Translations under genes and position numbers: made by a program
Notes under the pieces: model-generated
The model's database searches: none
Seen by the model: the letters and a program-made list of their open reading frames with translations, nothing else
Told to the model about the DNA's origin: nothing
Source of the DNA: an uncultured Verrucomicrobiae bacterium
Lineage (GTDB): Bacteria; Chlamydiota; Chlamydiia; Chlamydiales; Rhabdochlamydiaceae
Direction: 5' to 3'
Length of the DNA: 64,000 nt
Assembly (NCBI GenBank): GCA_963718565.1
Contig: OY970364.1
Span: forward strand, 1,856,001-1,920,000
Shown: positions 1 to 64,000 of the stretch, one piece after another
Numbering within the stretch: position 1 is the stretch's first letter
How the letters are laid out: the number at the start of each line of letters is the position of its first letter

Positions 1-1
1 A

Positions 2-136
2 GTGATTCATGAAATTACAAACGGTCCTTTTAACCCCAACGATTCTGATCCGGCGTTATTTGCTCCTTTAGAAAATGAAGGTAACTCTTTGGAGTACATA
101 AATTTTCTCAAACAAGTTGTGTTAAAGAATTCTTAA
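2..136 (+). CDS. 3' end of a WbuC-like cupin-fold protein (partial, runs off the left edge)
   Basis: Manual translation VIHEITNGPFNPNDSDPALFAPLENEG...KNS* resembles the WbuC C-terminus (HE..GPF.P....FAP.E); polysaccharide-cluster context. Confidence 0.5.
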   Translation: MIHEITNGPFNPNDSDPALFAPLENEGNSLEYINFLKQVVLKNS

Positions 137-153
137 CGATAAGACAGTCTCTA

Positions 154-1389
154 ATGCTGCAAAATCTGCAAAAATATTGGCATGTGAGGATCGTGCATTG
201 GCGCGAGTTCGGCACTTTCTGGTTTGTTTATCGAGCTTTGTTTAAATTATTAAAATTATCAACTGGGCTGTTGTTACAACCGCTAGCTTTAATTGCACAT
301 CTCATTGGATTCAGGAAAGCCAACATTTGCGAACGCCATATTGGACATTTGGCTGCTGAACCCGATTGTTTGCTTAAGTTAGTACAGGCCGGTCTTTTGC
401 CAAAAAGGCGTTATTTTTTTACTGTGTCTGCAAAAAAAATTGCAAATCCGTGTTTATTAGAATATTGGAACAATTATATTCCTATCATCAAGAATCCATT
501 TTTAAATTATTTGTTGTCAACTTCGTCTGCTTTTGGGCTAATGAAATTTGATGTGGGAGAGTTTATATTGACGGAGAGTTCCTCTGCCCGATACTATGAA
601 GTCTGTTCTCGTTGGGGTAATAAACAGCACATCCTTGCACTTTCCGATGCGCATCGCAAGTATGGACGCGAGAAACTCGCTCATTTAAAAGTACCCCCTG
701 GTGCTTGGTTTGTTTGTTTACATACCCGAGAGGGAGGATTCTCTCAAAAAGATGAAGCGATACATGCTTATCGCAATGCAGATATTCATCAATGTCGTTT
801 AGCAATTGAGACGATCAGCTCTTATGGCGGCTGGGTCATTCGCATGGGCGATTCAACGATGACCCCTATGAGTGGATTGCCTCATTTTGTCGACTACGCA
901 CATAGCAAAGAAAAATCAGATCGGATGGACGTATTTCTATGTGCTGAATGCAAATTATTTATCGGAAATACATCGGGATTGTTTTTAATGAGCACAGCTT
1001 TTGGCGTTCCTTGCGCTCTGGTCAATATGATCCCTTTTTCTGCGCCAGCCTTTGGGTCAAAGGATATTTACATTCCTAAGCTTTACCGAGATAGGAACAC
1101 CGGTAGGTATTTGAGGTTTCCAGAGATCTTTCAATCCCCCATGGCTAATTACAGAGATGTAAAGCGTTTTTTAGAAGCTGGGATAGAAGTAGAGGAAAAT
1201 TCGCCAGAAGATATCAATGCTTTGGTGATAGAAGCTTTAATGAGGCTAGAAAACCAATGGACTCCCTCGGCCGGTGACGAGGAAAGGCAGGCGAATTTTA
1301 AAAAATTATTCCGTAAAGAAGATTATGGTTATCATAGCCCATCGCGTATTGGATCTTCATTTTTGGCAAAGCACGAACATTTGATGTAA
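154..1389 (+). CDS. TIGR04372-family putative glycosyltransferase
   Basis: Motifs RHIGHLA, WFVCLHTREGGF, YRNADI, GGWVIRMGD, DYAHS, FIGNTSG; paralogous to 20055-21872. Confidence 0.8.
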   Translation: MLQNLQKYWHVRIVHWREFGTFWFVYRALFKLLKLSTGLLLQPLALIAHLIGFRKANICERHIGHLAAEPDCLLKLVQAGLLPKRRYFFTVSAKKIANPCLLEYWNNYIPIIKNPFLNYLLSTSSAFGLMKFDVGEFILTESSSARYYEVCSRWGNKQHILALSDAHRKYGREKLAHLKVPPGAWFVCLHTREGGFSQKDEAIHAYRNADIHQCRLAIETISSYGGWVIRMGDSTMTPMSGLPHFVDYAHSKEKSDRMDVFLCAECKLFIGNTSGLFLMSTAFGVPCALVNMIPFSAPAFGSKDIYIPKLYRDRNTGRYLRFPEIFQSPMANYRDVKRFLEAGIEVEENSPEDINALVIEALMRLENQWTPSAGDEERQANFKKLFRKEDYGYHSPSRIGSSFLAKHEHLM

Positions 1390-2609
1390 TGATGCGAGAA
1401 AGCATATCGGATATTTTGATTATAGGAGCAGGCATTATTGGACTTGCTACAGCGTATCAATTGAAGCAGCTTTTCCCTCAATTCCATGTGACGATTTTAG
1501 AGAAAGAAAAAAAGAGCGGGATGCACCAATCCACTCACAATAGCGGAGTGGTGCATTCGGGGATCTACTATAAGCCTGGTTCTTTGAAGGCGAAAAATTG
1601 CATGGAAGGAAGGAGTGCTCTTTTAGAGTTTTGTCGAGAGAATGAGATTACGCTTGAAAAATTAGGTAAGGTCATTATTGCGACGCAAGACAAAGAAATC
1701 CCCTTTCTTCTCGAATTAGAACAACGGGGCCGCACCAATGGCGTGAATGGCTTGAAACGCATCTCAAGAGAGCAGCTCAAGGAAATTGAACCTCATGCTA
1801 GAGGGATTCAAGCATTATGGGTCCCCGAATGCTACTCGATCCGATTTCAAGACGTGATCGAAAAACTTGCCTTTCATTTTATAAGCAAAGGGGGCGAGAT
1901 TTTTTTTGATCAAAAAGCCATTGCCATTAAGGCTGACAAAAATCGAGTAGTTGTAGAAACCTCTAGAGCTTCTCATACAGCTTCTTATTTGATCAATTGT
2001 GCAGGTCTTTTTTCGGACCGAATTGCTTCTCTTGTTCTTGGAAAAGGCCAAGTTCCCTTTCAAATCATTCCATTTAGAGGAGAATATTGGGAGCTTGTGC
2101 CATCAAAAAAAGATCTCGTGAGGGGACTGATTTATCCGGTGCCTGATCCCCGATTCCCTTTCCTGGGCGTGCACTTGAGCCGCATGGTCGATGGAAAGGT
2201 TCTTGCTGGGCCGAATGCCGTTCTCGCCTTAGCTCGCGAAGGATATAAAAAATCGCAATTTAACCTTGAAGATTTCTTCCAATATCTATGTTATCCAGGT
2301 TTTTGGAAAATGGCTGCGCGATATTGGGATGTAGGATGGCAAGAGGTTCAACGATCTTTGCGCAAAAAAGTGTTCGTCAAGCAAATCCAGCGCTTGCTTC
2401 CTCAAGTCGAAGAGCAAGACTTTATTGAAAGTTTTTCCGGCGTTCGTGCGCAAGCGATAAAAAAAGATGGGACCATCCTGGATGATTTTGCGATCCTGCA
2501 AAAGCATCATACGTTTCATGTTCTGAATGCGCCATCTCCCGCGGCGACTTCGTGTCTTTCGATCGCAAAATTCATTTGCGACCATTTTTCTAAAGCTTGC
2601 TTTGAATGA
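1389..2609 (+). CDS. lhgO: L-2-hydroxyglutarate oxidase-like FAD oxidoreductase
   Basis: GAGIIG FAD motif, HQSTHNSGVVHSGIYYKPGSLKA, YPVPDPRFPFLGVH, NAPSPAATS. Confidence 0.88.
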   Translation: MMRESISDILIIGAGIIGLATAYQLKQLFPQFHVTILEKEKKSGMHQSTHNSGVVHSGIYYKPGSLKAKNCMEGRSALLEFCRENEITLEKLGKVIIATQDKEIPFLLELEQRGRTNGVNGLKRISREQLKEIEPHARGIQALWVPECYSIRFQDVIEKLAFHFISKGGEIFFDQKAIAIKADKNRVVVETSRASHTASYLINCAGLFSDRIASLVLGKGQVPFQIIPFRGEYWELVPSKKDLVRGLIYPVPDPRFPFLGVHLSRMVDGKVLAGPNAVLALAREGYKKSQFNLEDFFQYLCYPGFWKMAARYWDVGWQEVQRSLRKKVFVKQIQRLLPQVEEQDFIESFSGVRAQAIKKDGTILDDFAILQKHHTFHVLNAPSPAATSCLSIAKFICDHFSKACFE

Positions 2610-2626
2610 TTAAAAAGTTGAATATA

Positions 2627-2648
2627 GAGGGAGTTTTGCAATTCCCTC
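2627..2648. repeat. Collapsed 22-bp copy of the GAGGG...CCCTC palindromic element
   Basis: GAGGGAGTTTTGCAATTCCCTC flanked by TATA/TATG; matches the right end of the copy at 25167-25348. Confidence 0.7.
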
Positions 2649-2689
2649 TATGTCATGGGCAATGGTGAAAGCGTCTATTTTGGAGATCT

Positions 2690-3640
2690 ATGAAATTTTT
2701 GGTTACAGGAGGCTGTGGATACAAGGGACATATTCTGGTTCCAAAACTATTAAAGCGCGGTGATGAGGTCGTTGTCTTCGATACGCAGTGGTTTGGAAAT
2801 TTTCTTGAAGAGCATCCTAAGTTGCAACTAGTCAGAGGAGATATTCGTCAAGTCAACAATATTCCGTTGGAGGGCGTTGATTGTATTATTCATTTAGCTT
2901 CCATTGCTAATGATCCCTGTGGAGATTTGAATCCGAAGCTGACTTGGGAAGTGAGCGCTCTTGCTACAATGCAGCTTGCGGAAAAAGCTAAACGGTTTGG
3001 CATTAAGCGTTTTATTTATGCTTCTTCTGGAAGCGTTTATGGAGTCAAAGAAGAGGAACAAGTCATCGAGGAGCTAGAGCTCGAGCCGATTTCGGAATAC
3101 AACAAAACAAAAATGGTTGCCGAACGCGTTTTATTAGGCTATGGCGATGACATGGCTGTACAAATTGTGCGTCCAGGAACTGTGTGCGGATATTCTCCGC
3201 GGATGCGTTTTGATGTGGCTGTCAATATGCTAGTGATGCAGGCCCTTTCAAAAGGGAAAATCACTGTCTTCGGCGGTGACCAGATCAGGCCTAATATTCA
3301 CATCGATGATATTACAGATGTTTATTTGCACCTGATCGATCATCCCGAGCATACAGGCATTTTTAACGCTGGATTTGAGAACATTTCGATTCTTGAAATT
3401 GCAAAACTTGTGACAAAATATGTCCCCGTAGAAATTGTCGTCACGCAATCTAATGACCCGAGATGTTATCGAGTGAATTCAGACAAGTTGTTGGCAACGG
3501 GCTTTCAGCCAAAGAAAAAAGTAGAAGACGCCATTCAAGAGATCATCGAAAAGCATCGGACAGGAAACTGCAAAGATGAAGAGCGGTTCTATAACCTAAA
3601 ATGGATGCAGCAAACTGTATTGAAAGGGGCTGTGTTATGA
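2690..3640 (+). CDS. NAD-dependent epimerase/dehydratase (extended SDR)
   Basis: TGGCGYKG, ASSGSVYG, YNKTK (YxxxK), RPNIHIDD. Confidence 0.88.
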   Translation: MKFLVTGGCGYKGHILVPKLLKRGDEVVVFDTQWFGNFLEEHPKLQLVRGDIRQVNNIPLEGVDCIIHLASIANDPCGDLNPKLTWEVSALATMQLAEKAKRFGIKRFIYASSGSVYGVKEEEQVIEELELEPISEYNKTKMVAERVLLGYGDDMAVQIVRPGTVCGYSPRMRFDVAVNMLVMQALSKGKITVFGGDQIRPNIHIDDITDVYLHLIDHPEHTGIFNAGFENISILEIAKLVTKYVPVEIVVTQSNDPRCYRVNSDKLLATGFQPKKKVEDAIQEIIEKHRTGNCKDEERFYNLKWMQQTVLKGAVL

Positions 3641-4278
3641 AAGAGGCTGAAATTCTGAAAAAATTTTGTGAAAATTATGCTGCGCGTTTGCAGACAATTC
3701 TTGAACAGACCACCTGGGAAAATGTTGCCCAGCTTGCATTAGATTTACATGCGTGTTGGCAAGATAACAGACAGGTCTTTCTTTGCGGCAACGGAGGAAG
3801 CGCTGCCAATGCTATTCATTTGGCAAATGACTACCTCTATGGAATTGCCAATTCTCCTGATCGCCTCGAGCATAAGGGAATGCGTGTGCAAGCTCTTACA
3901 GCTAACCCGGCAATCATCACATGTCTTGCCAATGACATCAATTATGAGCAGATTTTTTCCGAGCAATTGGCAGTTCAAGGCGAGCCGGGGGACCTGCTCA
4001 TCGTATTTTCAGGAAGCGGAAATTCCGCAAACATCCAAGCCGTGCTCAAACAGGCTAAAAAGATGGAGATAAGATCTTATGCCGTTTTGGGTTTTTCAGG
4101 AGGAGTCTGTAAGGCTATGGCCGATGTCGCTATCCATTTTCCCATCAATGATATGCAAATTTCTGAGGATATGCAGCTCATCGTAGGCCACATGCTCATG
4201 CAATGCCTTTATCATCATCAACCTCGCCAAAACATACCTCGTGGAACTTTTTATGCTGAAACTGCTAGTTATCGGTAG
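3637..4278 (+). CDS. SIS-domain sugar-phosphate isomerase (GmhA-like)
   Basis: CGNGGSAANAIHLAND, TCLAND, FSGSGNS, QISED; ATG at 3637 overlaps the upstream stop (ATGA). Confidence 0.85.
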   Translation: MKEAEILKKFCENYAARLQTILEQTTWENVAQLALDLHACWQDNRQVFLCGNGGSAANAIHLANDYLYGIANSPDRLEHKGMRVQALTANPAIITCLANDINYEQIFSEQLAVQGEPGDLLIVFSGSGNSANIQAVLKQAKKMEIRSYAVLGFSGGVCKAMADVAIHFPINDMQISEDMQLIVGHMLMQCLYHHQPRQNIPRGTFYAETASYR

Positions 4279-5245
4279 CAACTCATTTTCCGGAGCAAGT
4301 TTTGTCGACTTCGCTTTGTCGCAAAACGCTTGTGTCATGGGGATTAGCCGGTCTGAAGAACCAAGCAGCGCTTTTTTGCCCTATCAGTGGCGGGATGACC
4401 ATCGTCGTCATTTTACTTTTTACCAATGGGACCTTAATCACCATTTGACGGAGATCATGGCATGGATTCACAAGGCTAAACCTGAATACATTGTCAATTT
4501 CGCTGCGCAGAGCATGGTTGCCCAAAGTTGGGACCATCCCAAAGACTGGTTCATGACAAATACAGTATCAACGATAGAGTTTCATAATGCTTTGCGCAGA
4601 TGTGATTTTTTGAAAAGATATGTGCATGTCTCAACACCGGAAGTTTATGGAAGTTGTTCTGGCTTTGTGAAAGAGGATTATCCATTCAATCCCAGCACTC
4701 CCTATGCGGTATCGCGTGCAGCTGCAGATATGAGCTTGCGTGCTTTTCATGCTGCCTATCAATTCCCTGTCGCAATAACACGGGCAGCGAATGTCTACGG
4801 GCCTGGCCAGCAGCTCTATCGCATTATTCCTCGTACGGTTTTATTTATTTTATTAAAACGGAAAGTCCAATTGCACGGAGGTGGGGCCTCCACTCGTTCT
4901 TTTATTCATATGAAAGATGTTTCCGATGCGACTTGGCGTATCATGTTAAATGGCGCACATGGCCATACCTATCATATTTCGACAAGTGTTGTCATTTCGA
5001 TTCGAGAATTAGTAGAGCGCATTTGCAAAAAACTTAACATGCGATTTGAAGATCACGTCGAGATTGTAGGAGAGCGTCTTGGAAAAGATAGTGCCTATCA
5101 TCTAGATAGTTCCAAACTTCGCCATGAGCTTAGCTGGAGTGACCACATTTCTTTGGATCAAGGACTAGAAGAATGCATCGGTTGGGTTCAAAAGCACTTT
5201 GATGTTCTCAAGTTGCAAAATTACGATTACATTCACAAAAAATAG
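4253..5245 (+). CDS. NDP-sugar 4,6-dehydratase-like protein
   Basis: GSNSFSG, NFAAQSMV, HVSTPEVYG, PSTPYAVSR, NVYGPGQ; first ATG at 4253. Confidence 0.82.
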   Translation: MLKLLVIGSNSFSGASFVDFALSQNACVMGISRSEEPSSAFLPYQWRDDHRRHFTFYQWDLNHHLTEIMAWIHKAKPEYIVNFAAQSMVAQSWDHPKDWFMTNTVSTIEFHNALRRCDFLKRYVHVSTPEVYGSCSGFVKEDYPFNPSTPYAVSRAAADMSLRAFHAAYQFPVAITRAANVYGPGQQLYRIIPRTVLFILLKRKVQLHGGGASTRSFIHMKDVSDATWRIMLNGAHGHTYHISTSVVISIRELVERICKKLNMRFEDHVEIVGERLGKDSAYHLDSSKLRHELSWSDHISLDQGLEECIGWVQKHFDVLKLQNYDYIHKK

Positions 5246-6061
5246 ATGATGTCTAATACACTGGAAACGCTTGCGCGCGAGCTGCGAAAGCGCATCATAG
5301 AAACCTCTCATAGGGCCGAAATTCCACATCTGGGATCTTGCTTATCCTGTGCCGATATTTTAATCGCTCTTTATTTTTCTGTTCTTCGCATAGACCCTGC
5401 CCATCCTCGCGCAAAGGACCGTGATCGTTTTGTCTTAAGCAAAGGTCATGCTGCTCCCGCATTATTTCAGGTTTTAGCGATGAAGGGATTTTATCCCTTA
5501 GAATGGTTGGACACTTTTGGGAATGATGGAAGCGTATTTGCTGAACATCCCCCGGCACCCGAATGCTTACCAGGCATTGAAGCAGCCACAGGTTCATTGG
5601 GACACGGGCTCCCGATGGCATTAGGGATGGCGCTTTCAGCTCGCATTCTGCAAGAAAACTATAAGGTTTATGCCATCCTTAGTGATGGGGAGTGCAACGA
5701 AGGAGCGATTTGGGAAGCTGCTTTATTTGCCGCTGCGCAAAAAATGGACAATGTCTGCGCCATCATCGACTTTAACAAATGGCAGGCAACGGGAAGAAGC
5801 TGTGAAATTATGTCGCTGAATCCCTTAAGTGATAAATGGAGCGCTTTCGGATGGAATGTCTACGAAATCGATGGCCACGATATGAATGCCATCATCCAGA
5901 CATTGAGAAAATTTCCTGCAGAAAACCAAAAACCGACAGCAATCATTGCCCATACCATAAAAGGGAAAGGGGTTTCTTTTATGGAGGATAATAATCATTG
6001 GCATTATTGTATTCCGTCAGCAGAGCAAGTTGTTGCGGCAAAACAAGAATTGGGGGTCTAA
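5246..6061 (+). CDS. Transketolase-like protein, N-terminal (TPP-binding) subunit
   Basis: DRFVLSKGHA, TGSLGHGL, SDGECNEG, HTIKGKG. Confidence 0.9.
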   Translation: MMSNTLETLARELRKRIIETSHRAEIPHLGSCLSCADILIALYFSVLRIDPAHPRAKDRDRFVLSKGHAAPALFQVLAMKGFYPLEWLDTFGNDGSVFAEHPPAPECLPGIEAATGSLGHGLPMALGMALSARILQENYKVYAILSDGECNEGAIWEAALFAAAQKMDNVCAIIDFNKWQATGRSCEIMSLNPLSDKWSAFGWNVYEIDGHDMNAIIQTLRKFPAENQKPTAIIAHTIKGKGVSFMEDNNHWHYCIPSAEQVVAAKQELGV

Positions 6062-6064
6062 TGA

Positions 6065-6988
6065 ATGAGAAATGCTTTTGCTGAAGAATTAACAAATCTT
6101 GCCCGTGAAGATCAGCGCATTGTTTTGTTGTCAGGAGATATAGGCAACCGATTATTTGATCCATTCAAGCTTGACGTTAAAGATCGATTTTATAATTGCG
6201 GAGTGGCTGAAGCCAACATGATGGGTGTTGCTGCTGGCATGGCCTTGTCTGGTCTGCGTCCAGTCGTCTACACAATCACCCCCTTTACAACAACGCGTTG
6301 CTTCGAGCAAATCCGCGTCGATGTTTGCTATCATAGCGTCCCCGTGATCATCGTGGGAACAGGCTCAGGGCTTTCTTATGCAGAACTCGGACCCACGCAC
6401 CACTCCTTGGAAGACATGGCCCTTTTACGCACCCTGCCAGGGATGCGCGTCATAGCACCCTGCGATTCTGCGGAGATGCGCGCTGCTCTGCGAGCGGCAG
6501 TCAGAGAAAATCACCCTGTTTACATGCGTATTGGCAAAAAAGGCGAACCCAAAATTTATCAACAATCTCCTTCAGTAGAAATCGGAAAGGTAAATATTTT
6601 GCGAGAAGGAAAAGATATCGCGCTTTTAGGTGCAGGCACAATCATGCCCGAAGTGCTCAAGGCTGCAGATATTTTATCTTCGCATCATGTTTCAGCCGAG
6701 GTCGTCAGCTTTCACACGATTAAGCCTCTTGATACAAAATTTTTAATGGCCGCAGCTTTACGCTTCAAACTTTTTGCTGTTGTTGAAGAACATGGGGTGA
6801 TTGGCGGACTGGGCAGTGCGATCGCAGAATGGCGAACGCATCAGAATGTTATGACTCCGCAAATCAATTTTGGGACACCCGATGCATTTATGCATGAGTC
6901 GGGAAGCCAAGAATACGCGCGGAACAAGTTTGGGCTTTATGGTGAAAACATTGCGAAAAAAATCATCGAGAGACTACTTGAAAAATGA
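6065..6988 (+). CDS. Transketolase-like protein, C-terminal subunit
   Basis: NCGVAEANM, RCFEQIRVD, GPTHHSLED, VEEHGVIGGLGS. Confidence 0.9.
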   Translation: MRNAFAEELTNLAREDQRIVLLSGDIGNRLFDPFKLDVKDRFYNCGVAEANMMGVAAGMALSGLRPVVYTITPFTTTRCFEQIRVDVCYHSVPVIIVGTGSGLSYAELGPTHHSLEDMALLRTLPGMRVIAPCDSAEMRAALRAAVRENHPVYMRIGKKGEPKIYQQSPSVEIGKVNILREGKDIALLGAGTIMPEVLKAADILSSHHVSAEVVSFHTIKPLDTKFLMAAALRFKLFAVVEEHGVIGGLGSAIAEWRTHQNVMTPQINFGTPDAFMHESGSQEYARNKFGLYGENIAKKIIERLLEK

Positions 6989-7593
6989 AAATTGGATTGG
7001 ACTTTGATAATACCATTGTGAGTTACGATACAGTTTTTCGCGACGTCGCCGTAGAATGGAAGGCTATCCCCAAAGAAACTCCTGCCAGCAAAGTTTTCAT
7101 TCGCGATTTTTTAAAAAGGGCTGGCAAAGAGGACATGTGGACTGAAATGCAAGGTTATGTTTACGGAATGCGCATGGACGATGCACAAGTTTATCCCGGT
7201 TTTAAAGAGTTCATGGGCCGAATAAAAAATGCTGGACACGCAGTCGCGATCATTAGTCATAAGACTTTGCATCCATTCTTGGGGCCCAAGTATGACCTTC
7301 ATGCATCAGCACGACAATGGATTGAAAAGGAGCTTTGTTTAGAAGGGAGGCCATTTTTTGATAGGGACACTGTTTTTTTTGAACCCACGAAGGAAAAAAA
7401 ACTCGCGCGCATCGCCAATTTTGGATGCGATATTTTTATCGATGATCTTCCGGAACTGATTTCTTCCCCTCTTTTTCCCAAGAGGACTTCAGCAATTTTA
7501 TTCGATCCCGAAAAGGCTCATCACGCATTTTCTGTCCCCCAGGCCAAAGTCCTTTCTTCATGGTCTGAAATCCAAGGGGAATTATGTCCGTAA
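6985..7593 (+). CDS. HAD-superfamily hydrolase-like protein
   Basis: N-terminal IGLDFDNT (DxDxT) and FIDDLPE motifs. Confidence 0.75.
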   Translation: MKIGLDFDNTIVSYDTVFRDVAVEWKAIPKETPASKVFIRDFLKRAGKEDMWTEMQGYVYGMRMDDAQVYPGFKEFMGRIKNAGHAVAIISHKTLHPFLGPKYDLHASARQWIEKELCLEGRPFFDRDTVFFEPTKEKKLARIANFGCDIFIDDLPELISSPLFPKRTSAILFDPEKAHHAFSVPQAKVLSSWSEIQGELCP

Positions 7594-8672
7594 GCCAAGA
7601 AATCATTGTGCAAATTGTCGATTTGCTCTCTCAAGCGAATATCTCTCAGGAAAACCTAATAATCGAACGCTGTGCCCTAGGGGGCAATAATCGTACTTTT
7701 CGAGTCGAAACAAGTGATGGTGTTTTCGCCGCGAAGAAATATTTTAATCACAGTATGGACAGCCGCGACCGTTTATCCGCGGAATTTTCCTTTCTTTCTT
7801 ATGCCGAGAAAGTGGCCAATGGAATGGTGCCAAAGCCCTATGTCCAAAATTCGGAACACAAAATCGCCCTATATGAATTTATTCAAGGGCGACAATTTCA
7901 GCCCAATGAGATTACCGAGAAGGAAATGGAAGAAGCCATTCATTTCTTCCGTCTATTAAACGATACGGGATCTCGAGCGCAAGCTTCACTTGGAAAAGCT
8001 TCTGAAGCCTGTTTTTCTGTTCAAGAGCATCTTGACCTTGTTATTGCACGAATCAAGCAATTACAGAAAATTTCTCCGGACAACGAAGAAATGCAGGCTG
8101 CGAAAAATTATGCAGGAAAACTCAGTGATTATTTGTTAGGCTTGATAGAGGAGATCTATTCTTTTTCTCGTAATGAAGGAATTGACTTGGACTCTCCATT
8201 GAAACCCGAGCAATGCTGCATCTCCCCATCCGATTTTGGCTTTCATAACGCCTTGAAGCTTGCGAGTGGAGGCATCTGCTTTTTAGATTTTGAATATGCT
8301 GGATGGGACGATCCTTGCAAAATGGTCGGTGATTTTTTTGCCCAGATCGCTGTCCCTGTGCCTGAAAGGTTTTTTGAACCTTTTGTCCAGAAGACGATGT
8401 CGCTGTTTCCTCAGTCTGAAAAATTGATCCTTTGCGCAAAAATTTCAAGGCCCGTTTATCAAGTCAAATGGTGCTGCATTGCGCTCAATGTTTTCTTGCC
8501 CCAGCATTTGGAAAGACGAAAATTTGCCAATGATCAAGTGAACGTGTCCGATTTGCTGCGCTCTCAACTCAAAAAGGTGGAACATCTGCTTTCAGATCTA
8601 GATAAGAGATCTTGCATAACCTCATTCAATCGTGCTGGCGTTGTAGTAGGGGCTTGTAACAGAATCCATTGA
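7584..8672 (+). CDS. APH/choline-kinase-like phosphotransferase
   Basis: GGNNR loop, SPSDFGFHN, FLDFEYAGWDDP; the C-terminus may read into the adjacent IS remnant. Confidence 0.75.
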   Translation: MSVSQEIIVQIVDLLSQANISQENLIIERCALGGNNRTFRVETSDGVFAAKKYFNHSMDSRDRLSAEFSFLSYAEKVANGMVPKPYVQNSEHKIALYEFIQGRQFQPNEITEKEMEEAIHFFRLLNDTGSRAQASLGKASEACFSVQEHLDLVIARIKQLQKISPDNEEMQAAKNYAGKLSDYLLGLIEEIYSFSRNEGIDLDSPLKPEQCCISPSDFGFHNALKLASGGICFLDFEYAGWDDPCKMVGDFFAQIAVPVPERFFEPFVQKTMSLFPQSEKLILCAKISRPVYQVKWCCIALNVFLPQHLERRKFANDQVNVSDLLRSQLKKVEHLLSDLDKRSCITSFNRAGVVVGACNRIH

Positions 8673-9154
8673 ACTTATTCAAACCTGATTATATATTATC
8701 AGAATGAACAAGTTTTTAAGCATTCAGGAAGCAGCAAAATGTTTGGGAGTTTCTCCACAAACACTCCGCCGATTTTGGCCAACCTTCAAAAGGCATTACT
8801 AAACCAATGCAACGAGCGATGAATAACCGATCTTTGACCGGACGTTGGAAAAACACCCTCTCCTGGGTAGCTCGAAAATCGGGGAAAACCTTTATTGAAT
8901 TCGACGAGAAAGGGACAACCCGGACCTGTAGCCACTGCCTGCGGATTGAAGAGCGGGGAATCCCTGTCTCATTGAGACAATGGCAATGTCCACAGTGCAA
9001 GACCGTTCACATTCGCGACGAGAATGCCGCAATTAACGGCTTGAGAAAGATCTTGCGAGATCTTTCAGCAAAAAATGAAGGAGGATATCCTTCAATAGTG
9101 TCTGGCTCAGACCTCGCTTTTATCCAAATAATTGAAGCGAGGCCGCATGAATGA
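8650..9154 (+). mobile_element. IS607-family remnant: 5' stub of tnpA (MerR-type HTH) joined by deletion to the 3' end of tnpB (zinc ribbon)
   Basis: ATG at 8704 gives MNKFLSIQEAAKCLGVSPQTLRRF; 8807-9154 gives TTRTCSHC...WQCPQC..HIRDENAAIN. Boundaries are approximate. Confidence 0.75.
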
Positions 9155-10685
9155 GAACAATTATGTTCATATTGGGAAATTAGCCATTCATCGGTCAAAA
9201 GCCCTTATTTGCATTGTTTATATTTTAATCATGCTCTTGTTTGTCAATGGATTATTCCAGAATCTCGATAAGTCTGTTGACAATCGTATAAAATTCCATG
9301 CAGTTCCTATTGCCATTTCGACCCTTTACCAAGGACATAAACACGATTATCGCGGTTGGCGTTCAACTGAAATTCCATTTCAAAACCTCAATCGGGAATT
9401 ATCCGATGAATTAATTTTCGAGCAAATTCAAACTCCGATAGATAAGAAACAAGGACATTATTATTGGGTTGCGGATGATCGGGGCTATGCAGATTATATC
9501 ATCGCTGCATTTGCTATATTTGGCCCTCATATGAAAAGTTTATATCACTTCTGGTTTGTGATTTTCTTGGTATCGGTGACGTTATTTGTATTCGCTTTCC
9601 ATAGACAAATTTGGGCAATGGCTTTTTTGGCATTATTGCTTCTCGGCATTCACTCTGCATCTATGCTTTTAAAACTTGTCCCTATTTCAGTTGCTATTTA
9701 TGAGCCGAGATATCTTGAAGTTCTCACTTTAGTCTCTATGTGTCACATGATATTTTTTGCAGTATTGTTTGATAAAAAAGATATCAGGAGTCAATTTTTT
9801 GGATTATCAGGACAGTTGTTGATATTTGCTTTTTTATATCATGCGAGATCCTCTCTCGGATGGGAAATCGTGGCTGTCATCGGAATTTCTTCTGGCTTAA
9901 TTATATTGAGGAAAAATTGGAATAGAATAGCATCTGCCTTTACGGTCGTTGGATCATTAGTCTGTACTTTGGTCTTGCTAATCAGTTACAAGCACGCAAC
10001 CTATCACAAGAGCTACTTTGAGGACATGGGCGCAAGAACATTTTGGCATAATGCTATTATGGGATTGAAATTAAAATCTTTACCAAAAAATATGCTCGGT
10101 GATCACTATGTTGCAACATTTGTGATTCAGCATGCTAAGGATTCGAAGCAATGCATGTCATGTATCGAAAATCTTGAACCTCAAGAATTGTTGAACACTT
10201 TAGGAAATTGGGGCGCAGCAGATTGGATAGCTTATGAAAACTGCGCAAGACATTTCTTTTTTTCCATGGTATCACGATATAAATGGGAAACATTGCGCCT
10301 GTATTTATTCAAAAAACCCTTTCAAGTTTTGATCGATTTAGGATCTGCTAAAACAGATCTTTATCAGGACGAGAAGAAGGAACTTACTCCAAAAACATCT
10401 TTGCCATGGAATCCATTTCATTTGTTTTATTTAATGATGTTTGGTTTTATATCATTTTTTTCTGTTCAATCTATTTATCTTTATCGACGCCAACTCTTAG
10501 GAATTACACTCGTTGTGTTTGTGACCGGCATGATTCCATCAGTATGTTTCTATTCTGATATTTTAACGCGCGGTGGACTGTCTGCCACGATGTTAATTTT
10601 GCTATACCTTATGATCGCCATCTGCTGGACCAAAATGTATCATTGGATCAAGAGAATACGCCAAACAATGACTATACCGAAATGA
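9147..10685 (+). CDS. Polytopic membrane protein, possibly a GT-C-type glycosyltransferase or modifier
   Basis: Many hydrophobic segments, two large loops, acidic ADDRGY motif in the first loop; ATG at 9147 after GAGG. Confidence 0.55.
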   Translation: MNENNYVHIGKLAIHRSKALICIVYILIMLLFVNGLFQNLDKSVDNRIKFHAVPIAISTLYQGHKHDYRGWRSTEIPFQNLNRELSDELIFEQIQTPIDKKQGHYYWVADDRGYADYIIAAFAIFGPHMKSLYHFWFVIFLVSVTLFVFAFHRQIWAMAFLALLLLGIHSASMLLKLVPISVAIYEPRYLEVLTLVSMCHMIFFAVLFDKKDIRSQFFGLSGQLLIFAFLYHARSSLGWEIVAVIGISSGLIILRKNWNRIASAFTVVGSLVCTLVLLISYKHATYHKSYFEDMGARTFWHNAIMGLKLKSLPKNMLGDHYVATFVIQHAKDSKQCMSCIENLEPQELLNTLGNWGAADWIAYENCARHFFFSMVSRYKWETLRLYLFKKPFQVLIDLGSAKTDLYQDEKKELTPKTSLPWNPFHLFYLMMFGFISFFSVQSIYLYRRQLLGITLVVFVTGMIPSVCFYSDILTRGGLSATMLILLYLMIAICWTKMYHWIKRIRQTMTIPK

Positions 10686-10689
10686 ACTC

Positions 10690-11267
10690 AAGAGCCTTGC
10701 CAAATTCCCAAATCTTGGCTTCAGAGAGATGATTGGCTCAACCGGCTTGAAGAACATATGGGGAAAAAGTACCGAAAAAAGAAGGGGCTTAACCAACTGC
10801 TGAATAGCTTAAGGGTTGAAGACAAACAGCTGCGACAGCAATGCATTGAAGCGGGATTGGTTGGTTTTATCAGCTTGGAAGCATGTTGGTAAGGCAGAGG
10901 TGCATGAACTATATGACCAACTGGTTGTAATGAAAAGCACAAGCCCAGGGATTAATGAAGTCATTGCTTCATTTTCCAAATACCGCGAAGAAATGCTAAA
11001 AGCGCTTGATCATCCCGGCCTTCCCCTGCACAATAATGACAGTGAGCAAGATATCCGAGGTGTGGCAAACGAAGAAATATCTCTGGCACTACCAAAAGCG
11101 TAGAGGGCAGACAATTTCGAGACGGCCTATTGACGCTCAAGCAGACATGCGCCAGACTTGGCGTGAGCTTTTGGGAGTATTTGAGTCGGTGGTTTCGAGG
11201 GGATCCGATCGATTTAGCACAATTTGCTCATGAGCGTTATCAAACAGCCTCTCCGGCCACACCTTGA
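10690..11267 (+). pseudogene. Degenerate IS66-like transposase fragment
   Basis: LDHPGLPLHNNDSEQDIRG, then after a frameshift KRRNISGTTKSVEGRQFRDGLLTLKQTCARLGVSFWEYL. Confidence 0.7.
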
Positions 11268-11285
11268 CTGGTAGCACGTACATTA

Positions 11286-11411
11286 ACTTCCTTGAAGACT
11301 CTGGCAAAAGTTGAAGACCATTTCGATCCGTGCCCAATCAAGATCGATAAGTGGTAAGTTTGGCATGGATCAAAATGGTCTTCAACTTTTGCCATGAGTT
11401 TTTAAGGACGT
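11286..11411. repeat. About 125-bp palindromic element
   Basis: Left arm ACTCTGGCAAAAGTTGAAGACCATTTCGATCCGTGCC pairs with right arm GGCATGGATCAAAATGGTCTTCAACTTTTGCCATGAGT. Confidence 0.85.
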
Positions 11412-11427
11412 ACCTGTTGACTGGGTT

Positions 11428-12150
11428 TCATAATCTATTGATTAAGCGCAGTGCTATCAACTTGAGCATAGTAAGCCCCAAACTCCATAACACACGAGGC
11501 CGCATCACCCCTGAACTGGCATCCGGGGTAGGCGTTAGCTCAACGGGCACTTCATAAAAACGATCGTGTCTTAAGAGCAAACGACTCAAGGTCTCCATGT
11601 GATACCCATAACCTGTATTTTTTATGTTGAGCTTTCTCGTTTCATCCACAGGAAAAACAAACAAACTATGCGCGTCGCGGATTCTCTTCCCCACGAGAAG
11701 GCACACATATGCCGTTGCAATTTTCGAAAGGATAAACCGTAATTTGGTCCTTTGTTTCATCGCACCTCGAAAGGAAATCACTAATGGAGTTTTTCCAACC
11801 GCTGCAAATAACCCTCTTATGCCATCACCTGTGTAGGCATTATCCCCGGGGATAAGACAAATATAAGAAAATTGAGCGCGTTCTAAAAAAAGACGAAATG
11901 CAGACCCTACGCCCTGATTAATCTCCATGCGTATTACATGAATTTCTGATCCCAATCGATGGCCAGCATCTAAAGCGGATGCATAGGTGTTATCGCTTGA
12001 TCCATCATCAATGACGAAGATCTCAAATCGATCTAAGGTTTCCTGCGCAATCTTATAGACTGAAAATAAAGTGTTTTGGACCTTTCCTGCTTCATTAAAG
12101 GCGGGTATTCCAATGGAAAGACATTTTCCAGTTTCTTTTGGTGCTGTCAT
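11428..12150 (-). CDS. GT2 glycosyltransferase (polyprenol-phosphate/DPM1-like)
   Basis: IPAFNE, VIDDGSSDNT, NQGVG. Confidence 0.85.
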   Translation of the reverse strand: MTAPKETGKCLSIGIPAFNEAGKVQNTLFSVYKIAQETLDRFEIFVIDDGSSDNTYASALDAGHRLGSEIHVIRMEINQGVGSAFRLFLERAQFSYICLIPGDNAYTGDGIRGLFAAVGKTPLVISFRGAMKQRTKLRFILSKIATAYVCLLVGKRIRDAHSLFVFPVDETRKLNIKNTGYGYHMETLSRLLLRHDRFYEVPVELTPTPDASSGVMRPRVLWSLGLTMLKLIALRLINRL

Positions 12151-12671
12151 TTTACCTTCTCCGTCATAATATTGCGGGTTTCGCAGGAAGCATAGATGGC
12201 TTTAGTGTCGATGTTAAAGAATTTTCTCAAAGCGATAAAGATCATCGCGGTTCTTTCTCCTTTTCGTGTCATGAAGTAACGATTTTTTTCAACAGAAACT
12301 CTTTCCATTTTTTCCAATAGAGACATCCTTGCTGCGAAAGTAGGAAAGGTCACTAAGACACAGAGCTCATCTATTGAAATTGTTCCTCCGTGCAATTGCG
12401 CTTCACACAGCATTCTCAAAGTTAACGATTTGTAAATCGTGCCGAATACGAACAGGTAAGAGGAAGTGCAAAATGCCAAGATTGAGAATGCTATCCAAAG
12501 TTCAAATTCGATCATCGCGCTTGCGGTGCGTAGCAAGATCAAACTGAATAGAGCAGAAGCAGCATGGATCAACACAGGGGCTATTTTTTTCAAACATTTC
12601 ATCGCAATGATCACACTTAAGAAATGCAAAAAAGAAAATCCTATTCCCCAGAAGAAGGGCTGACTCATCAT
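12147..12671 (-). CDS. Membrane protein with a possible C-terminal winged-helix-like domain
   Basis: Three hydrophobic segments, then SLTLRML...RMSLLEKMERV...YFMTRKG. Confidence 0.6.
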   Translation of the reverse strand: MMSQPFFWGIGFSFLHFLSVIIAMKCLKKIAPVLIHAASALFSLILLRTASAMIEFELWIAFSILAFCTSSYLFVFGTIYKSLTLRMLCEAQLHGGTISIDELCVLVTFPTFAARMSLLEKMERVSVEKNRYFMTRKGERTAMIFIALRKFFNIDTKAIYASCETRNIMTEKVK

Positions 12672-13165
12672 TTTACTCCAAATATGTTCCTAAAAAACCT
12701 AGCGATGATCGCTAAATACAGGCCCATTCGAGAAATCACTAATCGATCGTCATTTATCGCAGCTAAACGGAATTTCATCAAGACATCGACGCGGTCCCGT
12801 GTCAAATGTGTTGTCCCATGTGGGCCTGCGTGTAGCTTTTGCCACTGGCCTGCATCGACAGAATCATTGTGTTCATACAAAGAAATCAACATGCATAGAG
12901 TATAGCCCCAACACAAAACAGACCAGACCATAAACCCAAAAATCAAGCACGAAATTATCCATAATAATCCTGCTACCCAGTCCCAAACAGAGATCATGTC
13001 AAAAAAAATGCCTTTGGCGGTACACCATGCTCCCAGAATGAGCAAGGATGCGCATTTGAATCTCAGTCCGGGCTGGATGATCTTAAACGGAGTCTTGGCC
13101 AAAATCCAAAGGAAGAAGGGCAAGCTGGCAACCAGTAGAATAGATAAACAAATACTGAATTTCAT
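12668..13165 (-). CDS. Membrane protein, probable paralog of 12147-12671
   Basis: Same layout: TM segments, then YTLCML...RVDVLMKFRLA...LVISRMG. Confidence 0.6.
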   Translation of the reverse strand: MKFSICLSILLVASLPFFLWILAKTPFKIIQPGLRFKCASLLILGAWCTAKGIFFDMISVWDWVAGLLWIISCLIFGFMVWSVLCWGYTLCMLISLYEHNDSVDAGQWQKLHAGPHGTTHLTRDRVDVLMKFRLAAINDDRLVISRMGLYLAIIARFFRNIFGVK

Positions 13166-14160
13166 GGAGCAAGGCTTTCCTTATTGAGAGAGGTTAATAT
13201 TTCATGATTTTTGCGATATCCAAGGATCCAACATATTCCGCCCAATAATGCGATAGCGAGTACCGACATGCCGATTGTCAGTGAAATAATTACAGACGTC
13301 GCCGCTTGGATGCCAAACAGACCGAAGGCCATGGTCAACGATGCTTCTCGTACGCCCCAGCCTGCAATAGAAAATGGCATATAGCTGACAAAGAGGGCTG
13401 GAGGAACTGCGAGGATACAGGTCAGAATGGTGAGCTTCTCAGGGCATAAAATATGCCCGATGGTGTAAGCTTGAATGACAACTAAGCCGTGATTGAGAAG
13501 ACTCGAGCCAACTAGAAGAAACGATTGCATCCCATTATGCCTGCTGAGGGAATCGCGCGCTTGAGCAACCCAACGCAATAAACCAGTTGACCAGGAAGGA
13601 AAATGGGATGTCGATTTCACTAGGAATTGTGTGATCCCTAAACGGGTCCGCATGACCAAAAGCCAAAGAACGGTCCCTGCAAAGACGATAGGAAGGGCCA
13701 GCGAGATCATCGGCGTATTCGGTTCTTGCTTGAGGATAAAGCAATGCCAAAGACTACCTATGCAAGCAATCGTAAGCCCTATAAGTCCATAAATCCGATC
13801 AAAAAAAATGACTTTCATCGCTGAATTCGAAACCACCCCACGCTTGACAATCCACCATACTCTAAAAGCATCTCCTCCGATAGAAGCGGGTAGCCCTTGG
13901 GAAAAAAAGAAACTGATGAGAATTCCTACTGCAGCATCGGTAAATGGCACCTTTACTTTGGCGGCAAGAATCATTAAATAACTCCACCGATAGGCGAGGA
14001 TCAACACTTGCAGCATTACTGTAAAAAGGAGAAATAAAAAGACTTTCGGCTTTAGCAAAGAAAATGCCTGTTGGTATTCAGCCACAGAAACTTGCCTTAG
14101 GGCGAAGTAAAGCACCGTTACCGTGATCGCCAATTTGACAAAGAAAAGCAATGCTTTCAT
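13162..14160 (-). CDS. Lysylphosphatidylglycerol-synthase TM domain / flippase-like protein (UPF0104)
   Basis: AYRW, LPASIGGDAFR, FFDRIYG, PFSIAGWGVRE. Confidence 0.85.
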   Translation of the reverse strand: MKALLFFVKLAITVTVLYFALRQVSVAEYQQAFSLLKPKVFLFLLFTVMLQVLILAYRWSYLMILAAKVKVPFTDAAVGILISFFFSQGLPASIGGDAFRVWWIVKRGVVSNSAMKVIFFDRIYGLIGLTIACIGSLWHCFILKQEPNTPMISLALPIVFAGTVLWLLVMRTRLGITQFLVKSTSHFPSWSTGLLRWVAQARDSLSRHNGMQSFLLVGSSLLNHGLVVIQAYTIGHILCPEKLTILTCILAVPPALFVSYMPFSIAGWGVREASLTMAFGLFGIQAATSVIISLTIGMSVLAIALLGGICWILGYRKNHEILTSLNKESLAP

Positions 14161-14360
14161 TTTACACTCAATTGGAAAAACTGAGTCCTCGAGTGGTACC
14201 CAGTTTATACAATTTAATCATGCTTTGAAAACATAAATCTCGACTTTGCAACTTTTTAGGCCCGAAGGCACGGATCCTTAAACTCATGCATTTTTGATTT
14301 TTTTGATGAGTTTTTTCGAAAATTTTGACATACTCCCATGCTAATAAAAAGTAGATTAAG

Positions 14361-15032
14361 ATGGCCTGTATAGACTTTATGTCCGCTTTGCATACAAGCA
14401 CAAAGCGAGACTATTTGGCACGCGTTAATGATCCGGATTATCCCAAGGCAAAAGCAGCCGAGTTAGCAAAACAGTGGAGCTATGACTATTGGGACGGAGA
14501 TCGGCGCATTTGCTATGGGGGGTATAAGTATATAGAAGGGAGATGGGAGAAAGTAGCTAGAGCCCTGGCGGATCATTATCATCTCAAAAGCGGAGATAAG
14601 ATTCTCGATGTGGGCTGTGGCAAGGGTTTTCTGCTCTACGACTTTATTAAGATCGTCCCTGGATTAGAGGTCTATGGAGTTGATATTTCTGATTACGCCA
14701 TTGCAAGCGCTAAAGAAGAAATAAAAGACCGGCTGAAAGTCGGTAATGCCATTGCATTGCCTTATCCTGACAATGATTTTGACCTTGTCGTTTCCATCAC
14801 GACTTTGCATAACCTGCATAACTATGATCTTGAAAAAGCCTTAAGAGAAATTGAGCGTGTAGGGAAAAAAAACAAATACGTCTGTGTCGAGTCTTATCGC
14901 AATGAACGTGAAAAGGCAAATCTCTTATATTGGCAAGTGACCTGCGAGGCGTTTTGCACCCCGGATGAATGGAACTGGTGGTTCAAACACACAGGATATA
15001 CTGGAGACTATTCGTTCATTTATTTTGAATAA
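14361..15032 (+). CDS. Class I SAM-dependent methyltransferase
   Basis: ILDVGCGKG, GVDISDYA, LPYPDNDFDLV. Confidence 0.88.
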   Translation: MACIDFMSALHTSTKRDYLARVNDPDYPKAKAAELAKQWSYDYWDGDRRICYGGYKYIEGRWEKVARALADHYHLKSGDKILDVGCGKGFLLYDFIKIVPGLEVYGVDISDYAIASAKEEIKDRLKVGNAIALPYPDNDFDLVVSITTLHNLHNYDLEKALREIERVGKKNKYVCVESYRNEREKANLLYWQVTCEAFCTPDEWNWWFKHTGYTGDYSFIYFE

Positions 15033-15037
15033 TCTGT

Positions 15038-16090
15038 ATGAAGATTCCTAAAAAAACTCAAGCCGCTATCCTAGTAAATCTCAGATCGCCTCTAGTTGTC
15101 GATGAAGTTGGTATGCCCAAGTCTTTAGGAGTTGGACATGTGCTTGTCAAGGTGCATTTTAGCGGGATTTGCGGGTCTCAGCTTGGTGAAATCGATGGAG
15201 TAAAAGGAGACGATCCCTTTCTCCCGCATTTATTGGGCCACGAGGCGTCGGGGGAAGTGGTGGCCATTGGCCCAGGTGTTTCCCATGTTCAAGCCGGCGA
15301 CACCGTGGTGATGCATTGGAGAAAAGGATTGGGGATTGAAGCGAAGCCGCCTGTCTATAGTTGGCAAGGAAAAAAATTGAACGCCGGTTGTATTACGACG
15401 TTCAATGAATATGCAATTGTCTCAGAAAATCGATTGACGCCTATTCCCAAGGGAGCTGATCTGCAAGTTGCCGCTTTATTTGGTTGCGCTGTGACGACAG
15501 GGTTTGGCGTGATCGTCAATAATGCCAAACTGAAGATTGGCGAGTCGATCGTTGTTTTTGGCGCTGGGGGCGTTGGATTAAATATTGTCCAAGCAGCAGC
15601 ATTAGTTTCTGCATACCCGATCATTGCGGTTGACCGCTTTGCATCGCGTCTTAATCTTGCACAAAGAGTTGGGGCTACTCATCTGATTAACACATGCGAG
15701 CAGGAAGCGGGTGAGCTCATTTGCCGGTTTACTGAGGGACGCGGAGTCGATTGCTTTGTCGATAATACAGGAAATCCCAAAATCATTAGCCTCGGATATC
15801 AGTTGGTAAAGTCTCAAGGCCGGGTCGTCTTGGTCGGCGTTCCCGCTAAAGGAAATGACATTTCATTGTATTCTTTGCCTTTGCATTTTGGAAAAGAGAT
15901 CACAGGTTCCCACGGAGGTGAAACTGAGCCTCATCTGGACATCCCTCGTTATCATGCGCTCTTCCACGCCGGACGCATCAAGTTAAAGGAATTTGTGACT
16001 GATATATTTACATTGAAAGAAATTAATCAAGCGATAGAATCAATGCGCGATGGAACTGCAGCAGGGCGCTGCCTAGTTACAATGGAATAA
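15038..16090 (+). CDS. Zinc-binding alcohol dehydrogenase (MDR family)
   Basis: GICGS, LGHEASG, GCAVTTG, GAGGVG. Confidence 0.88.
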   Translation: MKIPKKTQAAILVNLRSPLVVDEVGMPKSLGVGHVLVKVHFSGICGSQLGEIDGVKGDDPFLPHLLGHEASGEVVAIGPGVSHVQAGDTVVMHWRKGLGIEAKPPVYSWQGKKLNAGCITTFNEYAIVSENRLTPIPKGADLQVAALFGCAVTTGFGVIVNNAKLKIGESIVVFGAGGVGLNIVQAAALVSAYPIIAVDRFASRLNLAQRVGATHLINTCEQEAGELICRFTEGRGVDCFVDNTGNPKIISLGYQLVKSQGRVVLVGVPAKGNDISLYSLPLHFGKEITGSHGGETEPHLDIPRYHALFHAGRIKLKEFVTDIFTLKEINQAIESMRDGTAAGRCLVTME

Positions 16091-16849
16091 ATGAATATGC
16101 AAGGGATCAAGAAAAAAGTTTTTGGCGATTTGGGATATTCAGCTGACATGAGGCTTGAAGCCTTCGAGTTGGAAGTTTTTCGGCAACTCGTTCGAGATCA
16201 TTGGCTGAAAGTCATCGATGGGGTGCATCCTGAGTTAACTAAGGAAGCACAAACGATTGGAATAGACAAGTATCATCAAATCTCGGACCGGATGAATCAT
16301 AGTCGCCTATGGACAAAGACCCATCGGATCTTACCTCAAAGTTCAGTAGACAAAATCAAGTCCTTGCCTTTTATTGCAAAGCTTCAAGAAGAGTTTGGGC
16401 CATTTTCAATCTCAGACATTTATGATACCAAGCAACATTTTGGCCAGCAGGAGATTTACTGGCGTTTGGTCAGACCTAATCAGCCGGGCGACGTGGGTTC
16501 TTTACACCGCGATAGTTGGTTTCATGATTCCTTTAATGAGGGATATGGGATGTTTCCAGAAGGAACTGTCACTATAAAAGTATGGATACCGATCTATTGC
16601 GAGCCCGGTAAAAGTGGATTGGCTATTGTAGCGGGATCGCATTTGCGGCAATGGAACTATCATCTTGAGATGCACAATGGCTCTGCAAAACCCATCCTCG
16701 ATGAAGATCTTTCAACGGTCGATGCCAAACTGATTCCTACAGAAGCTGGAAACATGCTCATCTTCAATGAAGATGTGCTCCATGGCGGCGTGGTCAACCA
16801 TGGAGAAAAGACACGAGTCAGCGCTGAGATCACGATGGTTCTCTCTTGA
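16091..16849 (+). CDS. PhyH-like 2OG-Fe(II) dioxygenase
   Basis: LHRD (HxD), VWIP, GSH, VLHGG..N....TRVS. Confidence 0.72.
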   Translation: MNMQGIKKKVFGDLGYSADMRLEAFELEVFRQLVRDHWLKVIDGVHPELTKEAQTIGIDKYHQISDRMNHSRLWTKTHRILPQSSVDKIKSLPFIAKLQEEFGPFSISDIYDTKQHFGQQEIYWRLVRPNQPGDVGSLHRDSWFHDSFNEGYGMFPEGTVTIKVWIPIYCEPGKSGLAIVAGSHLRQWNYHLEMHNGSAKPILDEDLSTVDAKLIPTEAGNMLIFNEDVLHGGVVNHGEKTRVSAEITMVLS

Positions 16850-16871
16850 ATATTGAATCTAAAGGTTAACG

Positions 16872-17612
16872 ATGAATCATTCTATTGTGATCGGCGGGAC
16901 TAAAGGACTTGGCAGAGTCGTAGCAAGGAAACTTGCTGGGCGAGGCGACAAAGTATCCATTTTAGGACGCAATCCCTCTCCGCCTTCGGATTTAGAATTG
17001 GGAAATGTCACATCCTTCACTGCAGATATCTCTAAAAAGGAAATCCTTTTGCAGGCATTGGAGGGCATTATCGAAGCTCAAGGAGAAATTAACTATTGTG
17101 TATTTCTTCAACGGTACCGCGGTCAAAGTGATGATTGGGAAGGAGAATTCCAGACCACCTTGACGGCGACTCGCAATGCCGTCGATTTTTTAGTGCCGCA
17201 CTTTTCAGGTGATGGAGACAAAGGGATTGTGATGGTCAGCTCCATCTTTTCAAAGTTTGTCGGCGATAGTCAGCCCGCAAGTTATCATGTGATGAAAGCG
17301 GGATTGGATCAGCTGATGCGGTATTATGCTGTTCTTCTTGGAAAGAAGAGCATTCGTTCCAATGGCATTACACCATTTACTTTTTTAAAAGAAGAATCTC
17401 GATCTTTTTATTTACAAAATAAACCGTTGATAGAGCTTTATCAAGACATTATCCCTTTACAAAGAATGGGAACAACGGAAGATTCAGCAGATGCGATCGA
17501 ATTCTTGTGCAGCCCTCGAGCAAGTTTTCTTACAGGGCAGAATATTGTTGTAGACGGGGGACTGTCTTTGATCTGGCCTGAAGCATTAGCGCGAAGTTTA
17601 AAAAACTTATAG
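16872..17612 (+). CDS. SDR-family oxidoreductase
   Basis: GGTKGLG, YHVMK (YxxxK), FLTGQNIVVDGG. Confidence 0.88.
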   Translation: MNHSIVIGGTKGLGRVVARKLAGRGDKVSILGRNPSPPSDLELGNVTSFTADISKKEILLQALEGIIEAQGEINYCVFLQRYRGQSDDWEGEFQTTLTATRNAVDFLVPHFSGDGDKGIVMVSSIFSKFVGDSQPASYHVMKAGLDQLMRYYAVLLGKKSIRSNGITPFTFLKEESRSFYLQNKPLIELYQDIIPLQRMGTTEDSADAIEFLCSPRASFLTGQNIVVDGGLSLIWPEALARSLKNL

Positions 17613-17620
17613 GATTTTAG

Positions 17621-18904
17621 ATGAAGGTCGAGCTCGTCAAAAAGAGAACCTCCTGTCGATTATGTGATTGTAAAAGACTACAGTTGGTCCTACCCATGAA
17701 GCCATCCCCCATTGGAGATGCGTTTGTCCCCTTTGAAGAAAAAGATAAATTCCAAAATCTCATCCCCTTAGACCTCTATCAGTGTCAAGAATGCGGACAT
17801 GCGCAGAACGTGGATATTGTTAATCCCGAAGAGCTCTTTAGAGATTATCTTTTCACTACCGCGAGTTCCTCAGGATTAGTCAAGCATTTTCAAATCTTTG
17901 CGAGGAATGTTCTTGATCAGTTGGCCATTCCTAAAAATTCTTTAGTTGTAGAAATAGGCAGCAATGACGGGACGTTGTTGCGATTTTTTAAAAACCTTGG
18001 GATGAATGTCGTTGGGGTTGATCCGGCCCGAGAAATTGCGCGTCAAGCAAGTAGTGCTGGCATCCCAACATTGTGCGCATTTTTTTCCTCCGTGGTGGCA
18101 AACGAGGTGCGCAAAGAACATGGCACGGCTCAATTGATCGTGGCCAATAATGTTTATGCGCATATTGACGAGCTTGCTGATATTACAGAGGGCATTGCCT
18201 CATTGTTGGACAACGATGGGGTCTTTGTTTTTGAAGTCTCTTATTTGCTCGATATCATCGATCATTTTGTTTTCGATACGATTTATCACGAGCATCTTTC
18301 CTATCACTCCATAGAGCCTCTTGTGAGATTTTTTCATAGGCATCATTTGGAATTGATCGATGTACAGAAAGTTTCGACAAAAGGCGGTTCTATGCGCTGC
18401 TTTGTTCAAAAATTCAACGGGCCTCGTAACAAATCAGCAACCGTGGATCAATGGATCCATGAAGAAGAGAGCCGTGGTTTGCATCGGCCAGAAATTTTTC
18501 AGCATTATGCCATGCAGATCCAACAACGAAAAGAAGCTTTGGACCATTTTTTAACTGAGGCGCACGATCAGGGAAAGCATGTCGCAGGTTATGGAGCCTC
18601 GACAACTGCGACCACATTGATGTATCAATTTAACTTGGAGAAAAGGTTGGGCTATTTGATCGATGACAACCCTAAAAAACAGGGGATGTTCAGCCCTGGA
18701 TGTCATCTTGAGGTAAAGCCTAGTTCCGTTCTTTACTCCGATCGCCCGGATATTGTCGTCATTTTAGCATGGCAGTACGCGGATCCGATTTTGCAAAAGC
18801 ATGTGCGATTTGTTGAAGAAAATGGAACATTTGTAGTCCCATTGCCCGTATTAAAGATTTTTTCAAAAGTAGAAGCGATGAATGAATACTGTTGCCCAAG
18901 CTAA
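17621..18904 (+). CDS. NDP-hexose C-methyltransferase-like protein
   Basis: CRLC/CQEC zinc pairs, VEIGSNDG, FDTIYHEH, GYGAS, LAWQY. Confidence 0.85.
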   Translation: MKVELVKKRTSCRLCDCKRLQLVLPMKPSPIGDAFVPFEEKDKFQNLIPLDLYQCQECGHAQNVDIVNPEELFRDYLFTTASSSGLVKHFQIFARNVLDQLAIPKNSLVVEIGSNDGTLLRFFKNLGMNVVGVDPAREIARQASSAGIPTLCAFFSSVVANEVRKEHGTAQLIVANNVYAHIDELADITEGIASLLDNDGVFVFEVSYLLDIIDHFVFDTIYHEHLSYHSIEPLVRFFHRHHLELIDVQKVSTKGGSMRCFVQKFNGPRNKSATVDQWIHEEESRGLHRPEIFQHYAMQIQQRKEALDHFLTEAHDQGKHVAGYGASTTATTLMYQFNLEKRLGYLIDDNPKKQGMFSPGCHLEVKPSSVLYSDRPDIVVILAWQYADPILQKHVRFVEENGTFVVPLPVLKIFSKVEAMNEYCCPS

Positions 18905-20054
18905 AACGCATCTTGAGTTCTATCGAAAATATCAGATAGCCCCCGTTTGCTATGATCTTAAAGATATGCAAGCGCATTTAGAGAGACGCTCATCATTGTA
19001 TTTAAAACTTGGGGTGCCGCCTATTGCTTTTCGATCGGCAAAAGTCTTAGAAGTCGCAGCGGGATTAGGACAAAATAGCTTGTACATTGCTCATATGCTG
19101 CCAGCTAAATTGGTATTGCTGGAACCAAATCCAAGCGCTATCGAACAGATCTATAATGTTTATAAAATGTTTGGGGAAGCTCATACATCGCCTGAAGTGC
19201 TCACTTCTAAACTTGAAGATTATGCGCCGAAGGAAAATTTCGATATTGTCCTTTGTGAAAATTGGCTTGGGAACTCGGATCATGAACTTTCACTGCTTCA
19301 AAAGCTTGGCAATATGGTCACTGCTCAAGGAGTGCTAGTGATCACAACGATCTCTCCCATTGGGCTTATTCCTAACCTATTGCGCCGTTTTTTGTCAGTT
19401 TACTTAGCACCTCTGCATGATGAATTTGAAAAACGTACCGAGGTGTTAGTGCGAGAATTTGGCCCTCATCTTGATACACTCAATGCAAGGACGAGAAATC
19501 AGATCGATTGGGTACAAGACAACATGATCAATCCTGCGTATTTTGGTATTTGTCTGACTATTCCAAAGGTCATGGAACAGTTGGGCGATCGATTTGAGGC
19601 ATTTGGGTCCTGTCCTAGTTTTGGAGAAGATTGGCGCTGGTTTAAAGCTCTTTATGGACCTCATCGTCAGTTCAACCAACACTTTCTTTCACAATATTGG
19701 AGCAAGGCGCATAACTTTTTAGATTATCGTGAACCTACAGGTGTCGGAGATCCTGCTCTCAATTTTGAATTAGAGCAAAAAGCTGTCCAATTGCTTCAAA
19801 CAATTGCAATGCACGAAGAAGCCCATGTGAATCATCGCAATGTTCCTCATTGTGTCGATCGGGTATTCGTTAGCCTTCAGGAATTTTTGGATGTTGTCCC
19901 TTCTCATTTTCAGGCTGCTATGCGCGGTTTGATCGAGGTCAAAGAAAATATGGAATCTGTTATAAGAAACCGCCAATTGGCGAAAATGGCTCATTTCCCA
20001 GCCTTATTTGGCCGGGAAACAGTTTACCTTTCGCTTTTTCTTGGGAAGAATTAA
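18882..20054 (+). CDS. Class I SAM-dependent methyltransferase
   Basis: VLEVAAGLGQN, LLEPN, FDIVLCE. Confidence 0.7.
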   Translation: MNTVAQAKTHLEFYRKYQIAPVCYDLKDMQAHLERRSSLYLKLGVPPIAFRSAKVLEVAAGLGQNSLYIAHMLPAKLVLLEPNPSAIEQIYNVYKMFGEAHTSPEVLTSKLEDYAPKENFDIVLCENWLGNSDHELSLLQKLGNMVTAQGVLVITTISPIGLIPNLLRRFLSVYLAPLHDEFEKRTEVLVREFGPHLDTLNARTRNQIDWVQDNMINPAYFGICLTIPKVMEQLGDRFEAFGSCPSFGEDWRWFKALYGPHRQFNQHFLSQYWSKAHNFLDYREPTGVGDPALNFELEQKAVQLLQTIAMHEEAHVNHRNVPHCVDRVFVSLQEFLDVVPSHFQAAMRGLIEVKENMESVIRNRQLAKMAHFPALFGRETVYLSLFLGKN

Positions 20055-21872
20055 ATGATTGTAAAATTTGCGAAAAAATGCGCAGCCTTTGCGTTGATAT
20101 TCAGTATTAAGTTCCATCGAACCACAAAGCTTCCCCTATTAATCCTCTTACAGTTTTCTGGGAAAAGCGCTTTTAGGCTGATTCAATTTGCAACTAAAAT
20201 ACACCGCCTTGAGGCAAATTCTTTAAAACTAAAAAAATACTCTCGTCATTCTCTATTGAGGCTAAAGCTTTTTTTCATGCAAGCCATCTTTTTTAAAGAC
20301 AAGTCTGCATCTTTAGAGGATTACGCGAACATTTTATCTGAAGTTCAGCCCTCTTTTGAGATCCAATATGAAGTGATGCAGTACTTTATACATCAAGGCC
20401 GCTTAGATTTGGCTAAAGTGACTGCAATGAATGTCATCAAGATGAAGCCGCATCCTTTTCTTCTGAAAAGGCTTTTGGAAATTTATCGGCAAATAGGGGC
20501 TATCTGCTTTCTTCTTGGACAGAATCAGGAAGCGAATCATTATTTGGGTATAGCCGGAGAGCTCCGCAAAGTGTACTCCAAGCCAAGGACTCCGACGACG
20601 TATCGCATCCTAGCATCCGATTGGTTCGTTGCCGTTGGCCATGTAGCGACATTAGATTATTATCTCAAGCATAAACGTCTTTATAGTCAGAAAGACCATC
20701 GCATTGTGGCAGTGATACCAGAGAATTCTGCATGTTCCTTCGATCTTTTGCGTAAGTTTTCAGGATTGGGAATCACATTCCTCAATGAGGAGGATCTTCA
20801 TCTCGATTATAATCAGTGGGCGAAAGCAAATCGTGCTCCGCAATGGGAGGAATTGTCTACTTCTGAAAAAGAAACAATGACGGATCGTTTTTGGGAATAC
20901 GAGTTTCCCGATGGCTCAGTTTTGTGTTATGCTCACGCGATTGCACGCATCCAGAAAGAATGGGAACAAAGTAAGAAGCCTTCATTGTTTCAATTGGCGC
21001 AATCTGAGAAAAAGTGGCTCAGAACTTTTCTGAAAAAACTTGGAATGCCGTCAGATGCCTGGTTTGTCTGTCTTCATGTTCGTGAAACAGGATTCCATAA
21101 ACAATGGAATTCCATATATCCTTCTATGCGCGATGCAAATATAAAGGACTATTACCCTGCGATGCAGGAAATTGTGAATGCAGGAGGATGGGTGTTGCGC
21201 ATGGGGGATCCGAGCATGCAAAAAGTTCCAACAATGCGCAATGTGATCGATTACGCTCACAGCCCTCATCGAACTCCTCTTGCAGATCTATTGATTGCTG
21301 CAAGTTGCCGATTTTTCTTGGGAACCAATTCAGGGTTTGCCACGATTCCAGCTATCTATGGCGTTCCTTGTGCATTGAGCAATTGGGTGCCCATTGGCTG
21401 GCCAATATGGCCAAGTCAAGATGTGATGATCTGCAAACTATTTCGCGAGAAAGCCACCCAGCGGCTTTTATCCTTGGAAGAAATCTTTGAGAAAAATCTA
21501 GCATTTTTGCAAAATTGGAGCGACCTTCCAGATGACATTGAATTGGTTGACAATTCATCAGACGATATCTGTCTATTAACAGTTGAGATGCTCTCATGTT
21601 TTGGTTCCCATAAACGCTCTTTGCAAGATATCGGCGCTTCTGAGGAATTTCATGGCCATTATGAAAAACTGGCTAACAGTTATGACACATACGTCGGTAG
21701 CCGATTTGCAGGATCGTTTGTCAAGAAATATCCTGAGGTTTTTCATTTCTATGGACGACACACTCCGGTGCAATCTTACCCTTTCAGGGACGGGTTGGCC
21801 GACGAAGAATCTCCTCCTTTCCAAGGAGAAATTTTTCCATTGGAAAATATACCGAAAGTGATTCGAATTTAA
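20055..21872 (+). CDS. TIGR04372-family putative glycosyltransferase with a helical N-terminal extension
   Basis: AVGH, WFVCLHVRETGF, MRDANI, GGWVLRMGD, FFLGTNSG. Confidence 0.8.
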   Translation: MIVKFAKKCAAFALIFSIKFHRTTKLPLLILLQFSGKSAFRLIQFATKIHRLEANSLKLKKYSRHSLLRLKLFFMQAIFFKDKSASLEDYANILSEVQPSFEIQYEVMQYFIHQGRLDLAKVTAMNVIKMKPHPFLLKRLLEIYRQIGAICFLLGQNQEANHYLGIAGELRKVYSKPRTPTTYRILASDWFVAVGHVATLDYYLKHKRLYSQKDHRIVAVIPENSACSFDLLRKFSGLGITFLNEEDLHLDYNQWAKANRAPQWEELSTSEKETMTDRFWEYEFPDGSVLCYAHAIARIQKEWEQSKKPSLFQLAQSEKKWLRTFLKKLGMPSDAWFVCLHVRETGFHKQWNSIYPSMRDANIKDYYPAMQEIVNAGGWVLRMGDPSMQKVPTMRNVIDYAHSPHRTPLADLLIAASCRFFLGTNSGFATIPAIYGVPCALSNWVPIGWPIWPSQDVMICKLFREKATQRLLSLEEIFEKNLAFLQNWSDLPDDIELVDNSSDDICLLTVEMLSCFGSHKRSLQDIGASEEFHGHYEKLANSYDTYVGSRFAGSFVKKYPEVFHFYGRHTPVQSYPFRDGLADEESPPFQGEIFPLENIPKVIRI

Positions 21873-21886
21873 ATTTAGGCATTCGA

Positions 21887-23368
21887 GTGGATAGAGAAGC
21901 GTCATCGCTGGCAAAGGAAATTAGAAGCAAATTAAAAAAAAAGCAAAAAATTGCCTTTATTTCGGGCAATTTCAATGTTGTGCACCCAGGGCATATTAGG
22001 TTGTTGAATTTTGCCGCTGAATGCGCAGACTATTTAGTCATCGGAATTCATCCCGATGGACATCCAGATGCGTTTGTTCCTCAAGAGCTTAGGTTAGAGG
22101 GGATCCAAGCCATCACTCTTGTAGATTTTGCTTTTGTTTTAACCACGCCTCTTGTCGAACTGATCACAGTGTTAAAACCTGAGATGATTATTAAAGGCAA
22201 GGAGCATGAATCAGGATTGAATGTAGAAAAAGCAGTTGTGGATAGCTATGGGGGTAAACTGATCTTTGCCTCAGGCGAGGCCTGGTTTTCTCATTTCAAC
22301 CATTTAAAAACTGAACTGCAAAAAATTGCTCTGCCCTCTATCCATAAACCCACTGCCTATTTGCAGAGGCATTCCACGGATATCAAAAAGCTATCCGCTA
22401 TTGTGGATAGTTTTCCCGATTTGCACGTCGTCGTTTTGGGAGATTTAATCATCGATGAGTATGTGTTTTGCGATCCTCTCGGTATGTCGCAAGAAGATCC
22501 CACGATTGTAGTGACTCCGATTAAAAGAGAACAGTTTATAGGAGGTGCCGCCATTGTTTCGGCTCATGCGAAAAGTTTAAGCGCAACAGTCAATTATTTT
22601 GGGGTTGTCGGTAATGATGAGATGGCCCATTTCGCACGCAATAAGTTAAAAGAATACGCTGTCAATGCGTGTTTAATTGTGGACGACAGCAGACCGACAA
22701 CATTGAAACAGCGTTTTCGAATCCAGGGAAAAACCCTTCTTCGCGTTTCTGAACTACGTCAGCATGATATTAGCCATGAATTGCAAGAAAAGATGCTTTT
22801 CGAAATCGTGAAGGCCCTTGAAAAAGCAGATCTTATAGTTTTTTCAGATTTTAGCTATGGCTGTTTGCCTCAGTCTCTAGTCAATCAGGTCATTGCATTC
22901 TGCACTCAGCGCAAAATTCCCATGGTGGCGGATAGTCAATCTTCGTCTCAGATTGGAGACATTGCACGTTTTAAAAACATGCTGTTAATTACTCCCACGG
23001 AACGTGAAGCAAGATTAGCAATTCGAGATACTCATTCGGGATTGATCTCTGTTGCTGATGTCCTGAGAAACAATACCAAAGCACAGCATGTCCTCATTAC
23101 TCTGGGTTCTGAAGGGCTGCTCATCTACTCCCCTCACGATGGCGTCGATGGAGTGCACACAGATGAGTTGCCCATTTTTAACCCTTATCCAAAAGACGTA
23201 GCTGGGGCAGGCGATTGCCTTTTTATCTGTTCAGCAATGGCTTTGGCAACGGGCGCCAGCATTTGGGAGAGTGCGTATCTTGGTTCGATTGCGGCCGCAT
23301 GCCAAGTAAGCCGCGTGGGGAATTTGCCTTTAGAGCAAGCAGAATTGAAAAAGGGGCTTTTAACCTGA
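21887..23368 (+). CDS. RfaE/HldE-like bifunctional protein (N-terminal nucleotidyltransferase, C-terminal PfkB kinase)
   Basis: SGNFNVVHPGH (HxGH), GDLIIDEY, GGAAIV, DVAGAGD. Confidence 0.85.
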   Translation: MDREASSLAKEIRSKLKKKQKIAFISGNFNVVHPGHIRLLNFAAECADYLVIGIHPDGHPDAFVPQELRLEGIQAITLVDFAFVLTTPLVELITVLKPEMIIKGKEHESGLNVEKAVVDSYGGKLIFASGEAWFSHFNHLKTELQKIALPSIHKPTAYLQRHSTDIKKLSAIVDSFPDLHVVVLGDLIIDEYVFCDPLGMSQEDPTIVVTPIKREQFIGGAAIVSAHAKSLSATVNYFGVVGNDEMAHFARNKLKEYAVNACLIVDDSRPTTLKQRFRIQGKTLLRVSELRQHDISHELQEKMLFEIVKALEKADLIVFSDFSYGCLPQSLVNQVIAFCTQRKIPMVADSQSSSQIGDIARFKNMLLITPTEREARLAIRDTHSGLISVADVLRNNTKAQHVLITLGSEGLLIYSPHDGVDGVHTDELPIFNPYPKDVAGAGDCLFICSAMALATGASIWESAYLGSIAAACQVSRVGNLPLEQAELKKGLLT

Positions 23369-23377
23369 GTTTTTAGC

Positions 23378-24115
23378 ATGAAAGCTTTGTTACTGGCTGC
23401 CGGATTGGGGACCCGCTTAAGACCGATGACAGCCAATTTGCCAAAATGCCTTGTTCCCATCCATGGCAAGCCGCTATTGGCTCATTGGCTGGAAATATTG
23501 ATCCAAAATGGAATCGAACATGTGTTCATCAATACTCATTACTTGCCGGAAATGGTCCGTTGTTTCGTACATTCTCATCCCTTTCGAGAAAAAGTCACAC
23601 TCACTCATGAAGAAGTCCTTCTTGGCACCGCTGGAACCATTTTAAAAAATCGGCATTGGTTAGAACAAGAACCCTTTCTTATGGCGCATGCAGATAATTT
23701 AACACGATTTGATGTGCAGGCATTTATACAAACTCATGAACAACGAGCGCGTGGTGTTGAGATGACAATGATGACATTTGAAACGGATGCGCCGAAAAAT
23801 TGCGGAATTGTTGAAGTGGATGAGAAAAAGATTGTCATCAAGTTTCATGAAAAAGTTCCCAACCCTCCGAATAACCACGCGAATGCAGCTGTCTACATTC
23901 TTGAGCCAACAATCATTAAATTTTTACAATCATTAAATCGAGAGGTGATTGATTTTAGTAACGAAGTCATTCCCGACTATATTTCCCGGATTCAAATCTT
24001 TCTCAACAGGGATTATCATCGCGACATTGGCACGCCAGAAAGCTTGCGTTTAGCGGAGGAGGAGTTTGTGAGCAAAGAAAAACTTCATCGAAATATGCTG
24101 TTTGATCTATCCTAA
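23378..24115 (+). CDS. Sugar-1-phosphate nucleotidyltransferase
   Basis: LAAGLGTRLRP..PKCLVP, LLGTAG, DIGTPE. Confidence 0.88.
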   Translation: MKALLLAAGLGTRLRPMTANLPKCLVPIHGKPLLAHWLEILIQNGIEHVFINTHYLPEMVRCFVHSHPFREKVTLTHEEVLLGTAGTILKNRHWLEQEPFLMAHADNLTRFDVQAFIQTHEQRARGVEMTMMTFETDAPKNCGIVEVDEKKIVIKFHEKVPNPPNNHANAAVYILEPTIIKFLQSLNREVIDFSNEVIPDYISRIQIFLNRDYHRDIGTPESLRLAEEEFVSKEKLHRNMLFDLS

Positions 24116-24139
24116 GTTATTTTATTTTGTCAGTGCAAT

Positions 24140-25165
24140 ATGTTCCAACTTCTGATGGTTTTTTTAATCCCCTGTTGTTTATTTGCAGGGAAATTTGACG
24201 AGCATTTGGAGAAAGCCGGAGGCGATTTGCACTATGTGCGTACTCCAGAAGATCGCAAGCTGCTGGGTTTTTTTTCAGCATTGTTCGACATGGCAGAAAA
24301 ACGTGAAAAACCTGTAGGAGCCATTCCTAAAACTCTCCATTTTATTTGGCTAGGGCCTAAACCTTTTCCGAGCGATTCGGTGAAAAAGGTCAAAGGATGG
24401 ATAAATAGGCATCCCGGGTGGAAGTTCAAATTCTGGACAGATCTTGGCCAAGCAGCCCCCGATGATCGGATGGAGATTTATCCCTTTGAAATGTTTCCTC
24501 TTCAAGAGCTGAAAAATAGTTACTATCGTAGCGATAATTTTGGGGAGCGATCGGAAATTTTACGCTATGCGGTTTTGCTCAATGAAGGCGGGATCTACAT
24601 CGATCATGATGTGTACTGTCTAAAATCGATCGAGTCATTGCAGGAAAATCATGACTTCTTCTGTGGCTTAGATCCTTTAGGGCCGACAGTGTTGAGTTCT
24701 TCCGTTAATCCTTCTCCTCATCTGCTGGCAGCAGCTGCACAGCATCCCATCCTAAAGGCATCGAAGAAATGGTTGCTCAATGAATGGGACTTGCTAGAAA
24801 TGCAATATACGGGGTCAGATTCGTCCGCAGTCTATAATCGCGTCCAACATCGTGGTTTCAGGGCGCTTGGGGTTGGAATCAAAGAAGCTCACAACCGTTC
24901 TGGCCGGAAAGATGCCGTTTTCCCTCCGGATTTTTTTAGCCTTGCTGAAAGTAAGCATGCGATCTTTGCTGTCCATCAGCATAAAGGGACATGGTACAAG
25001 CAGGAAATCATTGTGAATTCCAAAATCGTCAGGCTGTTCAAAGAGATTAGAGAGGAATTTTCGCGGACATATGCCCTTGCCCTGTCTTTGACATTTGTGA
25101 ATGTCGGTCTATGTGCATTCTTAGTTTTCCCCTTCTTAATAAAGAAAAAAAAGAGAACAAAATGA
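24140..25165 (+). CDS. DXD-motif (GT32/OCH1-like) glycosyltransferase with signal peptide and C-terminal TM anchor
   Basis: IPKTLHFIWLG, SEILRY, EGGIYIDHD; hydrophobic ends and a KKKKRTK tail. Confidence 0.82.
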   Translation: MFQLLMVFLIPCCLFAGKFDEHLEKAGGDLHYVRTPEDRKLLGFFSALFDMAEKREKPVGAIPKTLHFIWLGPKPFPSDSVKKVKGWINRHPGWKFKFWTDLGQAAPDDRMEIYPFEMFPLQELKNSYYRSDNFGERSEILRYAVLLNEGGIYIDHDVYCLKSIESLQENHDFFCGLDPLGPTVLSSSVNPSPHLLAAAAQHPILKASKKWLLNEWDLLEMQYTGSDSSAVYNRVQHRGFRALGVGIKEAHNRSGRKDAVFPPDFFSLAESKHAIFAVHQHKGTWYKQEIIVNSKIVRLFKEIREEFSRTYALALSLTFVNVGLCAFLVFPFLIKKKKRTK

Positions 25166-26415
25166 AGAGGGAATTGCAAAACTCCTCGCCGCATAAAATC
25201 GCGCTTTTGGTACCTGTCGCCTTGGCGGCGGCTCTCCTGCTTATCCAAGTATGCTTTCGCCGCCGCCAACCGAACCCGCTGTGCGGGTTCTGGCAACAGG
25301 TGCCAAAATCATCGATTTTCTCCTGGCGAGGAGTTTTGCAATTCCCTCTGAAAGCTTTTCGCAGACAGACTCTGGCAACTCTTTTCATCTTGTTGTCCAC
25401 TGTGAAATTGATGGCAAATGAAAGCGCATTCGACGTCAATGATTTTGTCGGCATGATGGGCAGATCGACTGCGCATTGGAAGAATATCACAGAAGCTCGG
25501 GATGTGAATACTTTGGAGCGGGCGGAAGTTCTCTATCGAAAAAATAAGATGGCCCAGTTCACGCAAAAAGGTCGACTTAAGATTCCTGCGGTTGTTCATT
25601 TTATTTGGCTTGGGCCCCGTCCTTTTCCTCCAGAGTCTGTCGAGAATGTCCGCACATGGATTGCGAATAATCCTAGTTGGACAATTAAATTTTGGACGGA
25701 CCGCGATCGCGATTTGCCTTGCGAAGGGATGGAAAAGGTATTGGTCAAAGATTTTACCTTCTTAAAATTAGGCAACTGCTTTGAGCAGTCGCAAAATTGG
25801 GGAGAGAAATCAGACTTGTTGCGTTATGAAATTCTATTTCAGGAAGGAGGGATTTATGTCGATCATGATGCCAACTGCCTGCGCTCATTTGATGGCTTGA
25901 ACCGCGGCTATGATTTCTTCTGCGGCCTTGAAGCCCCTCATGAGCCCTTCGTAGGCAGAAGCATCACTTGTGGAAATGGAGTCATTGGTTCGCGCTCGCA
26001 TCACCCGACAGTGGACAAAGCGATTCATCTGATCGCAGAGCGTTGGGAGTCTTTAGGAGAAAAATATCGTGGCAAAGATGAGTATTCTAAAATCGAAGTG
26101 GTGATGCAGCGCACTTACATCGCTTTGACAGATGCGATTGCCGAGACGATCGATTGTCAAGGAAATGTGGATATCGTGTTCCCGGCGGCTTATTTTTTTG
26201 CCAAAGGGGAAATTCCTGCATTGTATTCCCAGCATTTTTATGCCAGCGCCTGGAACGATTATAAAATGAGAAAAACAAACGTGGATCGTTCTAAAGAACG
26301 AGAACTCGGTAAGATCAGAAGAAAAAATCGAAACCTCACCTTTTTGCTCATAGGCCTTGTCACCTTTAACGGGCTGATCTTAGGCATTAGTTTAATAAAG
26401 AGGAGGAGGCCATGA
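25162..26415 (+). CDS. DXD-motif glycosyltransferase carrying an in-frame 62-codon palindromic insertion after MK
   Basis: IPAVVHFIWLG, SDLLRY, EGGIYVDHD; ATG at 25162 overlaps the upstream stop (ATGA). Confidence 0.82.
   Translation: MKRELQNSSPHKIALLVPVALAAALLLIQVCFRRRQPNPLCGFWQQVPKSSIFSWRGVLQFPLKAFRRQTLATLFILLSTVKLMANESAFDVNDFVGMMGRSTAHWKNITEARDVNTLERAEVLYRKNKMAQFTQKGRLKIPAVVHFIWLGPRPFPPESVENVRTWIANNPSWTIKFWTDRDRDLPCEGMEKVLVKDFTFLKLGNCFEQSQNWGEKSDLLRYEILFQEGGIYVDHDANCLRSFDGLNRGYDFFCGLEAPHEPFVGRSITCGNGVIGSRSHHPTVDKAIHLIAERWESLGEKYRGKDEYSKIEVVMQRTYIALTDAIAETIDCQGNVDIVFPAAYFFAKGEIPALYSQHFYASAWNDYKMRKTNVDRSKERELGKIRRKNRNLTFLLIGLVTFNGLILGISLIKRRRP
25167..25348. mobile_element. 182-bp MITE-like palindromic element (GAGGG family, longest copy)
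   Basis: Perfect 24-bp terminal inverted repeats GAGGGAATTGCAAAACTCCTCGCC; 4-bp TGAA duplication at 25163-25166 and 25349-25352. Confidence 0.92.
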
Positions 26416-27509
26416 AAAAATATATACCGAAGGTGATTCAAAAAGTTGGAATGTGGATTCTTATCCTTCTTTTTTCTTTGAGTTGTGGAGCTTGCCAAAA
26501 GAAAAACGAGATACAGCGTCCATCTGCGGATGACTTTGAAAGCTTGACCGGTAAAAATCTTCCGACTTGGAAGTATATTCAGACAAAAGAAGATTTTGAG
26601 CATTTGCATCTCTTTACTCGCATGTACGAATTAAAAAAAGGGTTGATCGATGCTGCGGAAGATGTGTCGCGTGTTCCTAAGATTGTTCATTTCGTTTGGA
26701 TCGGGCCGCGGCCTTTTCCCAGAGAATCTGTTGAGAATGTGCGTACGTGGATGGCTAAACATCCTGAGTGGACGTTTAATTTTTGGACCGATCGAGAGCG
26801 CCCTCTTCCTTCTCCTGGTATGAAACTGCGCTTGATCAAGGACTTGCCTTTTTTAAAATTGCGCGACTGTTTTGCGAAATCCGACAATTGTGGAGAAAAG
26901 TCCGATTTACTGAGATGCGAGATTCTCTATCAAGAGGGGGGCATCTATGTCGATCATGATGTCAAATGCTTTAAAGCATTCGACCCCTTGAACAAAGCTT
27001 ATGATTTTTATTGCGGGATCGACATGCCGTATACGAGCAGTCTTCCTTCGTGTATTTTCACGACAAATAACTTGATCGGCGTCAGACCGGAACATCCCAT
27101 TCTCTTGCGTTGCATGGAGATGCTTGCCGAGAAGTGGGAGCAAATTGAGCAGGATTATCCAGGCTCCGACCGCGATGCGATGCTCAATAGAGTGCTGCAT
27201 CGCACATTTTGGTTATTTGGCGAGGCAGTCAAACAAGTCGCCAATCAAGACGGCAATCGTGATATTGTCTTTCCCGCATACTATTTCGATGCGCCCAAAG
27301 ACGAACTGGCAATTTTTGCCCGTCATCAATACGCTGGGGCGTGGCATGAGAGTGAATCAGCATTTGAAAAAATGGTCAGGCAAAGGCTGATGCTGCTCAG
27401 CAAAAAAAGCAATAAGATTTTGCTATTCTTTGGAATAATGTCAGTCGTTAACCTTTTGGGTTTAATTCTCCTTTTTTTCAGTTTTAAGAGGCAATTTGCA
27501 AAAAATTGA
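26412..27509 (+). CDS. DXD-motif glycosyltransferase, possibly a lipoprotein, with C-terminal TM anchor
   Basis: VPKIVHFVWIG, SDLLRC, EGGIYVDHD; LSLSCGAC near the N-terminus. Confidence 0.82.
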   Translation: MKKYIPKVIQKVGMWILILLFSLSCGACQKKNEIQRPSADDFESLTGKNLPTWKYIQTKEDFEHLHLFTRMYELKKGLIDAAEDVSRVPKIVHFVWIGPRPFPRESVENVRTWMAKHPEWTFNFWTDRERPLPSPGMKLRLIKDLPFLKLRDCFAKSDNCGEKSDLLRCEILYQEGGIYVDHDVKCFKAFDPLNKAYDFYCGIDMPYTSSLPSCIFTTNNLIGVRPEHPILLRCMEMLAEKWEQIEQDYPGSDRDAMLNRVLHRTFWLFGEAVKQVANQDGNRDIVFPAYYFDAPKDELAIFARHQYAGAWHESESAFEKMVRQRLMLLSKKSNKILLFFGIMSVVNLLGLILLFFSFKRQFAKN

Positions 27510-27510
27510 T

Positions 27511-27634
27511 TATACCGAAATGAACACAACGCAAAGGCGCTAAGATGCCAAGAATCTATTTCAAGAGAAGAGGAAGCGTAGCTGTTGTGTAACAGCTCTT
27601 GGCTGTTCCTCTGGATAGAACAACGAACGGTATA
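27511..27634. repeat. 124-bp intergenic element bounded by TATACCG...CGGTATA
   Basis: 7-bp inverted ends; the first 15 bp TATACCGAAATGAAC recur exactly at 10673-10687. Confidence 0.45.
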
Positions 27635-27644
27635 GAAAGTGCAG

Positions 27645-28427
27645 ATGGAAGATAGCTTATTGGATTTGAATAGCCGTGGGATTTTTCCTGGCCCTTCTGA
27701 ACAGGAAAAGAAATTTTTGAAGCGTGCTGCGGCCGCAAAACAAGTCACGTCCCCAGAAGTTCTTAAGTTGACTCAAGATATTTTTAGCGCTCTTCCTGAT
27801 TGGGTAAAGATTCACTACGCGAAAAAAGGCCTTCTCCCTTGGGAAGGAGCTGCGACTTGGATCGAGGAGAGTGCTGAAGGAATGCGGGAAGCTTCCATCC
27901 ATGTCAAATCTTCCTTTCTCACGCGGTTGTACCCACAAGAAGAGATCATTGCTCATGAAATGGTCCATGCCATGCGACTCACGTTCGAAGAAAGGCGATT
28001 TGAAGAAATTTTAGCTTTTCGCACTTCAAAAAACCGATTTCGTCGCTATTTTGGCCCTCTCTTTACGCACCCAGGAGAAACAAAAACATTCGTGATGTGC
28101 GTGCTCGGCTCTTGTCTGGCCTATTGGACAGAGTTCCTTTTTGATGTTTCATTGGGAGCAAAATATTTTCTCTGGGCTCCCCTGTTTGTTTTGGGATGGG
28201 GAGTCTGGCGGCTTGCTCGCTCGCAAAAGCTGTTTTCTCATGCATTAAATCATTTAGAAAAAGTGATCAAAGAGCCTCAGAGGTCGCTGGCTGTAGCTCT
28301 ACGTCTATCCGATCGTGAGATTGAACAGTTTGCTAAAAGCTCCCCCGAACACATTTTAGCCTTTGCATCCCAAGAGAAGGGAAAGAGTTTACGCTGGAAC
28401 CAGCTCTTTCTTGCATTTTTCCATTAA
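27645..28427 (+). CDS. Hypothetical membrane protein with an HExxH motif
   Basis: IAHEMVHAMR..FEE; two TM segments. Confidence 0.65.
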   Translation: MEDSLLDLNSRGIFPGPSEQEKKFLKRAAAAKQVTSPEVLKLTQDIFSALPDWVKIHYAKKGLLPWEGAATWIEESAEGMREASIHVKSSFLTRLYPQEEIIAHEMVHAMRLTFEERRFEEILAFRTSKNRFRRYFGPLFTHPGETKTFVMCVLGSCLAYWTEFLFDVSLGAKYFLWAPLFVLGWGVWRLARSQKLFSHALNHLEKVIKEPQRSLAVALRLSDREIEQFAKSSPEHILAFASQEKGKSLRWNQLFLAFFH

Positions 28428-28473
28428 CCTGAGTTTTGGGTTCATTTTATAGAGGGAATTGCAAAACTCAGGT
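28427..28473. terminator. Inverted repeat between convergent genes that contains a GAGGG-element end
   Basis: ACCTGAGTTTTG ... CAAAACTCAGGT; GAGGGAATTGCAAAACTC at 28452-28469. Confidence 0.45.
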
Positions 28474-28475
28474 CA

Positions 28476-29840
28476 TTAGACCCATTTTTTGCGTTTGGCT
28501 GCGGGAGCAATTTTTAAAGCTCCGCGGTACTTGGCTATTGTCCGTCTTGCGCAAGAGATCCCAAGCTTGCGTAAATGACCGGCAATTGCTTCGTCCGACA
28601 TGGGTTCCTGTTTGTTCTCTTTTTCAATCGTCCGAAGAAGAATTTTTCGAAGGTTGTGTTTGGAAATTTTTTCTCCGTTTTGCGTCTTTACGGCCGGACT
28701 GAAGAAGGACTTGAATGCGAAAAGCCCTTGCGGGCAAGCGACGAATTTGCCCGCAACAGCGCGTAGGATTGTGGATTCGTGCAGGCTGAGTTCTTGCGCA
28801 ACTTCTTGAGTCGTCAAAGGCTTGAGCCCAGCTTTATCGCCGCTCAAGAACTCGACTTGTTTTCTGATCAGGAGTTCTCCAATCCTTCGCAGGGTTTCGT
28901 TCCTTCTTTGGACAATTCTTTTCAACCATCTTCCACCGGCAAATTGACGTCTCAGATAAAATGTTTCCTCTTTTTTCAGTGAACCGCCTTGCAATGCCTC
29001 GAGATAAGCAGGAGCAATTTGAATACGCGGGAGAAAAGCAGTATTGACCTCGATCTGCCACTTTCCCTCGATGCAAATAAAGAATAAGTCAGGGACAAGT
29101 GCTGTTGCCGGCTGATAAAAATAGCGATAGCCGGGATGGAGATCGAGCGGGGCGATTTCCTTTTCTATGATTTGCACCAATTCCGCCATTGGGATGCACA
29201 ATTTTTGAGAAATGAGTGGAAGCCGATTATGGACCAGATCGTCAAAGTGCTCTGAAATAATTTTGAAAGCAAGCCCCGTTTCTTTTTTCTTAAGGTTAAG
29301 CTGAAGAAGAAGACATTCGTGAAGATTGCGAGCGCCGATTCCTGGAGGGTCAAGCGATTGAATCTCGTTTAAGACTTTCTCCATTGTTTCTAAGGGCGCG
29401 AAAGGAGCGATCTCACTTAAGGGAGTGTCTAAGTATCCCTTGTCGTTAAGATGTCCGATGATCAGTTCGGCCAGAGGGATATTTTGCGGTTCTTCTATGG
29501 CAAGCTGAACCTGCTTCATCAGATGTTCGTAAAGGGAAATGGGTGCTGTGAGAAGGTTCTCCTGATGCTCTTTGCGTCTTTTTTCCATCGCTTCTTGGGA
29601 CCTGTTTCTTAAAACAGGGCGATCTTTATCTGGTTCTTCCAGATTTTCCTTCAATCCTTGATCGGAATCATCCATTTCCAAAACAGGATTGGATTCAATC
29701 TCAGCCTTTAACCACTGGGATAATTCGAGCAGAGGAAGTTGAAGAACATGAAATGCTTGCTTCATCGCCAAATTGACGAGCAACTGTTGATGTTGTTTTA
29801 ATGAAATCTGATTGTTTTGTAATAATGAAATCGATTGCAT
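28476..29840 (-). CDS. rpoN: RNA polymerase sigma-54 factor
   Basis: Q/L-rich N-terminus, LDPPGIGARNL, LHESTILRA, RpoN box ARRTIAKYR. Confidence 0.95.
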   Translation of the reverse strand: MQSISLLQNNQISLKQHQQLLVNLAMKQAFHVLQLPLLELSQWLKAEIESNPVLEMDDSDQGLKENLEEPDKDRPVLRNRSQEAMEKRRKEHQENLLTAPISLYEHLMKQVQLAIEEPQNIPLAELIIGHLNDKGYLDTPLSEIAPFAPLETMEKVLNEIQSLDPPGIGARNLHECLLLQLNLKKKETGLAFKIISEHFDDLVHNRLPLISQKLCIPMAELVQIIEKEIAPLDLHPGYRYFYQPATALVPDLFFICIEGKWQIEVNTAFLPRIQIAPAYLEALQGGSLKKEETFYLRRQFAGGRWLKRIVQRRNETLRRIGELLIRKQVEFLSGDKAGLKPLTTQEVAQELSLHESTILRAVAGKFVACPQGLFAFKSFFSPAVKTQNGEKISKHNLRKILLRTIEKENKQEPMSDEAIAGHLRKLGISCARRTIAKYRGALKIAPAAKRKKWV

Positions 29841-29925
29841 AATTATTCTGTATTTTATTTTTATGCATATATTTTAATTGTTATTTTGTCTATCTGTTAT
29901 TTTGTTTTAATAAATGTAAAGCTGT

Positions 29926-29954
29926 TTTACAAATTCTAGCTAGTTGATTATACT
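29926..29954 (+). promoter_or_regulatory. Sigma70/sigma66-type promoter for the GT9 gene
   Basis: TTTACA-17 bp-TATACT in the AT-rich divergent intergenic region. Confidence 0.5.
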
Positions 29955-29965
29955 TTAAGAGGGAA

Positions 29966-30917
29966 TTGGAAATGGCTTCTATGAAACGCTGTGCGGTCTT
30001 CAGCTGTTTAGGTCTAGGAGATGGGTTAATCGCTCTTGTCCTATCTAATAACCTTTACCTCAATGGTTGTGAGGTCACAACGTTCCACCCCTTCCTGGAA
30101 AATCTTCAAGAATGGTTTCCCCATCTCCCTTTGCGGCCTTTTCCGCCATCTGAAGACTTTGGGTCGAGCTTAAAAGAGTTTGATCATTTCTTTTTAATTT
30201 ATGAAAAATCTTCATGGATGCAGGCTATTTTAGCCCACTGTCAAAAGCATTGCCTGGAACGCACGACCGTGCTCAATCCCATTGCGACAGCCAACCGCGA
30301 TTATCCCTACTGGGAGCAAGGGCGTTTCGACGGGGCCCGTTCCTTTGTGGAGAACCTCTATGCTTTTTGTAAGGATGTGCTAAGATTTACCGTTGTGACC
30401 AAATCCAATGGCATGCTCATTCCTGAGCACGTTCGACCCCGCCATCTTAAAAATCGCATCATTTTTCATCCGACAAGCTCGCGCATGGGAAAGAATTGGG
30501 CGAGTGAAAAGTATCTTAAGCTTGCCTCTGAGCTAAAAGCCCGAGGGTTTGCTCCTGCTTTCATGATGACTCAGGAAGAGCGCCAAGAGTGGGACCTTGA
30601 ACATTCTTGATGCCCCTCTATTTTCAGGGCAATCCGAAATGGCCGCATTTATTTGTGAATCAGGCTACATGATCGGCAATGACTCGGGAATTGGGCATCT
30701 TGCATCCTGTCTAGGTCTGCCAACGGTAACGATCTGCCGCAGCGAGCAGAATGGAAGATTTTGGCGGCCTGCATGGGCACCGGGAAGACTGATCACCCCC
30801 TCCAAATGGATTCCTAACCTCAAAGGACTGCGATTAAGAGACCAACATTGGAAAAAATGGATCTCCGTCCGGAGAGTGCTTGATAACTTTCTTGACCTTG
30901 CCCAAAATCAATGCTGA
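29966..30917 (+). pseudogene. GT9 (heptosyltransferase-like) glycosyltransferase split by a frameshift near 30597
   Basis: GLGDGL and HPTSS..KNW in ORF 29966-30610; IGNDSGIGHLA in the overlapping ORF 30597-30917, in a different frame. Confidence 0.75.
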
Positions 30918-33583
30918 TGTTCTGCAAAACTCTTTTGCAAAGCAGGAATTGCTTTTGTTCTTAGGAAAGTCTTGCCCTCTGTGAATAGCTGATTCATTTC
31001 CTGGATAATCGCATTCAGAGAGATACCCTCGCTTGGCGTGCCAAAAAGAATTTTAGGGATGCTTTGCAATTGAAACCCTGCTTGAAGTTCAGGACACCAT
31101 TCAAGAGCATCGAGATTATTAATGATTTTAGAGGACACACTTTTATTGTTGACTTCCACAGGATAACGCACTTTATAGGAAAGCTGTTGCATAGCCCCTG
31201 ACAAAGACCCCATATCTATTTGGAGTTGCTCGGAGAGTATTGTCAATTCATGCTGAATGCTAATGTCACCTTGAGTATAGTACTCGATGGAATGCAAAAT
31301 GTTCTCCATGGATTCTTGCAATTGCAACAAACTCCAAACGGTCCACGTTGAAAATGTCCGGATATCTTTGGCTTTATTCATTTGACGGATGCCGGCTTCA
31401 AGCATTTTCAAGGCAGCCACTGCCTGTTTCACCTGTAAATAGACGGGATGATGTCTATTGAAATTTGAGAGAAAACCTTCGAGTGTTTGCTGAATTTCGC
31501 CAAACATTTTTTCCTGCAAAGGTTGTTTTTTCACTTGTACTTCTTCAAAATGACCTAAGGGGAGCGCAGAAAGGTGTTTAGAACTTTCAGTCTCTCCCAA
31601 CATCACCTCTATTTGCTTGCACGTGAGTTCTATGATTTCTTCCGCACTTTTTTTCAGGTCTTTCTCGGAATAGGGATGGCCTTCGGCTATTTTGAATAAT
31701 TGCTCCAAAACGGAAGGGATTTTCACTTGAAATGTTGTGGCCGAATTCCACCTTTCATGTTCAAGATAGAAATAGCGAAACCAATTATTAATTAAAAAAA
31801 GTTGTCCCACAATCCAAGGATACTTAGTGGAGTTGGGATCAAATTTTGGATCAAATTTTTGATGATAAATCTTTAAATTATGTGTCCTTTCAAAAGGTTC
31901 GCCCTCTTCTTTTAAACAGTGCCGGTAGGTCTGTTCCATTGTTTTTTGAGCAAAATTTGCGACAGCTGCGATCAAGCTTAAATCATCCGATGGGGAGAAT
32001 GAAGAATTTTTTAAACCATTTTGGATGACAATCAAATGGCCTAAATGCCAGATTGCTTGCCTTAAAGCTGGGGAAGGATTTTGATGGAAAAGGGCCGTCA
32101 ATTTTTCCTTCAGACGCTCTATCGAGCTAACTGGGGTGGCAATTTCTATGCTGGGTGAAGGCACATTTGCCAGGGAAACCTGCTTTTTTTTCTCTTTTTT
32201 CCCTGTGGAGGTTTTAGGGACTTCTATTGTTGCTTTTTGTTTAGAGGCTTTTATATTCTGTTTTTGTTGCTTTCCTTTTGTTCCCCGTGCTCCTTTTTTT
32301 CTTGAGGAAGGTTGTTTTGAACTTTGACTCAGCTCAGCCAATAACTTCCTGGCACATTCTTCAGCGTCTTCACTATTATGGGGATGGGGTATGATGGGTC
32401 CGAAAAATAAAGGTGGGATCTCTCCTCGAGTCTGATAGGCATTCCATTTATCGTTTGCCTTCCTGATTCCTTGCAGAATAAAAGACAGATTTATTAAAGG
32501 AATGTCTAGATAGCTGTATTTCAATTGAACACATTTAGAAAAGTTAAGCAGGGGCTGAACCAAAGCATGACTAGCAGTCACAGAAATTAATTCATTAAGG
32601 AGATATGTCTGTTTTGGATTTGGATCGTTTTTTATTTTTTCGATATAGGGTTCAAAGTCTTTTGTTCTGTCGCAAACAGTAATCATAATTTTTTCAAATT
32701 TATCTGTCAATTTAAGTATTTGATCATTGTCGTTAATGTTCAATGAGGAAAGTTGATTCAAAAGGCTTTTCATTTCTCTTGCATAGTATTGGACTAATGA
32801 TGAAACAGGAATTGACTTCTGTGCTTCATCCATAGCAGTTACAAGAGATAATTGCGTTTCCAACTTTTCATCTTCCAATGGCTTTAATTTATCCAGCATT
32901 TCTGGAATAATCCAGGAAGCATTTTTAAGTAATTGACGTAATGCTAATGCGCAAGCATCTGAAAGTACATGATATGGGATTGGGCTTATTATCTTAAAAG
33001 TATTTTTTGGATCTCCTGATTTGTGGAGTTGATATGATTGAGGAACGACATCGTCTTTACCGTTTATTATCGCAAGTAGTGTGACATTACTCATATATTG
33101 AAGGTTAAGAATTTTTGACCACGTCACAATATTCTCATCAAAACCTTCAGGAATAGCATTAATAGAATTTAATTTAGTCTTTAAGAGGCCTAAAAATTCT
33201 TGGATTTGATGTTCTCCTTTCGCCCAAATTTGAGTTGAGTTCTTGGCAAGAAGGCGCTTAAGTTTTAGATATTCCTCATCAAGTTTTTCATCTTTCTGTT
33301 CAAATTGATTTTGATAATGTTCTACAAGGTCATCTATATATGTAGTAAAAGTTGTTATAGTTGTGAATAAAAGGTGGACTTCATTGAAATTCTTTTTGTG
33401 ATCCAGTGTAGTAAGAAGCTTGCACGCCTCTTGAATCCGTTTATTAACAAATCCTCTAAAAAGAGGATCAACCACTGAAGGGTTTGGAAGATCAAACCTC
33501 ATCTTGATCCCAGGATATACGTCCCATGTTGGAACGAGAAACTGTGAAGCGACATTTGAAAGTTGGATATTGTTTGTGCTCAT
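30908..33583 (-). CDS. 891-aa protein with a Lys-rich linker and two C-terminal HEPN-like domains
   Basis: FAQKTMEQ...ERTHNL...WFRYF and LQESMENIL...QHEL...KVRYP match the QxxE...HxL...RYP pattern. Confidence 0.6.
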   Translation of the reverse strand: MSTNNIQLSNVASQFLVPTWDVYPGIKMRFDLPNPSVVDPLFRGFVNKRIQEACKLLTTLDHKKNFNEVHLLFTTITTFTTYIDDLVEHYQNQFEQKDEKLDEEYLKLKRLLAKNSTQIWAKGEHQIQEFLGLLKTKLNSINAIPEGFDENIVTWSKILNLQYMSNVTLLAIINGKDDVVPQSYQLHKSGDPKNTFKIISPIPYHVLSDACALALRQLLKNASWIIPEMLDKLKPLEDEKLETQLSLVTAMDEAQKSIPVSSLVQYYAREMKSLLNQLSSLNINDNDQILKLTDKFEKIMITVCDRTKDFEPYIEKIKNDPNPKQTYLLNELISVTASHALVQPLLNFSKCVQLKYSYLDIPLINLSFILQGIRKANDKWNAYQTRGEIPPLFFGPIIPHPHNSEDAEECARKLLAELSQSSKQPSSRKKGARGTKGKQQKQNIKASKQKATIEVPKTSTGKKEKKKQVSLANVPSPSIEIATPVSSIERLKEKLTALFHQNPSPALRQAIWHLGHLIVIQNGLKNSSFSPSDDLSLIAAVANFAQKTMEQTYRHCLKEEGEPFERTHNLKIYHQKFDPKFDPNSTKYPWIVGQLFLINNWFRYFYLEHERWNSATTFQVKIPSVLEQLFKIAEGHPYSEKDLKKSAEEIIELTCKQIEVMLGETESSKHLSALPLGHFEEVQVKKQPLQEKMFGEIQQTLEGFLSNFNRHHPVYLQVKQAVAALKMLEAGIRQMNKAKDIRTFSTWTVWSLLQLQESMENILHSIEYYTQGDISIQHELTILSEQLQIDMGSLSGAMQQLSYKVRYPVEVNNKSVSSKIINNLDALEWCPELQAGFQLQSIPKILFGTPSEGISLNAIIQEMNQLFTEGKTFLRTKAIPALQKSFAEHQH

Positions 33584-33662
33584 AAAATTTACAATTGTTA
33601 ATATAATTAATTATTAATTATATAAAAAAAGCTATTAAAGTACATAAAATTAAAGCAAATAG

Positions 33663-33804
33663 ATGGGCAAAAGAATTCCCGTGAGTAATAAAGAGCTAAG
33701 TCGTTTAGAAGTAATGACAAAGGTCCATGAAAAAACGACTTGAAATATCTCAAGCATCTGAATATCTGTGACTTAGCTAAAGACAGGCTCAACGTCTTTG
33801 TTAA
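33663..33804 (+). pseudogene. Degenerate 5' end of an ISNCY-like transposase
   Basis: MGKRIPVSNKELSRLEVMTKVHEK, then after a frameshift RLEISQASEYL*LS*RQAQRL. Confidence 0.55.
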
Positions 33805-33810
33805 GGGCCA

Positions 33811-35928
33811 CTAGTCTCTTTGTCGATTAACTGTGGTCAGACGGGCAAACTTCGCGACGAGCGAGCGAGTTGTATTGACTTGAGGGAAAAAGACATCGTA
33901 GGTCAGTCCAAGCGAGGTGCGATAACTCTTTTGGACAATACCGGTTCCAAAGTCTTTGTGAAAAACAGTATCTCCTGGATTATAGGATTCTTCTTCATAG
34001 GCGATATGCGTTTCTTCTCTTTGGGATGTTGTTTGATAGGATTGAAGGTAGGAGTCAGGTATTTCCTTGAGAAAGCGGCTGGGGCGCATCATTCGAGGTA
34101 TTCCCCATAAATAGCGGAAGCGCGAGGCGGTTAAAAAGAGATATTCTTTAGCGCGCGTCATCCCGACATAGCAGAGGCGTCGCTCTTCTTCCAATGCTTC
34201 TTGGCTATCTATAGCATTGACATGAGGAAAGAGCTCTTCTTCCATTCCGACGAGGAATACAGCTGTAAATTCTAGCCCCTTGCCGTTGTGCAGGGTCATC
34301 ATGCGTACGTGCTCACCAGTAGGATTCTTATCATCGGCACTCGATTTCAAGATCAATTCTTCCAGAAATGCAGCGAGTGAGGGATGCTCGACTTCTTCTT
34401 CCCACTCTGCGGCTTTAGAGACAAGTTCTTCGATGTTCTCGCGACGCTCCTTATCGCTTTCAGGATCATCGCGCAAATACTCGAGATATCGGGAACGTTC
34501 TAATGTCACTGTAATGATCTCGTGTAAGGGGCGCATTTGTTTGACCATTTCGCGGAGTGCTGAGATGATGTGGACGTATTCTTTCAGCCCATCGAGCTGC
34601 CTTTGTGAAAGCTTGAATGCGGTTTTCCCTGAAGCAATATGCACACAAGCATCGTAAATATTCATCGACATCACTTGGGCAAAGTCGCGCAGTTTTTCTA
34701 ACGTCACTTCACCAAGTCCTCGTTTGGGGAGATTGATTGTGCGGGCAAAGGCCAGGAAATCTGTTCCGGCCAGGACGACCCGGAGCCAAGCTAGGATGTC
34801 TTTGATCTCGCGCCTTTGATAGAAAGACAGACCGCCGACAATAACATAGGGGACGCGTTCTTTCAAAAGGTGATCCTCAAAAATACGCGACTGAAAATTC
34901 GTTCGATAAAAGATCACACAGTTGCTTAAAGAAACGTTTTTCCCCCGATGAAGCTTGTAGAGTTGTTTGATCACAAATTCCGCTTCCGCATGATCGTTTT
35001 CTGCAATGTAAAGCCCAATTTTTTGCCCTTCGCCGCGATCACTCCAGAGGTTTTTTTCATATCGGCTATGATTATTGCGGATCAAGGCATTGGCAGCTTC
35101 CAGGATGTTGCTTCGGCTGCGGTAATTTTGCTCGAGGGGGATGACTTTAGCCCCCGGAAAGTCCTGCTCGAAGTTCAAAATGTTATGGATGTTGGCTCCT
35201 CTCCAAGAGTAGATCGATTGATCGGGATCGCCGACTGCGAAGACATTTTTATGCCGCTGGGCCAACAACTTGGTAATGGTGTATTGTGCGGCGTTAGTGT
35301 CTTGATATTCGTCGATCAATATGAACGACCAACGTTTTTGATATTGTTCCAGGATATCTGGGGCTTGCTGGAATAGCTTTACAGTTAGAAAAAGTAGGTC
35401 GTCGAAATCGAGGGCGTGATACCCCTTCAGCTTTTTTTGGTATAGATCGTAGACCTCTTGCAGGATTTTTTCCTCTTTAGCCAGCTGATGAGGCTCGATC
35501 AAGGCATTTTTGGCTTGGGAGATCTGCGAGCGGAAGTTCCTCAGTTCGCCCTTTTCTTCTTTGATGTGGAGCATCGCCAAACATTCTTTGAGCACTTTTT
35601 CGTTGTCTTCTTCATCGTAAATAGTAAAATCACGCGAATAGCCCAGCACTGTGATCGATTCGCGCAAAATCCGCGCGCACAGACTATGGAAGGTGCATGT
35701 CAGGATAGATTGATGCGTTAATTGCAGGATCCGGTTGCGCATCTCATCTGCAGCTCTATTAGTAAACGTAACGGCCAGGATTTCAGAGGATGGAACGCCG
35801 AGCCGCAATAAGTGGGCGACACGGAAGGTGACAATCCGTGTCTTTCCCGATCCTGCGCCAGCAAGGACCAAAAGGGGACCTTCGATGTGATCGACGGCAA
35901 TCTGTTGTTGAGGATTTAATGTTTCCAT
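33811..35928 (-). CDS. uvrD: UvrD/PcrA ATP-dependent DNA helicase
   Basis: AGAGSGKT, DEYQDTN, GDPDQSIY, EERRLCYVGMTRA. Confidence 0.95.
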   Translation of the reverse strand: METLNPQQQIAVDHIEGPLLVLAGAGSGKTRIVTFRVAHLLRLGVPSSEILAVTFTNRAADEMRNRILQLTHQSILTCTFHSLCARILRESITVLGYSRDFTIYDEEDNEKVLKECLAMLHIKEEKGELRNFRSQISQAKNALIEPHQLAKEEKILQEVYDLYQKKLKGYHALDFDDLLFLTVKLFQQAPDILEQYQKRWSFILIDEYQDTNAAQYTITKLLAQRHKNVFAVGDPDQSIYSWRGANIHNILNFEQDFPGAKVIPLEQNYRSRSNILEAANALIRNNHSRYEKNLWSDRGEGQKIGLYIAENDHAEAEFVIKQLYKLHRGKNVSLSNCVIFYRTNFQSRIFEDHLLKERVPYVIVGGLSFYQRREIKDILAWLRVVLAGTDFLAFARTINLPKRGLGEVTLEKLRDFAQVMSMNIYDACVHIASGKTAFKLSQRQLDGLKEYVHIISALREMVKQMRPLHEIITVTLERSRYLEYLRDDPESDKERRENIEELVSKAAEWEEEVEHPSLAAFLEELILKSSADDKNPTGEHVRMMTLHNGKGLEFTAVFLVGMEEELFPHVNAIDSQEALEEERRLCYVGMTRAKEYLFLTASRFRYLWGIPRMMRPSRFLKEIPDSYLQSYQTTSQREETHIAYEEESYNPGDTVFHKDFGTGIVQKSYRTSLGLTYDVFFPQVNTTRSLVAKFARLTTVNRQRD

Positions 35929-35978
35929 TGGAGAGGGTATCTGCAGTTCTCATCGATGATATAAGGATTTAGGTTTTA

Positions 35979-36012
35979 GAGGGAATTGCAAAACTCCTCG
36001 CCGCATAAAATC
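35979..36012. repeat. Solo end of a GAGGG-family element
   Basis: TTTA followed by GAGGGAATTGCAAAACTCCTCGCCGCATAAAATC, identical to the first 34 bp of the 25167 copy. Confidence 0.85.
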
Positions 36013-36039
36013 TCCTTAAAAAGCATAGTCAGCGAAGTA

Positions 36040-36207
36040 TACGGCGCGCGGTTAGGTTTGGTGAATTTTGACAGGCTGCGACTTTGCCAAATCGATCCTT
36101 CTCGCTCGCCTTGCTATTCAGCAATGGTCTCGCTCGTTCGGCCGCTTCGCTTCGATTTTGCTTCGTCTCGCAGAGTCAAAATTCGCCAAATCTAATCGCG
36201 CGCCGTA
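36040..36207. mobile_element. 168-bp palindromic MITE with TA target duplication
   Basis: TACGGCGCGCGGTTAGGTTTGGTGAATTTTGAC ... GTCAAAATTCGCCAAATCTAATCGCGCGCCGTA; the empty site GAAGTAAACTG is present in four sister repeats. Confidence 0.92.
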
Positions 36208-36222
36208 TAAACTGTTCGTTTC

Positions 36223-36801
36223 TTAAAGACTCTTTGGCTTCTGCGAACCATTTTTTGCCGCGTTGGCCTGCACAATTGCTCTGGCCTCCTCGTAAGGCTC
36301 ATTTTTAATGTCTTTACCTACGTATGGATGATCCGGGTCATGCGCCAGATAGTAGAGTTTATTCTTGGCGTGGCACACGAACTCTACATCATTATCCGTG
36401 GGATGCTTCCCTCTCTTTTCGAAGGAAATAGTAACACGTGCCCGACTAGGAGGAAATGGGTATTCCCGTAAAAATGGTCTAATCTTTTCATGTGCATTGA
36501 TGATTTGTGCAAACCTCTCGGTAGCCTTCACCTCCAATTCTCTGGCTTGTTCTATCGTTGCGCTTCGATAGGCATCCAGCTGCACCAATATCTCTTCCAC
36601 ATCGTAAGGCATCGCTCCGCCACTCGCACCACATTCGAGTCCATATTCCTTGTACATTTCCTTAATAAACGCAGAGGTCACTTCAGCGACATATTGAGTG
36701 TAAATAGGAGAATCATCATCATCTTCTTCTTTGGCACTCACTTTCAGCTCGATAAATAATGTTAAAACAATTATGACAAAAAAACTAACGCGTGCTACCA
36801 C
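36223..36801 (-). CDS. Putative exported immunity protein, copy 5
   Basis: Signal peptide; paralog of the gene that overlaps the RHS stop; GTG start. Confidence 0.75.
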   Translation of the reverse strand: MVARVSFFVIIVLTLFIELKVSAKEEDDDDSPIYTQYVAEVTSAFIKEMYKEYGLECGASGGAMPYDVEEILVQLDAYRSATIEQARELEVKATERFAQIINAHEKIRPFLREYPFPPSRARVTISFEKRGKHPTDNDVEFVCHAKNKLYYLAHDPDHPYVGKDIKNEPYEEARAIVQANAAKNGSQKPKSL

Positions 36802-36905
36802 TATAAAAACCCTCGTTTTTTCTCAAATTCTTAATGAACTTTGATTGCGCTTCTTGATATGTTCCACCCAAAAAAGCATGATCAGCGAAGTAAACTGTTC
36901 GTTTC

Positions 36906-37487
36906 TTAAAGACTCTTTGGCTTCTGCGAACCATTTTTTGCTGCGTTTGCCTGCACAATTGCTCTGGCCTCCTCGTAAGGCTCATTTTTAATGTCTTTAC
37001 CTACGTATGGATGATCCGGGTCATGCGCCAGATAGTAGAGTTTATTCTTGGCGTGGCAGATAAACTCCACTTCACTGTAAGCAGAGAATCGCTTCCCTTT
37101 CTCTCTAAAGGAAATAGTAACACATGCTCGACTCGCAGGAAATGGGTATTCCCGTAAAAATGGTCTGAGCTTTTCGTGTGCATTGATGATTTGCGCAAAT
37201 CTTTCCGTAGCATTTACCTCCAATTCTCTGGCTTGGTCTATCGTTGCGCTTCGATAGGCCACAAGCTGCACCAATATCTTTTCCACATCGTAAGGCATTG
37301 CTCCGCCACTCGCACCACATTCGAATCCATATTCCTTGTACATTTCCTTGACAAACGCAGAGGTCACTTCAGCGACATATTGAGTGTAAATAGGAGAATC
37401 ATCATCATCTTCTTCTTTGGCACTCACTTTCAGCTCGATAAATAATGTTAAAACAATTATGACAAAAAAACTAACGCGTGCTACCAC
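36906..37487 (-). CDS. Putative exported immunity protein, copy 4
   Basis: Signal peptide; paralog of the gene that overlaps the RHS stop; GTG start. Confidence 0.75.
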   Translation of the reverse strand: MVARVSFFVIIVLTLFIELKVSAKEEDDDDSPIYTQYVAEVTSAFVKEMYKEYGFECGASGGAMPYDVEKILVQLVAYRSATIDQARELEVNATERFAQIINAHEKLRPFLREYPFPASRACVTISFREKGKRFSAYSEVEFICHAKNKLYYLAHDPDHPYVGKDIKNEPYEEARAIVQANAAKNGSQKPKSL

Positions 37488-37592
37488 TATAAAAACCCTC
37501 GTTTTTTCTCAAATTCTTAATGAACTTTGATTGCGCTCCTTAGATATGTTCCACCCAAAAAAGCATGATCAGCGAAGTAAACTGTTCGTTTC

Positions 37593-38171
37593 TTAAAGAC
37601 TCTTTGGCTTCTGCGAACCATTTTTTGCTGCGTTTGCCTGCACAATTGCTCTGGCCTCTTCGTAAGGTTCGTCTTTAATGTGCTTGCCTACATAAGGACG
37701 GTCAGGGTCATGTGCCAGATAATGGAGTTTATTCTTGGCGTGGCACACGAACTCTACATCATTATCCGTGGGATGCTTCCCTCTCTTTTCGAAGGAAATA
37801 GTAACACATGCTCGACTCGCAGGAAATGGGTATTCCCGTAAAAATGGTCTAATCTTTTCATGTGCATTGATGATTTGTGCAAACCTCTCGGTAGCCTTCA
37901 CCTCCAATTCTCTGGCTTGTTCTATCGTTGCGCTTCGATAGGCATCCAGCTGCACCAATATCTCTTCCACATCGTAAGGCATCGCTCCGCCACTCGCACC
38001 ACATTCGAGTCCATATTCCTTGTACATTTCCTTAATAAACGCAGAGGTCACTTCAGCGACATATTGAGTGTAAATAGGAGAATCATCATCATCTTCTTCT
38101 TTGGCACTCACTTTCAGCTCGATAAATAATGTTAAAACAATTATGACAAAAAAACTAACGCGTGCTACCAC
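37593..38171 (-). CDS. Putative exported immunity protein, copy 3
   Basis: Signal peptide; paralog of the gene that overlaps the RHS stop; GTG start. Confidence 0.75.
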   Translation of the reverse strand: MVARVSFFVIIVLTLFIELKVSAKEEDDDDSPIYTQYVAEVTSAFIKEMYKEYGLECGASGGAMPYDVEEILVQLDAYRSATIEQARELEVKATERFAQIINAHEKIRPFLREYPFPASRACVTISFEKRGKHPTDNDVEFVCHAKNKLHYLAHDPDRPYVGKHIKDEPYEEARAIVQANAAKNGSQKPKSL

Positions 38172-38275
38172 TATAAAAACCCTCGTTTTTTCTCAAATTC
38201 TTAATGAACTTTGATTGCGCTTCTTGATATGTTCCACCCAAAAAAGCATGATCAGCGAAGTAAACTGTTCGTTTC

Positions 38276-38866
38276 TTAAAGACTCTTTGGCTTCTGCGAA
38301 CCATTTTTTGCTGCGTTTGCCTGCACAATTGCTCTGGCCTCCTCGTAAGGCTCATTTTTAATGTCTTTACCTACGTATGGATGATCCGGGTCATGCGCCA
38401 GATAGTAGAGTTTATTCTTGGCGTGGCAGATAAACTCCACTTCACTGTAAGCAGAGAATCGCTTCCCTTTCTCTCTAAAGGAAATAGTAACACATGCTCG
38501 ACTCGCAGGAAATGGGTATTCCCGTAAAAATGGTCTGAGCTTTTCGTGTGCATTGATGATTTGCGCAAATCTTTCCGTAGCATTTACCTCCAATTCTCTG
38601 GCTTGGTCTATCGTTGCGCTTCGATAGGCCACAAGCTGCACCAATATCTCTTCCACATCGTAAGGCATTGCTCCGCCACTCGCACCGCATTCGAATCCAT
38701 ATTCCTTGTACATTTCCTTAATAAACGCAGAGGTCACTTCAGCGACATATTGAGTATAAATAGGTGAATCATCATCTTCGTCGACACTCATTTTTTTGGC
38801 GCTCACTTTCACCCCGATAAATAATGTTAAAACAACTATGACAAAAAAACTAACGCGCGCTACCAT
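38276..38866 (-). CDS. Putative exported immunity protein, copy 2
   Basis: Signal peptide; paralog of the gene that overlaps the RHS stop; ATG start. Confidence 0.75.
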   Translation of the reverse strand: MVARVSFFVIVVLTLFIGVKVSAKKMSVDEDDDSPIYTQYVAEVTSAFIKEMYKEYGFECGASGGAMPYDVEEILVQLVAYRSATIDQARELEVNATERFAQIINAHEKLRPFLREYPFPASRACVTISFREKGKRFSAYSEVEFICHAKNKLYYLAHDPDHPYVGKDIKNEPYEEARAIVQANAAKNGSQKPKSL

Positions 38867-38970
38867 TATAAAAACCCTTGTTTTTTCTCAAATTCTTAAT
38901 GAACTTTGATTGCGCTTCTTGATATGTTCCACCCAAAAAAGCATGATCAGCGAAGTAAACTGTTCGTTTC

Positions 38971-39564
38971 TTAAAGACTCTTTGGCTTCTGCGAACCATT
39001 TTTTGCTGCGTTTGCCTGCACAATTGCTCTGGCCTCTTCGTAAGGTTCGTCTTTAATGTGCTTGCCTACATAAGGACGGTCAGGGTCATGTGCCAGATAA
39101 TGGAGTTTATTCTTGGCGTGGCAGATAAACTCCACTTCACTGTAAGCAGAGAATCGCTTCCCTTTCTCTCTAAAGGAAATAGTAACACATGCTCGACTCG
39201 CAGGAAATGGGTATTCCCGTAAAAATGGTCTGAGCTTTTCGTGTGCATTGATGATTTGCGCAAATCTTTCCGTAGCATTTACCTCCAATTCTCTGGCTTG
39301 GTCTATCGTTGCGCTTCGATAGGCCACAAGCTGCACCAATATCTCTTCCACATCGTAAGGCATTGCTCCGCCACTCGCACCGCATTCGAATCCATATTCC
39401 TTGTACATTTCCTTAATAAACGCAGAGGTCACTTCAGCGACATATTGAGTATAAATAGGTGAATCATCATCTTCGTCGACACTCATTTTTTTGGCGCTCA
39501 CTTTCACCCCGATAAATAATGTTAAAACAACTATGACAAAAAAACTAACGCGCGCTACCATCAT
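38971..39564 (-). CDS. Putative cognate immunity protein, copy 1
   Basis: Overlaps the RHS 3' end by 20 bp, a typical toxin-immunity arrangement; signal peptide. Confidence 0.78.
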   Translation of the reverse strand: MMVARVSFFVIVVLTLFIGVKVSAKKMSVDEDDDSPIYTQYVAEVTSAFIKEMYKEYGFECGASGGAMPYDVEEILVQLVAYRSATIDQARELEVNATERFAQIINAHEKLRPFLREYPFPASRACVTISFREKGKRFSAYSEVEFICHAKNKLHYLAHDPDRPYVGKHIKDEPYEEARAIVQANAAKNGSQKPKSL

Positions 39565-42500
39565 ACAACCCCCGCTTCTCTCTCAAATTCTTAATGAACT
39601 TTGATTGCGCTCCTTGATATGTTCCACCCAAAAAAGCATGGTCAGCAAAATAGGCTGTCCGCTCTGATAAGGTCGAACGGCAAGAGACAAACCTTACATC
39701 GTATTTTGGGTCATTCTTATATTTTAATGCAAACCACCCAGTGACAAAATCTTGTTTAGAATAAATATTGGCTACCTCACGGCCGTATTCGAGGGGAATT
39801 GGCTTTGCTGGGCCGAGGCCAAGAACGTAAAGTTGGTTTTTGAGAAGGCTCCTTTGATCCTCGGTCATCCCTTTGATTGCATTCCTGCCGACGACTCCGC
39901 CTTCGCTGTGACCGATGTGAAGCCAGAGCAGATCGGGGTTGATCTTGTGGAGTGTTTCAGAAATTGCCACCATGTATTGCCGGGTATTGACAACGGTGGG
40001 GGTGTCCTTGCCTCCTCGTTCCTGGAAGGTTCTTTTACAGTCTTGAATCAGTCCCTGGGTTGCGTTGTACATGCCAAAGATCAGAGTTCCTTCGGAAACC
40101 ATGTTGCCAATGGATTGCACATTTTGAATGAGATCATTCTTGGTTGTGCAAATCCCATTTTGTGTGGTGATGAGTCCAACGGTGGTTCCTTCTGTGGGAA
40201 AGAGTTCGCGAAAGTGCTCCGCGATGTTCACCGTATCTGCTTTTAATTCTTGGGGTGTAAATTGGAGCTTATGCCAATGGCCACAAGAGACGACCCAATC
40301 GATGGGGACATCGGATAAAAACGCTTTGCAGGGCAAAATGCTCCTCATAGGAATGTCTTTTGCCGGCAGGATGGCGTGAAGGGGTACTTCCAGGCGCAAG
40401 TTATTTTGGGGAAAGAGCGGGCGGGAATCGAGGCCAAAGAGATCAAGTCGGTTTAAGGGGCTGTTGAGGACATAGACATAGAGGTTGGGCCCGTCTGTAA
40501 AGCCTGAAGGATCGGGTGTGAGCCATCTTCCCAGGGCGGGATCATAAAACCGTTGTCCAAAGAAAATGAGATGGCCCATGGATCTTTTTGAAGAGAACCG
40601 CCATGGATTCAAGGGGCTGGAGTCATTTGTTTCTCTGCCAAAGGCATCGATGTGATACGACTCAGCGATCTTTTGATCTGCAGAAATCAACGCAATGATG
40701 TTGCCTTGGAAATCGTGCAGAGGTGCATAGGCGATCTCTTCGATCTCAATGGCAACACTCCCTCCGATCTCTCCTTGCAAGCCGAGGCCGATCACTTTGA
40801 GTTGGGTAATGGTGCCGCATGCGTTGATCGTGCCGATTTCTTGGGTTTTGTCGTAGAGATAGAGGGTCTGAACAGCTTCGGTTTGCTCAGAAATCAGGCG
40901 AGAAAATGAGTCATAAAAATAGAGTGTCTTTTTCGCATCGGGATGAGTAATGGAGATGAGACGACTCAAGGCGTCGTAGGTGTAATCTGTAACTCCCTCA
41001 GAAGAGATCCTTCGAGTCGGATTGCCATTGCGGTCGTACTCAAGAGAGTAGTCGGGTCCAGAGAGGATCTGGTTATACTCGTTGATAGAACAATGGATGG
41101 GATTGCCAAGGGAGTCGAATGCATACTGTTCGTCCCCTTCTCGAATTAGTTGATTTAGGGCATCGTGAGCGTAGATTTTATCTCCCAATAGGGAGTTTTT
41201 TGTCTGAGTGACCAGGCTTGAAGGGCCGTAGGAGATTGTCTGATGCAACCAGGGAGAATGTTGGTCACTGGGTCTTTCCAGAAGATCATGGGTTGTATTC
41301 AGAGTGCCAATGTTGTGAATGAGGTCTTCTTGCATCACGTGGCCGTTGGGATCGAAATCACAATAGCGATGGGAGTAAAGAAGATCTCCTCTGGAAGAGA
41401 GTCTGGAAACTTCCGTGAGATGTCCTCCTTTGTAGAGGTAAGCGACGGAAGAGAGGTCAGGTAAAGTGTAAGCTACACATCGGCCGTGATGGTCGTATTG
41501 CCATGTGAAGATGAGGCCATAGGCATTTGTTTCTTTCACAATCTGGCCAAAGGCATTATATTCCCGCTGCAATCGTGTGTGATGCACAAGATCGGTGACT
41601 TCAACAGGATTAGGGCCATTTGCATAAGCATACTGATAATGGATTGTTCCATCAGAGCTCTTTGTCTCTATGAGGCGATCGATCCCATCGTAAACGGAAT
41701 CGATGGCAACATCGCTAGGTAAAAGACGACTTTTGACCCTGCCTTTTTCATCATAGGTAAAATGAGTGGTCTTATCGCTTCCTTCACTTTCTGTGATGAC
41801 GCGGCCCATGGGATCATATTCCCATCGCACAGAAATTTGATTCTTAGGAGTGTGGTCATGATAGACGGTGGAAGCTCTTCGGGCCTGGTTGCCGGCCTTG
41901 TCATAAAACAGCTCTTCTTTCGAAACGATATTTCCATGTGGATCTTTCTGGATGCGGCGGCTGATGCGGTTAAGAGCATCCTGTATTTCGATAGTGGAGT
42001 TTCCTCGAGGGTCAATCGTCGTCTTTTGAAACACTCGCTGCCCTAAAGGATTTTCTGTTTCGCTATAGAGGAATTCTGTCTGATTCCCTAGGGGATCGAC
42101 ATGGCGGGTCAACCTAGATTCTCTATCGTAGGAAAAGAGGTCGGTGGCCTCTCCTTGAGAGGTCATCCGGACTGCTTGTACTTTTCTGTTCTCGGCGTCA
42201 TAGGAAAACCACATATGATTCTCAATGCGGCCATCCGAGGTCTCTTCCCGTTCTTCGATGACTCTGCCTCCGACATCATGGATCTGAATGTGGGCGATAT
42301 CTGATTCCATTGTCTTTTCGAGAAAGCCCAAGGAGTCATAGACATAAGTGGTGACTTTAGATTCTGCTTGCTCAGCGATCTTCCTTCCCGTGCCGTCATA
42401 CGTGTAATAGGTAGTGAGGCCGTTGGGGTCGGTATAAGAGAGGAGGTGGAAAGCGTTATAGGTCCAGTTTTCGGCGCTGAGAAGTTCTCCTTTTGCGGAG

Positions 42501-44950
42501 TGGGTCTTTTTAGAGACCATGCGTTGGAACATGTCGTAGAGATAATCGATCTGTGTTCCATCGGGATGGATCGTTTGTGCGAGAGTGCCGTCTTTGGAGT
42601 AACGATGGGAAACCGTGGTTCCATCCGCTTGGATGATCTTCACGGGTTTTCTCAAGGTGTTATAAAGCGTCTGGGTTGTTCCTCCTGCTACCACGGATGT
42701 CGAACTGATATTTCCTTGCAGATCGTATGCGAATGTCACGACGGGAAGATAGGAGTTGCTTTCTGGATCGAGGGAAGTGGGAAACTGGGTTCGGATACAT
42801 TTCCCAAATGCGTTGTAGGCTTGTTCTGTAGCATTGCCTTTGGAGTCAGTTTGCGATAATAAATTTCCATGAGCATCGTAGTGCGTAAAAGTCTTTTTGA
42901 TTGTGCCTACGTGATCGGATTCTTCCACACATGCAGGTCTTCCCGCTGGGTCATAGGTAAAGGTCTTACGAGGAAGGGAGACTTCTTTTGCAAAGAGAAG
43001 GTTGCCTACACTGTCATAGGAGTAAGTGTTCTCTTGGCCAAGCGGTGTGGTTTTACGGATCACATGTCCTTGAGGATCGTAATCGGTATGGATCGTGTAA
43101 CGATGGACACCTGCGGCATCGAAGACATTTTCTGTGATGACACGATATTCACGAGAATAAGAATAGCCGATTTTTCTTAAGGGAATTTCGGCATGGGAAG
43201 CCATGTCGAGATAGGATTCTGTCAGGGAGCGGATGAGCCCGGATGGGGGATCGAGATCATAACGTTTGATCTGGCGCTCGGTGACCTGATTTAAGTTATT
43301 GGGGTCGGAAGAATCTCCGTCATCAGTGATCTCTGTGATAAGCAAGTGATCTTCATTGTAAAAGAAAAATTCTCGAATGAAGATCTTCCCATGGTAGGAG
43401 GTAAATTTAGCTGTGGGAAGATCGGTATCATTTTTGTAGGTGTAAGTATAAGTGAGTCCATTTTCTTCCTCTTCGAGAGTAGGGATGTTGAATCGAGGGA
43501 GGTAGTCGTACCGTTTGGAGTAATGTTCTGCATGGGCAAGAGAGCCGTCACCGTTTAAGGAAAAAGGCCCCGATATAGCTCCGGTCAGGGATCCCCATAA
43601 GGTTTCATGGACGACATTGCCATTGTTGTCATAATGGAAGACTTTGGAAAAATGAGCGCGATGCTGTCCATCGAGCATGGCTTTAGCTTTCAGGCGATCT
43701 CCTTCCCAGATGAATTTTAAAATGGAAACGACCTCGCCTCGCTCATTGCAATACTCGATAGATAAAAGGTGTCCGGCATCATGAGTGTAACGGGTAAGAT
43801 GACCTGAGCTATCGCGCACTTCTGTCACTCCAGGACGATAGGAGAATTGTGCAAAGGTAAGGACTTCTCCGTGAGGGCCAATCGGAGCCTCAAGAAGGTG
43901 GACTTTATCGATCTCAAAGGGCTTCTTCTCGGGTTCTTCTGCCCATTTTTCCGCTTTTTTCTCATTGGGAGAAGTGTAATACTTGGCTTCGAATTGGAAC
44001 TTGCCTCCTAGATCCATCCGCCTGATCCGGGCGCCGATCCTTTTGCGCCCTTGAATATAAGCGATCCCTTCTTCTGCGCGGTGGCTGCTATGTACGCCGC
44101 AGATGTAGTCAGTCCCTTTAAATTCCATTGTATTGTATTGAAAAGATCTTCCATCGGATGTCTTTAAGCCCAGGACAAAAGGAGACTCTTTTTTAATCAG
44201 TTCCAGATTCATCCATGAAAAGGTCTTCGTTTTGGAAGGGTTCATGAGAGACACATTTTTAAGGCGATTATGATGATCATAGTAATAGTGAATCTTGTGC
44301 TGGCTTGGCAGCACTTCCTCACTTAAATGGTAACAGCATTTTAGTCGTCTTTCATTTCGTCTCCCTCGCCAACGATGAGTGTCCCAATGATGGAAGTCTT
44401 TGCCTTTGTAGGTGCGGGATCCGCCATTGGGAAGAAGCAAGATGGCAATCCCTTTTTTGGGGTGCAATTCGAGGATATTATTGGCGACATTGCTCTTGGC
44501 GCTTAAATTTCCGGAACATTGCCCAAATCCCTTGTCCGGCTTGAAGATAAGAACGTGATCGCTCTTTTCGTGATTGTAGGAATAAGGAACGAGATTGCCG
44601 CTAGGTTCGGGAAGATAGATCCGGAAGTTTTTCGGCTTGATCGCAAGATCGACCCACAGATAAGTGTGAGGAAGAAAATTCCATCCTCCTTGGATCGCAA
44701 AGCCTTCTCGTTCTGCTTTGAGCTCTGCATTCAACTCGCGTGGCTCCAATGCCCCTGCGCTGCAATATGTGCGAAAAATAGGGAGAGGTTTAGCTCCCCC
44801 GATCACACCATCTTCTAAGCAGAGGTTTAGATTCCCCGTGATCACATTGACGTGGTGAAAAAGCGTAGGGTCTTCATCATCAGAAAAAAGTTGATCCCAG
44901 TCAGCACGTAGAGAGGAAGTAAAAATGAGGAAGAGGAGGAGTAATTTCAT
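39545..44950 (-). CDS. RHS/YD-repeat polymorphic toxin with an N-terminal signal peptide and an alpha/beta-hydrolase-like C-terminal domain
   Basis: YD repeats; core motif RFYDPALGRWLTPDP...NSPLNRLDLFGL; tip contains HIGHSEGG, SKQDFV and DHAF. Confidence 0.92.
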   Translation of the reverse strand: MKLLLLFLIFTSSLRADWDQLFSDDEDPTLFHHVNVITGNLNLCLEDGVIGGAKPLPIFRTYCSAGALEPRELNAELKAEREGFAIQGGWNFLPHTYLWVDLAIKPKNFRIYLPEPSGNLVPYSYNHEKSDHVLIFKPDKGFGQCSGNLSAKSNVANNILELHPKKGIAILLLPNGGSRTYKGKDFHHWDTHRWRGRRNERRLKCCYHLSEEVLPSQHKIHYYYDHHNRLKNVSLMNPSKTKTFSWMNLELIKKESPFVLGLKTSDGRSFQYNTMEFKGTDYICGVHSSHRAEEGIAYIQGRKRIGARIRRMDLGGKFQFEAKYYTSPNEKKAEKWAEEPEKKPFEIDKVHLLEAPIGPHGEVLTFAQFSYRPGVTEVRDSSGHLTRYTHDAGHLLSIEYCNERGEVVSILKFIWEGDRLKAKAMLDGQHRAHFSKVFHYDNNGNVVHETLWGSLTGAISGPFSLNGDGSLAHAEHYSKRYDYLPRFNIPTLEEEENGLTYTYTYKNDTDLPTAKFTSYHGKIFIREFFFYNEDHLLITEITDDGDSSDPNNLNQVTERQIKRYDLDPPSGLIRSLTESYLDMASHAEIPLRKIGYSYSREYRVITENVFDAAGVHRYTIHTDYDPQGHVIRKTTPLGQENTYSYDSVGNLLFAKEVSLPRKTFTYDPAGRPACVEESDHVGTIKKTFTHYDAHGNLLSQTDSKGNATEQAYNAFGKCIRTQFPTSLDPESNSYLPVVTFAYDLQGNISSTSVVAGGTTQTLYNTLRKPVKIIQADGTTVSHRYSKDGTLAQTIHPDGTQIDYLYDMFQRMVSKKTHSAKGELLSAENWTYNAFHLLSYTDPNGLTTYYTYDGTGRKIAEQAESKVTTYVYDSLGFLEKTMESDIAHIQIHDVGGRVIEEREETSDGRIENHMWFSYDAENRKVQAVRMTSQGEATDLFSYDRESRLTRHVDPLGNQTEFLYSETENPLGQRVFQKTTIDPRGNSTIEIQDALNRISRRIQKDPHGNIVSKEELFYDKAGNQARRASTVYHDHTPKNQISVRWEYDPMGRVITESEGSDKTTHFTYDEKGRVKSRLLPSDVAIDSVYDGIDRLIETKSSDGTIHYQYAYANGPNPVEVTDLVHHTRLQREYNAFGQIVKETNAYGLIFTWQYDHHGRCVAYTLPDLSSVAYLYKGGHLTEVSRLSSRGDLLYSHRYCDFDPNGHVMQEDLIHNIGTLNTTHDLLERPSDQHSPWLHQTISYGPSSLVTQTKNSLLGDKIYAHDALNQLIREGDEQYAFDSLGNPIHCSINEYNQILSGPDYSLEYDRNGNPTRRISSEGVTDYTYDALSRLISITHPDAKKTLYFYDSFSRLISEQTEAVQTLYLYDKTQEIGTINACGTITQLKVIGLGLQGEIGGSVAIEIEEIAYAPLHDFQGNIIALISADQKIAESYHIDAFGRETNDSSPLNPWRFSSKRSMGHLIFFGQRFYDPALGRWLTPDPSGFTDGPNLYVYVLNSPLNRLDLFGLDSRPLFPQNNLRLEVPLHAILPAKDIPMRSILPCKAFLSDVPIDWVVSCGHWHKLQFTPQELKADTVNIAEHFRELFPTEGTTVGLITTQNGICTTKNDLIQNVQSIGNMVSEGTLIFGMYNATQGLIQDCKRTFQERGGKDTPTVVNTRQYMVAISETLHKINPDLLWLHIGHSEGGVVGRNAIKGMTEDQRSLLKNQLYVLGLGPAKPIPLEYGREVANIYSKQDFVTGWFALKYKNDPKYDVRFVSCRSTLSERTAYFADHAFLGGTYQGAQSKFIKNLREKRGLYDGSAR

Positions 44951-44982
44951 TCGCGATCGCCTGATTTAAAAAACAAACGGCG

Positions 44983-45011
44983 ATGCTAGGAAAAGATTTA
45001 TTCTACTGCAA
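44983..45011 (-). promoter_or_regulatory. Possible sigma70-type promoter for the RHS operon
   Basis: Minus strand TTGCAG-17 bp-TAGCAT, about 30 bp upstream of the ATG. Confidence 0.35.
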
Positions 45012-45128
45012 GATTTTTTTTAGCGGGAATTGTTGTTCAGAGTAGGGATCATCGTTCATACCCCGTGTGCAAGGCACATATGAAACACTATTTAAACATT
45101 TTTTTTAAAAACTTTTATGGTTAGATAC

Positions 45129-45283
45129 TATACCCTTCGTGGATGAAAAATTTGAGTGCAAAAAATTTTGTTTGACTGCACAATGGGTGCATGAATTTTT
45201 TGACCCACTCAGAACGAAACCAACTTAAACTTCAGCACAAACGAGAAAGGGACAAACGAGTGTGCGGCCGTATCTGCCAATGA
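45129..45283 (+). mobile_element. IS630-like left end and transposase 5' stub
   Basis: Begins TATACCC; 45191-45283 encodes MNFLTHSERNQLKLQHKRERDKRVCGRICQ*, resembling IS630 N-termini (RDxRVxDRIKAVLL). Confidence 0.55.
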
Positions 45284-45361
45284 CAAATTATACCGTGCGC
45301 CGTATAGCTTCCTATGACATAATGTTTAAAGGCTACATGAGTGCGACGGAGATCAACGTAG

Positions 45362-45523
45362 AGCCGCAAAGACGCGGAGAAAATTGAAAACAGATTGACA
45401 GAGCAGGTAATAGATGCCGTTCACAAGGCACAGGTTTTGACCTATTTGCGTTTGACAGGGCTCAAGTTAGGATTGTTACTCAACTTTGGGCGGAAATTGT
45501 ATTTTGAATTTGAAACACAATGA
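45362..45523 (+). pseudogene. Internally deleted GxxExxY-family remnant
   Basis: SRKDAEKIENRLTEQVIDA joined directly to VHKAQVLTYLRLTGLKLGLLLNFG; the central core is missing. Confidence 0.65.
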
Positions 45524-45571
45524 AGATGCGATTTTGAATTTTTCAAAAAAAATCGATCGGGGATTTTTTTA

Positions 45572-47467
45572 ATGAAATTGTTTCAATGGATGATCTTCAG
45601 AGTCCTATTTTCTCTTCCTGTGTTGTTAACGGGTGGATCGCTATACTGCACTCGGCCTGAAACTCGCATACGTGCTAACCCAAATCCAGACGAGAGAATT
45701 TACCCCGTCTCTCAAATAAAACTTGAATACGATACAAGCCATCCGGAACATCTTCCGATTGAAACATTGCAGCACATTGAAATCCTCCTATACGCACAGG
45801 AAAATATTCTTTTTGGGTCGGATCAGAACCATCCAGATGCTCGCCAGGTAAAAATGACGATCGATGAAATCAATCATGCCAGCGAAATCACGCGCATCTC
45901 TGATAATGCACTTGCAAAGATCTTACAGGCAATCATAGCGTATTTTAATCAGCAGGATATGCATTGGACTGTCGTCTATATCCCCAGTTCGGAGATCGCT
46001 GAGAATGGCGACGATGTGCGCCTCATGGGAGACACAACACTGACTTTGGTCATTTCGACCCCCATTGTAAAAAAAGTTTCTGTGCGCTATGTCGATCCTG
46101 ATGATCCTTCGAAAGAGCTCAATAATTCTCGATTGAGTCAAAAAATTTGCGACCATCTTCCTGCTTCGCTTCCAGACCCCTCGACGGGATATCCGGGAGG
46201 ATTTATCAACTCAAATCTTCTGAACAACTATTTACATTCATTAAATCGGCATAGAGAAAGAAGAGTAGATTTAGAAATTGGGCCTACAGAAATTCCTGGC
46301 GAGGTCGCTTTTGATTTTGTCGTGACGCAAAAAAGGCCTTATCATTTTTATTTCAATGCTAATAATAATGTGCCAAAACCGATTCATCGCTGGCAGGAAT
46401 CGGCAGGCTTCATCCATACACAAGTTTCTGGCAATGATGACATTTTTAAAGCCAATGCCTCGACCGACAGTTTTGATCAATTTTATTCCTTTGATGCTTC
46501 CTACGAAGCTCCACTTGGAAATTCCATCGGAAATCGCTGGCAGATTTTTGGAAGCTATAGCCGCTTTATCTCGGCTGAATTTGCTCTTCCTCAAAATTTG
46601 TTTGTCGGCACCCAAGCCATCGGAAATCTTGAATTCATCAGCACTATTGCCCAATGGGACAAATTGTTTCTAGATTTCGTAGCAGATCTTCAGTATCGCC
46701 ATATTCATAACAGAGGGCATTTCTTATTTTCCTCCGCAACTAAGAATTTTCTTTTGCCAGGAATTGCACTCAAGGCAATTCAACTGAGGCGCGAGACCAA
46801 GCTGATCGTTTCTTTATCTCTGCAAAGCACCATCAGTTCTTTATTTTGGGATGTGCGGAAACAGTTAGATAATTTGGGGAGAAGGCACTTGAGTCCAAAT
46901 TGGGGGATTCTTCAAGGAGGGTTCTATGGAAGTTTTTATCTGGAGCCGTTATTTCATGACAATAAGAAAGTGCGCCGGCTTGCTAACGAGATTGTTGTCG
47001 TCATGCAGCTGCAAAATGCCTTTAATCAACGATTGATCCCGCAGTTGGAAGGGATTTTAGGTGGGCTGTATACGATTCGTGGGTATCCTCAATCCACAGT
47101 TGCTGGCGATAATCTGTATATGGGTTCCGTCGAGTATCGATTTCATTTGCCCGGGGTTTTCAAACCCAACCCAAATGCCCGCACGAAATTATTCAAAAGG
47201 CCTTTTCGCTGGGCGCCTGCTGAACCTAAAGGCCAAGCGGATTGGGACTTGCTCTTTAGAGCTTTTTACGACGTCGGAGAAACCACAGTAAATCAGCGGC
47301 GCTCCTCAGAGCACGATCATCTTCTGATGGGCGCCGGCCTAGGAGCAGAGCTTGTGGTGTGGCAGAATATTTTTATCCGAGGGGAATGGGGAAGAGCCTT
47401 CCGTTCTGCGAATGGGATTTCAGAAGGGAATAATCAATTCTATTTTTCTTCTACGGTCATCTTCTAA
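45572..47467 (+). CDS. ShlB/FhaC/HecB-like (TpsB/Omp85) outer-membrane transporter
   Basis: Signal peptide, LGGLYTIRGYP (VRGY-type motif), FYDVG, terminal Phe. Confidence 0.8.
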   Translation: MKLFQWMIFRVLFSLPVLLTGGSLYCTRPETRIRANPNPDERIYPVSQIKLEYDTSHPEHLPIETLQHIEILLYAQENILFGSDQNHPDARQVKMTIDEINHASEITRISDNALAKILQAIIAYFNQQDMHWTVVYIPSSEIAENGDDVRLMGDTTLTLVISTPIVKKVSVRYVDPDDPSKELNNSRLSQKICDHLPASLPDPSTGYPGGFINSNLLNNYLHSLNRHRERRVDLEIGPTEIPGEVAFDFVVTQKRPYHFYFNANNNVPKPIHRWQESAGFIHTQVSGNDDIFKANASTDSFDQFYSFDASYEAPLGNSIGNRWQIFGSYSRFISAEFALPQNLFVGTQAIGNLEFISTIAQWDKLFLDFVADLQYRHIHNRGHFLFSSATKNFLLPGIALKAIQLRRETKLIVSLSLQSTISSLFWDVRKQLDNLGRRHLSPNWGILQGGFYGSFYLEPLFHDNKKVRRLANEIVVVMQLQNAFNQRLIPQLEGILGGLYTIRGYPQSTVAGDNLYMGSVEYRFHLPGVFKPNPNARTKLFKRPFRWAPAEPKGQADWDLLFRAFYDVGETTVNQRRSSEHDHLLMGAGLGAELVVWQNIFIRGEWGRAFRSANGISEGNNQFYFSSTVIF

Positions 47468-47482
47468 CCTGTATTTTTAATG

Positions 47483-50400
47483 CTATTCGCATGCCGCTTC
47501 TGGAACGAAGTTCACATTGCCGCTGATCAGAATATTCGAGTCAACATTCCCTGAAAAATTATCGACATTGATCGTGGTAGATCCGGCTCCTGTGCCGGAG
47601 GTGATTGCGATTCCATTTGTTCCAGGGGTTGCTCCGGCGACAGTGTTGTTAAAAATACTCGCACAGATATTCGAACTCGCTGAAAAATTTCCAAAGACTC
47701 CAATGCCGGTTGAACCACTACCGCTTCCTGTCAAGATGTTATTGTTATTGATGATGGTCGTCAACTGAATGTGATTTGCTCCTGGTTGTACAGCGATTCC
47801 CAAAGTCATGTTTGATGAAGTTGTAGCGACTTGGTTATCGCTGACAATGACTGTGCCTGCATTTGGAAAATTGGACACATTGGCTAGTATTCCATGCGAA
47901 CCTGATGTTCCAGTAGTGTTAGCTATAGCATTTCCAATGATGCTTACTGTTGCATTCGACCATCCGTCTGAATAGTTGATGCCTTGCGCCAAAAAATTTG
48001 CGACTTGATTTCCAGAAATTAGAACATTTCCTGTAATGTTAGGGCTAGCTGGGGAGAGCACATCGATCGCTTCACCAAAACCAGAAATGCTGTTATTGAG
48101 AATCTTTAATTGCATCGATCCTGTGTTAAAAACTTCTATCCCAGATCCTGAATTAGCTTGGCTGTATATTTGATTGTTGGCGATTTTTACGTTTCCAAAT
48201 CCAGCAACATTTATTGCTCCAAAACTTGCATTTCCAAATATAGTATTATTATTAATTTGGGTTCCATTAATCGATGCTCCAAATATTCCGTCAGAACTCG
48301 AGAGATTAATATTAAATCCCGATACTTCATTTCCATTGGCAAGGGTAACGACATTTGTACCCGTATTTGTGATCAGGGGAGAGGTATTTGAAAACGCGGG
48401 AATTTTAATGGTGCCTTTTGTCGTTGCAATCTTATGCGCGATGCCAGAGCCAAACAATGTTTGGCCATTCTGGAGAGAGATCCCCAGGTTCATTCCTGTG
48501 GACGTCCCATCGCCTGGGAACACATAGATCATATCATTGGGCCCGGATGCATTTTGAGCCTGCACTAATGTTGGAAACGGACTTTCAAAGGTGCCATTAG
48601 AACTGCTCGTATTGTTGACAAACCAGACTTTCCATGGATCGTCTGTGGCTGGGTTGATCGCCTTTTGTTTTGTAAAGACCCGTTTAATGACCGGGATCTC
48701 AAAGCGATAAGGCGAGAAAGCGGCGCGAGAAAGAGCGAGATTGATCTGTGAAGAGCAGTCGTTTCCTTTGCGTTTAATTCTTTTCCCAAAAGGGAGGTTG
48801 ATGGCAACAGAGCCTTGGATGACGCTTTTGAAGAGATGGTCGTAAGAATAGGAGGCTTCTAAAGAGACATATTCTTTAAAGCGCCCTAAGAGGCGCACCT
48901 TTCCTCCCCATGAAGAGGCATGAGAAGAGGAAAAGTAATAAGATCCAGCTCCCGTGTACAAGTCATATTTTGTGCTTTGGGTGAGATGTGCGCCAATTTC
49001 AGCATCTCCGCCAGTCATGACATCTCTTTGCTTAGCTTTCAATAGGATATCATTGCCCTTAAATTGATCGAAATCATAGTCGTACTTATGGCTTTTTCGA
49101 TCGCCAACTGGAAAATATCCATTCATGCGATATTCCATGCGTTTCCCTAGCAGTTCAATTCCCGGTCCTAATTGCTGGGCTGTGAGGTGATGGTTGTCCT
49201 GACGGACATCATAATAAAGGTAGTAGCTTAAGATATGCTCGAGGGACGGAAAGAAGGAACGCCCCCCTATCCCTGCATTCCCAGCAAACTTTCCATTGTC
49301 AAAGACATGGCCCCGCAGATCAATAAAAGGCATGAAGTAACTGTTGCCGTTGTAAATGCCGAATCCTTCCAGAGTAGTATATCCGTCCTTATATCCCACT
49401 CCTCTTGCTTCAGTGTGCCGCAGCCCAACATGCATCATATGGAAGGGCGTTTCACATTTTTTTGGATAAAAGGGTTGAGAAGGCGGATTGGGGAGCTTTT
49501 GCGTTTCTGGTTGAGAAGATCCTATAACATCTAGCTGTCCAGAATCTTCATTTTCTCGCTGAGCTTGAAGGTTTTCGAATTCTATTTTTTTTTGGCTAGC
49601 GCTGGATTTGCTTCCACTATTTTCCTCTGTTGAACTGTTGTTTTGCGGCGAGTTTTCAGACATAGAATGATGATTTTGACGACGGATGTGGCGATCATAT
49701 GTGGAAGAAGTTTCCTTACTGTTTGATGGTTTTTGGAATGGAGTTGAGCCTATGGCTTCTTTCTCATTCGTATTGGGGTTGTTTGCACGATCCTTTTCAG
49801 AGAGTTCTCTGGAAGGAGCTGGAATGCTTGGAGATAAAGAGGATTCTTTGCGGGCAAAAGGAGCAAAATATTTCCCTTTTCTCTCACTGGGATTGTGAGG
49901 GTTTCGTTTGTTCTTCGGAGATGCTTTACTGTCGATAGGCTCTTTCTCAATCGACTCCGTTGCAGAATCTTCAATAGGGAAGCTAGGGAACTTGCTTTGC
50001 TCAGCAATTTGTTTGCTATTGTTCTTCGGAGATGCGTTACTGTCGATGGGCTCTTTCTCAATCGACTCCGTTGCAGAATCTTCAACAGGGAAGCTAGGCA
50101 ACTTGCTTTGCTCAGCAATTTGTTTGCTATCAGAGGGCTTCTCAACTTGTTGAGGAGTTTCTGCGCTTTTGCTGAGTTTTCCATCTGGAGAAGCTGTGGG
50201 ATCTGACTTTTGTTTTTCAGATAATTGTTTGGATTGTAAATCTTTTGATAACAGTTCTTGTATCAGTTGCTCTGAATTTGGCTTAATAGGGGTGCTCTCT
50301 TTCGCGGGAGCCTGTTTGTTCATGACCGAATTTTGAGGGCCAAGGGATTTGGGGAATTTGGAGGGTTGCTTAGCTCTTTGCTTTTCTCTTTCCATTCTCT

Positions 50401-51058
50401 CTTTAATTTCTGGCTTAAGAGGATCTTTTTTGGCCTCATTGAGTTTTGGAGATTTCTCCAATTTGGAAACTTTTTCTTCTGGAAGCCGTTTTTGGGACTC
50501 GGCTAAGCTCTTAGAAGTTTTGGATTGAGGAAGGTGCTTAGGAAGTTGTTTTTGGGTTTGTCTTTTTTGTGGTGCAGTTTCTTTAGCAGTTGGAGGAAGT
50601 TTTTGTGGCTCGGCTATGTTTTTAGGGGTTTTGGATTGAGGAGGGCGCTTAGGAGGTTGTTTTGGGGTTTGTCCTTTTTGTGGCGCAGTTTCTTTAGCAG
50701 TTGGAGGAAGTTTTTGGGACTCGGCTAAGTTTTTAGAAGTTTTGGATTGAGGAGGGGTTTTAAGGGTTCGTTTTGAGATCCGCCCTTTTTGGGACTGAGC
50801 TTCTTTAGCAGAGGGTGCATGTTTTTTTCTCGAAGCCAAGTGCTCAGAAAGAGTTCTTTTTTTCTGAGCTAAAAGTTTTTCATCGCGAGAAATCAGACGT
50901 TTTTTGCGTTCCTCTTTTTTTTGTTCTGTTTGTGAATCTTTTGTCTCATTACTGGTTAAAATTGTGTACTCATAAGATGTTTGACCAGAATCCATATCGT
51001 CTGCAAAACTTGGACCTAATAGAATTAATGAAAGGGGAATCAAATAAAACTTGTTCAT
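47483..51058 (-). CDS. Inverse-autotransporter beta-domain protein with a long K/S/P/Q-rich N-terminal region and a beta-helix-like C-terminal passenger
   Basis: Signal peptide; DLRGHVFDNGKFAGNAGIGGR, YYDVR, RMNGYFPVG; GTFESPFPTL..A followed by N/I/G-rich parallel beta-helix repeats. Confidence 0.75.
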   Translation of the reverse strand: MNKFYLIPLSLILLGPSFADDMDSGQTSYEYTILTSNETKDSQTEQKKEERKKRLISRDEKLLAQKKRTLSEHLASRKKHAPSAKEAQSQKGRISKRTLKTPPQSKTSKNLAESQKLPPTAKETAPQKGQTPKQPPKRPPQSKTPKNIAEPQKLPPTAKETAPQKRQTQKQLPKHLPQSKTSKSLAESQKRLPEEKVSKLEKSPKLNEAKKDPLKPEIKERMEREKQRAKQPSKFPKSLGPQNSVMNKQAPAKESTPIKPNSEQLIQELLSKDLQSKQLSEKQKSDPTASPDGKLSKSAETPQQVEKPSDSKQIAEQSKLPSFPVEDSATESIEKEPIDSNASPKNNSKQIAEQSKFPSFPIEDSATESIEKEPIDSKASPKNKRNPHNPSERKGKYFAPFARKESSLSPSIPAPSRELSEKDRANNPNTNEKEAIGSTPFQKPSNSKETSSTYDRHIRRQNHHSMSENSPQNNSSTEENSGSKSSASQKKIEFENLQAQRENEDSGQLDVIGSSQPETQKLPNPPSQPFYPKKCETPFHMMHVGLRHTEARGVGYKDGYTTLEGFGIYNGNSYFMPFIDLRGHVFDNGKFAGNAGIGGRSFFPSLEHILSYYLYYDVRQDNHHLTAQQLGPGIELLGKRMEYRMNGYFPVGDRKSHKYDYDFDQFKGNDILLKAKQRDVMTGGDAEIGAHLTQSTKYDLYTGAGSYYFSSSHASSWGGKVRLLGRFKEYVSLEASYSYDHLFKSVIQGSVAINLPFGKRIKRKGNDCSSQINLALSRAAFSPYRFEIPVIKRVFTKQKAINPATDDPWKVWFVNNTSSSNGTFESPFPTLVQAQNASGPNDMIYVFPGDGTSTGMNLGISLQNGQTLFGSGIAHKIATTKGTIKIPAFSNTSPLITNTGTNVVTLANGNEVSGFNINLSSSDGIFGASINGTQINNNTIFGNASFGAINVAGFGNVKIANNQIYSQANSGSGIEVFNTGSMQLKILNNSISGFGEAIDVLSPASPNITGNVLISGNQVANFLAQGINYSDGWSNATVSIIGNAIANTTGTSGSHGILANVSNFPNAGTVIVSDNQVATTSSNMTLGIAVQPGANHIQLTTIINNNNILTGSGSGSTGIGVFGNFSASSNICASIFNNTVAGATPGTNGIAITSGTGAGSTTINVDNFSGNVDSNILISGNVNFVPEAACE
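49909..50130 (-). repeat. Two 111-bp (37-aa) tandem coding repeats
   Basis: SKQIAEQSK(L/F)PSFP(V/I)EDSATESIEKEPIDS(N/K)ASPKN, twice. Confidence 0.9.
50482..50760 (-). repeat. About 2.5 copies of a 111-bp (37-aa) tandem coding repeat
   Basis: PPQSKT(S/P)KN(L/I)AE(S/P)QKLPPTAKETAPQK repeated; CTTTAGCAG recurs at 50581 and 50692. Confidence 0.9.
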
Positions 51059-51163
51059 TATGCAATTCCTAAAGGCAAAAATTTCTGCGTAGAAAGTACA
51101 AAGGCGCCCAACTTGGACAGTACAAAAGTGTGGTTTTTTTTAAAATATTTTTTTACACTTCCT

Positions 51164-54100
51164 TTAGTGTAGAGGTTTGCGAGGTTCCCCTTCGCGCATT
51201 CCTAGGTTGCCGTAACGGTGGTAGTCGATACTGAAACAGATTTCTCGCAGATAGTGGAGCAGCTCAAACCGTCCATTGGAAAGGACAGGCGCATGATCTA
51301 GGAAGGTGGCAGATTGGCTAGCGGCGAATATCAGGGGATTGGAAGGCTGGCTAATCATACGCACACGGCGGAATTGTCCCTGTTTGACACGCTCGTTAAA
51401 ATGATCATCGTTTTCCTCCGAGATGTGAAATAATGACGAAAGGTGGATAAGATGGTCGCGGACCTTGATGCGCACATTGTCTTTGCTCCAGGTGACATGC
51501 AAGGGTGCGCCGCAACTCATCGCTGCTGCGAAGTCGCGGACCTTGATATGCACATTGTCTTTGCTCCAGCTGACATGCAAGGGTGCGCTGCAGCTCATCG
51601 CTGCTGCGAGTACGCGTAAAATGCCAAGGACCGAATCTTGTTCTTGAACCCTAAAGCAGATCTTGTTATGGGGACGATAGCGCAGGATATTGTCCTGACC
51701 GATAATTTTGGAAGGATCGTGGTCTTCAGCGTAATGTCTGCTCCAGTAAGCGTAGTTGGCCGTGCTGGCAAACCAGATCCCCAATTCTTCTGCGGAAAGA
51801 TTGTATTTCTGTAAAATTAAAGAAAGCTTGTTGACGTCCTCACTGATGGGCTGTTTTTCTTGAGGGAGGGAGACTTCTTGCGGACGTGCAAACTGCATGA
51901 TATAACTCGGGCCGCCGGCTTTGGCCGCATTGCCGAAACTGCTCGCTTTTGTCCCGCCAAACGGCTGCCTTCTTACGATGGCCCCTGTAATCCCACGATT
52001 GATATAACAATTCCCCGCTTCGATTTTCTCCATCCACACCTTTTGCTCCCGCTCATCTAAGCTCTGCAACCCGGATGTGAGTCCGTAGGGTGTCGCGTTG
52101 ACGATGTTAATGGCGTGCTCAAGATTTCTTGCGCGCATCACAGCGAGAACGGGACCGAAGAGTTCCGTCTGATGCATGAAGCTCCCTTCTTTGACACCGA
52201 TTTTAATGCCAGGCGACCACAGATTGAGATTTTTGGGATCGCGCTTGGGTTGGACGAGCCATTCTTCGCCGTTTTCCAAGTTTAAAAAGCCGCGGAGAAG
52301 GGTATCGTGCGGTTCTCGAATGAGGGGAGTGATTTTGCAAGAGCAATCCCAGCAAGCGCCAATTTTCAGACTCTCTACCGCGTCTTTGAGCTGTTTGCGG
52401 AAATGAAGGTCATCATAGATTTCCGCCTCGAGGACGAGTAGGCTGCAAGCGCTGCATTTTTGTCCGTTATGGCCAAACGCTGAAGTCACGGTATCTTTAA
52501 TCGCTAGATCGCGATCGGCAAGAGCTGTCACGATGATGGCGTTTTTGCCTCCTGTTTCCGCGCACAGATCAAGGCCTGGTCTTAAACGCATAAACAGTGT
52601 TGCGGTGGATGTTGCCCCAGTTAAAATAATGCAATTGAGGCGTGCATCAGCGATGAGCTTTGATCCGACAGGATCATCGGGACAGTTAATGAATTGCAAG
52701 ACTTCCTTGGGGATGCCGGCTTCCCACAATGCCTTCACAAGCTCCCAGCCGCTGAGCACAGCTTCTGGTGCGGGTTTGAATAAAACGCAGTTACCCGTCA
52801 CTAAGGCCGCAAGGATTCCTCCAGCGGGAATCGAAATGGGAAAATTCCATGGGGGTGCCACTAAAATTGTCCCTTTCGGCGACCATTCAATATCTTTACA
52901 GGCGTGCATTTTTTTCATACTGCGCAAGTAATATTCGGCAAAGTCGATGGCCTCTGAAACCTCTGGGTCAGCCTCAAGAACTGCTTTGCCCCCATCTGCC
53001 ATCATGGCCCCGATTAAATCTCCTCGTTTCTCGCGCATTTTTTGCGCGGCTCGGCTAAGAAGTTCGCATCTTTTCTCTGGCAGAGTCTCGCCCCATTTCT
53101 CTTCATGCTGTTTGGCGCAAGTGAGAGCTTTGTCAATATGTTCCCAAGCTGCCATGGAATAGCGATAAAGAACTTGCTCGGGGTTAGCAGGATCGGCCCC
53201 TGTGCCCTCGGATTCCGTTTGCATTTCTTGTCCAGAAATGACGAGAGGAATCTTTCCGATGTTGAGCTGTTTCCATTGGGAGATGATTTTGCCGGCCCAC
53301 TCACGGTTACAGCGCAAAGAAAAGTCGGTATCGGGCTCATTTTCAAAAGGTTCTGAGATGGAAAGATGTATAGGGGGATTATTTTTGTCTTGTGTGCGCC
53401 TTGGAGTTGTGTAGACAGTGTTCATTTCGCGACACGCGTTGGCAAAAAGCAAAACTTGTTCTTCCCATTCAGGGGCGCCTGGCCTTAATCCAAAGGTGAC
53501 GCGCAAAAAGTTGTCTGGACCTGTATTTTCATCGAGCCTGCGTATGAGATAAGCAATCGCGCTTTGAAAATCTTCCTTTGTAGCAACGGGACAATAGAGC
53601 AGGATATCTTTTGCCAATTTTTGCACGACGCGGCGGATATGGTCTGCCATTCCTTCGAGCATTTCAAAACTAATTTCTTTCTCGACGCTGTTTTCTGCGC
53701 GCAGCAACATCGCATAGGCAATGTCGAACAGATTATGGCTGGCAACACCGAGGTGGACGGCATGAGCATGGCTCTTTTCGCAGCCGTAGGTCACCATTTT
53801 TTTATAATTGGCATCCACATCGGATTTTTTTCTATAAGGCGCTTGGTGCCAGTCGCGTAAAGATGCCTCGAACTGCTCCATGGCGAGATTGGCCCCTTTA
53901 ACGATGCGGATCTTGATCGGAGCCCCCCCCTTTTTGACGCGTTCCATCGCCCACTGTGTCAGCTCTTTTTGAATGTCATGAGAATTCGGCAGATACGCTT
54001 GTAAAACGATGCCGGCAGAATGATGAAGGAACTCAGGCTCGTTTAAGACCTTCATGAACAATTCTTTTGTTAATTCCAAATCGCGATATTCTTCCATGTC

Positions 54101-54862
54101 GAGATTGACAAACTTAGGCACTTTTGTGCCATCTGCCTTTGTGAAAGTATAGCGTTTTGCGGTGCTATAAAGCTCGCGCAGCCTTGTGCTCAGAGCTTCA
54201 AGAGTTTTGTCCCAACCTAAGAGGTGAATTTGACTATAGATTGTTGAAGTTTTGACGGAGACATATTCGATGTCGTCAGCGCTTAAATCCTTGAGATAGA
54301 CATCGAGACGGCGTTTTGCTTCTGCTTCCCCAAGGATCGCTTCGCCAAGGTGATTGATATTCAGTCGGACGCCTTCTTGGCGGCGTTTTGCCATATGTTT
54401 TTTTAAGGCTTCTTTTTCTCCTGGAAGAATCACTCTGGCTGTGGCATGGCGCAGCATGAAGGTTGCCAGAGGAACAAATAGCCAGGAAAATGTACGCCCC
54501 AATAATTCAAACACACCTAAGGAAAAACGTTTTGTATAACCTAAATATTTGGGAATCCCGAGCTGATTAAGGAGATGAACGAGCTGATCGGCCACGCGAG
54601 AGGGGCTGTGGCTGCGGAAACATTGGTCCGTCATATGCGTGGTGAAGACTTTCCCAATCGGATCTCGCATCATTCGGGACAGTTCAGTTTGGATTCTTTT
54701 TTCCGCTCCCGTCATTGTGCGATTAGCTTCATTGAGCATATTCGCAGCAAGTTCAATTGCCAATTTTTCCCGTTGTTCTAAACTCAAAGTCTTTCCATGA
54801 TGGGAAGAGAGGATCTGCATCGCTTCTTTGAGATAGGGAGAACTGGGTTCAGTGACCGTCAT
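51164..54862 (-). CDS. putA: Bifunctional proline dehydrogenase / P5C dehydrogenase
   Basis: NLDMEEY, LQAYL, RIVKGAN, YLIRRLDEN, PWNFP, AETGGKN, GQKCSACS, ELFGP. Confidence 0.93.
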   Translation of the reverse strand: MTVTEPSSPYLKEAMQILSSHHGKTLSLEQREKLAIELAANMLNEANRTMTGAEKRIQTELSRMMRDPIGKVFTTHMTDQCFRSHSPSRVADQLVHLLNQLGIPKYLGYTKRFSLGVFELLGRTFSWLFVPLATFMLRHATARVILPGEKEALKKHMAKRRQEGVRLNINHLGEAILGEAEAKRRLDVYLKDLSADDIEYVSVKTSTIYSQIHLLGWDKTLEALSTRLRELYSTAKRYTFTKADGTKVPKFVNLDMEEYRDLELTKELFMKVLNEPEFLHHSAGIVLQAYLPNSHDIQKELTQWAMERVKKGGAPIKIRIVKGANLAMEQFEASLRDWHQAPYRKKSDVDANYKKMVTYGCEKSHAHAVHLGVASHNLFDIAYAMLLRAENSVEKEISFEMLEGMADHIRRVVQKLAKDILLYCPVATKEDFQSAIAYLIRRLDENTGPDNFLRVTFGLRPGAPEWEEQVLLFANACREMNTVYTTPRRTQDKNNPPIHLSISEPFENEPDTDFSLRCNREWAGKIISQWKQLNIGKIPLVISGQEMQTESEGTGADPANPEQVLYRYSMAAWEHIDKALTCAKQHEEKWGETLPEKRCELLSRAAQKMREKRGDLIGAMMADGGKAVLEADPEVSEAIDFAEYYLRSMKKMHACKDIEWSPKGTILVAPPWNFPISIPAGGILAALVTGNCVLFKPAPEAVLSGWELVKALWEAGIPKEVLQFINCPDDPVGSKLIADARLNCIILTGATSTATLFMRLRPGLDLCAETGGKNAIIVTALADRDLAIKDTVTSAFGHNGQKCSACSLLVLEAEIYDDLHFRKQLKDAVESLKIGACWDCSCKITPLIREPHDTLLRGFLNLENGEEWLVQPKRDPKNLNLWSPGIKIGVKEGSFMHQTELFGPVLAVMRARNLEHAINIVNATPYGLTSGLQSLDEREQKVWMEKIEAGNCYINRGITGAIVRRQPFGGTKASSFGNAAKAGGPSYIMQFARPQEVSLPQEKQPISEDVNKLSLILQKYNLSAEELGIWFASTANYAYWSRHYAEDHDPSKIIGQDNILRYRPHNKICFRVQEQDSVLGILRVLAAAMSCSAPLHVSWSKDNVHIKVRDFAAAMSCGAPLHVTWSKDNVRIKVRDHLIHLSSLFHISEENDDHFNERVKQGQFRRVRMISQPSNPLIFAASQSATFLDHAPVLSNGRFELLHYLREICFSIDYHRYGNLGMREGEPRKPLH
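51455..51609 (-). repeat. 78-bp (26-aa) tandem duplication inside putA
   Basis: AAAMSCSAPLHVSWSKDNVHIKVRDF followed by AAAMSCGAPLHVTWSKDNVRIKVRDH. Confidence 0.92.
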
Positions 54863-54950
54863 GACCTGCTCCTTTGAACAATAGGCTGCCTATCTCTATT
54901 ACTATCACAATTGAAAGGTTGTGACAAATTTTTTCTTTAATTTTGATTAA

Positions 54951-56324
54951 GTGATGATGCGAACTAGGTTTGCAATGTTCTTAACTTATAGAGGGAATTG
55001 CAAAATTCCTCGCCAGCAGAAAATCGATGATTTTGGCACCTGTTGCCAGAACCCGCACAGCGGGTTCGGTTGGCGGCGGCGAAAGCCTACTTGGATAAGT
55101 TGGCTGTGTATATTCTTTGTCATTGTGTTTCATTTTCATGCATATTCAGCCAATATTGAACTGGGTGTCGATGTTTTCTTTAACGAGGGGTTGGTTCACG
55201 AGCTCAAAGGAAAAAGAGTGGGACTTGTCACAAACCATACCGGTGTCAATAGTTCCATGCGTTCGACGATCGACCTGTTTTTAGAGGATGTCCCGGAGGT
55301 TAAGCTCGTCGCGTTGTTTGCTCCGGAACATGGACTTAATGGGCAAGCTTATGCGTTTGAAGAAGTCAGGGAAACCAAAGGACCCGCAGAAATTCCCGTG
55401 TATAGTTTGCATGGCAAAACGCGCCGACCGACCGAGCGCATGTTGCAAGGGATTGATGTCATCGTCTACGATATCCAAGACATTGGCTGCCGTTCTTATA
55501 CCTATACGACAACGCTATGCTACGTGATGGAGGAGGCGGCCAAACGAAGTATTCCTGTTGTTGTTCTTGATCGCCCCAATCCCATCAATGGCCTTACTGT
55601 AGATGGCCCCATGCTGCAAACAAAATGGCGCTCGTATATCGGCTATGTCAACGTCCCCTATTGCCATGGGATGACGATCGGTGAACTTGCATGCTTTTTT
55701 AATGACAAATATCAGATAGGGTGCAAGCTCAAAGTCGTTGGGATGAAAGGTTGGAAGAGATCGATGGCCTTTACGGATACCGGGCTGACGTGGATTCCGA
55801 CAAGTCCCTATATTCCAGAGTCCGATACCCCGCAATTTTATGCTTCGACAGGTTTATTAGGGGAATTGTCCCTTGTCAATATCGGGATTGGTTACACGCT
55901 TCCCTTTAAGGTGGTCGGTGCACCTTGGATAAAAGCTTCTCAACTAGCCGATCAGCTTAACGAGCAAAAATTGCCAGGCGTTCATTTCCTTCCTTTTTAT
56001 TATCGCCCTTTTTATGGAGTGTATAAAGGAAAAGACTGTCAGGGGATCATGATTATTGTGACCGATGCCAAATCCTATCGTCCTGTCAGCACCCAATACA
56101 TGATTTTGGGGATTTTAAAAAATCTCTATCCTAAGCAAGTGCTCGCAAAACTCAATGCTCTAGAGCTTGTGAAGAAAGATTTATTTTGCAAAGCCAACGG
56201 CAACGAAGAGATGTTGACGTTGTTGTACAATGAGAAGTATGTGGCATGGAAGCTGATCCTTTTTCAGAAAGAAGAAAGGGAGCAGTTTCAGCAAGAACGT
56301 AAAAAATATCTTTTATATCCTTAA
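54951..56324 (+). CDS. namZ: Exo-beta-N-acetylmuramidase NamZ family (YbbC/DUF1343); N-terminus contains element-derived sequence
   Basis: RVGLVTNHTG, LFAPEHG, YDIQDIGCRSYTY, VLDRPNP, HGMTIGELA; exact start uncertain (54951-54975). Confidence 0.88.
   Translation: MMMRTRFAMFLTYRGNCKIPRQQKIDDFGTCCQNPHSGFGWRRRKPTWISWLCIFFVIVFHFHAYSANIELGVDVFFNEGLVHELKGKRVGLVTNHTGVNSSMRSTIDLFLEDVPEVKLVALFAPEHGLNGQAYAFEEVRETKGPAEIPVYSLHGKTRRPTERMLQGIDVIVYDIQDIGCRSYTYTTTLCYVMEEAAKRSIPVVVLDRPNPINGLTVDGPMLQTKWRSYIGYVNVPYCHGMTIGELACFFNDKYQIGCKLKVVGMKGWKRSMAFTDTGLTWIPTSPYIPESDTPQFYASTGLLGELSLVNIGIGYTLPFKVVGAPWIKASQLADQLNEQKLPGVHFLPFYYRPFYGVYKGKDCQGIMIIVTDAKSYRPVSTQYMILGILKNLYPKQVLAKLNALELVKKDLFCKANGNEEMLTLLYNEKYVAWKLILFQKEEREQFQQERKKYLLYP
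54991..55099. mobile_element. 109-bp truncated GAGGG-family element inside the namZ reading frame
   Basis: Matches the reverse complement of the 25167 copy from GAGGGAATTGC to TTGGATAAG; preceded by TATA. Confidence 0.9.
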
Positions 56325-56330
56325 TCCTTT

Positions 56331-56357
56331 TTAGCACTCATCAAAAGGTTGTGCTAA
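56331..56357 (+). promoter_or_regulatory. CIRCE operator (HrcA site)
   Basis: TTAGCACTC-N9-TTGTGCTAA, two mismatches to the consensus, upstream of groES. Confidence 0.85.
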
Positions 56358-56373
56358 AAACCTCTCTCTTGTC

Positions 56374-56402
56374 TTGACTTAAATGAATATTCAACATAGG
56401 AT
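56374..56402 (+). promoter_or_regulatory. groESL promoter
   Basis: TTGACT-17 bp-TAGGAT; GAAGGAG Shine-Dalgarno before the groES ATG. Confidence 0.65.
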
Positions 56403-56444
56403 TTTAGATTAATTCTTAAGATTTCAAATTGAAGGAGTTTCGTT

Positions 56445-56747
56445 ATGTCAGCGACAAAACAGATTAAGCCGCTTGGAAACCGCGTTCTTGTAAAACGTGC
56501 AGAGATGAAATTGAGCAAAGGGGGAATTCTCCTCCCAGAAACTGCTCAGGAGAAGCCTCGTCAAGGAGAAATTGTTGCCACCGGCCCTGGCAAGATGGAT
56601 GAAAAAGGAAATTTAAAACAAGTGAATGTTCGCGTTGGCGACATGGTTCTCTTCTCTTCTTATGCGGGGACAGAAGTGAAAACAGAAGACGAGCAGACCG
56701 ATTTCTTGATCATGTCTGAAGATGACATCCTTGGCGTCCTCGTTTAA
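56445..56747 (+). CDS. groES: Co-chaperonin GroES
   Basis: IKPLGNRVLV, GGILLPETAQEKP, SEDDILG. Confidence 0.96.
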   Translation: MSATKQIKPLGNRVLVKRAEMKLSKGGILLPETAQEKPRQGEIVATGPGKMDEKGNLKQVNVRVGDMVLFSSYAGTEVKTEDEQTDFLIMSEDDILGVLV

Positions 56748-56774
56748 CTCACAACTACATTATACCGGAGATAA

Positions 56775-58451
<1,677 letters not shown>

Positions 58452-58485
58452 GAAGATTTTTTTTAAGTTCGCTAAAAGTTTTTAA

Positions 58486-58695
58486 AATGCCTCTTTTTCA
58501 CATGTCGGGGACAAAGCACTGCGTGTCTTTTGCCCCCTGCTGGCCCCTTTGAGACTCATCTCGCTGTGCCAAATCGCATACTCCACGGCCCTCCGACGAG
58601 CACGCGATTTGGCACAGCGAGATGAGTCTCAAGAAGGCTAGCGGGAAACGCGGACACGCCAGTGCCGTGTTTCCGACATATGAAATGGAGGCATT
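58486..58695. repeat. 210-bp palindromic element between groEL and tRNA-Arg
   Basis: Perfect 29-bp inner stem (58549-58577 with 58604-58632); imperfect outer arms AATGCCTC...GAGGCATT. Confidence 0.9.
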
Positions 58696-58807
58696 ACTTC
58701 AATGCCTAGCCTCAACACTTTTATTTACACCCCCAAGGCTGGTCCTTACTTCTCCTTACCTTTTGCTTGATGAAAATCCATTAAAATTGGATGATGTCAC
58801 CCTTCGT

Positions 58808-58881
58808 GCACTGGTAGCTCAGCTGGATAGAGCACACGGCTACGAACCGTGAGGTCGGAGGTTCGAATCCTCTCCGGTGCG
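58808..58881 (+). tRNA. tRNA-Arg (anticodon ACG); CCA not encoded
   Basis: Acceptor stem GCACTGG/CCGGTGC, D arm GCTCAGCTGGATAGAGC, anticodon arm CACGG-CTACGAA-CCGTG, T loop GTTCGAATC. Confidence 0.96.
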
Positions 58882-58904
58882 CTGTTTTTGCCCCATTTTT
58901 CAAC

Positions 58905-59534
58905 ATGATTTTAGAAGTTTTTCCTTCGGGACCATTAGACACCAACGCTTACATTCTTGCTTGTGATGTGACCAAGCATGCCGCTGTTATTGATGTCCCT
59001 TTAGAAAGTTCGCATGTTTTGCTTGAGCGCATCAGAGAGCTTGCTCTGTCCGTGGACACGATCCTTTTGACCCATTCTCATTGGGATCACATTGCGGAGG
59101 TCTCCGAATTAAAAAAGCATTTAAAAGCTTCCATTTATATTCATAAAGAAGATGCTGGTAATTTAGAGAGCCCTGGCTCTGACAAGCTCCCTCTTTTTTT
59201 TCCGCTAAAAGGGGTCAAGCCTGATGGATATCTTACCGATGGTCAAGAATTAGCCATAGGCAAACTTGCGATCACAGTGATCCATACTCCTGGACACTCT
59301 CCAGGAGGTGTTTGCTTTTATCTTCCCTCTGAACACACTTTGATCTCTGGAGATACGCTATTTAGAGGAACGATCGGTAACTTAAGCTTGCCTACAGCCT
59401 GTCCGGCTTTAATGTGGGATTCTTTAAAAAAATTAGCGGTCCTGCCTGCCGCGACGAAAGTGTATCCAGGCCATGGAGATGCGACGACGATAGGTGCAGA
59501 AAAATGGATTGCACAGGCTCAAGATAGATTTTAG
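58905..59534 (+). CDS. MBL-fold metallo-hydrolase (glyoxalase II-like)
   Basis: THSHWDH, TPGHSPG, SGDTLF, YPGHG. Confidence 0.9.
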   Translation: MILEVFPSGPLDTNAYILACDVTKHAAVIDVPLESSHVLLERIRELALSVDTILLTHSHWDHIAEVSELKKHLKASIYIHKEDAGNLESPGSDKLPLFFPLKGVKPDGYLTDGQELAIGKLAITVIHTPGHSPGGVCFYLPSEHTLISGDTLFRGTIGNLSLPTACPALMWDSLKKLAVLPAATKVYPGHGDATTIGAEKWIAQAQDRF

Positions 59535-59550
59535 AGGGAATTGCAAAACT
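59534..59550. repeat. Solo GAGGG-element end overlapping the stop codon of the MBL gene
   Basis: TTTA followed by GAGGGAATTGCAAAACT; the TAG stop spans the junction. Confidence 0.7.
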
Positions 59551-59565
59551 TAAGGAGAGGAACCT

Positions 59566-60147
59566 ATGTACAGTTTAGTTGGAAAACCAGCCCCGCATTT
59601 TACTGCTAAAGCGGCCGTCAAAGGTCGGATTGTCGATGAATTTTCTTTGCGCGCCTTTTTGGGCAAATATGTTCTCTTTTTCTTTTATCCCCTCGATTTC
59701 ACCTTTGTTTGCCCCACAGAGTTGCATGCTTTTCAGGCTCAATTAAATGAATTTGAAAAGCGCAATACGCAACTTGTCGGATGCTCGGTAGATAGTTGGT
59801 TTTCCCATTTAGCTTGGTTCAATACTCCTAAGAACAAAGGGGGAATTGAAGGGGTGGAATATCCCCTTGTGTCCGATATTAACAAGAACATCGCACGCAC
59901 TTACCAAGTCTTGAAGGAAGACGAAGGCATTGCCTATCGGGGACTCTTTTTAATCGATAAACAAGGAATCATCCGCCACCAGCTCGTCAACGATCTTCCC
60001 TTGGGACGGTCTGTCGATGAAGCATTGCGCATGATCGATGCCTTGATTTTTTTTGAAAATAATGGAGAAGTTTGCCCGGCTAACTGGAAGACAGGCGCCA
60101 AAGGAATGAAACCGACTGCCGAGGGCCTTGTAAGATACTTTAATTAG
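59566..60147 (+). CDS. ahpC: 2-Cys peroxiredoxin
   Basis: FYPLDFTFVCPTE, GEVCPANW. Confidence 0.95.
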   Translation: MYSLVGKPAPHFTAKAAVKGRIVDEFSLRAFLGKYVLFFFYPLDFTFVCPTELHAFQAQLNEFEKRNTQLVGCSVDSWFSHLAWFNTPKNKGGIEGVEYPLVSDINKNIARTYQVLKEDEGIAYRGLFLIDKQGIIRHQLVNDLPLGRSVDEALRMIDALIFFENNGEVCPANWKTGAKGMKPTAEGLVRYFN

Positions 60148-60530
60148 ATATGTGTAAGATAGTCGTATAGATCTTTGTCTGTGGTGATTAGCAAGCTTCG
60201 GTAGAGGGAACAGATGGGACTTGTCGCATCGATAATCCCTGCATCGCCTACACCTGGCATGCAAATTGCTGCCAAATCATGAAATGCCTCTTTGTTTTCT
60301 AATAGGCGAATCCCGCGCATGTAGTCCGGGATACTAAATCCCTCCTCTTTGACTCTAAAGTAAATGAGTTCGCGCTCGTACATCAAGGCCTGCACGGCGT
60401 AGAGTATTCCCAAACTTTCTTGAGGAGGATTTCCAAATGTCTCCGCAAGCTGTGGAAGTGATTTGCAAAGAAGCGGGGTACAAAATTCTCCTTTTTCTGC
60501 TTCTCCAAAAAGAAAGATTTTGCGGCGCAT
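60144..60530 (-). CDS. Hypothetical protein with similarity to tail-sheath N-terminal motifs
   Basis: LFGEAEKG...P...S..QL.ETFG, YFRV, ICMPG; SD-like AGAGGA upstream. Confidence 0.65.
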   Translation of the reverse strand: MRRKIFLFGEAEKGEFCTPLLCKSLPQLAETFGNPPQESLGILYAVQALMYERELIYFRVKEEGFSIPDYMRGIRLLENKEAFHDLAAICMPGVGDAGIIDATSPICSLYRSLLITTDKDLYDYLTHI

Positions 60531-60549
60531 TTTTTAAATCCTCTTTTTA

Positions 60550-60619
60550 GAGGGAATTGCAACACTCCTTGCCGCATAAAAGCGCGATTTTATGCGGCGA
60601 GGAGTTTTGCAATTCCCTC
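60550..60619. mobile_element. 70-bp GAGGG-family palindromic element
   Basis: Near-perfect hairpin; TTTA duplicated at 60546-60549 and 60620-60623. Confidence 0.92.
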
Positions 60620-60763
60620 TTTATTTTTTAGGATAACATAAAGAATTTTTTTTAATCCTGTGTTGGAGCGAAATCGAGTTTTATTTTTTTTGACTAAAAA
60701 TATTTAAGCTGCTGGATGACAGCTTGTTACAGCAGGATTTTGAGATAAAAAAAAAGAAAGAAG

Positions 60764-62434
60764 TTGAATAGAATAAAACTTTTTTACTATATGAACCAAC
60801 TTTATTTGGAGAAAAGGATGGCGTTCCCCTTTCTATTCACGATGGGCCTTTGTGCCCTTTCTCATCTTGCAAAAGCGCAAGCATTACAAATGACAGATCT
60901 TCTGCCAATGGAGGAAAGAGTGGAAATCGGGCATCTTTCCAATGGTGTGAAGACTTATATCCAAGAGCATGGCATCCCGCCTCATTGCGGCTCGTTCCGG
61001 GTCGTACTCAAGAAGGCTTCCTCAGAAGAGGAGCTCTTTTGTTATGATGGATCCATCGACTCCTTGGACTTTGTCGATGAGTTTTTCCATTATTGCAAAG
61101 AAACGGTCTCCGTAGATTCTATAGACCTGCCTGAGCTGAAGGGGACAGTTTTTCCTCAAGAGATCGCTGTTGTTGCCGTAGGAGATTTTCCGACAATAGA
61201 CATGCAAAGTTTGATCGAAAAGCATTTTGGTGGCTTGCAGTTAGCCTATTCCACTTTTGTTCCTGAAGACCCTATCCGGATCGGTGTCGATCCTAAGATA
61301 TCCAAGATTGCATTAAGCCTATCTTATCCTAATGCCTGCCAACCGATTCGAACCTACGCCGATTTGAAAGAAGCTTGGAAGGTTTTGCTGCTGCAGGATC
61401 TTTTCCAACAACGTCTCGAGCACTGTGCAAGGGGACTTGAAAAAGTTTGGGTCCACCCTCATCCACGCTTTCTTTATCCTGTGAATGGCTATTCTCTTGT
61501 CTCTCATGAAGATTGCGAAAATCTGCTTACTTTTTTTCTTTGGCAGGTCGAGGCGATCCGCTCGGATGGCTTTTATAACAATGAATTTAATATGACCAAG
61601 AAGAAACTGCTCGATCAATTGCAATACCTCGCCTCGAGATCCGCCTTGCCCGATGATGCCTTTTTAGCATCCTATTTTGCCGATCAATTTTTGTTGGGCG
61701 GATGCTGTTTTTCCCTGCAATCTTTCATGGACGCTTCCGTGCAGCTTGTCGAAGAAATTAAAATAGAAGATCTTTTCCCACAGATTGATTCTTTCCTCCT
61801 CGAAAAAAATCGTTCTATCCAGCTCGCTTATCCAGCACCGGTTCATGCAGAGCAGTTCACGAAAGAGGATATCGAAAAGATGATTGAACTCGTCGCTTTA
61901 TCGACACCATCCCATCGTGACAGCGAAATTCCCGAAGAGGGTATTGGGATATTCGATGGCGCAAATGAGGATGCATCTGAAGAGTTTCCACTAGCCGAAA
62001 GCTATCTGCTTCCAGTTTATGCTGAGGGTGCAACCGAGCCTTTTTATCAATTGCCAATGACTGAAAAAGAAAAACGGCTTATCCATATCATTATTACGAC
62101 GGTCGCAGAAAAAAACATCCTCCAGCTTGCCTTTATTAAACGTTCCATGGAAAAAAAGGGAAGAAAGATTGACCGTGTCCACCCCTTACGATTTATGGGA
62201 CATATTCTCTCTAACTCTGAATTGAGAAGCTGTCTTCGCTCCATCAAAAAAAGCAGCTTTAAGTGGGATGCTTTTATCGATGGTTTTTCGAGAAGGATGA
62301 AGGAGGAATATGCCAACAATAACGTTTATGCCCATGTCCCAGGATTTTGTCACCAAATCGGAGGCAATCCGGAAGTCGTCACTCGCTACATTCAAAGGAA
62401 AGATTGGGAGGGCATTGTCCGAGAGCATTTGTGA
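60764..62434 (+). CDS. Degenerate M16 (insulinase/PqqL-like) protein with an extra basic C-terminal domain
   Basis: GHLSNGVKTYI and VVAVGDF...LIEKHFG are present but no HxxEH; the true start may be downstream (about 60818). Confidence 0.6.
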   Translation: MNRIKLFYYMNQLYLEKRMAFPFLFTMGLCALSHLAKAQALQMTDLLPMEERVEIGHLSNGVKTYIQEHGIPPHCGSFRVVLKKASSEEELFCYDGSIDSLDFVDEFFHYCKETVSVDSIDLPELKGTVFPQEIAVVAVGDFPTIDMQSLIEKHFGGLQLAYSTFVPEDPIRIGVDPKISKIALSLSYPNACQPIRTYADLKEAWKVLLLQDLFQQRLEHCARGLEKVWVHPHPRFLYPVNGYSLVSHEDCENLLTFFLWQVEAIRSDGFYNNEFNMTKKKLLDQLQYLASRSALPDDAFLASYFADQFLLGGCCFSLQSFMDASVQLVEEIKIEDLFPQIDSFLLEKNRSIQLAYPAPVHAEQFTKEDIEKMIELVALSTPSHRDSEIPEEGIGIFDGANEDASEEFPLAESYLLPVYAEGATEPFYQLPMTEKEKRLIHIIITTVAEKNILQLAFIKRSMEKKGRKIDRVHPLRFMGHILSNSELRSCLRSIKKSSFKWDAFIDGFSRRMKEEYANNNVYAHVPGFCHQIGGNPEVVTRYIQRKDWEGIVREHL

Positions 62435-62445
62435 CCTGAGCTTTA

Positions 62446-62581
62446 GAGGGAATTGCAAAACTCCTCGCCAGCAGAAAATCGATGATTTTGGCACCTGTTG
62501 CCAGAACCCGCATAGCGGGTTCGGTTGGCGGCAGGTGCCAAAAGCGCGATTTTATGCGGCAAGGAGTTTTGCAATTCCCTC
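62446..62581. mobile_element. 136-bp GAGGG-family palindromic element
   Basis: Terminal inverted repeats as in the 25167 copy, opposite orientation; TTTA duplicated at 62442-62445 and 62582-62585. Confidence 0.92.
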
Positions 62582-62639
62582 TTTAGGTTTGTAATTTGGC
62601 TATTGAAAAGATTTTCCTCTTACCTCATAAGACCTTCTA

Positions 62640-62809
62640 TATCGAAACAACATGAAGAATCGGGATTTTGGCAAAGCTGGCGCCCAGAGTTTGAACCAGC
62701 GAAGCGGCGGCGAAGCAGCACAGCTTGAACAAGTTGTGCGGGTGCCAGACGGGTTCAAATCTGGGATGTCCAGCGCAGCCAAAAACCGATTCTTCATGTT
62801 GTTTCGGTA
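62640..62809. mobile_element. 170-bp palindromic MITE-like element
   Basis: TATCGAAACAACATGAAGAATCGG ... CCGATTCTTCATGTTGTTTCGGTA, flanked by TA/TG. Confidence 0.85.
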
Positions 62810-62856
62810 TGTAAGGGAAGGATGCTGGTTTTAGCTAGATGAGTAGTAAGAGGGAA

Positions 62857-64000
62857 ATGCCGGAAGTTCCGCGTACGCCGATAAACTATCTTTTTTTCGG
62901 CTTTTATTTTGCAATTATTGCCATTATCCATGTTTTTCATGTCTTTTTAATTGAATCCGTCACTTCATTATCCACATATTTTTTTGTCGCATACGCATTT
63001 GCTGAGTGCGCAATAGAAACATTGGGATTGATACTGATCGCTGAAATTGTCATGAACCATTTTCCCAGGCTTAAGAATTTATTTGTCCTTATTTTCTTTT
63101 TCCTATTCATCAGCCATCTCATCGACTTTCCTCTTGTTCGTCTGATGGACATGACTTTTTGGTATTCCCTAAATTTCATCACTCAGATGAGCTATTCCAA
63201 TTTTTTTGAGCTTTTAGTAGCGAGCAATGTTTCCATTTTAGTTTGGGTGATTGCAGGCTTGATGGGGATCTCTTTGCTTTTGTCAGGACTGTTTTTATAT
63301 CGCATTACAGAGAAGTGGGCAATGCGACGTGCACTTTTCGCCTCCATTCCCGTATTAAGCGGATCTCTTTGCACGATTTGTTTGCTCTTATTGGGCTGGG
63401 ACTACAGCATCAGAGAACGGGTTTCTAGAACGAATTTCGATCGCTTTCAAAAAACACTGCCCTGGAAATGCACTTTTATTCCGCATCGGGTCGATTATTT
63501 GTCTTTAAAGACGACTTTACAAGAGCCTCAAGGAGAAGAGGAGTTGATGCGAAGTCTTGACTCAAGAGTATTTTCACTCGTACGCAAACCTGATATTTAT
63601 TTGTTTATCGTTGAGTCGCTAAGAGAAGATTACATCACAGCAGAAATTACCCCGCATTTGACTTGTTTTAAAAAAGATTACACTTCGTTTGATCTCGCGC
63701 TTTCCAATGCCAACGCGACGCACATTTCTTGGTTTTCCTTGTTCTACTCGCAGTTTCCTTTCTTTTGGGGAAGGGTAGATCCTGAAGAGATAAAAGGCGG
63801 AAGCGTCCCTCTGCAACTGCTTAAAAAGATGGGATATAAGGTTTACGTTTCCTCTTCTGCCCGCTTAGCTTATTTTCATATGAATCGTGTCATTTTCGGC
63901 GAGGGAGAACACTTGGCAGATGCCTTATTCTTGCCCGATGACGAAGATTGCGATGAACCTTACGAACGGGATCAAAAGGCCATTGATCATCTTCTTGTCG
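62857..64000 (+). CDS. Membrane-anchored sulfatase-like hydrolase/transferase (YejM/LtaS-like), partial, runs off the right edge
   Basis: Not in the ORF track. Manual translation gives several TM segments, then KPDIYLFIVESLRED and SNANATHISWFSLF in the same frame. Confidence 0.75.
   Translation, partial: MPEVPRTPINYLFFGFYFAIIAIIHVFHVFLIESVTSLSTYFFVAYAFAECAIETLGLILIAEIVMNHFPRLKNLFVLIFFFLFISHLIDFPLVRLMDMTFWYSLNFITQMSYSNFFELLVASNVSILVWVIAGLMGISLLLSGLFLYRITEKWAMRRALFASIPVLSGSLCTICLLLLGWDYSIRERVSRTNFDRFQKTLPWKCTFIPHRVDYLSLKTTLQEPQGEEELMRSLDSRVFSLVRKPDIYLFIVESLREDYITAEITPHLTCFKKDYTSFDLALSNANATHISWFSLFYSQFPFFWGRVDPEEIKGGSVPLQLLKKMGYKVYVSSSARLAYFHMNRVIFGEGEHLADALFLPDDEDCDEPYERDQKAIDHLLV

Follow-up and report, generated by a model that had tools for sequence, protein, structure and literature searches.

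A palindromic MITE family in an uncultured soil chlamydia, with an in-frame copy at the start of a glycosyltransferase gene

Selfish DNA lying in frame within genes is best documented for Rickettsia. A review describes the Rickettsia palindromic elements as short palindromes in an obligate intracellular bacterium, situated in frame within many unrelated protein-coding genes and with translational fusions as a possible outcome (PMC10969869). In the same review ERIC, the large BOX elements, QMITE1 of Coxiella and the cyanobacterial MITEs are presented as non-autonomous elements with open frames that can fuse to host genes (PMC10969869). For chlamydiae, literature searches revealed no MITE, going by titles and abstract openings. 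In the 2.28-Mb genome of an uncultured soil chlamydia a small palindromic element is located at the start of a glycosyltransferase gene, leaving the reading frame unbroken. The Rickettsia elements are its closest analogue, the likeness being in-frame insertion across many unrelated genes (16 in this genome).

The insertion site and the extended glycosyltransferase

The coordinates of the features are given in Table 1 and refer to the window, which is the whole stretch of DNA analysed (64,000 nucleotides). The element is bounded by GAGGG and CCCTC and carries perfect terminal inverted repeats, and its arms can be drawn as a fully complementary (100%) 25-nt inverted repeat (25166–25190 and 25325–25349) with a spacer of 134 nt. 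When the 24-nt terminal repeat was searched for with up to three mismatches, eight matches appeared in the window against 0.00 expected from 100 shuffles. The insertion point is the ATGA overlap between the stop and the start of two tandem DXD glycosyltransferase genes, where the duplicated TGAA covers the stop of the upstream gene (TGA, 25163–25165) and the start of the middle gene (ATG, 25162–25164), both of which are retained in the left copy. Element and duplication together amount to 186 bp, i.e. 62 codons, without a stop in the frame of the glycosyltransferase, so that ATG, reading frame and the overlap of the gene with the stop before it are all preserved. The frame is open from the ATG at 25162 through 26415, and the same ATG is the start in the public gene call of this genome. 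When folded as RNA the element forms a hairpin of -117.9 kcal/mol (z -14.4), the 26-bp stem of which starts about 5 nt past the A of the ATG, and Rfam, searched with positions 25000–25500 up to an E value of 1, returned nothing.

The first 62 residues after the insertion point consist of a 20-residue hydrophobic helix, with a best 19-residue Kyte-Doolittle window of 2.67, followed by a strongly basic loop of 38 residues with a net charge of +8. These results bear out the first-pass annotation, which had described a 182-bp element that together with its TGAA makes 62 stop-free codons, and had noted that the insert peptide contains a TM-like stretch of its own; an identical translation was obtained here. 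Behind the extension the native N-terminus shows, by eye, a basic start, a hydrophobic core and small residues, and has the same look in ten orthologues.

All three tandem genes match PF04488 above the curated cut-off (44.7–48.8 bits against 23), the middle gene with 44.7 bits and an E value of 2.3e-11. The domain is shared with the GT32-type DXD glycosyltransferases, from which the proteins studied here differ in having a segment resembling a signal peptide at the N-terminus and a membrane anchor at the C-terminus. The catalytic domain of TcdA/TcdB (PF12919) was also tried for the middle gene; its match, 38 residues at profile positions 3–39 of 382, reached 19.5 bits and thus stayed below the cut-off of 23.6, and the gene is therefore not placed in that family.

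Table 1. Positions of the glycosyltransferase genes, the inserted element and further members of its family in the window.
Feature	Position	Strand	Remarks
Upstream paralogous glycosyltransferase gene	24140..25165	+	341 aa, PF04488, stop overlaps next start
Middle DXD glycosyltransferase gene, including insert	25162..26415	+	417 aa, PF04488
Downstream paralogous glycosyltransferase gene	26412..27509	+	365 aa, PF04488, ATGA overlap again
TGAA target duplication, left copy	25163..25166	.	upstream TGA stop and TG of the middle-gene ATG
MITE copy, 182 bp	25167..25348	.	3 differences from the 182-bp consensus
Terminal inverted repeat, left, 24 nt	25167..25190	+	
20-residue hydrophobic stretch, then RRR	25198..25257	+	element frame +1, extended-ORF codons 13-32
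Terminal inverted repeat, right	25325..25348	-	perfect complement of left repeat
TGAA target duplication, right copy	25349..25352	.	in-frame C-TG AA-A; CTG at the place of the pre-insertion ATG
Rest of native signal-peptide-like N-terminal segment	25351..25416	+	aligns with orthologue N-termini
Solo end of element family	35979..36012	+	
Partial family copy, 109 bp	54991..55099	.	
Short family copy, 70 bp, two ends	60550..60619	.	TSD TTTA
Internally deleted family copy, 136 bp	62446..62581	.	TSD TTTA

The family in the genome and in its relatives

Genome-wide, 217 matches to the terminal repeat were found, and 71 elements are paired. The 4-bp duplication is perfect at 51 of the 71 and has one mismatch at 14 more, the duplicated sequences being richer in A+T (82%) than the genome as a whole (56%). 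Seventy paired copies do not exceed 400 bp and 75 ends are solo, with element sizes ranging from 47 to 335 bp; apart from the copy at the glycosyltransferase there are 26 near-full-length copies with an identity of 94–98%, and the consensus used in Table 1 was derived from the 23 copies whose length is exactly 182 bp. The element has no long ORF of its own but three of its six frames (+1, +2 and -2) contain no stop, and the size classes of 182, 257 and 137 bp all become multiples of three, and hence frame-neutral, when the 4 bp of the duplication are counted. With terminal repeats, a fixed duplication of 4 bp, small size, many copies and no transposase gene, the family is a real MITE. The genome contains nine insertion-sequence families, none with the ends of this family, and no two ends within the genome are alike for more than 400 nt inward. 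Long repeat pairs were also considered as the autonomous partner and rejected, as they contain housekeeping genes, one pair of 1634 bp flanking a solute symporter gene. The partner may reside outside the studied genome.

Among the 70 paired elements of up to 400 bp, 16 intragenic copies have an open frame and only one a closed frame (binomial p = 1.4e-4), the latter lying 12 codons ahead of a stop. Within the 257–259-bp class, 7 of the 8 elements of 257 bp are intragenic against none of the 11 of 258 or 259 bp (p = 1.6e-4). The 16 open-frame hosts, identified with Pfam, are unrelated genes, and among them are single-copy, essential-looking genes for MutY, an oligopeptide ABC ATPase, TsaB and a pseudouridine synthase. 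A chorismate-binding enzyme is a further cytoplasmic host. Ten of the 16 copies are situated in the N-region of a signal peptide, which in this respect acts as a safe harbour for insertions. The hydrophobic frame +1 is used in eight of these ten and in none of the six cytoplasmic enzymes (Fisher p = 0.0035; p = 0.010 without two ambiguous cases), the samples being small and from one genome and the host classes having been assigned by eye from N-termini, orthologues and Pfam after the data had been seen; the other two signal-peptide insertions are in hydrophilic frames. The host encoding a penicillin-binding protein is ambiguous, as a TTG 16 codons past the element is possibly its native start, and the call of the TsaB host depends on a TTG start.

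This intragenic pattern, in numbers, in length class and in the match of frame to host type, shows selection for open and compatible frames throughout the genome and argues for ribosomal read-through combined with selective filtering. With the hydrophobic frame confined to signal peptides and hydrophilic frames in the cytoplasmic enzymes, it suggests that transposon sequence is translated in this uncultured organism. The ratio of synonymous to non-synonymous differences from the consensus is 4:16 for intragenic and 29:43 for intergenic copies (p = 0.12), and as there is no synonymous excess in the intragenic copies, there is no sign that the insert peptide itself matters.

Inspection of 11 orthologous loci showed the 182-bp insert at none of them. 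In ten relatives the orthologous gene lacks it and has an N-terminus free of any element, while in the relative species G001 another element, related but not the same, lies some 12 bp from the insertion site and in G003 the orthologous gene is an open frame of 330 aa. The exact repeat pattern gave no match when one genome per species was searched, the studied genome excluded, and the family end has diverged in the relatives, reading GAGCC where the studied genome has GAGGG. In a comparison of the hosts with their orthologues, which covered all but the SET-domain and TsaB hosts, relatives show empty sites for all ten signal-peptide hosts and four of the six cytoplasmic ones. No independent occurrence of the +1 peptide appeared in the protein database, where the seven longer proteins that contain it all come from the contig of the studied genome itself. 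In four soil DNA runs a single contig of 201 nt (run X4) spans the right junction (25338–25519) without mismatch; none bridges an empty site, the contigs of these runs being short and uninformative on polymorphism. Judged by the empty relatives, the perfect repeats and the three differences from the consensus, the insertion at the glycosyltransferase is recent.

As checks the first-pass annotation had named an alignment with orthologues lacking the segment and a count of in-frame insertions across the genome, and the outcome of both agrees with a mobile element inserted in frame (absence from the orthologues; 217 repeat matches, 71 paired elements, 16 intragenic copies in open frame). Its proposal of an independent coding-MITE family stands in so far as 16 genes carry in-frame copies; the separation from the Rickettsia elements is one of phylum and MITE ends.

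Probable translation, possible silencing and the fate of the extension

The reading preferred here, with a probability of about 0.6, is that of a recent in-frame MITE insertion, translated from the native ATG and carried as a nearly neutral passenger. A non-autonomous DNA transposon landed in the TGAA straddling the stop and start of the adjacent glycosyltransferase genes, and ribosomes would in all likelihood go on initiating at the native ATG, assisted by termination-reinitiation from the upstream gene. Read-through would give a protein in which 62 additional residues follow Met-Lys and precede the native signal peptide, with the basic loop probably cytoplasmic and the native hydrophobic segment still crossing the membrane. 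If the native signal peptide is cleavable, the whole extension would be removed with it and the mature enzyme would be unchanged. Translation of this glycosyltransferase copy, its topology and its cleavage are predictions from sequence, and in our reading the insert is probably not a new functional leader but a passenger, tolerated in that portion of the signal peptide which is likely cleaved off. Frame-neutrality, together with three open frames out of six, would explain why about sixteen in-frame insertions of the family have survived.

A point against translation is the hairpin, which begins right past the AUGA and could prevent initiation or be a target of RNase III. The middle glycosyltransferase might then be a silenced gene, a pseudogene of very recent origin that owes its open frame only to the 3n length and the stop-free frame of the element. 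Since the insertion is so young, decay would not yet show and a dead gene would look identical; the two flanking paralogues might moreover buffer its loss, and the insert peptide is without visible constraint. Were in-frame insertions as damaging as frame-breaking ones, however, genes should contain open and closed frames in roughly equal numbers, which is at odds with the 16 to 1 observed, and the essential-looking MutY, oligopeptide ABC ATPase, TsaB and pseudouridine synthase bear the element in frame. In addition, a ribosome terminating at the ATGA overlap would by then have melted the foot of the stem and could restart there. Silencing is on balance unlikely, though of the alternatives it carries the most weight. 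It is doubtful, and ranks below silencing, that the family is a portable, translation-compatible cassette that is read wherever it has landed, with selection sorting the frames by host location and, in secreted and envelope proteins, an additional membrane segment in front of the signal peptide altering the manner or speed of targeting or anchoring; one frame would then code for a membrane helix and two for basic soluble peptides. Were this so, transposition would directly generate variation in the chlamydial envelope and secretome, the glycosyltransferase included.

Improbable is a start further downstream, either at an in-frame TTG four codons before the right end of the element, with GAGGAG ahead of it, or at an ATG in the native N-terminus, the 62 residues then not being made. 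The right repeat does read ...GAGGAGTTTTGCAA..., with the TTG in frame +1, and a near-native signal peptide would result, but the purine-rich motif lies just 2 nt from the TTG and within the 26-bp stem, and a later ATG would delete the hydrophobic core. Frame -1, which has an internal stop, would offer the same in-frame TTG near the right end but does not occur at N-terminal sites (8:0, p = 0.004), which argues against restart inside the element. That a repeat copy was misplaced in assembly is very improbable: the genome is metagenome-assembled and rich in repeats, and the short contigs of the public runs break at the element, but the duplication is exact to 4 bp, the frame-preserving geometry to 186 bp, 51 sites share this geometry and the X4 contig, though possibly from the source sample, crosses the right junction without mismatch.

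Comparison with described elements

The family offers an unusually clean natural experiment, with dozens of very young copies of known geometry, three chemically contrasting open frames and empty sites in a sister species. In practice, such elements lengthen N-termini in gene calls and fragment short-read assemblies.

Extended signal peptides with long N-regions occur in some autotransporters. By analogy the chlamydial extension may act alike, being removed on export ahead of an ordinary signal peptide, but it is a recent transposon with a hydrophobic helix of its own and not a conserved region. From the ORF-carrying bacterial MITEs the family differs in that no cognate insertion sequence with its ends was found in its own genome.

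Compared with the Rickettsia palindromic elements, the inserts of which are reported to fall in surface loops, the chlamydial family is set apart by its phylum and its features. It has the full MITE signature of terminal inverted repeats (24 nt) and target duplications (4 bp, in 51 of 71), its size classes are not multiples of three unless the duplication is counted, and 10 of its 16 intragenic copies are in signal-peptide N-regions, the frame tracking the location of the host protein. The family is new, belongs to another phylum than Rickettsia and brings a new signal-peptide twist. That the same solution has been reached in an unrelated intracellular lineage, and from a classical MITE, makes in-frame selfish DNA a recurrent outcome rather than a rickettsial oddity.

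The insertion between two tandem glycosyltransferase genes

The first-pass annotation had described a 182-bp palindromic element that together with a 4-bp TGAA duplication adds 62 codons without a stop, and the sequence, the repeats and the open frame to 26415 confirmed this. Over 24 nt (25 nt if one further base is counted) the two terminal inverted repeats pair perfectly, TGAA is present on each side, element and duplication amount to 186 bp and the open frame from the ATG, element included, encodes 417 aa. At the TGAA target the stop of the upstream gene meets the start of the middle one in this tandem array, and the insertion has left the native ATG, the stop/start overlap and the frame unbroken. 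The same ATG is the protein start in the public gene call of this genome. Within the window the element repeat gave eight matches against 0.00 expected; this recurrence is not due to chance.

A Pfam search matched all three tandem genes to PF04488 (DXD sugar-binding region of glycosyltransferases). The order of the paralogues (window 24140–27509, loci L032–L042) is kept across the genus, and each has a signal-peptide-like N-terminal segment and a hydrophobic C-terminal anchor with a basic tail, a layout unusual for nucleotide-sugar enzymes.

Among the 18 other genomes of the genus, 12 have an orthologue of the middle gene; the N-termini were inspected at 11 of these loci, the twelfth (G003) being known as a 330-aa open frame only. 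Contrary to the refuting case named in the first-pass annotation, not all orthologues contain the segment: ten of the 11 show a short hydrophobic stretch directly before the conserved motif and no extra 60 residues, and the closest one (G013, 77% identity) aligned to the residues immediately past the element. By these comparisons the insertion is recent and lineage-specific. The orthologue in G001 carries a different, related element of 249 bp with a TTCA duplication, about 12 bp further in. The 253 bp of this element and its duplication are not divisible by three, yet the frame of the overlapping GTG continues through into the gene; when the element is removed in silico, no start codon is found in the frame where another species has ATG ATG.

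Features and host genes of the elements; G000 is the genome studied, G004 its sister species and G001 another genome of the genus, and host identities are from Pfam
Feature	Location	Element (bp)	Frame	Remarks
MITE copy	window 25167–25348	182		perfect terminal inverted repeats
Upstream glycosyltransferase	window 24140–25165			stop TGA 25163–25165; PF04488
Middle (host) glycosyltransferase	window 25162–26415			start ATG 25162–25164; PF04488
Third paralogue, downstream	window 26412–27509			again ATGA overlap; PF04488
Related element, G001	L038 (G001:C1:802915-806892) 2515–2763	249		about 12 bp past GTGA stop/start overlap
Gluconolactonase-like gene element, G000	G000:C1:1018889-1019145	257		GAGGG-type ends, perfect TAGG duplication
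Gluconolactonase-like gene element, G004	L133 (G004:C130) 1421–1603	182		GAGCC-type ends, decayed duplication
Solute-binding protein (SBP_bac_3)		182	+1	signal-peptide host
FKBP-domain protein		182	+1	signal-peptide host
S13 D-Ala-D-Ala carboxypeptidase		182	+1	signal-peptide host
Middle DXD glycosyltransferase of window		182	+1	signal-peptide host
Legionella_OMP-type outer membrane protein		182	+1	signal-peptide host
SMP-30/gluconolactonase-like protein		257	+1	signal-peptide host
No Pfam family (genome 1182912)		257	+1	signal-peptide host
Family-92 glycosyltransferase		257	+1	signal-peptide host
MORN-repeat lipoprotein		182	-2	signal-peptide host
No Pfam family (genome 487130)		257	+2	signal-peptide host
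MutY	residue 273		+2	cytoplasmic host
Pseudouridine synthase	near N-terminus		-2	cytoplasmic host
Chorismate-binding enzyme	before catalytic domain		-2	cytoplasmic host
Oligopeptide ABC ATPase	after residue 17		+2	cytoplasmic host
SET-domain protein	residue 25		+2	cytoplasmic host
TsaB	after codon 4		-2	cytoplasmic host

The element family in the genome and its relatives

The genome, that of an uncultured environmental chlamydia, is a single contig of 2,284,058 bp with 43.6% G+C, in which BLAST with the element as query gave 127 family loci and a repeat search 217 family ends, forming 71 pairs and 75 solo ends. By size, 23 copies measure 182 bp (four more 181–187 bp) and 8, 7 and 4 copies measure 257, 258 and 259 bp, respectively; further classes include those near 71 bp and 56 bp. 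A perfect 4-bp duplication flanks 51 of the 71 pairs and one with a single mismatch 14 more, the A+T content of the target duplications being 82% compared to 56% for the genome. The element RNA folds at -117.9 kcal/mol against -56.6 ± 4.3 for shuffles. No insertion sequence with the ends of the element was found, the ends of nine insertion-sequence families of the genome being different, and no two family ends in the genome share inward sequence of more than 400 nt; long pairs of ends contain housekeeping genes. At L090 (G000:C1:96519-98152) two inverted ends, 1634 bp apart and without duplication, surround the gene of a 478-aa solute symporter and could be either chance neighbours or a composite unit.

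Of the 18 other genomes of the genus, 12 contain related elements (68–82% identity), and a search of 12 genomes representing other families of the same order found none. Their ends read GAGCC... against GAGGG... here, with the 182-bp length unchanged, and their copy number is low, which confines the burst to this genome. What sets the 257-bp class apart from that of 182 bp is a piece of roughly 65–75 bp, which is dispersed as a repeat of its own through related genomes (positions 100–166 of the G001 element, L038:2515-2763:-, with many loci in G001, G003 and G013), and the 257-bp class therefore looks like a small element nested in frame (75 bp) in another.

A second MITE-like family in the genome (87–563 bp, many solo ends, for example at window 2648, 28452 and 59534) has ends with the first 16–20 nt of the repeat in common which then diverge (...CTAACAAAACGGGG, ...CTAACGCGAAAAGG, ...CTCAGGT...), and copies of IS3-type and IS607/TnpB-type sit between some of them. 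The insertion-sequence load is very high for a 2.28-Mb chlamydia, with a 2085-bp element present about 22 times at 99.6–100% identity, about 16 copies each of a 1960-bp (TnpB-type) and a 1130-bp element and four more families of 12–13 copies each.

Reading frames of the intragenic copies

Of the six frames of the element three are stop-free. The peptide of frame +1 is hydrophobic, with a best Kyte-Doolittle score of 2.67 over 19 residues; those of frames +2 and -2, at 0.21 and 0.38, are basic and hydrophilic. Since 182+4, 257+4 and 137+4 are all multiples of three, an insertion in an open frame keeps the frame of its host. A survey confined to the 70 paired elements of at most 400 bp revealed 16 intragenic copies in an open frame, which supports the coding-MITE family proposed in the first-pass annotation. 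Ten lie within the first 1–12 codons, before an N-terminal hydrophobic segment, and six in cytoplasmic-type proteins, every one in a hydrophilic frame. After in-silico removal, long frames across the site revealed only one intragenic copy in a closed frame, located in a deaminase-like ORF 12 codons short of its stop; the remaining closed-frame copies are upstream of an intact native ATG.

Open frames thus account for 16 of 17 intragenic copies where half would be expected (p=1.4e-4), and within the 257–259-bp class seven of the eight copies of 257 bp are intragenic against none of the 11 of 258/259 bp (p=1.6e-4). The hydrophobic frame is used in eight of ten signal-peptide hosts, with one third expected (p=0.0034), and in none of the six cytoplasmic hosts (p=0.0035; p=0.010 without the carboxypeptidase and TsaB), the numbers being small and the host classes assigned by eye after the data had been seen. 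Synonymous to non-synonymous changes from the consensus were 4:16 in intragenic +1 copies and 29:43 in intergenic ones (p=0.12); these counts appear to speak against a role of the peptide itself, openness and broad chemistry probably being all that matters. A few cases in the relatives are concordant: KsgA (G001), a dehydrogenase-E1-like gene and a permease loop (both G003) have the element in hydrophilic frames, and in G004 the frame is hydrophobic in the gluconolactonase-like gene and includes a hydrophobic stretch in the lipoprotein gene. Two exported proteins of G001 have it in hydrophilic frames.

Empty sites, compared for 14 of the 16 hosts (all but the SET-domain protein and TsaB), were found in relatives for all ten signal-peptide hosts and also for MutY, the ABC ATPase, pseudouridine synthase and the chorismate-binding enzyme, including the sister species G004 (84–91% protein identity). 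At one site of the gluconolactonase-like gene both G000 and G004 have an element, open in the hydrophobic frame in each, and two further species have the gene element-free; this is either an old common insertion converted to the local subtype or one target reused. In the MORN lipoprotein gene the codons directly before the element (WRRILQL, G000:C1:1797380-1797405) resemble a decayed right family end, and in G004 an element in opposite orientation lies a few codons away in the signal peptide, suggesting nested or replaced insertions.

Probable translation through the element and comparison with known systems

Ribosomes would translate through the element in the host glycosyltransferase and so place an extension of three parts before the native hydrophobic segment: a tail of 12 residues (net +2), a hydrophobic helix of 20 and a loop of 38. 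The loop has eight basic and no acidic residues and should, by the positive-inside rule, remain cytoplasmic, so that the native segment may span the membrane as before the insertion. Cleavage of the native segment, if it occurs, would remove the extension too, and this would account for the N-region of signal peptides being the most frequent site within genes. The changed export or topology suggested in the first-pass annotation seems less likely than neutral tolerance.

The main difficulty for read-through is the hairpin beside the start codon, its stem beginning about 5 nt past the A of the ATG. Silencing of the middle gene by this hairpin is unlikely, though to be taken seriously; the base of the stem would already be unwound by a ribosome terminating at the overlapping TGA, which could then reinitiate. 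Translation beginning downstream of the element is improbable: a restart inside it could use the TTG close to the right end in frame -1 as well, a frame with an internal stop, yet no N-terminal insertion is in that frame (frame +1 versus frame -1, 8 versus 0; p=0.004). That the copy is an assembly artefact is hardly credible; one 201-nt contig spans its right junction, the other contigs aligned there being uninformative.

Titles and opening abstract lines of literature on Rhabdochlamydia or Chlamydiae gave no chlamydial MITE, and the matches listed for in-frame MITE insertion with signal peptides held nothing relevant. Among MITEs fused in frame to genes, a 2024 review (PMC10969869) places the Rickettsia palindromic elements at the extreme. 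These are the closest analogue and the chlamydial family probably works alike, and is best placed as an analogue from another phylum rather than as a member; classical MITE ends and duplications are its own features. What is new is the phylum, the frame-neutral geometry with the duplication counted in, the clustering of copies in the N-regions of signal peptides and the way frames are sorted according to host location.

Follow-up and report, generated by a model that had tools for sequence, protein, structure and literature searches.

A mosaic array of putative immunity genes behind an RHS toxin in a Rhabdochlamydiaceae genome

How did five similar genes come to stand in tandem behind a single RHS toxin gene, and how is the patchwork of differences among them to be explained? 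The locus lies in a window of 64,000 nt (the whole stretch of DNA analyzed) from a single-contig metagenome-assembled genome (MAG) of a member of the Rhabdochlamydiaceae. The five genes, encoding proteins of 192-197 amino acids (aa), form an array on the minus strand (36223-39564), 3' of the toxin gene, with a unit period of 683-695 nt (ORF listing, protein alignment; Table 1). The array is probably a homogeneous polyimmunity locus whose tandem paralogs evolve behind the RHS toxin through unequal crossover and gene conversion with one another.

Table 1. Features of the toxin locus and the paralog array (window positions; paralog types from ORFs, alignment and site patterns)
Feature	Coordinates	Strand	Description
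RHS polymorphic toxin gene	39545..44950	-	1801 aa; RHS/YD shell and Rhs-associated core
Toxin tip domain	39548..40429	-	~residues 1508-1801; motif GHSEGG; modeled alpha/beta serine hydrolase
Paralog c1	38971-39564	-	197 aa; A1B1C1
Spacer 1	38867..38970	-	in frame; putative last 38 codons of related toxin allele, KKRTVYFADHAFLGGTYQEAQSKFIKNLRKNKGFYNGSAR*
Paralog c2	38276-38866	-	196 aa; A1B1C2
Spacer 2	38172..38275	-	putative toxin 3' remnant; in frame
Paralog c3	37593-38171	-	192 aa; GTG start; A2B2C1
Spacer 3	37488..37592	-	putative toxin 3' remnant; 1-nt T insertion (frameshift)
Paralog c4	36906-37487	-	193 aa; GTG start; A2B1C2
Spacer 4	36802..36905	-	putative toxin 3' remnant; in frame
Paralog c5	36223-36801	-	192 aa; GTG start; A2B2C2
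Terminal toxin remnant	36018..36222	-	split by MITE; distal array edge
MITE-like element	36040..36207		~168 nt; ~38-nt imperfect terminal inverted repeats; TA flank on each side

The position of the array behind an RHS toxin, claimed in an earlier note on this DNA, was confirmed by the ORF listing and by matches of the toxin to Pfam RHS_repeat (3e-58), TIGR01643 (2e-39) and TIGR03696 (9.2e-16, residues 1435-1507); the Rhs-associated core ends at about residue 1507 (...DLFGL), and the N-terminus appears signal-peptide-like (MKLLLLFLIFTSSLRA, then D). The C-terminal tip found no match in Pfam. Its structural model (pLDDT 83.4, pTM 0.82) has the fold of an alpha/beta serine hydrolase, and every Foldseek match in the PDB was an alpha/beta hydrolase (8vb3_A, E 6.3e-6). 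S1682, D1734 and H1771 are the likely catalytic triad, residues H211, S212, D264 and H301 are invariant across 18 sequences, and the predicted activity is probably that of a lipase or esterase. A second RHS protein of the same genome has a homologous tip (hhalign 97.7%), which is DUF687-positive. The analysis found no secretion route for the toxin, and the neighboring ShlB-like gene was not found in the flanks of relatives.

The family to which the paralogs belong lacks annotation, carries signal peptides and is present in 32 of the 41 genomes searched (this one included). Searches of Pfam and NCBIfam gave no match and no clear structural relative was found; the term "immunity" is therefore drawn from gene context. 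In 15 of 19 related loci, the gene next after this toxin tip encodes a family member, and the arrays there hold one to five copies. The genome also holds two further toxin/immunity pairs of the same superfamilies. In one, a 177-aa family member comes after a standalone 419-aa hydrolase (hhalign 97.5%); in the other, the gene after the second RHS gene encodes a 292-aa family member (hhalign 98.9%). This conserved adjacency and the two pairs strengthen the earlier proposal that the paralogs are immunity genes, which we regard as the most likely assignment. As small Sec-exported proteins they would reside in the periplasm, where a paralog protein would bind the hydrolase tip and block it. The start of c1 overlaps the toxin stop by 17-20 nt, and all five copies have an intact open frame and an intact native toxin/immunity start junction.

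Protein identity to c1 is 98% for c2, 89% for c3, 94% for c4 and 86% for c5, and most of the gene is identical among the copies in DNA. The differences had been described earlier as three two-allele blocks, A, B and C; the block motifs agree exactly with our protein alignment, as does the copy order from the toxin outward (111, 112, 221, 212, 222), in which the share of type-1 blocks drops from 3/3 through 2/3, 1/3 and 1/3 to 0/3. The coding region contains 61 parsimony-informative DNA sites, which show three patterns only, in contiguous runs: 11222 (12 sites; positions 4-114 and one at 183), 11212 (34 sites; positions 175-441) and 12122 (15 sites; positions 463-528). The pattern switches four times along the gene; shuffled data averaged 36.0 switches and never fell below 19, and clustering as strong was seen in 0 of 20,000 shuffles. 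In a recombination test of the kind that the earlier note had proposed, a PHI-like incompatibility score was 0.099 versus 0.377, with 0 of 20,000 shuffles as low. The three patterns and their clustering uphold the view that two parental sequence types recombined to give the copies. By the four-gamete test, C conflicts with both A and B, and A and B are tree-compatible, so that the strict minimum is one recombination event; the spatial clustering of the sites argues for more than one.

In copy c4, sites 148, 150 and 220 are private, as are the protein changes I50V and E74K, and 175/183/201 form a mixed stretch; the c4 stretch 148-220 matches neither parental type cleanly, which counts against the explanation preferred here, and may derive from a third donor. 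Copy c5 retains a 4-site patch at 364-376 (A122P, C126R) and sites 552/558, type-2 states that the other copies lack (pattern 11112) and for which both states occur among relatives, and these are read here as traces of short conversion tracts; c3 bears a short type-1 patch at 364-376. In three copies the type switches inside one 21-nt interval, positions 442-462. Longer identical stretches exist in the gene (e.g., 334-392), and the recurrent switch is not explained by random crossover, which likewise counts against the preferred explanation.

Synonymous divergence (pS) between c1 and c5 is 0.17 in A, 0.32 in B and 0.66 in C, and zero between the blocks. B2/C2-like motifs occur in relatives P0004, P0007 and P0012 (C2 being 100% identical in P0004 and P0012) and B1/C1-like motifs in P0006, P0013 and P0017, while P0003 has a B2-like block joined to a C1-like block. 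The divergence within the blocks and the recurrence of both motif types in other organisms indicate that the two types are old lineages. In the whole-protein tree the five copies group together (99/95), as concerted evolution predicts. Block A falls within the signal peptide, as predicted, and an acidic, disordered linker modeled at low confidence (pLDDT <50, residues 17-32), and the suggestion that it matters for specificity found no support. In the model, residues 132-145 (the B patch) form a surface loop that connects strands, and residues 153-174 (C) form a hairpin. Since A lies outside the folded domain, only four distinct B/C combinations exist there, and c2 and c4 share one of them, differing in the domain only by the two private changes of c4.

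Short-read contigs from four soil metagenome runs of one study (X1-X4), matching at ≥99% identity, can span the 21-nt gap between B and C and thus test the B/C linkage only; the A/B linkage (nearest informative sites 61 nt apart), copy order and copy number are beyond their reach, and order and number come from one MAG assembly. All four B/C combinations were recovered: B1/C2 in X4 record 25, B2/C1 in X4 record 23 (bridging the c3-type joint), B2/C2 in X1 record 3 and X3 record 16 (c5-type), and B1/C1 in X1 record 7, with just 9 nt on the C side. For these junctions, this speaks against the assembly chimerism of which the earlier note had warned. The private sites of c2 (X3 record 18, a c2-specific match) and of c5 (X1 record 3, X3 record 16) recur in the contigs. 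Joints foreign to the window are found in X1 record 5, X3 record 17 (c5-type sites in a copy, then another unit) and X2 record 11 (without the private sites of c4); they may reflect variation between strains or chimeras of the de Bruijn graph.

Among themselves the four internal spacers hardly differ; they depart from the resident toxin end at ~14% of bases and retain features of the toxin family (e.g., GFY.G..TR), like relatives. Judged by its sequence, each is the 38-codon tail of a lost, related toxin allele. Spacer 1 runs into the following start codon with the native overlap; the T insertion of spacer 3 is missing from the X2 and X4 contigs. A history of the array may be proposed in which two old, diverged immunity lineages were brought into tandem, type 1 being contiguous with the resident toxin and type 2 having formerly been linked to a related toxin, whose last 38 codons would survive as the spacer before every downstream copy. 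Unequal crossover would have duplicated the spacer along with altering the number of copies, gene conversion would have exchanged segments between copies in patches of ~13 to 450 nt, and homogenization of most of the gene to identity would have left three islands of old divergence (A, B and C), variously combined. In a toy search, the observed order was reached from [111,222] in 4 events (2 unequal crossovers and 2 conversions) or by 6 crossovers alone.

It is conceivable, though unlikely, that the array is a selected combinatorial repertoire, along the lines of the earlier note, in which the B loop and the C hairpin set specificity, the shuffled copies each neutralize different toxin variants of competing chlamydiae, and selection maintains the diversity. 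The 22 differing positions of the mature protein fall on the most variable columns of the family (mean entropy 1.89 vs. 0.94; matched by 0 of 20,000 random sets), but these columns are also the least constrained, so the result fits neutrality as well as selection. The loop and hairpin placement of B and C in the model, the recurrent breakpoints at block edges, the five open frames with their native start junctions and the arrays of 2-5 diverged paralogs common among relatives agree with such a repertoire, and the same case has been made for EsaG and TipC (PMC9484751). However, comparison of the two types gives dN/dS values of 0.09-0.48, below 1 in each block and smallest in C, block A is a signal peptide and linker, c2 and c4 carry the same B/C combination, and any recombining tandem array yields hybrids automatically. 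Alternatively, the tandem copies could be a recent amplification, either favored because it raises the amount of immunity protein or neutral and drifting, with the copy differences as irrelevant passengers. This would account for the 86-98% identity and for a gene mostly identical in DNA; the toxin 3' end supplies the repeat unit with a ribosome-binding context of its own, and among the arrays compared those of 3-5 copies are all more diverged (58-82% nt) and only two-copy ones are similar (L038, 99%; L034, 87%). We nevertheless hold this to be quite improbable, given two deeply diverged types kept in three islands amid homogenization elsewhere and four B/C combinations that all persist in the four samples.

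There is very little likelihood that the mosaics, or else the number and order of the copies, are chimeras of merged strains or of a collapsed or expanded repeat: the four B/C junctions stand in independent short-read contigs, each copy has an intact frame and junction, and contigs also show the sites private to c2 and to c5. On the other side are the single-contig MAG, the co-occurrence of related strains in the samples, the variant letters, the 1-nt indel difference and the foreign joints in the contigs, and the limited reach of these contigs described above. Scarcely credible, finally, is a function other than immunity, the paralogs being periplasmic hydrolase helpers (foldases or chaperones, as Lif, a helical lipase-specific foldase, for lipases) or unrelated secreted proteins. 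They do lie directly 3' of a lipase-like gene, their N-terminal hydrophobic segment and linker resemble lipase-specific foldases, and sequence and structure searches found no homologous named immunity family; yet their alpha+beta fold of ~160 aa is unlike the helical Lif, and an RHS shell encloses the toxin for delivery. Relatives furthermore have diverged arrays of several copies and, as open frames of 359-419 aa, tandem fusions, both of them typical marks of immunity genes (PMC3482391).

The earlier note fairly set this arrangement apart from known RHS orphan modules. Classical Rhs orphans (e.g., the orphan rhs of Salmonella) reflect C-terminal displacement and combine a partial rhs core with a complete, different tip and an unrelated immunity gene. 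The present locus is similar in that every downstream immunity gene has a toxin-gene fragment in front of it and direct repeats permit recombination with the main gene, but just 38 codons of a related tip are left and the immunity genes are all paralogs. T6SS Tle/Tli systems consist of lipase effectors with periplasmic immunity proteins; the alpha/beta hydrolase toxin with its G-x-S-x-G nucleophile and signal-peptide partner is comparable, and by analogy this pairing would imply action in the periplasm or on membranes. Unlike Tle effectors, the tip has no sequence match to the Tle Pfam families and is borne on an RHS shell with a Sec signal, with no T6SS parts in view.

Tandem arrays of paralogous immunity genes and their recombinational evolution have, however, already been described (PMC3482391, PMC9484751), so the arrangement is not new in kind. 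Such arrays are known as homogeneous polyimmunity loci. According to Zhang et al. (2012; PMC3482391), they usually stand without an adjacent toxin gene, and extended ones are reported there from no groups other than some proteobacteria, bacteroidetes, firmicutes and actinobacteria. The present array shares with them one dominant immunity family, an "extended" size (≥4 genes) and fused multi-domain forms in relatives, but lies directly behind a toxin and in Chlamydiota. Tandem copies of the immunity paralogues esaG and tipC recombine through conserved blocks (Garrett et al., 2022; PMC9484751). As in those T7SS strings, non-identical paralogs stand beside a polymorphic toxin, with variable regions between conserved blocks, and homologous recombination yields hybrids and copy-number change; toxin-gene fragments inside the array were reported there for tspA (PMC9484751). 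The cited T7SS cases concern LXG toxins of Firmicutes, whereas here a Sec-signal RHS protein of Chlamydiota, unrelated toxin (alpha/beta hydrolase) and immunity families, only two parental types and a far higher inter-copy identity are found.

At the distal edge of the array, the terminal toxin remnant is interrupted by the MITE-like element. With this element removed, ~35 nt of the remnant match the internal spacers with 2 mismatches, and the sequence diverges beyond; contigs of X1, X2 and X4 part from the window sequence at 36012. The genome contains 18 near-full-length copies of the element, including this one (≥167/173 nt, 90.6-100% identity).

The 3′ end of the RHS toxin gene leads directly into an array of five putative immunity paralogs (c1-c5, numbered away from the toxin): the array begins within the toxin gene, and the start of c1 overlaps the toxin stop. 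The five ORFs are 192-197 aa long and recur with a period of 683-695 nt, and the protein identity of c2, c3, c4 and c5 to c1 is 98, 89, 94 and 86%, respectively. Alignment recovered exactly the three two-state blocks that an earlier note on this DNA had described, A (N-terminal), B (central) and C (C-terminal), each of type 1 or type 2, in the order 111, 112, 221, 212 and 222 (112 standing for A1B1C2). The number of type-1 blocks per copy decreases away from the toxin (3, 2, 1, 1 and 0 of 3). Small ORFs of 57-66 aa run out of frame from the end of an immunity gene into the following toxin remnant and terminate where that remnant overlaps the next immunity start; these are probably non-genes, and could couple translation between successive copies.

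Features of the RHS toxin/putative immunity locus, its surroundings in the window and related pairs in the same genome
Feature	Position	Strand	Basis
891-aa ORF	30908-33583	-	
MITE-like element, ~168 nt (~38-nt imperfect terminal inverted repeats, TA either side)	36040-36207		
c5, A2B2C2	36223-36801	-	ORF listing, alignment
Small ORF	36785-36985	-	
c4, A2B1C2	36906-37487	-	ORF listing, alignment
c3, A2B2C1	37593-38171	-	ORF listing, alignment
Small ORF	38155-38355	-	
c2, A1B1C2	38276-38866	-	ORF listing, alignment
Small ORF	38850-39023	-	
c1, A1B1C1	38971-39564	-	ORF listing, alignment
RHS toxin gene, 1801 aa	39545-44950	-	ORF listing
631-aa ORF	45572-47467	+	
1191-aa ORF	47483-51058	-	
Two further toxin/immunity pairs, same superfamilies (L039, L040)	G000:C1:291585-293368, G000:C1:865157-870873		

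In the coding-region DNA of c1-c5, the 61 parsimony-informative sites show three patterns only: (i) 11222, 12 sites (positions 4-114 and one at 183), (ii) 11212, 34 sites (positions 175-441), and (iii) 12122, 15 sites (positions 463-528). The pattern switches 4 times along the gene, compared with a mean of 36.0 (minimum 19) after shuffling, and the PHI-like incompatibility score is 0.099 against 0.377 in shuffled data; for both the clustering and the score, 0/20,000 shuffles equalled the observed value. Block C fails the four-gamete test against block A as well as against block B; A and B are formally tree-compatible, and strictly no more than one recombination event is required. The clustered 12 and 34 changes of the A and B patterns cannot have arisen by clock-like mutation. 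The mosaic array is real and highly non-random, and the three clustered patterns, together with the four-gamete failure of block C, bear out the proposal of recombination between two parental types. The type changes in three copies within one 21-nt interval (442-462), despite longer identical stretches inside block B. Finer structure is visible in two of the copies. In c4, positions 148, 150 and 220 are private and 175/183/201 form a mixed stretch, and between 148 and 220 this copy fits neither type cleanly. Copy c5 alone retains a 4-site patch at 364-376 (A122P, C126R) and sites 552/558; as both states of this patch are found in relatives, the B2 block of c3 holds a short type-1 patch.

The genome containing the window is a single contig of 2,284,058 bases and is 95% complete. 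The possibility that the mosaics are assembly chimeras of two strain alleles was examined with short-read contigs (sets X1-X4, one contig per record) from four soil-metagenome runs of one study, in which 26-35% of the words sampled from the stretch are present; since the source sample may be among these runs, their independence is from the assembler and not necessarily from the sample. Contigs were matched to the window at at least 99% identity, and bins without coverage carry no meaning. A distance of 22 nt separates the last B site from the first C site, and both therefore fit into one short-read contig or assembly word (~31 letters assumed). The B1-C2 joint was found in X4 record 25, B2-C1 in X4 record 23, B2-C2 in X1 record 3 and X3 record 16, and B1-C1 in X1 record 7, where the C side covers just 9 nt. 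Since all four combinations occur in the contigs, the key B/C incompatibility exists in DNA. A-B linkage, copy order and copy number lie beyond the reach of such contigs, as the identical stretches appear too long to bridge reliably. Several contigs deviate from the window: (i) those of X2 and X4 lack the 1-nt insertion of spacer 3 (the toxin remnant between c3 and c4), (ii) X2 record 11 lacks the c4 private sites, (iii) X3 record 17 passes from a copy with c5-type sites into another unit, and (iv) X1 record 5 contains a joint ("goes back 2074") that the window does not have. Strain variation in the array or graph chimerism may account for these differences, which were counted for neither side. 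X2 record 11, which bridges A and B, and the joint of X1 record 5 were set aside as evidence because they cross identical stretches of 33-35 nt or more, a decision that rests on an assumed k-mer size near 31. Among the 40 relatives no conspecific genome was found (best 75% identity).

The shell of the toxin is composed of RHS/YD repeats (Pfam RHS_repeat, 3e-58; TIGR01643, 2e-39), and the Rhs-associated core (TIGR03696, 9.2e-16, residues 1435-1507) marks off a variable C-terminal tip. PDB sequence matches (TccC3, YenC2 and Tse5) are confined to the first 37 residues of the C-terminal segment. The tip itself, ~294 residues past the core, has no Pfam or NCBIfam match, and its identity among 17 relatives is 37-75%, with the core conserved. 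Residues H211-S212 (within GHSEGG), D264 and H301 are invariant in an alignment of 18 tip sequences, and the Foldseek PDB matches of the AlphaFold model (pLDDT 83.4, pTM 0.82) are all alpha/beta hydrolases. The model, the structural matches and the invariant residues agree on an alpha/beta hydrolase fold with a Ser-Asp-His triad, and the tip is therefore a serine hydrolase, which from its model is probably lipase-like. The top matches span esterases, dienelactone hydrolases, cutinases and Lp-PLA2, so the fold does not define the substrate; Atlas leads for the tip (Lipase_3, DUF676 and DUF687 clusters) all score below 0.9. The N terminus of the toxin looks like a Sec signal, and the Pfam scan of the toxin gave no match to PAAR or VgrG. 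The 631-aa ORF, oriented divergently from the RHS gene, weakly matches ShlB/FhaC/HecB outer-membrane transporters (1.6e-5), and its product is a possible export partner of the RHS protein. Two-partner secretion through this neighbour was dropped as an explanation, as the loci of relatives showed no such gene in their flanks.

The paralog family has 183 database matches at E 0.001 or better, and none of the 120 listed carries a Pfam domain; the paralog itself matched neither Pfam, tried at E up to 10, nor NCBIfam. Of the 41 genomes searched, this one among them, 32 have family members; for the other genomes of the same bacterial family the count is 22 of 24. The corresponding Atlas clusters are labelled 'hypothetical' and are commonest in Chlamydiota. 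The structural model (pLDDT 81.5) opens with a hydrophobic helix at the N terminus, continues through an acidic linker of low confidence (residues 17-32) and ends in an alpha+beta domain. In Foldseek no PDB entry matched at E 0.001 or better, and the best VIA-wide score (Z 7.6, 3ib5_A) lies in a range common for unrelated models, so no fold was assigned. Complex prediction with the tip (A2, residues 38-331) and the mature paralog (A3, residues 33-197) returned a score of 0.00 and no interface, a result uninformative either way. We infer from genomic context that c1-c5 are putative immunity genes, given (i) the overlap with the toxin stop, (ii) the adjacency of family members to the tip family in relatives, and (iii) two more such pairs in the same genome. 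The signal peptide of the paralog fits a hydrolase acting in the periplasm or on membranes.

In one additional pair, a 177-aa member of the paralog family follows a standalone hydrolase of 419 aa (hhalign 97.5% against the tip alignment); in the other, a second RHS gene (1613 aa), whose tip matches Pfam DUF687 (8.2e-9) and the tip family (hhalign 97.7%), precedes a 292-aa member of the paralog family (hhalign 98.9%). The tip of a third RHS gene in this genome (1832 aa, L042) gave no tblastn match to the tip family.

The closest related loci are in MAGs titled Candidatus Rhabdochlamydia, Rhabdochlamydiaceae and Parachlamydiales. A homologous tip is directly followed by members of the paralog family in 15 of 19 related loci: by one copy in L023, L025, L028, L030 and L032 (the last truncated by a contig end), by two in L022, L024, L027, L033, L034, L035 and L038, by three in L020 and by five in L029 and L036. 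The remaining four comprise L026 with a partial tip, L021 and L031 with arrays at contig ends, and L037 with a family member upstream of the tip. Copies in the relatives' arrays of 3-5 units share 58-82% nucleotide identity, and these arrays are older than that of the window; in two-copy arrays the identity is 99% (L038) and 87% (L034). The recombination signal is weaker in the relatives' arrays (17/5000 shuffles in L036, 165/5000 in L031 and 533/5000 in L029). Long toxin remnants between copies were found in none of L020, L029 and L036, and L038 has one of ~33 nt only. Open frames of 359-419 aa with family matches (G019:C67, G022:C2, G007:C5 and G008:C13 among the genomes; loci L036, L018 and L019) suggest two fused immunity domains, that is, 'polyimmunity proteins'. 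In L029 and L031, located on contigs of one MAG, the copies pair as L029_1/L031_2, L029_5/L031_4 and L029_3/4 with L031_3/1, which could reflect a duplicated locus or two strains binned together.

Synonymous divergence between c1 and c5 is 0.17 in block A, 0.32 in B (0.64 in its hypervariable patch) and 0.66 in C, and zero between the blocks; the two block types are old. B2/C2-like motifs occur in the homologous proteins P0004, P0007 and P0012 (C2 being 100% identical in P0004 and P0012), B1/C1-like motifs in P0006, P0013 and P0017, and P0003 combines a B2-like with a C1-like block. In the whole-protein tree c1-c5 form one group (99/95), sister to the second copy of L020, which would be the expected outcome of homogenisation outside the blocks. 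Each spacer between copies preserves the last 38 codons of a toxin gene as an in-frame remnant, except that the 1-nt insertion shifts the frame in spacer 3, and closes with the native stop/start overlap. Among themselves the four internal remnants are nearly identical, and they differ from the resident toxin end in ~14% of bases; as they also retain features common to the toxins of relatives, they derive from a second, related toxin allele and not from decay of the resident toxin.

A fifth, terminal toxin remnant follows c5 and is split by the MITE-like element; once the element is removed, ~35 nt match the internal spacers, with divergence setting in near 36018. The genome holds 18 near-full-length copies of the element, this one included (90.6-100% identity), and many fragments (76 BLAST rows); X1 record 2, which covers it, has a depth of 15.4 compared with 2-5 in neighbouring contigs. 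An origin of the array by microhomology-mediated tandem duplication ending at ...ACAGTTTA was rejected, as that end is the MITE inserted in the further toxin remnant. Within 35975-36040, contigs of X1, X2 and X4 depart from the window at 36012 for a shared different sequence. Some sampled genomes thus have another neighbour beside the UvrD-like gene, and the RHS locus may be an insertion/deletion polymorphism.

In the simplest history, a type-1 module (the resident tip and c1) would have adjoined a type-2 module (a toxin remnant and its immunity gene). Unequal crossovers would then have duplicated the spacer and created hybrids, and gene-conversion patches would have followed. A toy search from [111,222] arrived at the observed order through 2 crossovers plus 2 conversions, 4 events in all, or by 6 crossovers alone, which shows that ordinary recombination suffices for this order and does not establish the path as the actual one.

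Whether the mosaics constitute a selected immunity repertoire, as the earlier note had proposed, is a separate question. The 22 positions that differ in the mature proteins fall on the most variable columns of the family (entropy 1.89 vs 0.94; 0/20,000 random sets), and in the model the B patch forms a loop (132-145) and C a hairpin (153-174), a picture that fits specificity determinants and equally a weakly constrained surface. The dN/dS ratio between c1 and c5 is below 1 in every block (A, 0.48; B, 0.28, with 0.41 in the patch; C, 0.09). Since block A falls in the signal peptide and linker, the folded domains of c2 and c4 differ by two private substitutions only. Given these ratios, the location of block A and the lack of a predicted interface, we regard selection for a repertoire as unlikely. 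Somewhat less probable still is a broader scenario, in which environmental chlamydiae would wage contact-dependent warfare in shared host cells through Sec-exported RHS lipases, and the array would generate combinatorial immunity by means of two loops. Each of the two, the B loop and the C hairpin, would recognise its own polymorphic patch of the toxin; they would be reassorted by recombination confined to the block edges, and every new copy would gain a ready-made translational coupling site with its toxin-derived spacer. A single cell would thereby be protected against several toxin variants.

Both homogeneous polyimmunity loci and polyimmunity proteins formed by fusion have been defined, with a proposed role as back-up against non-kin toxins (Zhang et al., 2012; PMC3482391). 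In the excerpted text of that work, some proteobacteria, bacteroidetes, firmicutes and actinobacteria are the only groups reported to have extended loci, and a toxin gene next to the array is usually missing. The window shares with homogeneous loci the tandem array of at least four genes of one family (five paralogs here, as in L029 and L036), but its array begins inside the 3′ end of a toxin gene. In esaG and tipC immunity strings, the excerpted account shows homologous recombination between conserved blocks that alters copy number and sequence, and notes toxin-gene fragments within arrays of this type (Garrett et al., 2022; PMC9484751). The window likewise has conserved nucleotide blocks between variable regions and inter-paralog recombination statistics, and its locus works alike, although it lies outside the EsaG (DUF600) and TipC protein families and T7SS toxins. 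With no Pfam family for the paralog and an RHS protein as its toxin, the locus resembles these systems as an analogue and not as a member.

No account of such a locus emerged from a literature search that combined Rhabdochlamydia or chlamydiae with Rhs, toxin or immunity. Interbacterial antagonism is little studied in Chlamydiota. The locus is new in its phylum and in its unannotated toxin and putative immunity families; its mechanism is not new. Extended polyimmunity loci now reach Chlamydiota, which are obligate intracellular bacteria, and the array is a clean, young example of concerted evolution with block reassortment, in which each exchange is easy to read as there are two parental types only. 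The analysis also defines an unannotated toxin/putative immunity pair that is widespread in Rhabdochlamydiaceae and related Parachlamydiales: an alpha/beta hydrolase tip related to DUF687, and an alpha+beta protein that is secreted and has 183 homologs.

Two other large ORFs of the window have no Pfam match. The 891-aa ORF lies between a UvrD-like helicase and a glycosyltransferase-like region, and the C-terminal half of the 1191-aa ORF has five paralogs in the genome (41-58% identity).
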